The notes: generated by a model from the letters alone, not told the origin. A DNA stretch of 34,208 nucleotides from Macrostomum lignano (GCA_002269645.1 NIVC01004821.1:1-34208); one strand, 5' to 3'; positions 1 to 34,208 are shown, counted from the first letter of the stretch. Numbers and translations are program-made.

Positions 1-192
1 GAGATGAAATAGGAGAAGAGATGAGGAAGGAGAAAAGACGAGAGGGGAGAGATAAGAGATGAGAGGGGAGAGGAGATGAGAATGGAGAGGAGATGAGAGG
101 GGAGCTGAGAGGGGAGAGGAAATGAGATGGAAGAGGAGATGAGGGGAGAGACTAGAGATGAGGGGGAGAGGAGATAAGAGGGGAGAGAAGTG
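1..192. repeat. Purine-rich (GA) low-complexity tract
   Basis: Almost only G/A, with recurring GAGATGAGAGGGGAGAG-like units. Confidence 0.9.
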
Positions 193-1672
193 AGCTGAGA
201 AGCAACACAGACATTGAGCAGGCCGGATCGGCATTGTGAAGTTTTTTGAAGGACCCGAGGTCCGGATCGAGAGTTTGCCAACCCCCTGGCTCAGGAGAAA
301 ACCTACTGGTTTTGATTAGATGGCAGTCTAAGGGAGCAGCAGAGCGGAGTACCAGTTCCCTAAGGCTTATTCCCTAAGGGAATAAGGGAAGGGGGCAGAA
401 GTTCAACCAGGTGGAACAGGCATTCATTTAGCAAATAGAAGGTGCTGTCAGCTATAGTTTTTGTAATAACTGGGTTAGCGAGCGCCTGCTTGTTATATAA
501 GTACTCAGCTATGAGCCTTTCTCTGTTTTCAGTGTCCCTGTGTCTCACCTGCTGACTCTGTCGCCAACTTCATGAAGCTATACTCAGAAAAATCGATGAG
601 CCAACCCATCAATCATTGTATTGAGCATTCATTCGTATTGTGTTCATGTGCAGATTGTAAATCTTCGAGTGTTTTTTGTATAGCTGCGTGCAAAACGAAC
701 TGAATAACGCTCGTAAAAACTTAAGCCTGGCAGTCGAAAATCTCCCGTCTTAACATCATTCCCCTCGATGGATTAATAGTCCTAGTGCGCCTAAGGGGCT
801 GCATGGCGGAGGGGGGGGTTATTTTCGCCCCAGCTATAGCTTTAATTTTAGCGATACGGGAACTCAGTTTTTCATCTCCCATGCCTGGTCCGCTCTCGAG
901 CTGACTTTGACAGCCCAGTCCTATCATTATGCTTTATAACTCTTAGCTCCTAGCTACTAGGAGCAGAGCTTCTTTGCCAGAGCAGATCGATACGCAGCCA
1001 AGAACCGGAGGAAATGGTAAAGTGGCTCTGCAGGAGAGGCAATACGCTCTTTTATGCACTGGATTTTCTCTGCTGCAGCTGGGGCATCGAGAACCTCTGC
1101 CCTGCCTTTCTATCGTCGAAAAAGCGAGTTAGAGGGGGTAGGGGTAGCTCGCTGCGCATGCTTATAGCAATAGTAATATTGACAGCTTAGGCGAGGGATC
1201 AATGCTGGCCTCTCGCACACCCTCTGGTATTTGGCACCTTATGCACATTCAGTGAGGACTATTACTGGGATTGGCGACTCGCCCCTCCCCCAACTCCTGA
1301 ACGCGCATTTCGCCTAAATTAGTGTAGATTTTTAACTGGACAGACGCGCACAAACTTAAACTTCTATTAGACGCGTTTTTCAAGAATAAAAGCAATAGAT
1401 GTAAAAGTACAAGCATACCAAGCATGATAAGTTTAAAGAGGCCTAATTGCCTAACTACAAGGAAGCTGTTTGATGCAGATTTTCAAAAAGATTTTCTTTC
1501 AATTACTAGACACCCTGCTTTCCGATTTTGGCATGAACAGGTCTGTTCTGCGAATGCTGCGAAAGTATATTAAGATCTTCAAATCCATTGCTACTGTATA
1601 AAAGTGCACTGTATTCTAGCACTTCTGTGAGATATTAGCGAATGTAGATTGATAAAAATATCTAAATTGATG

Positions 1673-1679
1673 GATAGAC

Positions 1680-1717
<38 letters not shown>

Positions 1718-1727
1718 ATAGATAGAC

Positions 1728-1777
<50 letters not shown>

Positions 1778-1799
1778 ATAGATAGACAGATAGATATAC

Positions 1800-1833
<34 letters not shown>

Positions 1834-1851
1834 ATAGATAAATAGATAGAC

Positions 1852-1897
<46 letters not shown>

Positions 1898-1907
1898 ATA
1901 GATAGAC

Positions 1908-1945
<38 letters not shown>

Positions 1946-2053
1946 ATAGATAAATAGATAGACAGATAGATAGATAGATAGATAAATAGATAGACAGATA
2001 GATAGACAGATAGATAAATAGATAGACAGATAGATAGATAAATAGATAGACAG

Positions 2054-2084
<31 letters not shown>

Positions 2085-2187
2085 GATAGACAGATTGATA
2101 GACAGATAGATAGACAGATAGATAGATAATAGATAGACAGATAGATAGATAATAGATACAGATAGATAGATAAATAGATATACAGAC

Positions 2188-2238
<51 letters not shown>

Positions 2239-2270
2239 CAGATAGATAGATAGACACATAGATAGATGGA
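1673..2270. repeat. (GATA)n/(GACA)n microsatellite, ~600 bp
   Basis: Direct reading; produces the spurious (IYLS)n ORFs on the minus strand. Confidence 0.98.
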
Positions 2271-2282
2271 TATGACACTCAC

Positions 2283-2376
2283 CTGAGCACCTGAAAGCTG
2301 CCAGACTGTGAAACCGCAGGCTGATCATGAGCAGCAGAGACAAACAGACCATTGCGGACAGTCTCGGACACTGCAT
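2283..2376 (-). CDS. Probable first coding exon (signal peptide) of a secreted or membrane protein; remaining exons not identified, possibly off the left edge
   Basis: ATG at 2376 gives MQCPRLSAMVCLSLLLMISLRFHSLAAFRCS (hydrophobic core, small residues near a cleavage site), followed by a strong phase-1 donor CAG|GTGAGT at 2283/2282. Confidence 0.5.
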
Positions 2377-2553
2377 CTCGCTGTCCGAAAAGCTGACCCG
2401 GCCAGCACCCAGGCACCAGCAGCAGCAGCAGGAGACTGGAGCCTAAATACCTGACAATTAAGCGCTCCGTTGATCCCTCAGAAAAATGTTCAGCAGCCTT
2501 TATCAGGACACCCCCCAGCTGGCAGCCAGCCTCCTCCCCCAGCTGCATCAATT

Positions 2554-2588
2554 AGGGATTGGCCGTGATGAGTGGCCAGCCAATCCCT
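2554..2588. promoter_or_regulatory. Inverted pair of CCAAT boxes forming a 10-bp inverted repeat
   Basis: AGGGATTGGC (2554-2563) and GCCAATCCCT (2579-2588), ~180 bp upstream of the signal-peptide ATG. Confidence 0.35.
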
Positions 2589-3320
2589 CCACTGGGTGAC
2601 TTGAAAGTTTAAAAGAAATGAAAACTCCTTATTGGTTTCTGGAGACTTTAGAATCCCCTTCAAGTTGATTTATAACAATGCGCCAGTTCTGTAGCGTCCC
2701 ATATTTATTTATGGTTTACTGTTATATTAATAAATTATAAATTTGACAAAAAACCAGCAGCGCGTAGCAAATATAAAACAGCCAGACTGACTACTATTTA
2801 ACAGTAATACAGTTAGAATCTTACTATTAAAAGTTGATTTAAAAAAAAATAAAATACAAACGCACAGAGTAAAACAAATGGAATTATTTTGTGCGACATG
2901 ACTTCGATAAAGAAACATCGTGTTTGGAATGTATTAAATAAACACTACGAAATGACAGAACTATTCATTAGAATAATTACTTTATTTACAGACTAATTTG
3001 TTGAATTAATAAATATTAATAATTTATATAGTGTGCCATGAAAAAATGATTAGAATATTTATTAAAGGTAAAACTGTGCGCAAAATTGTACTTTTTTAGC
3101 AAATAAAATTAACTGTAAAAGTCCAAATATATATTATGTAAGGTGTATTGCACAGCAAAAATCAGATATGCAAAGCAAAATTGCACTTTTACTATTGCAA
3201 TAAGTACACACGAACTTAATTTAAATTCCCCTCGACGACAACCCGATTATTAATTATCAATAGTACCCGTGTTACACAATTATTGACAAAATAAAACCAC
3301 ATTTGCGTGTAAGCTACTTA

Positions 3321-3624
3321 CAGTTCAGTAGCAGGCTAAATTAAGAAGCATTTTAAATGTATTTTTAGGGTAAAAGTCTCATTTATTGGCTCTCTGACCC
3401 CCATAGCTTGAATCTCTACTCCCGTCCCACTGAAAATTTTTATTGCGTTCCTCGCTGTGTTTTCTAACCTGCCATGTACATTCTCAGTGGCACTGGCTGA
3501 TGTACATTATGACGGCTTGCGCCGCCAATAGCAAGCTGTTTATTAAGGTCTGCAAGTCACTCCAACTGGCTTTCTCTTTTCATAAAATAGCTTACGCATT
3601 ATAACTTACCATACTACTGAACTG
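3321..3624. mobile_element. Possible Tc1/mariner-type MITE (decayed)
   Basis: Perfect 11-bp inverted termini CAGTTCAGTAG / CTACTGAACTG with ~20 more partly matching bases. TA on the left flank but AA on the right, so the TSD is imperfect. Confidence 0.35.
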
Positions 3625-3734
3625 AAAGCTAAAGTAGAGAGAAACACTTATAAAAAGCTAATATAATATGCCCAAGTGGCCCATTTAAGTATAAGATTTA
3701 TTATCGTTTGACTATTTCATGTTGGCATATGATT

Positions 3735-4092
3735 TACATACACATGTACATCCATACACATGCACATCTATGCACATGTACATCCATACACATGCACATC
3801 TATGCACATGTACATCCATGCACATGCACATCTATGCACATGTACATGCATACAAGGCACATCTATGCACATGTACATCTATACACATGCACATCTATGC
3901 ACATGTACATCCATACACATGTACATCCATACACATGTACAGCTATGCACATGCACATCTATGCACATGTACATCCATACACATGTACATCTATGCATAT
4001 GTACATTCATACACATGTACATCTATGTACATGTACATCTATGCACATGTACATCCATACACATGTACAGCTATGCACATGTAAATCCATGC
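3735..4092. repeat. Purine-pyrimidine alternating minisatellite (TGCACATGTA / CATCCATACA / TGCACATCTA modules)
   Basis: Direct reading; source of the His/Met/Cys-rich ORFs at 3708-4421. Confidence 0.95.
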
Positions 4093-4318
4093 GCGGCGCA
4101 TCTGAAGGCTGCGTACGGCTGTTCAGTCCAAGGACTGGGGGTCGCCACACACAGCCTCAATTACCCCAGCTAATTCTGGCACCCATTTTACAGCTGGGAG
4201 AACTGAAGCAATTCAGAGTTAAGTGTCTTGCTCAAGGACACAAATTGTTCCAGTGGAATCGAGAATCGAACCCCCGACCTTCAAGTAGTGAGTCCGACGC
4301 TCTAACCACTAGGCTAAC
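4093..4318 (-). mobile_element. tRNA-derived CORE-SINE (MIR-like)
   Basis: Minus-strand head GTTAGCCTAGTGGTTAGAGCG...GGTTCGATTC carries Pol III A and B boxes. Plus-strand 4182-4242 CCCATTTTACAGCTGGGAGAACTGAAGCAATTCAGAGTTAAGTGTCTTGCTCAAGGACACA matches the reverse complement of the MIR CORE as recalled (CCCATTTTACAGATGAGGAAACTGAGGC..AGAGGTTAAGTGACTTGCCCAAGGTCACA). Confidence 0.85.
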
Positions 4319-4464
4319 AATTCTAAGAATCCCACTAATTATAGAGTTATTGATATTTCAAATAGTTAAGACACGCGCTGTGGCAACACAAGAAGCCACA
4401 GTATATAATAAAACTTACTAATAGTAAATCAGCTACTCGAAAACGCACACCCTATGCCTGTGTC

Positions 4465-5277
4465 TTACACGGTGCTGTCGCCAAACGGGCCACCAGACCG
4501 AGCCGTGCTGGCCTTGTAGTCTCCGCTAGTCGGATCATAATAACTGCCCGGTCCCTTGGCCACAGTGGACGGGCCAGGCAGACCGGACAGTCCCTTGTCC
4601 TCCTGGTCGGCCAGCAGGTAGTCCAGCTCGTCCTGGTCCAGGTAGCGAATCACAATGAATGCCACGGTGAACAGGCTGGCAAAGTTGGCCACGCAGGCGA
4701 GGCCATAGGAGAAGCCCAGCCTATTGTGGTCCGGCTTGGGCATCCATTCTCTATCCAGGCTTTTCACTCCGACCAAGATTAGCTGAAGCAGCACGCAGAA
4801 GGTGGCGAGCGACTGGCAGATGGCGCAGACGCGCAGCAGTTTCCAGTCGGCGGGCTCTCGCAGTACCTGCTTGTTGATGAATCGGCGACAGGCCAGCCGG
4901 CTGATGATCAGAGTGGCCAGCAGCATGCAGATAAGGGCCACAATGCCCATCATTTGCACAGCGTAGAACCATGGCGGATTCAACCAGGATCGAATGTAAT
5001 AGTACTCAGGATAGTAGATATACCAGCAGCCAGAATAGGCCTTGGACACGTAGTCCTCTGGGTGAATATAGTTATTGAAGCACGACACCCACAGGCCTAG
5101 CCTAGTGAATGTACTTTTCATAGCTGGATCGGACTCAATCCAATAGGGCGTGACAAAGGCGACAAGGTAGAGTATGGAGCCAACCACTGAGCTGACTAGG
5201 CTGCAGCGGAATGGCAGATCGCGCGGCAGCTGGCCATACTGGACTGGCTGCTGGTCATATCCTTGATAGCTGTGCAT
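4465..5277 (-). CDS. Claudin-like / PMP22-EMP-MP20 family tetraspan protein (invertebrate septate-junction type), 270 aa, intronless
   Basis: Four hydrophobic segments; claudin first-loop signature W...GLW..C...C (PYW...LGLWVSCF...GCWYIY); LGFSYGLA before TM4; C-terminal STV is a class I PDZ-binding motif. Confidence 0.88.
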   Translation of the reverse strand: MHSYQGYDQQPVQYGQLPRDLPFRCSLVSSVVGSILYLVAFVTPYWIESDPAMKSTFTRLGLWVSCFNNYIHPEDYVSKAYSGCWYIYYPEYYYIRSWLNPPWFYAVQMMGIVALICMLLATLIISRLACRRFINKQVLREPADWKLLRVCAICQSLATFCVLLQLILVGVKSLDREWMPKPDHNRLGFSYGLACVANFASLFTVAFIVIRYLDQDELDYLLADQEDKGLSGLPGPSTVAKGPGSYYDPTSGDYKASTARSGGPFGDSTV

Positions 5278-5578
5278 TAGCTGGAGCTCTGGAGTATGCA
5301 GTGTAAGGAGTCAACATTATACATTATAAACATTATAACTTATGCAAATACAAAAGGGCAGCCTGTCTAAAAGAAGCTTGAGTCGGATTGGATGTATTAC
5401 TAAATAAAAGCCATATTTTAAGCAACATAAATTGTTTTAAATTTCAATGTAATTTCTTTTCTATGTTATTTCTATGAAATAGAAAGGTCTAGTATACGTA
5501 GTCTAGTCTAGTTTAATTATAATATATTGTTTATAATTAAAACATATTATTCATTTTATAAATAATATTTGACAGACA

Positions 5579-5749
5579 CATGCTTGGTCGCAACCTAGGG
5601 AGTCACCGGCCGTTTCTATTGGCAACACACACATCATTATCGCTATTGGACGAAATAGTAGTCATGTAACTGCTCTCAGCCAATAGCGACTTACATGTGT
5701 GTGTTGCCAATAGAAACGGCCGAGTAATTCCCAAGGTTGTGCATGTATG
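5579..5749. mobile_element. Foldback-shaped MITE, possibly hAT-type
   Basis: ~60-bp inverted arms (5591-5649 and 5680-5739) with a perfect CGGCCGTTTCTATTGGCAACACACACAT core; flanked by an 8-bp direct repeat GACAGACA (5571-5578, 5750-5757). Confidence 0.65.
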
Positions 5750-5859
5750 GACAGACATGTTTATAAAATCTATTTGATTGTCAACTTGGTTAACTAAAAG
5801 AAGTCACAATATTATAAACAAGGGAATTAAAAGCGTTATACTAATCACCACACTCTGCC

Positions 5860-6890
5860 CTAAAGGATCATGCACCTGAAGGATCAAAGACCTGAAGGAT
5901 CATGCACCTGAGTGAATAGACCTAAAGGATTATAGACCTGAAGGATCAGAGACCTGAAGAATAAGAGACCTAAAGGATCAGGGACCTGAAGGATCAGGGA
6001 CCTGAAGGATCAGGGACCTGAAGGATCAGGGACCTGAAGGATCAGGGACCTGAAGGATCAGGGACCTGAAGGATCAGGGACCTGAAGGATCAGGGACCTG
6101 AAGGATCAGGGACCTGAAGGATCAGGGACCTGAAGGATCAGGGACCTGAAGGATCAGGGACCTGAAGGATCAGGGACCTGAAGGATCAGGGACCTGAAGG
6201 ATCAGGGACCTGAAGGATCAGGGACCTGAAGGATCAGGGACCTGAAGGATCAGGGACCTGAAGGATCAGGGACCTGAAGGATCAGGGACCTGAAGGATCA
6301 GGGACCTGAAGGATCAGGGACCTGAAGGATCAGGGACCTGAAGGATCAGGGACCTGAAGGATCAGGGACCCGAAGGATCAGGGACCTGAAGGATCAGGGA
6401 CCTGAAGGATCAGGGACCTGAAGGATCAGGGACCTGAAGGATCAGGGACCTGAAGGATCAGGGACCTGAAGGATCAGGGACCTGAAGTATAAAGGAGCTG
6501 AAAGATCAGAAACCTGAAGGATCAGGGACCTGAAAGAATAAACGTGAAGTATTGGACCTGAAGGATCAGACCTGAAAGATCAGAGGCCTGTAGGATCAGG
6601 GACTGAGAGACCTAAAGGATTAGACCTAAAGGATCATGCACCTGAAAGATCAGAGGCCTGTAGGATCAGGGACTGAGAGACCTAAAGGATTAGACCTAAA
6701 GGATCATGCACCTGAAGGATCATGCACCTGAGTTATTAGACCTTAAGGATCAGAGACCTGAAGGATTAGACCTGAAGAGTCAGAGACCTGAACAATTAGA
6801 GACCTGAAGGATTAGACCTGAAGGATCATGCCCTTAAAGGATTAGACCTATAGGATCAAAGACCTTAATGATTAGAGACCTGATGACTCC
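5860..6890. repeat. 16-bp minisatellite (CCTGAAGGATCAGGGA)n, ~31 near-perfect copies at 5978-6487 with degenerate flanks
   Basis: Direct reading. Confidence 0.97.
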
Positions 6891-7620
6891 AGATCATATA
6901 GTATATGCCAAAAATTTGGGTGTGCATTGGAATTGCATGCCAAAAGTTAGGCCTATATAGTTGGTGCATTACTCCTAAGAAAATAATATGCAAGCATACT
7001 AAGCATACACTTTGTAGTATCATGTGAAAGAGTTAGTATAAAGTGGAAAAAAGATTGAAAAGTTCATTTTTAATTGTAAATTTCATATTTTCCAATTTTT
7101 AACCTTGTATTTGTAATAAAGCATTTAAACAAATTGTTGTGCATATATATTTCCCCTAAAGTAATAAAGGCAAGAATGATAAATAATCAACCAAATTATC
7201 AATTAAAAAGGGTCTATTACGCAATGCAAAAAAATCATTTTTGGTCACAATGTAAATAGGTCATTTATGATTTATTGTTGCAACACTGGCCTAGATTTGA
7301 GAGTGTAGACATGCACTTAGAATTTTTTGGCATTTATCCTTGATAGCTGTAATTAATAATTTAAATTGTAATTATTTAATTTTTGCTTAGGTGTGCAGCC
7401 AGCATGATCCAGACTATGGACTAACTAAAATCACAGGCTAAGTATGCCCTAAAAGTATTTACACCACAAATACAAACTTAGATATCTAGAAAGTTTTATC
7501 ATTATTTGAGTACAAGACCTTACTAGCTGTTGGATTTAAATACCCCTTTATAATAGATTCTAGGAAATGAATGTATTATAAGTATAAGTATATTCTTATT
7601 ATTTTTAAATTATTATCAAA

Positions 7621-8062
7621 GACAGCTGTTATTGTTACGGTGACCATTTAAATAGGAAGACAGTTATTTTTACAGTCAACACTTAAAAACAAATACATAT
7701 AAATGAAGTGACAAACTTGCTATCCAAATATTAAGATGGTTGAATTAAAAAAATAAAGAAATGTGTTATGAATAAATACAATGGTAACTTCTAGTGGTTC
7801 TTGTCATGGTAGCTAGCTTTAGCTAATTGTTAACTATTACATTGTTATTAAACTGAAATTTCTTCCACATGATTGATGACCATTAAAAATAGCCATTTTG
7901 CTTTTCTTACCTATTATGGTGAGGGTAAAAATAACAGTTTTGCTATTTATACAGTCACATTAAGTAAAGACCATAGGCCCAGATAGTGTCTTTTGCAGTA
8001 ACCATAAAAATAACCATTTTATTATTTATATGGTCATGGTCACCGTAACAATAACAACTGCC
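7621..8062. mobile_element. Mutator (MULE)-type MITE, 442 bp
   Basis: TIRs G(A/G)CAG(C/T)TGTTATTGTTACGGTGACCAT extending imperfectly to ~55 bp; exact 9-bp TSD ATTATCAAA at 7612-7620 and 8063-8071. Confidence 0.88.
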
Positions 8063-11000
8063 ATTATCAAAATATGGCTAGTATAGATATAGAAAACAAT
8101 CTAATTAGAAACAATTTGTTTAACAGACGATTTGATATTAGTAGCTCAAAAGGAAAAGTGTTTTATCACTTCTATATAGTTTATTGAATCAAAAAGCTCT
8201 GATAAACCTCTTACAGTTTATCAAGACCTTAAGTGAACAATTTATACTGACCATTAATTTTTTTCTATAAGCAGACGGAAATTAAAAGGAAATATATCAA
8301 AGCGAGAGTGAATCAGTGATAAATTATAATGTTAGTAAATTTCAGCAAAATAATTATTTTTGAATTTTAGAAGACAATGCCATCGGAAAATAAAGTCAGG
8401 CTAAAACAATTTTGAAAAAAATTAAGAATTTACTTCCTCATTTTAAATCTACTCAGCACAGTTTTCGGAACAAAAAAATTAAATTAATAACGATGAAAGT
8501 AATAAAGAATTACTTTTTGTATTTTAAAAAAGCTAATTGGGCAAGATTTTGGTTTGTTTTTAAAACTTATATTAAAATATCGTTTTACCTGATGTCCAGT
8601 TCTACGAAAAGAAAGAATAATAGGGGCCTAATTTAAATTGGGGTCTCCCTGAAACTTCTCACTAAGTGAATATAGCTAAACTATATGAAGTCATCAATAG
8701 CTATAACAGTTATGCAAACTAAAACAGATACATCAGCAGTTTAATAAATCCGGTTTTCAGTTGTTTATTCGTTTACTGTCTTTTTTAATTCCCTATTTAA
8801 ATCGTCGTTAATCGCTAGACGTTAAGTTCGTTCGAAGTGTGTTTATGCTCGTTCTTCACGCTTTGAAATATCACGCGCAATTAAATCTACATCGTTACAA
8901 CTCCACACATGGTTGTGGAAGCGAAGCTATAATAAAATTACAATCAACACTTGTACACATATAGCGTGCATTTAGATGCCAATTATAGCGAGAAGTTGAA
9001 TCCCTAAACGTGTATTTAATCCTATATTTTACATACTATTGATTGAGAAACAATTTACATGTATAAAAAACAATCGAATAACAATTTTACAGCTTTGCGA
9101 AATCTTGCGATGACGAAGTGTCCAAAAACCATGGTCACTTCGTCATCTGGATGACGAACTGGTAAGATGACGAAGTGTCCAGGACTCGAAAATTTTGCTT
9201 AAGCTAACTCTTTTCTTACTACTATTACTTAAACATTAATTATAATTAATTATAAAATCATTTAAATAAAAAATAAAACTTGTTTTTATAAAAGTGGTAA
9301 CTTTGTCTATTTATTTGACCATGTTCCATCTTGTAATGTTGACAAATCAAGCATTGTCATCTTTTAATTTGATCTTTGAGCTTTGAGCTTTTGACCTACT
9401 TAGCCCTAAGTTTTAGTTTTAGTTTTACCTAAAACACTAAAATTTAGTTCTATTGAAACAATAACAAATGAAAATAATTCTCATTTAAATTTGAATTAAA
9501 AATTAGCTAAACTTGCTTTTGCCTTTGTTTTTTTCCTTAGGGGGCCTACCTTTGTAGAAACTTCTCAAGTGATCTTAAGTTAAGATCTTAGATCTTAAGT
9601 AAAGATCTAGAAAATTTTTGAAAGGGAGGGAGGGGCAAGTAGTATCTACACTTTTCAATGCCTATGCTTTTTGGTGCCTAGCAATTTGGTAGGGGTACCA
9701 TCAAAACAGCCACATATAGAACAGCCACTTGACAGAATGGCCACATAAAACAAAAAATGTTGCAGGTCTATCACATTTTGTACTATTAGGACACTATATA
9801 TAATTAATAGAAGTTGAAAATGCTTAATTGAAGTTTGTAATTAACAAAAAGGGGGTGGAGCTACTATCTACTTTTGTGATCAATTTAACTTTTGTGGTAA
9901 ATTTTATTTTGTGATACTTTGTAAATCATTTTAACATTTTTAAAATTAAACTTTCTTACTTGTAACATATGCTACAACTAAGAAAAAAGCAGTGGAATGA
10001 AGTATAAAAACTAGTGGTAAGGTATATTGCTCTGGCTTCTTAGCTTAGTGCTATAGAACTATATTTCATTGTTATGGCATTTGGTATAGATCCTATTCAT
10101 TTCGTCAACTGCCATTTTGTTAACTGGACACATTGTCAACCTGTTCCCCATATTGGTTGTTTTGTCAACCAACCAATAAGATACTTTTAAAGCTTGGTTA
10201 TTTCATCAACTATTCAATGGGACAATGTCAACTTTTGGTCACTTCCTCAATTGCCAATAATACATGCCCTGCATGAAACTTTTTTCCCTTCCGACTTATA
10301 TTCTTAGAGGCTGCAATGATTGACACAGTATCTCTAAAACTACATGTTGTTTTAGTCTTTAAAACCACAACCACTGTATTCAGTTGCATGTTTATTCAAT
10401 GCAGTCCTCTTCCTTTCTTAATGCAGTCCTCTTCCTTTCTTAATGCAGCCCTCTCAGGCTTGGGACCAGACAATGGCAGAGTTACTGCCACAAAAATGCA
10501 GTTTGCATGGTAAAAAAAAGAATAATGCATTGCACAAAATCACAAAAAGCACAAAGGCCACCACAAAGGTCACAATCAAATATAAAGCTGAAGATATGCA
10601 CAGAATGTACAGTTATTTATAGGATTTATTTTGCTGTCTATTTGTTATTTGTAAAGAACAAGGATTCTATCCAAATGCCCCCCCCATTGGGGGGCAAAGA
10701 TTGTTAGTAACTTACCAAGAGAAACCAAGTAAAATGAAATAAGATATATTTATATATATATATAGTGTTAAAAAAGGCCATAACCCTCTCTAATCTTGGC
10801 AATATCTAAATTGAATAGTTAGATAACTAAAATATTTATAGGAAGAGATGAGATGAGATAAGATAGAAGTCACAATAAATAATAATGCTAATAGGTAACA
10901 AGTTAGAAACACCAAAAACGTATTCTCAGACTAATATTTAGACTTAGTGTATGTAATACTTATCCTCAAAATTTAATCTAAAGAATTGAGGTTAAAAAAT

Positions 11001-11435
11001 CTATGCCTAGACTAGTCTTGTAACAACTTCAAGGGTATTTAGTGACTTAGTCATGAGTCCTACTGTAGAAAATTTTTGTGTTAGCAAAAGGACATAAGAA
11101 TTTATCAAAAGACTAAAAGACAAGACAAATAGCTATTATAACTTTGGTATCAGCTTTAAGGTAGAATTAAAAGTCTCTTAGATGTATTAGAAATCTCTTA
11201 GAAAACTGAAGTCTAGGCAATACAAGTTTTTGCAAGCTCTTTATTCTGTTAATTATGTAAATTAGGATAGATATTTGTGCAAAATATCTACCCAATATAA
11301 TACTACATAAATTACAGCTTGGATCTTTGATTAGATCCAATGTTAAGCATAAAAAACATTAAATTTACCCAACTGGATTTTGATTGTGACAATGACTTTA
11401 ACTATATATATGCATACAAAAATATTTACCTTCAG

Positions 11436-12541
11436 TCTACCTCACTGCAACTGCCCTCAACAACAGATGAGGAGGCATCAGCCTCCGCCTATGCCAAATT
11501 TCTAATCATAGCCGATAATATCAAGCGTACCACGCGTACTGGCTGGCAGCTTCGAGGCCTGAACAATGTGGAAACTGTTGCCAGCCACATGTGGTCCATG
11601 GCTGCTGAAGCTGCAGTCCGCTTGCCAGCCTGGCCGGCTGCTCCGGAGCCAACCAGGACCGCCTAGTAGAGCTCTGCATTGTACACGATCTGGCCGAAGC
11701 TGTTGTAGGCGACCTGACGCCACACTGCGGTGTGCCGCCGGACGAGAAGCTCAGACGCGAACAGGCCGCACTGAATAGCATGGCCGCCAATTTGAGCCGG
11801 GAGTCATCGGCTAAGCTAATTAGCCTGTTCGCTGAGTACAATGCTCAGGCTACAGTAGAGGCCCGTCTAGCTAAAGAATTAGATAGATTAGACATGTGCT
11901 GCCAGGCGGCTTATTACCAATTGACCCGGCCAAACTGTCCGAATCTGTCCGAGTTCACCCGATCCTGTCTGTCAAAAACCAGCATTAGCGGTGTGTCCAG
12001 TCGAATTCGTTCGGCAAATGTTTTTGTTGAATCCGCCAAGTCTAGCGAGACTGACAGTGCTGAGATTCCATTCAAACAGTTGACTCTGTTCTCCAGGTAC
12101 AAAGAGATGAGATTAATGCCATTACAGCTGCCGTCCACAGCCAGTTGGCAACCGGAACCAGTTCCGCTAGGCTGTCATCAGTACATGGTGTGCCTGATAG
12201 CGCTGACCCTGCCTAAGCATTGTTTGCCGATGCTTGCAGACACCGGAGCAGCCGAACTTGTTCGCACTGTAGGCTCCGCTAACTTCTATGATGACGGCTC
12301 TGTAGCCTTCAGCAAACTGGATCTGCTCGATTCTGATAGCCTGGCCTGTCCGTTCGACTCCGCCAATTCGGTTGCTAAGGACGCTTCGGCTAGCGGACAG
12401 TTGCTTAGCGATTTAGTTTGGTTAGATGTAGCTTTGACTGCGCGCAGCGCTGGCGCATCAGCTGCTGCCGCGACTAGCGGACTGCCTAGTCGGATTAGTC
12501 TGTCTTACCTGCGGCAGGTGTGCGAACACGTGTTGCACTAG
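11436..12541 (+). CDS. HDDC2: HDDC2/YfbR-like HD-domain 5'-deoxynucleotidase with a frameshift at ~11610-11650 and a degenerate second HD-like repeat; true start unresolved
   Basis: First frame KFLIIADNIKRTTRTGWQLRGLNNVETVASHMWSMA; second frame QDRLVELCIVHDLAEAVVGDLTP..VPPDEKLRREQ..AEY..EARLAKELDRLDM. These match the HDDC2 motifs KRxxRTGW, ESVxxHM, HDxAExxVGD, EK..RE and EA..K.LD. Acceptor-like CCTTCAG at 11429-11435. Confidence 0.85.
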
Positions 12542-12715
12542 TTGAAGCTTTTAAGTTTCTAGCGAATTTCTGTTTGCATTTAATTTGAATGGCTTGCTAT
12601 TATTGTCTGATGACTATTCACTCTACCACTACTAGAATGAGTCAGGAAGTTCGTTTTGGTTTGCACGAGTTTTTTCTTGATTTTTATTTTTAGTTGACAC
12701 AATTTAATTAATATT

Positions 12716-12728
12716 GATAGATAACAAA

Positions 12729-12760
<32 letters not shown>

Positions 12761-12857
12761 TAGACAGATAGACAGACAGATAGATAGATAGACAGACAGA
12801 TACATAGATAGATAGACAGACAGATAGATAGATAGATAGACAGATAGATAGACAGAC

Positions 12858-12892
<35 letters not shown>

Positions 12893-13070
12893 CAGACAGA
12901 TAGATAGACAGACAGACAGTTAGATAGATAGATAGATAGATAGACAGACGGACAGATAGATAGACAGACAGATAGATACATAGATAGATAGATAGACAGA
13001 CAGATAGATAGATAGACAGATAGATAGATAGACAGATAGACAGATAGACAGACAGATAGAAAGATAGATC
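12716..13070. repeat. (GATA)n/(GACA)n microsatellite
   Basis: Direct reading; spurious ORFs 12580-13101. Confidence 0.98.
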
Positions 13071-13170
13071 CGTATAAAAAGTCGGCATCCGCATGCCACA
13101 TAAGCCAGTAGTGAATGGCGTATCCTAGGTTACAGCTAATAAGAACTTCACAGCAATTTGAAAAGGCCAG

Positions 13171-13191
13171 TTTCTCTTTCCAAATTTGCAG
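13171..13191 (+). promoter_or_regulatory. 3' splice or trans-splice acceptor just upstream of the PPOX start
   Basis: TTTCTCTTTCCAAATTTGCAG followed 13 nt later by the ATG in GCCATG context. Confidence 0.5.
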
Positions 13192-13204
13192 CGGCTAATC
13201 AGCC

Positions 13205-14707
13205 ATGCCTTTTACAGCAGCCGCCGCCAGACCAGCCGCTCGCATCGCAATTGTAGGCGCTGGCATTGCAGGCCTGTCAGCCGCCAGCACCCTGGCTCGG
13301 CTGGCAGCGGCCGCCAACCGTCAGCCGCTAGAGATCTGGCTGTTGGACAAGTCCGACCGGCCAGGCGGTTGGGTGCGCACCGCCACTGACTCGGCCGGCT
13401 GCGTGTACGAACTGGGACCCAGGACTATACGCGGGGCGTCTCCGTCTGGCAGCTACTTGCTGGACTTGGTGAGGCAGTCCGGCTTGAAGGACGAACTGGT
13501 GACCCTGACTACTAGCCATCCGGCAGCCGCTAGGCGTCTGGTTGCCATCGACAACCAGCTGACAACTGTCGGTCAGCTATTGGCTAAGAATTTGGTATCA
13601 TCTAAGCCGCCATTTCAGCGCTCTCTGATTGGCTGGACGGCCAGCCAATGGCTAGCTGGCCAATGGCCGCCTAAGCCTCTAGCCGAAGGCACGGACCAAT
13701 CATTAGACGAATTCGCCAGGTCCCGGCTAGGGCCCGACCTGACCGACTATCTGCTCGACCCGCTGACCCGCGGCGTGTTTGCCGGCCGACTCTCCGACCT
13801 GGGCGTCGCTGCCGCTTTCCCGCATCTGCCCGAAGCTGAACGACGCCGCGGCAGCCTCCTGCTGGGCTTGCTAGCTCCGAGCGCATCCAAATCGCCGCCG
13901 GACCCGTTGCTAGGCGACCGGTGCGCTGTCTGGTCGCTGAAACGCGGCCTCGGATCCCTGGCCGAGGCGTGCCTAGACAAGCTCCGTCAGGACGCCAACG
14001 TTCGCTGCCGTTTCGGCTCGGCCGTTGAAAGCCTTCGCCGATTGGCCGACGGTCGAATCGGACTCCGGCTGAGCACCACGAAGGACGTATCTGGCGAGGC
14101 CAGCTTCGATGGCGTCATCCTCTGCGTGCCTGCCTTCTCCGCCGCCAGACTGTGGCCGGAGCGGCTCGGCCGGCTGACTCCGGAGCTGTCCAGCCTGCCC
14201 TGGGTCAGTCTGGCCATTGTCAGCCTGCTGTACAATGGCAACCCGGTGCCGGAGCCCGCTTTCGGTCATCTGGTGCCTTCGGGTGCCTCCGGCGGGGAGC
14301 CCGCTGTGCTCGGTGTGGTGTACGATTCGTGCCTGTTCCCGGACAGGCAGCCGGCCGGATCGGCCAGGCTCACCTGCATGCTCGGCGGCGCCTGGTACCA
14401 TCGAATAGCCGGGCTGAGCTCGGACAGTCTCATCCGATTGGCTGTTAATCACGTGACCGCCTGTCTGGGCCCCTCGGCCTCCAGGCCTGTCGCGGCCGAC
14501 TGTCGCCTGCTAACGAACTGCATACCGCAGTACCCGGTGGGACACGTCGGACAGGTGGCCGATTGGCGAGACGGACTGGCCGGGGCTGGAGCGCCGATTC
14601 TACTGGCTGGCGCGTCCTACGACGGCGTCTCCGTGCCCGACTGCGCCAGGAGCGGCGCCCAGCAGGCCAAGGAGTGCCTGCGGCTGCTGCGCCTGCTGCC
14701 GCACTGA
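13205..14707 (+). CDS. PPOX: Protoporphyrinogen oxidase (HemY/PPOX family), 500 aa, intronless
   Basis: FAD-binding IAIVGAGIAGLSAA, then RPGGWVRT, YELGPRTIR, LLDPLTRGVFAG, FGHLVP, LGVVYDSCLFP, LTCMLGG, CIPQYPVGH and GASYDGVSVPDC. Confidence 0.97.
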   Translation: MPFTAAAARPAARIAIVGAGIAGLSAASTLARLAAAANRQPLEIWLLDKSDRPGGWVRTATDSAGCVYELGPRTIRGASPSGSYLLDLVRQSGLKDELVTLTTSHPAAARRLVAIDNQLTTVGQLLAKNLVSSKPPFQRSLIGWTASQWLAGQWPPKPLAEGTDQSLDEFARSRLGPDLTDYLLDPLTRGVFAGRLSDLGVAAAFPHLPEAERRRGSLLLGLLAPSASKSPPDPLLGDRCAVWSLKRGLGSLAEACLDKLRQDANVRCRFGSAVESLRRLADGRIGLRLSTTKDVSGEASFDGVILCVPAFSAARLWPERLGRLTPELSSLPWVSLAIVSLLYNGNPVPEPAFGHLVPSGASGGEPAVLGVVYDSCLFPDRQPAGSARLTCMLGGAWYHRIAGLSSDSLIRLAVNHVTACLGPSASRPVAADCRLLTNCIPQYPVGHVGQVADWRDGLAGAGAPILLAGASYDGVSVPDCARSGAQQAKECLRLLRLLPH

Positions 14708-14739
14708 GTGATGAAGCTGACTTGATGACAGGATCTGCT

Positions 14740-15900
14740 TGAATGGGGATCAGGATCAGGATTGGGAAGGCCTGAAAGGAATCAGTACTCTCGTATTTTG
14801 GGGTTTAAGATTGGTACGAGCGTATTAGGATTTTAGGATCAGCCCATAGTCTTGGGGTGTGATCAGGATTGGGATGGGGAACAGGATTGGGATGGGGAAC
14901 AGGATTGGGATGGGGATTGCGAAGGGGATCAGGGTTTGGAGATGGGGATAAATATTGGAATGGGGATCAGAATTAGAATGTGAATCAGGATTAGGACAGG
15001 AATCAGGATTGAGATGGGATTCAAGATTGAGATGGGAATCAAAATTAAGATAGGGATCAGGATTGAGATGGGATTCAAGATTGAGATGGGAATCAAAATT
15101 AAGATAGGGATCAGGATTGAGATGGGATTCAATATTGAGATGGGAATCAAAACTAAGATAGGGATCAAGATTGAGATGGGAATCAAAATTAAGATAGGTA
15201 TCAGGATTGAGATGGGATTCAAGATTGAGATGGGAATCAAGATTAAGATAGGTATCAGGATTGAGATGGGAATCAAGATTAAGATAGGTATCAGGATTGA
15301 GATGGGAATCAAGATTAAGATAGGTATCAGGATTGAGATGGGAATCAAGATTAAGATAGGTATCAGGATTGAGATGGGAATCAAGATTAAGATAGGTATC
15401 AGGATTGAGATGGGAATCAAGATTAAGATAGGTATCAGGATTGAGATGGGATTCAAGATTGAGATGGGAATCAAGATTAAGATAGGTATCAGGATTGAGA
15501 TGGGAATCAAGATTAAGATAGGTATCAGGATTGAGATGGGAATCAAGATTAAGATAGGTATCAGGATTGAGATGGGAATCAAGATTAAGATAGGTATCAG
15601 GATTGAGATGGGATTCAAGATTGAGATGGGGATCAGGATTGAGATGGGAATCAAGATTAAGATAGGTATCAGGATTGAGATGGGGATCAGGATTGAGATG
15701 GGGATCAGGATTGAGATGGGGATCAGGATTGAGATGGGGATCAGGATTGAGATGGGGATCAGGATTGAGATGGGGATCAGTATTGGGATGGAGAGCATAA
15801 TGAAGTGGGGATCAGATTGAGGTGGGATTAGGATAAGGGTGGTGATTGGGATTAATATTGAGGTGATGATTGGGATTGGGATTGAGATGGGGATCTGGTG
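14740..15900. repeat. 18-bp minisatellite (GATCAGGATTGAGATGGG) with a 36-bp higher-order unit at ~15010-15670
   Basis: Direct reading; source of the (IPISIL)n and (GIKIEM)n ORFs. Confidence 0.96.
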
Positions 15901-16543
15901 ATTAAGATTTGGATTGAGATGCGTATGGAAAATAAGATTCTTAAGGGTTTTTAAAATAGGAAATTTTATCGTCACAATCTGCTACTTTGTTGTGTTTAGC
16001 GTATTCTATAGTATAGGCTATTAATTATTAACCCATTCTTTGGCATTTTCCTATTTAACTTGAATATTCTCTCATTGGCTCATCACTTCATTTGCGTTAA
16101 AACGATAACAAAAAAGTCATGCATTTTATGGTCATTATTGCCGCTTGCAGCTCAATGTGTGTGTCTAGAATTACTAATCACATAGAACTTCGTTTAGCCA
16201 TTTTGATGATAACTATAGTTCATTTTAGATTTGTGCCATTTTGTAACTCCTAACATTTACAGACTTGTGTATATCGCTGATTGTGTGCATAATTAATCTC
16301 TAACTAAACAAATATATACGGAATATTTACACCATTATTAGTTATGCTTGTAAATACATTTTAATTGTAATAGTGTTGTCAATCTCAGTATCAAAAACCT
16401 TTTCTATCTACTGTTGAAAATTAAGTAGTGTATTGCCGGATTCCTTCGTGTTTTTTTCTATAAAAAATAGACTATATAAAAGCTCATACTTGCTACTTTA
16501 AAAAAATAAGTAGTGCAAATCGTTTTCTCGATATTTTTTATTC

Positions 16544-16999
16544 ATGGAGACGAGACAAGCAATCCGCTGGCTACCAACGTTTCTGGCCTTTGTAGGCTTC
16601 TGGTATCTGCTCTGCCTCATTGTGGGCAGACGCGCCACCTATAGTTTTGCCACCGTCTCCAGTCACCATGGCAACTATTCAGTTGTTTACATTACAACAC
16701 CCTCATCTGACGAAGCCGAAAGTTTAGCTAGCGCTCTAGTGGCTAAAGAATTGGCCGCCTGCGTTAACGTGCTGCCCAGCGTCACCTCCGTGTACGGCTG
16801 GGAAGGCCAGGTGCGCAAGGATCCGGAATCGTTAATGATTGTAAAAACCCGGTTAGCTCTGGTGCCGGAACTGGCTGACTATGTTGCGTCAAATCATCCG
16901 TATAGTGTACCGGAAGTGCTGGCTGTTCCAGTGATTGGCGGCTTGTCAAAATACCTGGACTGGGTTCACAGGGCTACTGGCGGTCTGCGGCCCACTTGA
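16544..16999 (+). CDS. CUTA: CutA divalent-cation tolerance protein with N-terminal hydrophobic segment, 151 aa, intronless
   Basis: YSVVYITTP..EAESLA..LV..ELAACVNVLPSVTSVYGWEG...E.LMIVKT...HPYSVPEVLAVPV..G..YLDWV; real ATG at 16544. Confidence 0.96.
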   Translation: METRQAIRWLPTFLAFVGFWYLLCLIVGRRATYSFATVSSHHGNYSVVYITTPSSDEAESLASALVAKELAACVNVLPSVTSVYGWEGQVRKDPESLMIVKTRLALVPELADYVASNHPYSVPEVLAVPVIGGLSKYLDWVHRATGGLRPT

Positions 17000-17297
17000 T
17001 TTTATGAGTGTGTACCCCACAGATAAAACAATAACTGGATATGTCACCCGCAAAAATGCATTTATCTACTCTTTCAGTAAGTTTTCAATCCTACAAGATT
17101 ATTAAAGTTTTTTAAGCTGCAACGATCGTCTCTGGCTTTTTACAAGCAGACCCACTAAATTAGCATCTTCACCCTGGTTGAAGCTGCACCCAAATCTAGT
17201 GCGTGTTCACAGCGGGCAAGAGAGAAAAGTTGGTGGTGACCCAGCCCCCAGTCAGGCCGATAACCGGTTAGCTTTTGACTTTGACTTAGCTTTTAAT

Positions 17298-17426
17298 TTT
17301 GACCTCTCTCTTTACTGCTCTCTCATTGGCTCAGCCAAATTGGGTCTGTCTCCCCAGGCTGAAGTTTCGTCCGTCTAACTTTTGCCTCTCTCCTTACTGC
17401 TCTCTCATTGGCTGAGCCAGATTGGG
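17298..17426. repeat. Duplicated ~46-bp module, each copy with two ATTGG (reverse CCAAT) motifs
   Basis: 17298-17344 and 17381-17426 share TTACTGCTCTCTCATTGGCT(C/G)AGCCA(A/G)ATTGGG. Confidence 0.75.
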
Positions 17427-17995
17427 CCTCATAAGTCACTTGTGTACACCGAGTTAAATGCTTGTTATTCATTCTCAACCCCATATGCTCCTAAGGCGCA
17501 AACCCCGGCCGAGTAAGGAAAGGACATTTCAGCTCCCACATTGAATTTAAGTGCCGCTGCGCAGACAAACTACTGAAAACAGAGTAGAGTTTTCACAACT
17601 TTAATTGCGAGTGCCATATATAGTTTTTTCCCTCTACGTGATGCCCCTAAGTTTTAACCGGTGACTTATTTTAATTTGTTCTCAATGCTTAATAGAGGAT
17701 ATTAGAAAATAGAGGAATTACTCATATTGAATGTATTGAATTACCTGTACCTATATATCTGCTATATACTCGTAGTAAATGTATAGCGCCTTTTCTGTAA
17801 GCGTCCTGTGCAAATAATACAATTCGAGAACTGTTTGTCATGAAGGCGAGGACTAGGAAACAGGTGACATGCCTGTTGGCTTCTCTTAGGTGTGTGTGTG
17901 GGTGGGTTCTTGTTTGCTAGATAATTCTTTTTCTCCCGTACCTATTCTCGAATTACTGTCGGGTGTGCAAGTAGTGATATCAGATTCTTCTGTTG

Positions 17996-18031
17996 ACCTG
18001 TCTGTATGTCTGTCTTTCTCTGTTCATCTTT

Positions 18032-18065
<34 letters not shown>

Positions 18066-18072
18066 CTTGTCT
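17996..18072. repeat. (GTCT)n microsatellite, imperfect
   Basis: Direct reading. Confidence 0.85.
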
Positions 18073-18533
18073 ATCTGTTCTGTAAATGTGCCCAATTATC
18101 CTTAGTTAAATTTTACTTATCTCTTGCTGTCATTGTTCGGTTCTTTATGTCTGATTCCATGCAATCCAACAAGTTCAAGAAGTTTTAATTGCCAAAAGAA
18201 ATATTACAGTAATACTTTCGTCTAAATTTCATTCTAAGAAAGTATGAAAATTTCGTAGTTACTTTATTTTCATGTGCCTTTAAACAAGTTTAGTGCAACC
18301 CGACATTTAATATACCCACCTAATATAATGACTCGATTTGGATTGCAAATATTTTCTGCATAAATATATGATACAAACACGGAAATTATTAATTTCATCT
18401 GGTTAGTCTATTGTCAAGTTAATTAATTTAATGCATTCTTAGTCAAACGCGTAAAGGATTTAGATTTAGTCAATATTCATTTAGGTTCGCCTATGGCGTG
18501 TCAATTCTACTTACATTATCAGGCGACGGACGT

Positions 18534-18548
18534 GTTGCTATGGGCAAC
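18534..18548. promoter_or_regulatory. RFX X-box (15-bp form)
   Basis: GTTGCTATGGGCAAC fits the palindromic RFX site (GTTGCY-spacer-RGCAAC). Confidence 0.55.
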
Positions 18549-18646
18549 GTACCTGTCACTCTAGTAATTCAGTTCATTTGAGTAGCTCTGTTTGTCTGTC
18601 TGTCACTGGAGCTGTTCTACAGTGTTGAATTGATTTAATAGAATGC

Positions 18647-18660
18647 GTTTCCATAGTAAC
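18647..18660. promoter_or_regulatory. RFX X-box (canonical 14-bp form)
   Basis: GTTTCCATAGTAAC matches GTTNCCATRGNAAC. Confidence 0.6.
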
Positions 18661-18664
18661 ACAT

Positions 18665-19846
18665 CCTGAACCTTACTCCTTATCCTGTCAGCTCCTGATC
18701 CTTACACTGCAAATCCTGTCAGTCAGCTCCTGATCCTTTCACCGCAAATCCTGTCAGTCAGCTCCTGATCCTTTCACTGCAAATCCTGTCAGTCAGCTCC
18801 TAATCCTTTCACTGCAAATCCTGTCAGCTCCTGATCCTTTCACTGCAAATCCTGTCAGTCAGCTCCTGATCCTTACACTGCAAATCCTGTCAGTCAGCTC
18901 CTGATCCTTTCACTGCAAATCCTGTCAGTCAGCTCCTGATCCTTACACTGCAAATCCTGTCAGTCAGCTCCTGATCCTTTCACTGCAAATCCTGTCAGTC
19001 AGCTCCTGATCCTTACACTGCAAATCCTGACAGTCAGCTCCTGATCCTCACACTGCAAATCCTGTCAGCTCCTGATCCTTACACTGCAAATCCTGACAGT
19101 CAGCTCCTGATCCTCACACTGCAAATCCTGTCAGCTCCTGATCCTTACACTGCAAATCCTGTCAGTCAGCTCCTGATCCTCACACTGCAAATCCTGTCAG
19201 CTCCTGATCCTTACACTGCAAATCCTGACAGTCAGCTCCTGATCCTTACACTGCAAATCCTGACAGTCAGCTCCTGATCCTTACACTGCAAATCCTGACA
19301 GTCAGCTCCTGATCCTTACACTGCAAATCCTGTCAGTCAGCTCCTGATCCTTACACTACAAATCCTGACAGTCAGCTCCTGATCCTCACACTGCAAATCC
19401 TGACAGTCAGCTCCTGATCCTTACACTGCAAATCCTGACAGTCAGCTCCTGATCCTTACACTGCAAATCCTGTCAGCTCCTGATCCTTACACTGCAAATC
19501 CTGACAGTCAGCTCCTGATCCTTACACTGCAAATCCTGACAGTCAGCTCCTGATCCTTACACTGCAAATCCTGACAGTCAGCTCCTGATCCTTACACTGC
19601 AAATCCTGACAGTCAGCTCCTGATCCTTACACTGCAAATCCTGTCAGCTCCTGATCCTTACACTGCAAATCCTGACAGTCAGCTCCTGATCCTTACACTG
19701 CAAATCCTGACAGTCAGCTCCTGATCCTTACACTGCAAATCCTGTCAGCTCCTGATCCTTACACTGCAAATCCTGTCAGCTCCTGATCCTTACACTGCAA
19801 ATCCTGTCAGCTCCTGATCCTTACACTGCAAATCCTGTCAGCTCCT
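18665..19846. repeat. 35/31-bp minisatellite (CAGTCAGCTCCTGATCCTTACACTGCAAATCCTGT), ~35 copies
   Basis: Direct reading; units alternate with and without one CAGT. A short 21-22-bp repeat follows to ~19935. Confidence 0.97.
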
Positions 19847-19967
19847 TTCATCACAGAGCCTGTAAGCTATCATCGCAGAGTCTGTAAGCTTTCATCGCAG
19901 AGTCTGTAAGCTTTCATCGCAGAGCCTATTAGCTATCACCTTTCATCCCGAACCCTTCACCACACAG

Positions 19968-20447
19968 GCCTCATCCGGTAACCGCCGCAGCCGACTCTGC
20001 CAAGTCAACAACAACAACAACAGCATCGCCAGCACCAACACCCAGAGCTACTCTTATTCAGCTCTCCAAGTGGTGGATGATCTCAATCACAGCCGCAGTT
20101 CTGAGACCGGCTCGGGCGGCGCTGTCCCGGCCAGCGGCCCGCTGCTCAGCCTGATGTTCACCTTCGACATCAACTTGGAGCACGCCGTTTTTGTATTGCA
20201 CGCCTGTCACGGTGTTCTAGCCGAGGCGCTGTTCGTGCTGGCGTCTGGCGGCGCCCTTCGCTCCACGGGCCTGCCGGTCTGGACTCCTCAAGACGATGCC
20301 GACGTTTTGAGCTGCGACATTGAAAGAATGCGCCGGGTGCGAGATCGGTTCGGACGGGTTGACGTCTGTCTGCGCCTTATTTACCTCGGCGACTGCGGCT
20401 GGCCTGAGCCCGACCGCGACCCGCCTGAGCTGGCACTCTGCTGCTGA
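19968..20447 (+). CDS. TERF2IP: Terminal coding exon with a Rap1/TERF2IP C-terminal (RCT) domain
   Basis: Acceptor CACACAG|GCC at 19967/19968, open frame to TGA at 20447. LMFTFDINL..GVL..LASGGALRSTGLPVWTPQDDADV..D..RFG..V..R aligns with human RAP1 RCT as recalled (LMEKFNLDL..GEL..LASGQRADGYPIWSRQDDIDL..D..KFG..V.RR). Orthology versus a domain-only homolog is unresolved. Confidence 0.8.
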   Translation, partial: ASSGNRRSRLCQVNNNNNSIASTNTQSYSYSALQVVDDLNHSRSSETGSGGAVPASGPLLSLMFTFDINLEHAVFVLHACHGVLAEALFVLASGGALRSTGLPVWTPQDDADVLSCDIERMRRVRDRFGRVDVCLRLIYLGDCGWPEPDRDPPELALCC

Positions 20448-20469
20448 CTGATGCTGTTGCAAAACTCCG

Positions 20470-20790
20470 TGCCTGTCACCCCGTGTCGGTCACTCTCTCA
20501 CACCGTGTCTGTCACTCCGTGTTGGTTACTTCGTGTCGCTCACACCCCAGTCACCTAAGTCCGTCACTCCAGTCACTCAGTGTCAGTCACTCTGTGTCGG
20601 TCACTCCCCAGTCACCTAAGTCCGTCACTCCAGTCACTCAGTGTCAGTCACTCTGTGTCGGTCACTCCCCAGTCACCTAAGTCCGTCACTCCAGTCACTC
20701 AGTGTCAGTCACTCTGTGTCGGTCACTCCCCAGTCACCTGAGTCCGTCACTCCAGTCACTCAGTGTCAGTCACTCCGTGTCAGACACTCG
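20470..20790. repeat. 61-bp repeat (~4 copies) built of GTCACT subunits
   Basis: Unit GTCACCTAAGTCCGTCACTCCAGTCACTCAGTGTCAGTCACTCTGTGTCGGTCACTCCCCA, starting within 30 bp of the RCT stop codon. Confidence 0.9.
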
Positions 20791-21335
20791 TTTGGAGCGA
20801 CGCTGATAGACTGACGCGGTTGGAGTGACAGGGACCAACGGAGTGACATTATGAAAGGTTATGCAGGAGTGACAAAGACCAAATGTGAGGACATTTAATT
20901 TGGTAAATGCTTTATTACTTCAAAAGCGCATTTTTAAACTCGGGTTTTTGTACTAGTGTACTAGTATTCTGCATTTTGTTTAGTTTATTAATAAATAGAT
21001 ATTTGAGTCACAGTTTGGAAATTTAATTTTCAATTTTCAATTTTGTTAACAAGAAAAAGTAGCCATGTTTTTTTTCAAATTTGAGTCCGTTTCTCATTAA
21101 CACGGTAGAAATCATTGAATAGTAATAAATAGTTTTATAGGTCAATTAACTGCATAGAAGACTGTATTTAATGTGTCAATTATTAGCTTATTATTATTAA
21201 TAATATTTTATTTTTATTCATCATTTAATGTTGAAAGAAAAATTAAAACTGGGTGATGCAATAAAAAGTGACTTTACAGTGCTACTGCTCAGCTATGTCT
21301 CAAGAATATTTGTTAGAAACTGTTAAGGGGCTTGT

Positions 21336-21814
21336 CCTGTTGCTGGCGCCCCTGGTGCTAAAGCCCCTGGTGCTGGCGCCCCTGGTGCTGGCGCCCCTAG
21401 TGCTGGCGCCCCTGTTGCTGGCGCCCCTGTTGCTGGCGCCCCTGTTGCTGGCGCCCCTGTTGCTGGCGCCCCTGGTGCTAAAGGCCCTGGTGCTGGCGCC
21501 CCTGGTGCTAAAGCCCCTGTTGCTGGCGCCCCTGTTGCTGGCGCCCCTGTTGCTGGCGCCCCTGGTGCTAAAGGCCCTGGTGCTGGCGCCCCTGGTGCTA
21601 AAGCCCCTGTTGCTGGCGCCCCTGGTGCTGGCGCCCCTGGTGCTGGCGCCCCTGGTGCTGGCGCCCCTGGTGCTGGCGCCCCTGGTGCTGGCGCCCCTAG
21701 TGCTGGCGCCCCTGGTGCTAAAGCCCCTGTTGCTAAAGCCCCTGGTGCTAAAGCCCCTGGTGCTAAAGCCCCTGGTGCTAAAGCCCCTGGTGCTGGCGCC
21801 CCTGGTGCTGGCGC
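21336..21814. repeat. 15-bp GC-rich minisatellite (GCTGGCGCCCCTGGT), ~32 copies
   Basis: Direct reading; gives the (LAPLV)n and (PGAPA)n ORFs. Confidence 0.97.
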
Positions 21815-21931
21815 AGCATTCAAATGAAAGAAAAAATCATGATTAAACCCCTGCTAGGAGTACCAGCACTGTAAATTTCACCCCGTTTAATCGGATCACC
21901 CGCTGAATCGGGTTCATTTATTCTCAGAAAG

Positions 21932-22098
21932 TTAGGCCGCCTTGTCCACTGCGGCAGTAGCTTCCACCAGCTCCCTGCTGTCAGCTCGGCCAGCAGCGTG
22001 GCATTTAGCGGATCGGATGTTGAACCCTATCGCGATTAGGCCAACGAGTAGTTCTACGAATTCCAGCATGGTTAGGACGGAGGCTCCGACCCAGAGAC
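21932..22098 (-). CDS. DEG/ENaC exon 3 (TM2 with GAS selectivity filter, short C-tail)
   Basis: Acceptor CTCGCCAG|GT completes Gly, giving GLWVGASVLTMLEFVELLV...DKAA*. AATAAA 10 nt past the stop (21922-21917). Not in the ORF track. Confidence 0.93.
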
Positions 22099-22284
22099 CT
22101 GGCGAGGCAGAATTAGTTATTCAACCAAGTGTAGTTGATGCTAAATTAGTTACCAGACTGTCCCCTGAACGGGCACGAAAGGTATGCACAGCAACCTTGA
22201 CGTTCTCTGTCATGCACTGCCTTGGATAATCGCACGACAAGCATCGGGCCAATTTTGTGTTTCGATTGTGTTCTTTGACCACAG

Positions 22285-22772
22285 CCAACACTGTACATAT
22301 CCCAAACTAACTGTACATATCCCCAACCAACTGTACATATCCCCGACCAACTGTGCATAACCCCAACCCACTGTACATATCCCCAACCAACTGTACATGT
22401 CCCCAACCAACTGTACATATCCCCAACCAACTGTACATATCCCCGACCAACTGTGCATAACCCCAACCCACTGTACATATCCTCAACCAACTGTACATGT
22501 CCCCAACCAACTGTACATATCCCCAACCAACTGTACATATCCTCAACCAACTGTACATGTCCCCAACCAACTGTACATATCCCCAACCAACTGTACATAT
22601 CCTCAACCAACTGTACATGTCCCCAACCAACTGTACATATCCCCAACCAACTGTACATATCCTCAACCAATTGTACATATCCCCAACCAACTGTACATAT
22701 CCTCAACCAACTGTACATGTCCCCAACCAACTGTACATATCCTCAACCAACTGTACATATCCCCAACCAACT
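22285..22772. repeat. 20-bp minisatellite (CCCCAACCAACTGTACATAT) in ENaC intron 2
   Basis: Direct reading, ~24 copies. Confidence 0.97.
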
Positions 22773-22792
22773 TCCCGGCCTGGTCAGCTCAC

Positions 22793-23693
22793 CAATCACT
22801 CCGCCAGCCTCAGACAGGAAGCTCTCAATGGGATATTGCCAGTCCTCCTCGAACAGGGTAACCCTAGAGGACAGGAAGTAGATGTTGGCTTGAACCACGT
22901 GGTCGCTGGCCGATATACCGCTGAGCATCTTGCCGCCTGCTGAGCTGACGTTGATCAGCGCTGGAATGAAGGACCGGTCGGGCGCCCTCTGCCAGGTCTG
23001 CAGCAGCAGTCGCTCAACGTCGCCGGTCCACTGACTGCCAGCAGTGCCGCCGCTGCCCGCAGAGGTTGTTGGCAGAGCCGTTGTGGCGGCGTGGGCCACA
23101 ATGCCCTCCTCTTTGCAGGCCTTCTGACAGGCGGACACCAGCCGTCCGTAGACTGTCAGATCGTCGTTAAATCGTAGCTGATTGTCGACGCAAGCTTTGT
23201 CCAGCATCATCCGGTCGAAGGAGTTGATCCGCGGCGGCGCCCCGGCCAGTCGGGTGAAATTCAACCGGCTGCAGCGTCTGTCCCGCTGCAGCGGCAGCGG
23301 AATCGGCAGGTTGTCCGTGACGCAGCCGCAGGCGGTTTTGATCGCCGAGTTCAACGCCATGTCGACGCAGTTCACCGTGTCGTAGTCGTAGTTCTCGGAG
23401 GAGCCGTCAAAGTTGACAGCCTGATGGTGCTTGGTGCACGGGTCGTTGATGGTGGTCATCCGTTTGGTGCGCTCGACCATCAGGCCGATGTCCGTGCGGT
23501 GGCCAGCGGGCGCCGGCACTGGCGCCGCCCGAAAGAAGTTGGTGAACTTGTCGTAAGGGGTCAGCAGGAAGGCGTAGCCCCGAGTGTACCGTGTCGAGGT
23601 GCTGAAGTAGCTGTCCTTCAGGCCTTCGTAGGCCAGCGTGAGGGTCAGGCCGTTGTCGTAGCCGCCGTAGGCCTGCGGGCGGGTTCGCAAGGC
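22793..23693 (-). CDS. DEG/ENaC exon 2 (extracellular Cys-rich thumb to start of TM2)
   Basis: Acceptor TTCATAG|GCC; GYDNGLTLTL, CVDMALNSAIKTACGC, CQKACKE, NIYF, YPIESFLSEAGGVIG; phase-1 donor G|GTGAGC; length 901 = 3n+1. Confidence 0.93.
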
Positions 23694-23701
23694 CTATGAA
23701 G

Positions 23702-24190
23702 ATGGGGCGCCCTCTGTATCAAATTGAGGCGCTATCTACGAAATCATCATCTACGAAAATGAGACTTCATCTAATAAAATGAGGCGCCATCTAAAAAAAT
23801 ATGACTTCATCTAGTAAAGTGAGGCGCCATGTAGTAAAATCAGGCGCCATCTACGAAAATGAGGCGTCATCTAGTAAAATGAGGAATCCATCTACGAAAA
23901 TGAAGCGCCATCTACGAAAATGAGGCGCCATCCAGTAAAATGAGTTGCCATCTACGAAAATGAGACACCATCTAGTAAAATGAGGCGCCATACGAAAATG
24001 AGGCGCCATCTAGTAAAATAAGGCGCCAGCTACGAAATTGAGGCGCTATCTATGAAAATGAGATGCCATCTACGAAAATGAGGCGCCATCTAATAAAATG
24101 AGGCGCCATCTAGTAAAATGAGTCACCGTCTATGAAAATAAGGCGCACTCTGTATGAAAATAGACATCATCGATGCAAATGACGCGCCAG
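23702..24190. repeat. 20-bp divergent minisatellite (CATCTACGAAAATGAGGCGC) in ENaC intron 1
   Basis: Direct reading; copies vary at several positions. Confidence 0.92.
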
Positions 24191-24643
24191 ACAAAAACTT
24201 CGTATGAAATGGCTCAGTCGAGACGCAAAGGAACTCTCAATATTCATAAATAATAATTATTACTATAAACTTATGCACTTAAAACAAACTTTGGTCCGGG
24301 CTCTGGACCAGCTGAAACCAACTGAACAAAAAAATTTGCTCAAATAGCTCCCTGCTCAACGATCAATATGGTACGATATAGCTAGCCTAGATCCTGAGCT
24401 ACACCTGTGTTTGCAGCAGGGGTTTTGAATACACAAACGGGCTGCAGTTGACTTTCGTCATGACTCTGCATTATCCCTATGGATTAATGAGAATTTCTGA
24501 CGATGAGCGCTTTTTCAATGTGTGGGAGATTTTCTGAGACAGGAAATCTTTTCTCGTTTAAATTTGACTATCGGTGTATTCGGAATGCTGATGCTATGGA
24601 ATGGCTATGGTAGGGAAAATGAGCTGTGGTGATGCTGAAAATG

Positions 24644-25310
24644 AGTCAGGGTTAGATGCATGAGTACTGAAAATGAGTCAGGGTAGATGATAACTGAAAA
24701 TGAGTCAGGGTAGATGATAACTGAAAATGAGTCAGCTAGGGTAGATGATAACTGAAAATGAGTCAGCTAGGGTAGATGATAACTGAAAATGAGTCAGGGT
24801 AGATGATAACTGAAAATGAGTCAGAGTAGATGATAACTGAAAATGAGTCAGGGTAGATGATAACTGAAAATGAGTCAGGGTAGATGATAACTGAAAATGA
24901 GTCAGGGTAGATGATAACTGAAAATGAGTCAGGGTAGATGATAACTGAAAATGAGTCAGGGTAGATGATAACTGAAAATGAGTCAGGGTAGATGATAACT
25001 GAAAATGAGTCAGGGTAGATGATAACTGAAAATGAGTCAGGGTAGATGATAACTGAAAATGAGTCAGAGTAGATGATAACTGAAAATGAGTCAGGGTAGA
25101 TGATAACTGAAAATGAGTCAGGGTAGATGATAACTGAAAATGAGTCAGGGTAGATGATAACTGAAAATGAGTCAGGGTAGATGATAACTGAAAATGAGTC
25201 AGGGTAGATGATAACTGAAAATGAGTCAGGGTAGATGATAACTGAAAATGAGTCAGAGTAGATGATACTAAAAATAAGTCACACCGATGATACTGAGAAT
25301 GAGTCATGGT
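24644..25310. repeat. 27-bp minisatellite (TCAGGGTAGATGATAACTGAAAATGAG) in ENaC intron 1
   Basis: Direct reading, ~24 copies; gives the (THFQLSSTL)n ORF. Confidence 0.97.
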
Positions 25311-25417
25311 AATGACAAATGAACCACTTTACGCCAAAAAGTGAGTCACAGTGACACCAAACATCAGTCAATCTACCAGCAGCCCCCTCTGACACCCTTG
25401 AGAACTGCTCAGCTCAC

Positions 25418-26028
25418 CCAGGCGCTGGATCCAGTCGGCTCGAACACAAAGCAGATGCCGTACCGATCCGAGGCCACCGCAGTGAAATTCGCCGCGCTGC
25501 ACGAGCGCCAGTTGAAGCTGCAGGTGAGCATCACCGAGTCCAGAGCGGTGGTCACATTGGCCAGCTCTGGCAGACGGCCCTCCAGGTAGGCGTCCAGCAG
25601 AGCCTTGTCCGCCACCGCCTCTCGACGATCTTCTTCGGCTACGCCAAAATACGGCGAGGTCAAGTTGAACAGCTGATTGTGCAGGTCGCGCACTACCCAG
25701 TTACCCGGCTGGGTCATCAGGTAGCTGGAAAAGTAGCTGGTGGGACAGATGGCCACTTTGGGAAAGTGCAGCGGCTCCAGCACGTTGTTGGTGATCACCC
25801 GCTTCTGGTAGGCGAAGTACTTGACTGAGATCAGGGCCAGGTGGTAGGACAGGCCGCAGATAGCTCCAGTGAGCAGCAGGGACCACAAAATGGTTTTGAT
25901 TCTGGACTCAGACTAGGCCACATTCTTGTATCCGTGACCGCTGGTTGACGTGGCGAACTGCAGCACCGAAGTTTGGCCCGTTTCACCTTCAACTCTGCGC
26001 TGGAGCTGTCCGGCCCGGCTTGCGACAT
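25418..26028 (-). CDS. DEG/ENaC exon 1 (N-terminus, HG motif, TM1, FPKVAIC)
   Basis: FATSTSGHG pre-TM1 motif, TM1 ILWSLLLTGAICGLSYHLALI, LHFPKVAICP, MLTCSFNWRSC, YGICFVF; phase-0 donor TGG|GTGAGC. Confidence 0.88.
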
Positions 26029-26222
26029 CGTGTGAGAGTCGCTATTTCTTTTGTTGAGTAGCTCAGCAGCTCACCGACTTGGGTGCTTGTGTGACTGATT
26101 AATTCTGGACGGGGTGGTAAAGTTTAAATTCTCTGGCCCTCACTTTGGTATCTCCTAAGGGCATTTCTCGATTGGTCAACCACCAAGGTGTGAATTATCA
26201 GGGACGAATCAAGTAGAAGGAC

Positions 26223-27540
26223 GGGGCTACAGCTACAAAACGGGCGCCAACTACAGAGGGGGCGCCAGCTACAGAGGGGGCGCCAGCTACAGAGGGGGCG
26301 CCAGCTACAGAGGGGGCGCCAGCTACAGAGGGGCACCAGCTACAGAGGGGCGCCAGCTACAGAGGGGCACCAGCTACAGAGGGGGCGCCAGCTACAGAGG
26401 AGACGCCAGCTACAGAGGGGGCGCCAGCTATTGAGAGGGTGCCAGCAACACAGGGGCGCCAGCTACTGAGAGGGCGCCAGCTACTGAGAGGACGCCAGCT
26501 ACAGAGGAGATGCCAGCTTCAGAGCGGGCGCCAGCTACAGAGAAGACGCCAGCTACAGAGGGGGCGCCAGCTACAGAGGGGGCGCCAGCTACAGAGGAGA
26601 CGCCAGCTACAGAGGGGGCGCCAGCTACAGAGGGGCGCCAGCTACAGAGGGGGCGCCAGCTACAGAGGGAGCGCCAGCTACAGAGGGAGCGCCAGCTACA
26701 GAGGGGCGCCATCTACAGAGGGGGCGCCAGCTACAGAGGGGGCCAGCTACAGAGGAGACGCCAGCTACAGAGGGGGCGCCAGCTACAGAGGGGGCGCCAG
26801 CTACAAAGGGGCGTCAGCTACTGAGAGGGCGCCAGCTACAGAGGGGGCGCCAGCTACAGAGGGGGCGCCAGCTACAGAGGGGGCGCCAGCTACAAAGGGG
26901 CGTCAGCTACAGAGGGGGCGCCAGCTACAGAGGGGGCGCCAGCTACAGAGGGGGCGCCAGCTACAGAGGGGCGTCAGCTACAGAGGGGGCGCCAGCTACA
27001 GAGGAGACGCCAGCTACAGAGGGGGCGCCAGCTACAGAGGGGGCGCCAGCTACAGAGGGGCGCCAGCTACAGAGGGGGCGCCAGCTACAGAGGGGCGTCA
27101 GCTACAGAGGAGACGCCAGCTACAGAGGGGGCGCCAGCTACAGAGGGGCGCCAGCTACAGAGGGGCGCCAGCTACAGAGGGGGCGCCAGCTACAAAGGGG
27201 CGTCAGCTACAGAGGGGGCGCCAGCTACAAAGGGGCGTCAGCTACAGAGGGGGCGCCAGCTACAGAGGGGCGCCAGCAACAGAGGGGCGCCAGCTAATGA
27301 GATGGCGCCAGCTACTGAGAGGGTCCCAGCTACAGAGGGGGCGCCAACTACAGAGGGGGCTCCAGCTACTGAGAGGGTGCCAGCAATAAAGGGGCGCCAG
27401 CTACTGAGAGGGTGCCAGCAACACAGGGCGCCAGCTACTGAGAGGGTCCCAGCTACAGAGGAGACGCCAGCTACTGAGAGGGCACCAGCTGCAGATGGGG
27501 GCGCTAACTACCAAGGGGGGTACTGAGGTGCAAGCTACAG
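26223..27540. repeat. 17/18-bp GC-rich minisatellite (GGGGGCGCCAGCTACAGA), ~70 copies
   Basis: Direct reading. Confidence 0.97.
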
Positions 27541-27639
27541 AAGTGCTACTACTACAAAAGTCACTCACATTAAATCTCATAGCTATTAATAAAACGAGAA
27601 AGGACGGAGTTCAGTCTCCAGTCCAGTTAGCCTAACTTG

Positions 27640-27770
27640 AAGCGTCCTTGGACAGGAGGAAAGAAGGAGAGGAGAGAAGGGAGAGGAAAGGAAAGAAAGG
27701 AGAGGAGAAAGGAGAGTAGGGAAGAGAGAGAAGAGAGAGGAGATGAGAGAGAAGAGAGCTGAGAAGAGAC
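27640..27770. repeat. Purine-rich (GA) low-complexity tract
   Basis: Direct reading. Confidence 0.9.
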
Positions 27771-28265
27771 ACAAACCCTGAGCGGGCCGGGTTGCTCTTG
27801 TAAAGTTTCAAAGAACCGCGGTCCGGATAGAGTGGCTTTACGAGCAGGAGTTTGCCGACGCCTGCCTCGGGCTCTCAGAGTCGAAAACCACAGCGGTCAC
27901 GCTCACCAACAAACTGCCCTGGACCATGAAGTGCCTCACCCATTATGCAAAGGACATTTCTATGATGAAACAGCTAGGTCCGTTGTCTGGGCCTCACTCT
28001 AGATCACAGGTTTAACTGGACCCCACACAACTAAGCCTCGGTATGGGCTAGCGGTCTGAACGTCAAGAGTAACCTCGATGCCCTCTATAGAGTTTATGGC
28101 AGAGCCTGCTGCTAAGAACATCCGGTGTCCCCTGGATCTTCCCGGCGTCTTTCAAGAAGCATTTGCGAACTGTGCCTCAAGACTCTCGAGGAGTATATCG
28201 GGCTCAAAATCCTCGCGGACTCGATCCCAGCCACCCTTCTCCTTAGCCAGAGGTACAAGTTCTAA
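27770..28265 (+). mobile_element. Decayed non-LTR retrotransposon RT fragment
   Basis: 27978-28028 reads VRCLGLTLDHRFNWTPH (compare the LINE RT motif VKYLGVTLDxxLxWxxH, and LKYLGVTIDGGLTFTEH in the I-group copy of this window). Upstream in another frame: QRTAVRIEW..LGLSESKTTAVTL. Multiple stops and frameshifts. Confidence 0.6.
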
Positions 28266-28289
28266 TTTAGGGCAATTTATTACAGCCTG

Positions 28290-29810
28290 TGTGACTCCAG
28301 CTAGCTTATTTCACAGTCTGTGTGAACCCAGGTAGCTTATTTCACAGTCTGTGTGACTCCAGGTAGCTTATTTCACAGTCTGTGTGACTCCAGGTAGCTT
28401 ATTTCACAGTCTGTGTGACTCCAGGTAGCTTATTTCACAAGTCTCTGTGAATCCAGGTAAGCTTACTTATTACAGACTGAGTGGATACAGGTAAGCCTAG
28501 ACAGACTGTGTGAACTCAGGTAAGCCTAGACAGACTGTGTGAACTCAGGTAAGCCTAGACAGACTGTGTGAACTCAGGTAAGCCTAGACAGACTGTGTGA
28601 ACTCAGGTAAGCCTAGACAGACTGTGTGAACTCAGGTAAGCCTAGACAGACTGTGTGAACTCAGGTAAGCCTAGACAGACTGTGTGAACTCAGGTAAGCC
28701 TAGACAGACTGTGTGAACTCAGGTAAGCCTAGACAGACTGTGTGAACTCAGGTAAGCCTAGACAGACTGTGTGAACTCAGGTAAGCCTAGACAGACTGTG
28801 TGAACTCAGGTAAGCCTAGACAGACTGTGTGAACTCAGGTAAGCCTAGACAGACTGTGTGAACTCAGGTAAGCCTAGACAGACTGTGTGAACTCAGGTAA
28901 GCCTAGACAGACTGTGTGAACTCAGGTAAGCCTAGACAGACTGTGTGAACTCAGGTAAGCCTAGACAGACTGTGTAAACTCAGGTAAGCCTAGACAGACT
29001 GTGTGAACTCAGGTAAGCCTAGACAGACTGTGTGAACTCAGGTAAGCCTAGACAGACTGTGTGAACTCAGGTAAGCCTAGACAGACTGTGTGAACTCAGG
29101 TAAGCTAGACAGACTGTGTGAACTCAGGTAAGCCTAGACAGACTGTGTGAACTCAGGTAAGCCTAGACAGACTGTGTGAACTCAGGTAAGCCTAGACAGA
29201 CTGTGTGAACTCAGGTAAGCCTAGACAGACTGTGTAAACTCAGGTAAGCCTAGACAGACTGTGTGAACTCAGGTAAGCCTAGACAGACTGTGTGAACTCA
29301 GGTAAGCCTAGACAGACTGTGTGAACTCAGGTAAGCCTAGACAGACTGTGTGAACTCAGGTAAGCCTAGACAGACTGTGTGAACTCAGGTAAGCCTAGAC
29401 AGACTGTGTGAACTCAGGTAAGCCTAGACAGACTGTGTGAACTCAGGTAAGCCTAGACAGACTGTGTAAACTCAGGTAAGCCTAGACAGACTGTGTGAAC
29501 TCAGGTAAGCCTAGACAGACTGTGTGAACTCAGGTAAGCCTAGACAGACTGTGTGAACTCAGGTAAGCCTAGACAGACTGTGTGAACTCAGGTAAGCCTA
29601 GACAGACTGTGTGAACTCAGGTAAGCCTAGACAGACTGTGTGAACTCAGGTAAGCTAGACAGACTGTGTGAACTCAGGTAAGCCTAGACAGACTGTGTGA
29701 ACTCAGGTAAGCCTAGACAGACTGTGTGAACTCAGGTAAGCCTAGACAGACTGTGTGAACTCAGGTAAGCCTAGACAGACTGTGTGAACTCAGGTAAGCT
29801 ATATTCTGCA
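28290..29810. repeat. 29-bp minisatellite (GTAAGCCTAGACAGACTGTGTGAACTCAG), ~45 copies, preceded by ~5 related 31-bp units
   Basis: Direct reading. Confidence 0.98.
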
Positions 29811-30467
29811 CATTAAAAACTTGTTTGTAGCCTCCATCAGCTTGTGATAAAAAGAGCTCTATAAAATATCGAACACAGACTCTTGAAAGCATACAAACGC
29901 ACCGGCTGTAATGTTTATGTTAGAAACATTGACTAACTGGAAGTGCTTGATGGCTAAGTAATGTTTAATCAAACACACACGGCCGGCAGAGGAGCCGTGG
30001 CGCCAGGGCCACTCAGTGTTTAGCAACCGCTTTTCTATTAATTAGTTTTCCCATTTCAGATGCTGAAAAAGTTCGCGTCAGTCAGTCTATAGAAAAAACA
30101 CAGTGCCATATTATTGGGAATTGGCAAACAGTTGATGGCGGCATCAGCTAAAAAGCAAGCAAAATAGGCTGGCATATAACTCCTCTAGCTAGTATAAGCC
30201 ACTCATAATTGATTGAAGAGGCCTTGCCAAACAATAATTTCTGCTTTATTACTCAATATTTTCCACCTCTCCATACGAAATGCCAATTCTATTGCTGTTA
30301 GTAGACTTTCAAGTGGTTTTGAGTGTAATTAAACTGTCAAATTCATACAGACTGAGTATTATTATTTCTAAACAGACTCAGTACTAAGCTCTATTCCCGA
30401 ATATTGATGTTTAGAATTTGTGTGACAGGGAATTAGTGCTAAACATTTGCACCAAAACTGATTGGTG

Positions 30468-30947
30468 AATTCTGAGATGCCAAGTGGGGAAATCTGAGAT
30501 GCCAAGTGGGGAATTCTGAAATGCCAAGTGGAGAATTCTGAGATGCCAAGTGGGGAATTCTGCGATGCCAAGTGGGAATTCTGAGATACCAAGTGGGGAA
30601 TTCTGAGATGCCAAGTGGGGAATTCTGAGATGCCAAGTGGGGAATTCTGAGATGCCAAGTGGGGAATTCTGAGATACCAAGTGGGGAATTCTGAGATGCC
30701 AAGTGGGGAATTCTGAGATGCCAAGTGGGGAATTCTGAGATGCCAAGTGGGGAATTCTGAGATACCAAGTGGGGAATTCTGAGATGCCAAGTGGGAATTC
30801 TGAGATGCCAAGTGGGGAATTCTGAGATGCCAAGTGGGGAATTCTGAGATACCAAGTGGGGAATTCTGAGATGCCAAGTGGGGAATTCTGAGATGCCAAG
30901 TGGGAATTCTGAGATGCCAAGTGGGGAATTCTGAGATGCCAAGTGGG
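30468..30947. repeat. 22-bp minisatellite (GCCAAGTGGGGAATTCTGAGAT), ~21 copies
   Basis: Direct reading; some 21-bp copies lack one G. Confidence 0.97.
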
Positions 30948-31430
30948 GCCTTCCGTTCGATCCGGGCCGTCGTCCAGTCCGAAGAGCGCCAGAGGCTCGG
31001 CTGTGGCAGGCGGTGGTCGAAACCGTCCTAATCTACAACGCCGAGACGTGGACGCTGACGGCTACGCTGGAGCGGCAGCTGGACTCGGCGCACTCAGGGC
31101 TGCTCCGTGCGGCCTTTCGAGCTGACGAGAGTGTCGGGACCGAGGCCTGCACGATCTGCAGCAGCGCCCGTCCATCATCCTGCGCCGGCGGCGACTTCAA
31201 CTGGCGGGCCACGTGATCCGGGCCGAGGGCTACTGCCCCAACCTGTTCAGGACGTCCTGCTGCTCACCCTGCAGGGCCCGCTCAGGCGGGGTCAGGCCCA
31301 AACCCATCGATACGTGGACTGCCTCCTACGCGACGCCGGGGCGCCTGACACCGCAAAGGCGCGGACTTCGTTCGCTCTCAGGTTCTGCGACGCGCCCTGC
31401 TCTGTGAATTTGCTTGCGGGGCTGCGTAAT
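30945..31430 (+). mobile_element. 5'-truncated RTE-like LINE 3' fragment, frameshifted
   Basis: RLWQAVVETVLIYNAETWTLTATLERQLDSAHSGLLRAAF and VLLLTLQGPLRRGQ..RYVDCLLRDAG resemble the post-RT region of RTE-clade ORFs (VLLYGxETWTL...RLLR; RRRGRP..TY.D.L..D). Confidence 0.8.
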
Positions 31431-31472
31431 TTGTTGTTTTTGTTGTTGTTGTTGTTGTTGTTTTTGTTGTCG

Positions 31473-31553
<81 letters not shown>
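31431..31553. repeat. (TTG)n/(CAA)n microsatellite, ~41 units, between two converging LINE 3' ends
   Basis: Direct reading. Confidence 0.98.
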
Positions 31554-31554
<1 letters not shown>

Positions 31555-34208
31555 GTGTGTGTCTTCGGCGAGAAAACCATTCAGCTGAGCCACCGAGGGT
31601 GGGCCAGCTGAAGGAATTTTAAAACCTTGGGCTCGTCTTGAAGCGATCTTATTCCTTCCACACACACCGAATCCTGATAGAGTCCCATCTACTACACGTC
31701 ATCCAGTGGTCTTTCGATTCTTCTTCGTCGCAAAAGAGCAGTTTCCGGCCGGGTCCAGGCCCACCTTCTGCCTCCAATAGCTGGTATGCTTGCAGTGCCC
31801 ACAACGCAGTTGAGCCATCAACACCTCCGTTTTACGGTTTACCGAGCACAGCACCCTCTTTTCTCCAAACGGCCTCCAATCTCTTGTCTTCACAGGACGA
31901 GCTGGCACCTCTCTTGAGGATCTGCCTCTTGACGCAACTCCAGTCCATGGCCGTGTGATCCTGGCACATCCTCCAGCCGCCTTTGCCTCCTGGTCAGCCT
32001 CTTCGTTTCCTTGGATACCGATATGACTCGGGATCCACTGTAGCCAGATCTCTGTCCTCTGGCTGGCACAGCGCAGCCTCCCGATGGTGTTGTACATTCT
32101 GGCCGACAGGGGTGTCTTTTCGCCTCTGAGTTTAAGTAGTGCGGACTTGCTGTCCGTGCAGATAAGAGCACTGCGGGGCTTTTTTTCCTCGATAAAATCC
32201 AGCGCTAACACTAACGCCACTCTCTTCCGCCACCAGCGAACTGCAGAACTTACCCGCCGCCGCTCTACGGACTTCTCTGGCGTTATCCGTGAAGGCCACA
32301 CACGCCGCTCCTCCATTTTGCTGCCCCTCGCCACAGAGCCGTCAGTGAACAGCCGCATTTCGAAGACACCGCAAGCCTCGATGGTAGCTTCTGCTTCTTC
32401 CAAGAGGTTTTCATCCCCCTTCTTACCACCTCGGATCAGCTCCGTGGAGATCACAACTCCGTCTCTCTGCAACCTTTTCCAGGGCGGATGTCTCTTACGG
32501 ATAAAACTTTCACGAGGATGTTGGGACCATTCCAGGCAGGCTCCTCTAGCCTGTTCCCCCAGCCTTTATTTGCGGCGAGGCGCCTTGTAACATGTTTTTC
32601 ACTGCAGCTCCTAAGCGGGTCGCCCTCCGGTGCTCGACAGGCTTTTTCCCACGCGATCAGCGCTCTCCTCCTGCCTTGATCCCTGATAGGTTCGACTCCG
32701 GTCTCCAGGTACACCGCCTCGATCGTCGTGGAGCGCACCAGTCCAGCCGCCGCTCTGAGACAATCCCTTTGGGTCCGTTCAAGCCTATCAAAATTTGAGC
32801 TAGACAGCCAGGGGAGCCACGCCGGTGCTCCATACCAGACACAGCTTTCCACGATGCTCTTGTACACCAGCAGCAGGTCAGCCGTCCTCCACCCCCAGCT
32901 GGTATTCGCCAGGACCCGGATCGCTCGTGCTCTGCGCTTCATCTTTTGGGCCACCTGGTCGGTATGCTCGGTGAAAGTCAGACCTCCATCGATGGTGACA
33001 CCAAGGTATTTCAGCTTCCTGACCGTGGCGATGGGGTGGCCCGCGATGCTCAGGCCGATGTCTATGGTCTTATCCTTCGGCGCTCTGCTAAAAACGCATG
33101 CTTCACACTTTTGCGGATTTAGTTCGATCTTAAGGTCGCGGGCCCAGCGCTCGATCTTGTTGAGCGCTCGCTGCATGCGGTCACAGGCGCCTTCAACGGT
33201 CTGATCCGACGTCCAGATAGCCAGGTCGTCGGCGAATCCTCCATATTCCACTCCTTTTTCCTCGAGGTCCTTCCAGCCGTTTGCATACAGAAGGAACAGG
33301 GCCGGCGAGCTCACTGCTCCCTGGGGAGGCCCTCCTGGAACCTCCTCCATTTACTGCGACCGTCTCCGACTCTAACTCTTGCCTGACGACCCTCCAGAAA
33401 GCTGGCAAACCATTTAACCAGGTGCGCCGGAGCTCTTTCCTCCATCAACCTGTTTATCAGTTTGACTCTCCATACCCTCTCGTACGCCTTAGAGCAGTCC
33501 AGGGTTATGGCGATGGTCTTGAGTGGCTTTTTCGCCTCCCATCCGTCTTGGATGTCCTGGACAAGTCGAATAACTTGTTCCTCGGTGCTGCGGCCTCTCT
33601 GGAAGCCCGCCTGCCAGCTCTTAATGATCTTGTTCTCTTCCATCCAGAAATAGAGGCGGTTTGTCACCATGCGCTCCATCAGCTTTGCACAGGCCGATGT
33701 GAGGCTGATTGGGCGGTACGACTCCCGTTTCTTCGGATCTTTTCCGGATTTCAAAAGCGGGATTATCTCTGCCTTCTTCCACGTACCGGGGCAGAGATGC
33801 TCCCCAACTTCTATTGAATAACTTGAGGCCATCTTTCCAAACACCGGTCCGGCAGATTTTTAAGAAAACGCACCTCAATGCCATCGACTCCGCCCTTTTT
33901 ATCCGAGGCCATTTGCTCTAGCGCGTCCGTGAGCTCCTCCATGACGAACGGCACCCCGAAGTCGGCAGCTTCATTGTACTCACGGAGTCCTTTTGCCACC
34001 TGGCTCGGAGCTTCCTGTCCTCTTTCTCAATCTTGACCTTGCTGTTTCCTGCGTACATGTCCACGAACACAGCCGCCTTTTCCTCATCTGTCCTCGCTCA
34101 TGGTTTCCTTTCACGATGATCTCATTCGGTATGTTCTCCTCTTTAAACCGAGTGAAGCGCTTTGATGGTTCTCCAGGTGTTCTTGCGTCGTCTCCTTCCT
34201 TAAGGTTT
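31554..34208 (-). mobile_element. I-group non-LTR retrotransposon ORF2 (RT, RNase H, C-terminal CCHC), frameshifted, continuing beyond the window
   Basis: PFVMEEL..KKGGVDGI; WKKAEIIPLLKSGKD..SYRPISLTS; QAGFQRGRST; LDCSKAYERV; PQGAVSSP; FADDLAIW; KYLGVTID; RNase H LFTDGS / ICTDSKSAL / WIPSHIGIQGNEEADQEAK; LRCGH. Confidence 0.96.

What the first reader, a model, noticed from the sequence alone, without database searches (positions are those of the whole stretch)
19968..20447. Rap1/TERF2IP C-terminal (RCT) domain exon: a candidate shelterin component in an invertebrate, apparently without BRCT and Myb exons
The unannotated 125-aa ORF aligns over ~80 residues with human RAP1 RCT, including LASG, G.P.W..QDD and FG..V..R. 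In mammals this domain binds TRF2; in budding yeast it binds Sir3/Rif. Rap1 is lacking in Drosophila and not recognised in C. elegans, and to my knowledge it has not been characterised in flatworms. I found no BRCT- or Myb-like exon between CutA and this exon, so this may be an RCT-only protein rather than canonical Rap1. The protein ends in -LCC.
Basis: partly seen in the sequence, partly recalled or inferred. Interest (0 to 1): 0.85.

Follow-up and report, generated by a model that had tools for sequence, protein, structure and literature searches.

The report
Stand-alone Rap1 RCT protein in flatworm
A small gene of the flatworm Macrostomum lignano encodes only the partner-binding tail (RCT domain) of the telomere protein Rap1, without its usual BRCT and Myb domains. 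Its start codon most likely comes from the trans-spliced leader RNA, and it is a first testable lead to flatworm telomere-capping proteins.

Summary
Window 19968..20447(+) is an open frame of 159 codons ending -LCC, and its C-terminal about 90 residues are a Rap1/TERF2IP RCT domain. Sequence scores are modest: Pfam Rap1_C E 1.3e-4 (22.4 bits, cut-off 24.2) and human RAP1 RCT E 4.4e-4. Other tests agree: no shuffle in 20,000 reaches the real score, hhalign gives 94.7%, and both predicted six-helix models find only Rap1 RCT structures as best matches.

The window is M. lignano scaffold NIVC01004821.1. The exon is not unannotated: GenBank holds it as a 5'-partial "hypothetical protein" CDS starting exactly at 19968.

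- It is the fourth gene (g4) of a same-strand unit, HD-domain gene, PPOX, CutA, RCT.
- No BRCT or Myb domain lies between CutA and the exon.
- No in-frame ATG precedes helix 1. The M. lignano spliced leader ends in ATG, and the acceptor is in phase 0.
- Two paralogous CutA copies likewise have an acceptor where an ATG should be.

Best reading: an RCT-only protein of 160 aa, made from a trans-spliced mRNA that starts at the leader's AUG.

Its only detectable relative is a 110-aa RCT-only ORF from an unidentified organism. A telomeric role is inferred, not shown.

The parts
19961..19967 (+). 3' splice acceptor (cacacag|), proposed site of spliced-leader trans-splicing, phase 0 with the ORF
   Evidence: Sequence. 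It is conserved in all three paralogous copies. The deposited CDS of the window's own record starts at the next base, 19968. Only the CAG of the published trans-splice motif [T/C]TNCAG is matched.
19968..20447 (+). Single coding exon of the RCT-only gene: 159 codons plus the TGA stop. The proposed product is 160 aa, with Met supplied by the SL AUG.
   Evidence: Translation. The exact product is held as an NCBI protein on this scaffold. The exon is intact in the paralogues L001 and L004.
19968..20132 (+). N-terminal low-complexity region (residues 1-55, including an Asn run), predicted disordered
   Evidence: pLDDT is below 50 for residues 1-58. All six substitutions and the in-frame 3-nt indel among the three copies fall within codons 1-49.
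20133..20393 (+). RCT domain, a six-helix bundle (residues 56-142)
   Evidence: - Pfam Rap1_C matches residues 68-140.
- Human RAP1 RCT, E 4.4e-4.
- AlphaFold2 helices at 6-16, 20-29, 34-42, 57-64, 68-78 and 80-92 of the 109-aa construct.
- The seven best Foldseek matches are all Rap1 RCT structures.
- hhalign 94.7%.
- No nucleotide difference among the three copies.
20394..20444 (+). C-terminal tail DCGWPEPDRDPPELALCC, ending in two cysteines
   Evidence: Sequence. pLDDT is about 36. The tail is absent from the relative P0004. Lipid modification is speculation only.
20077..20154 (+). Out-of-frame upstream ORF: ATG at 20077, 25 codons, and a TGA that overlaps the ATG of Met63 (cTGATGt at 20152-20156)
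   Evidence: Read from the sequence. It matters only if the leader's AUG is not used.
18687..19938 (+). Tandem arrays just upstream of the acceptor (35-mer x34 and 22-mer x4), taken as outron or intergenic DNA
   Evidence: Tandem Repeats Finder. The array length differs among the three copies.
16544..16999 (+). CutA1 gene, the upstream neighbour in the same transcriptional-unit cluster (g3)
   Evidence: Pfam CutA1, E 5.8e-35. The names g1-g4 in the paralogous scaffold.
20990..20995 (+). First AATAAA after the stop, a candidate poly(A) signal (others at 21124 and 21260)
   Evidence: Pattern scan. Inferred, not verified.

Best explanation
The exon at 19968..20447 is the whole coding sequence of a small gene of Macrostomum lignano. 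The product consists of a disordered N-terminal stretch of about 55 residues, one Rap1-type RCT domain, and a short tail ending -LCC.

**Expression (inferred).** The gene is the last of four same-strand genes: an HD-domain gene, PPOX, CutA and RCT. These four carry one transcriptional-unit name. The 35-nt spliced leader, which ends in AUG, is trans-spliced onto the CAG|G acceptor at 19967|19968. That AUG then sits in frame (...GCAUG|GCC) and serves as the start codon. This explains why the genomic ORF has no ATG and why the deposited CDS is '5'-partial'.

**Function (inferred from the family).** In human, fission-yeast and budding-yeast Rap1, the RCT is a protein-binding module. Its helices 1-2 grip a short motif of a telomeric partner: TRF2, Taz1, or Sir3/Rif1/Rif2. 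The flatworm protein most likely docks in the same way on a partner, probably a telomere-bound one. It lacks the BRCT and Myb effector domains of canonical Rap1. It would therefore act as a minimal adaptor, or as a cap or competitor on that partner's Rap1-binding motif.
For: **RCT identity.**
- Pfam Rap1_C, E 1.3e-4.
- Human RAP1 RCT 3k6g, E 4.4e-4.
- 0 of 20,000 shuffles reach the real score against a vertebrate-only RCT profile.
- The only non-self relative among 1.84 billion representatives is P0004 (E 3.6e-4 for the whole library). P0004 itself passes the Pfam cut-off for Rap1_C (30 bits).
- Profile-profile comparison: 94.7%, E 6e-8.
- The AlphaFold2 model (pLDDT 76) is a six-helix bundle. 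Its seven best PDB matches are all Rap1 RCTs; 3k6g gives TM 0.66/0.77 and rmsd 2.1 A.
- A model made without any vertebrate sequence gives the same helices and the same seven best matches, at low confidence.

**RCT-only architecture.**
- The deposited CDS is one interval, 19968..20447.
- CutA ends at 16999 on the same strand, and the forward frames in between hold no Pfam domain.
- In the paralogous scaffold the four genes are named Mlig010534 g1-g4. The genome paper states that closely related (>=95% identical) transcriptional units share a name prefix and that units were cut into genes using trans-splicing and poly(A) evidence (PMC5730564).
- P0004 is likewise a short ORF, 110 aa from its ATG, behind a strong acceptor.

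**Start at the leader's AUG.**
- The SL sequence ends in ATG (PMC8629364).
- The acceptor is in phase 0.
- There is no in-frame ATG between the upstream stop near 19863 and Met63. Met63 lies inside helix 1, one of the two partner-binding helices (PMC8653790).
- In two of the three copies the neighbouring CutA gene has tttttattacag|GAG where the window has ATG|GAG, so it too needs the leader's AUG.
- Use of the leader's AUG as initiator is documented in flatworms (Cheng et al. 2006, as cited in PMC9851317).

**Constraint.** The 330-nt RCT part is identical in three copies. The flanks differ by about 1-4%, and all exon differences lie in the N-terminal 49 codons.
Against: - Sequence scores are modest. 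The Pfam hit is below the gathering score.
- A two-sequence profile (window plus P0004) finds 3k6g only at E 0.18, behind three spurious glycine-loop hits.
- The better structure model used an alignment dominated by vertebrate RCTs, so it is partly circular.
- No transcript or SL-read data could be examined.
- The acceptor matches only the CAG of the published trans-splice motif.
- The annotated 5' ends of PPOX, CutA and the L001 copy of this gene lie 20-27 nt inside their ORFs. The coincidence of the CDS start with the acceptor at 19968 is therefore suggestive, not proof.
- After subtracting repeats, the CutA-to-RCT distance is about 1.7 kb. That exceeds the 1-kb operon criterion of PMC8629364.
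- Identity among the three copies may reflect recent duplication rather than selection.
- No partner, localisation or phenotype is known.
- A separate BRCT-Myb gene elsewhere in the genome could not be searched for.
Confidence: 0.6

Rival explanations
1. The exon is the last exon of a canonical multi-exon Rap1 (BRCT-Myb-RCT). Its upstream exons were missed by the transcript-based annotation, or lie further upstream or off the scaffold.
For: The CDS is flagged 5'-partial and has no ATG. The acceptor in phase 0 would equally suit cis-splicing. BRCT and Myb are reported as the most conserved parts of Rap1 across metazoans (PMC8653790).
Against: - Three other genes on the same strand sit directly upstream in all three copies.
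- The non-repeat DNA between CutA and the exon has no Pfam domain in any forward frame.
- The gene is named separately as g4.
- The distant relative P0004 has its own ATG just before the domain.
Confidence: 0.1
2. The mRNA is made, but translation starts inside the exon. It would start either at Met63 (ATG 20154), after the 25-codon out-of-frame uORF whose TGA overlaps that ATG, or at the GTG at 20070. The product would be a 97- or 125-aa protein.
For: ATG 20154 is the first in-frame ATG. The uORF 20077..20154 ends in TGATG, an arrangement that could permit re-initiation. The N-terminal 49 codons carry all differences between the copies, four of six non-synonymous.
Against: Met63 aligns with the Met of human 'RQLMEKF' in the middle of helix 1. 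A start there would truncate one of the two partner-binding helices (PMC8653790). GTG initiation is rare in animals. The leader's AUG has a good context (GCAUGG) and lies upstream of both.
Confidence: 0.1
3. The ORF is a transcribed relic of a lost Rap1 gene and has no function. It looks intact only because the three copies duplicated recently.
For: The copies differ by only about 1-4% even in non-coding DNA, so their identity is weak evidence of selection. No ATG is present. There are no homologues in other annotated flatworm proteomes.
Against: A relative with only about 37% identity (P0004) keeps an intact ORF of the same architecture and passes the Pfam cut-off. That implies long-term conservation of a stand-alone RCT. 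The RCT has 0 differences in 330 nt against 6 in the adjacent 150 nt. The gene model derives from RNA evidence.
Confidence: 0.1
4. The resemblance to RCT is chance or convergent. The domain would be an unrelated small helical module, for example a UBA-like one.
For: The Pfam score is below the gathering score. The two-sequence profile is weak against the PDB. UBA domains appear among low-ranking fold matches.
Against: Four partly independent tests agree:
- a shuffle control, 0 of 20,000;
- hhalign, 94.7%;
- the bridge through P0004, which is above the Pfam cut-off;
- fold searches in which ranks 1-7 are all Rap1 RCT and UBA hits have E>3.
Confidence: 0.07

Closest known systems
Human RAP1/TERF2IP, RCT domain (PDB 3K6G, complex with the TRF2 Rap1-binding motif)
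   Same: About 28% identity over about 85 residues. It shares the six-helix bundle (predicted, TM 0.66/0.77) and the signature residues: G in the helix 2-3 turn, L-ASG, P-[IV]-W-x-x-QDD and FG. The domain lies at the C-terminus in both.
   Different: Human RAP1 is 399 aa, with BRCT and Myb domains before the RCT. The flatworm product is 160 aa, with only a disordered N-terminal stretch. It has an extra 17-residue tail ending -LCC. No partner is known.
Fungal Rap1 RCT (S. cerevisiae 3OWT, 4BJT, 4BJ5, 3CZ6; S. pombe Rap1-Taz1)
   Same: The same fold family: ranks 3-7 of the fold search. Partner binding through helices 1-2 is the family's shared mechanism (PMC8653790).
   Different: The yeast RCT is larger (about 150 aa) and only 18-20% identical. 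The yeast proteins bind DNA themselves through Myb domains.
P0004, a 110-aa ORF on Logan contig SRR24765318_366924 (organism unidentified)
   Same: It is the only detectable non-self relative: 37% identity overall and 43% in the PVW..DDA..FGR..RL.YL half. It is also a short single-exon ORF behind a strong phase-0 acceptor, preceded by a low-complexity stretch.
   Different: It has its own ATG directly before the domain and a Gly-rich loop insertion. It has no -LCC tail. It passes the Pfam Rap1_C cut-off.
Flatworm mRNAs that use the spliced leader's 3'-terminal AUG as initiator (Schistosoma mansoni; Cheng et al. 2006, cited in PMC9851317)
   Same: The leader ends in AUG, the acceptor is in frame with the ORF, and there is no genomic start codon.
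   Different: The case here is inferred from the genome sequence and annotation only. No SL-containing read was seen.

Membership tests
Rap1_C / RCT domain (Pfam PF11626) | Profile match at or above the curated gathering score (24.2 bits) | tested here: inconclusive
   22.4 bits, E 1.3e-4, covering profile positions 7-83 of 84, so just below the cut-off. The nearest relative, P0004, scores 30 bits. In a shuffle control, 0 of 20,000 shuffles reach the real score. hhalign gives 94.7%.
Rap1_C / RCT domain (Pfam PF11626) | Six-helix bundle superimposable on solved RCT structures | tested here: met
   The AlphaFold2 model has pLDDT 76 and six helices. Foldseek ranks 1-7 are all Rap1 RCT; 3k6g gives TM 0.66/0.77 and rmsd 2.1 A. 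The same ranking comes from a low-confidence model made without vertebrate sequences. This is a prediction, not a solved structure.
Rap1_C / RCT domain (Pfam PF11626) | Conserved signature columns and C-terminal position in the protein | tested here: met
   G32, L41, W55 and D60 are invariant across 25 sequences. P53, Q58 and D59 are nearly invariant. The stop codon lies 17 residues after the last helix.
Canonical Rap1/TERF2IP (shelterin subunit, BRCT-Myb-RCT) | N-terminal BRCT domain (PF16589) | tested here: not met
   There is no Pfam hit in the forward frames between CutA and the exon. The CDS is a single interval. A separate BRCT gene elsewhere in the genome was not searchable.
Canonical Rap1/TERF2IP (shelterin subunit, BRCT-Myb-RCT) | Central Rap1-type Myb domain (PF08914) | tested here: not met
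   The same scans apply. The 55 residues before the RCT are low-complexity and predicted disordered.
Canonical Rap1/TERF2IP (shelterin subunit, BRCT-Myb-RCT) | Binds a TRF2/Taz1-type telomeric DNA-binding protein and localises to telomeres | not testable with these tools
   It needs the M. lignano proteome, interaction assays and imaging. Myler et al. report that the vertebrate Rap1-binding motif of TRF2 is not found in invertebrates (PMC8653790).
SL trans-spliced mRNA initiating at the leader's 3' AUG | AG acceptor at the 5' boundary of the mature mRNA | tested here: met
   cacacag| lies directly before the first base of the deposited CDS and is conserved in three copies. Only the CAG of the [T/C]TNCAG motif is matched.
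SL trans-spliced mRNA initiating at the leader's 3' AUG | Leader AUG in frame with the ORF, with no genomic in-frame AUG that could give a complete domain | tested here: met
   The SL ends ...TTGCATG. The exon starts in phase 0. The first in-frame ATG is Met63, inside helix 1.
SL trans-spliced mRNA initiating at the leader's 3' AUG | SL-containing cDNA or reads across the junction | not testable with these tools
   No read-level data are available here. The gene was not mentioned in the papers or held supplements searched.

The most novel reading that the evidence does not exclude
In macrostomid flatworms, and perhaps more widely, Rap1 may have been reduced to, or supplemented by, a free-standing RCT module. 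This module would be made from an SL-AUG-initiated mRNA. It would dock on the flatworm's telomeric double-strand-binding protein and take part in end protection or length control in the long-lived stem-cell lineage. That would be a minimal 'Rap1' working without BRCT and Myb, the domains thought to be the most conserved. The same architecture in the distant relative P0004 would make this a small unrecognised protein family rather than a one-off.
Probability: 0.3. Interest if true: 0.75.

Novelty: new variant of a known kind. Interest (0 to 1): 0.55.

Why it matters
**State of the field.** Flatworms have TTAGGG telomeres and very long-lived stem cells, yet their capping proteins are almost unknown. 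In planarians only a POT1-like protein could be found by BLAST (PMC5032016). The survey of metazoan shelterin did not cover flatworms (PMC8653790).

**What this gene offers.**
- It is a concrete handle in the one flatworm with working transgenesis and RNAi. The tagged RCT could be used as bait to find the telomere-binding partner.
- A Rap1 relative that keeps only the RCT reverses the usual conservation pattern, in which BRCT and Myb are the best conserved and the RCT the least. It therefore bears on which Rap1 functions are ancestral.
- The locus is a clear example of start codons supplied by the spliced leader. That mechanism makes such genes look '5'-partial' in annotations and hides them from homology pipelines.

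Tried and rejected
- **Word-indexed protein search with the 159-aa ORF:** found only the gene's own cluster.
- **Full HMMER scan of 1.84 billion representatives:** one real relative (P0004) and two spurious repeat proteins, P0002 and P0003.
- **Profile of window plus P0004 against the PDB:** worse than the single sequence (3k6g at E 0.18). P0004's Gly-rich loop attracts designed repeat proteins.
- **Profile including the human RCT:** returned only vertebrate TERF2IP last-exon fragments. No invertebrate or second M. lignano RCT appeared.
- **Organism of SRR24765318:** could not be identified. No paper mentions the run. It is not from the M. cliftonense/M. hystrix project, which used ENA accessions. 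The neighbouring ORFs on L002 have no Pfam hit.
- **Literature and supplements:** 'Mlig010534', flatworm TERF2IP and Macrostomum telomere proteins all gave nothing relevant. The one 'Rap1' hit was the Ras-family GTPase.
- **Genomic copy of the spliced leader in the window:** none.
- **Upstream mini-exon ATGGGCAAC|gtacct at about 18543, which would give MGN-ASSGN...:** considered and not pursued. Nothing distinguishes it from chance, and the deposited CDS starts at the acceptor.
- **Acceptor ccgcag| at 19990|19991:** rejected, because the leader's AUG would then be out of frame.
- **Rab-type prenylation of the -LCC end:** unsupported. The tail is not conserved in P0004.

Full report
**What is at the coordinates.**
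- Window 19968..20447(+) is an open frame of 159 codons followed by TGA, and the product ends -LCC.
- The frame stays open upstream to a stop near 19863, with no ATG on the way.
- The first in-frame ATG is Met63, at 20154.
- Directly before 19968 lies ...ccttcaccacacag|, an AG acceptor.

**Source and annotation.**
- The window is the whole scaffold NIVC01004821.1 of the Macrostomum lignano assembly Mlig_3_7, GCA_002269645.1.
- The exact 159-aa product is already an NCBI protein on this record, with CDS 19968..20447.
- A 99%-identical paralogous copy is PAA64053.1, 'hypothetical protein BOX15_Mlig010534g4, partial'.
- The exon is therefore annotated, but as an uncharacterised, 5'-incomplete protein with no precomputed Pfam domain.

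**Is it an RCT domain? Sequence evidence.**
- Pfam gives one hit, Rap1_C (PF11626), at residues 68-140. It covers profile positions 7-83 of 84, with E 1.3e-4 and 22.4 bits. That is just below the 24.2-bit gathering score.
- phmmer against all PDB sequences finds only human TERF2IP: 3k6g_A at E 4.4e-4 and 8rd4_D at E 6.3e-3.
- A profile built only from vertebrate RCT fragments scores the real domain at 16.0 bits. The best of 20,000 shuffles of the domain reaches 6.1 bits.
- A full HMMER scan of 1.84 billion representative proteins finds one genuine non-self relative, P0004 (110 aa, E 3.6e-4 for the whole library). The other two hits are repeat proteins.
- P0004 passes the Pfam cut-off for Rap1_C on its own (30 bits). 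It shares PVW-P-DDA...FGR...RL-YL with the window protein.
- A profile of the window protein plus P0004, compared with a vertebrate RCT profile, gives 94.7% probability and E 6e-8.

**Is it an RCT domain? Structural evidence.**
- AlphaFold2 with a 25-sequence alignment gives a six-helix bundle (mean pLDDT 76).
- Its seven best PDB matches are all Rap1 RCT structures. Human 3k6g gives E 6e-4, TM 0.66/0.77 and rmsd 2.1 A. Yeast 4bjt, 4bj5, 3owt and 3cz6 follow.
- That alignment is mostly vertebrate RAP1, so I repeated the prediction with only the flatworm-type sequences.
- Confidence fell to pLDDT 48. The six helices stayed in the same places, and the same seven RCT entries again came first (E 0.014 to 0.15).

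**A weaker result.** A two-sequence HMM (window plus P0004) against the PDB places 3k6g only fourth, at E 0.18. It falls behind hits drawn by P0004's glycine-rich loop.

**Verdict on the domain.** Overall I take the RCT assignment as well supported, at about 0.85-0.9.

**Is anything attached to it?**
- On the same strand upstream lie three genes:
  - an HD-domain gene (HD_3), 11340..12541;
  - PPOX, 13205..14707;
  - CutA1, 16544..16999.
- The 3 kb between CutA and the exon consists of about 1.7 kb of unique DNA and about 1.25 kb of 35-mer and 22-mer tandem arrays.
- The three forward frames of the unique part give no Pfam hit at E<=1.
- In the paralogous scaffold NIVC01001788.1 (L001), the four genes are named BOX15_Mlig010534 g1, g2, g3 and g4, in order.
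- The genome paper explains the naming. Closely related transcriptional units (>=95% identical) share a prefix, and units were cut into mature mRNAs by the TBONE pipeline using trans-splicing and poly(A) evidence (PMC5730564).
- The RCT gene is thus treated as a separate mRNA, the last gene of a four-gene unit, with a single-interval CDS.
- A third copy of the locus, NIVC01001117.1 (L004), has the same intact exon. It is unannotated there.

**Where does translation start?**
- Met63 aligns with the Met of human 'RQLMEKF' and lies inside predicted helix 1.
- Helices 1 and 2 are the partner-binding surface of RCT domains (PMC8653790). A complete domain therefore needs a start upstream of Met63, and the genome offers none in frame.
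- The M. lignano spliced leader is CGGTCTCTTACTGCGAAGACTCAATTTATTGCATG, which ends in ATG (PMC8629364).
- About 30-39% of M. lignano genes are trans-spliced.
- Flatworm leaders are known to donate their 3'-terminal AUG as the initiator (Cheng et al. 2006, as cited in PMC9851317).
- The acceptor at 19967|19968 is in phase 0. SL trans-splicing there would give ...GCAUG|GCC UCA UCC, which encodes M-ASSGN... and a 160-aa protein.

**A parallel case next door.**
- In L001 and L004 the CutA ORF begins tttttattacag|GAGACGAGA. That is a consensus [T/C]TNCAG acceptor with no genomic ATG.
- The window copy reads ttcATG|GAGACGAGA at the same place.
- In two copies, therefore, CutA can only begin with the leader's AUG.
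- PPOX has tttgcag| 13 nt before its ATG.

**Caveats on the start-codon model.**
- I saw no reads.
- The RCT acceptor matches only the CAG of the published motif.
- The deposited 5' ends of PPOX, CutA and the L001 RCT copy lie 20-27 nt inside their ORFs. The exact match of the window's CDS start with the acceptor is therefore suggestive rather than conclusive.
- If the leader's AUG were not used, the first AUG would be out of frame at 20077. It opens a 25-codon uORF whose TGA overlaps the Met63 ATG. That would give a truncated domain, which I rate as unlikely.

**Conservation.**
- Among the three copies, the 330 nt that encode the RCT and the tail are identical.
- All six substitutions (four non-synonymous) between the window and L001 lie in the first 49 codons. 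So does the single in-frame 3-nt indel in L004.
- The neighbouring unique intergenic DNA differs by about 1.2% in mismatches, plus indels. About four differences would therefore be expected in the RCT part. This is mild evidence of constraint, and it is confounded by how recent the duplication is.

**The relative P0004.**
- P0004 gives stronger evidence of long-term constraint. It is about 37% identical, keeps an intact ORF, and sits on a 2.3-kb genomic contig from SRA run SRR24765318 (L002).
- Its ORF lies behind gtttttttcag| in phase 0. A 26-codon Ser/Thr/Pro/Ala-rich stretch follows, then its own ATG, then the RCT.
- The next ORF on that contig starts about 130 nt after the stop, behind ctctttcag. 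This looks like an operon of a trans-splicing organism.
- I could not identify the species.

**Mechanism, and what is shown versus inferred.**
- *Shown:* the ORF and its acceptor; similarity to RCT beyond chance; the predicted fold; the absence of BRCT and Myb in the gene and its upstream interval; the gene order and naming; the lack of a usable genomic ATG.
- *Inferred for expression:* SL trans-splicing at 19967|19968, with the leader's AUG as the start.
- *Inferred for function:* the RCT grips a short motif of a partner, as human RAP1 does with TRF2, S. pombe Rap1 with Taz1, and S. cerevisiae Rap1 with Sir3/Rif1/Rif2. The partner is probably the flatworm's telomeric double-strand-binding protein.
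- Without BRCT and Myb, the protein would be a minimal adaptor, or a cap or competitor on that partner.
- Myler et al. note that the vertebrate Rap1-binding motif of TRF2 is not recognisable in invertebrates. The partner interface is therefore open.

**Comparison with what is known.**
- The protein works like, and is homologous to, the RCT of Rap1/TERF2IP.
- It fails two defining features of canonical Rap1 (BRCT and Myb). I therefore file it as an RCT-domain protein, not as a Rap1 orthologue.
- I found no report of a telomeric Rap1 relative in flatworms. The planarian study found only a POT1-like protein (PMC5032016), and the metazoan shelterin survey does not mention flatworms.
- Whether M. 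lignano also has a separate BRCT-Myb gene could not be tested with the tools at hand.

**Verdict.**
- Novelty: a new variant of a known kind.
- Interest is moderate to fairly high for telomere and flatworm biologists. All functional claims still rest on homology.

Noticed in passing
window 16540-16550; L001 7398-7407; L004 9970-9979: The CutA start differs between paralogous copies. The window has a genomic ATG (ttcATGgag). L001 and L004 have a consensus trans-splice acceptor at the same place (ttacag|gag) and no ATG, so those copies must take their start codon from the spliced leader.
   Followed up: partly
window 13211, 16574; L001 10001, 7432; L004 10001: The deposited 5'-partial CDS starts of PPOX, CutA and the L001 RCT copy lie 20-27 nt downstream of the likely acceptor or ATG, and are not behind an AG. 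This looks like a systematic offset in the annotation's 5' boundaries. Its cause is unexplained.
   Followed up: no
window 22743-23690 (-) and 25409-25888 (-): Two large exons of an amiloride-sensitive sodium channel (ASC, DEG/ENaC family; Pfam E 6e-15 and 7e-14). They are separated by tandem arrays and are absent from the deposited gene list for 9968-30447.
   Followed up: partly
window 4465-5277 (-): A 270-aa ORF with a Claudin_2/PMP-22 four-helix membrane domain (E 4e-20).
   Followed up: no
window 31699-33844 (-): Fragments of a non-LTR retrotransposon: RVT_1 in two overlapping ORFs in different frames, plus RNase H. This implies frameshifts.
   Followed up: no
window 1669-2272, 5859-6828, 14862-15791, 18687-19841, 21336-21814, 22290-22772, 24635-25323, 26230-27519, 28472-29799, 30463-30948: The scaffold is packed with long minisatellite arrays (units of 4-36 nt, up to about 1.3 kb each) between and inside genes. 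Many give long spurious ORFs. Array lengths differ between the paralogous copies.
   Followed up: no
L002 1112-1790: On the contig that carries P0004, a second ORF (MPYGKPVSRRRRHHW..., 180 aa, no Pfam hit) begins about 130 nt after the RCT stop, behind ctctttcag. It ends at a likely splice donor (CAG|gtaact). The layout is operon-like, and the organism is unknown.
   Followed up: partly
window 20077-20156: An out-of-frame 25-codon uORF within the RCT exon ends in TGA, which overlaps the first in-frame ATG (TGATG). This may be chance or a back-up re-initiation arrangement.
   Followed up: no
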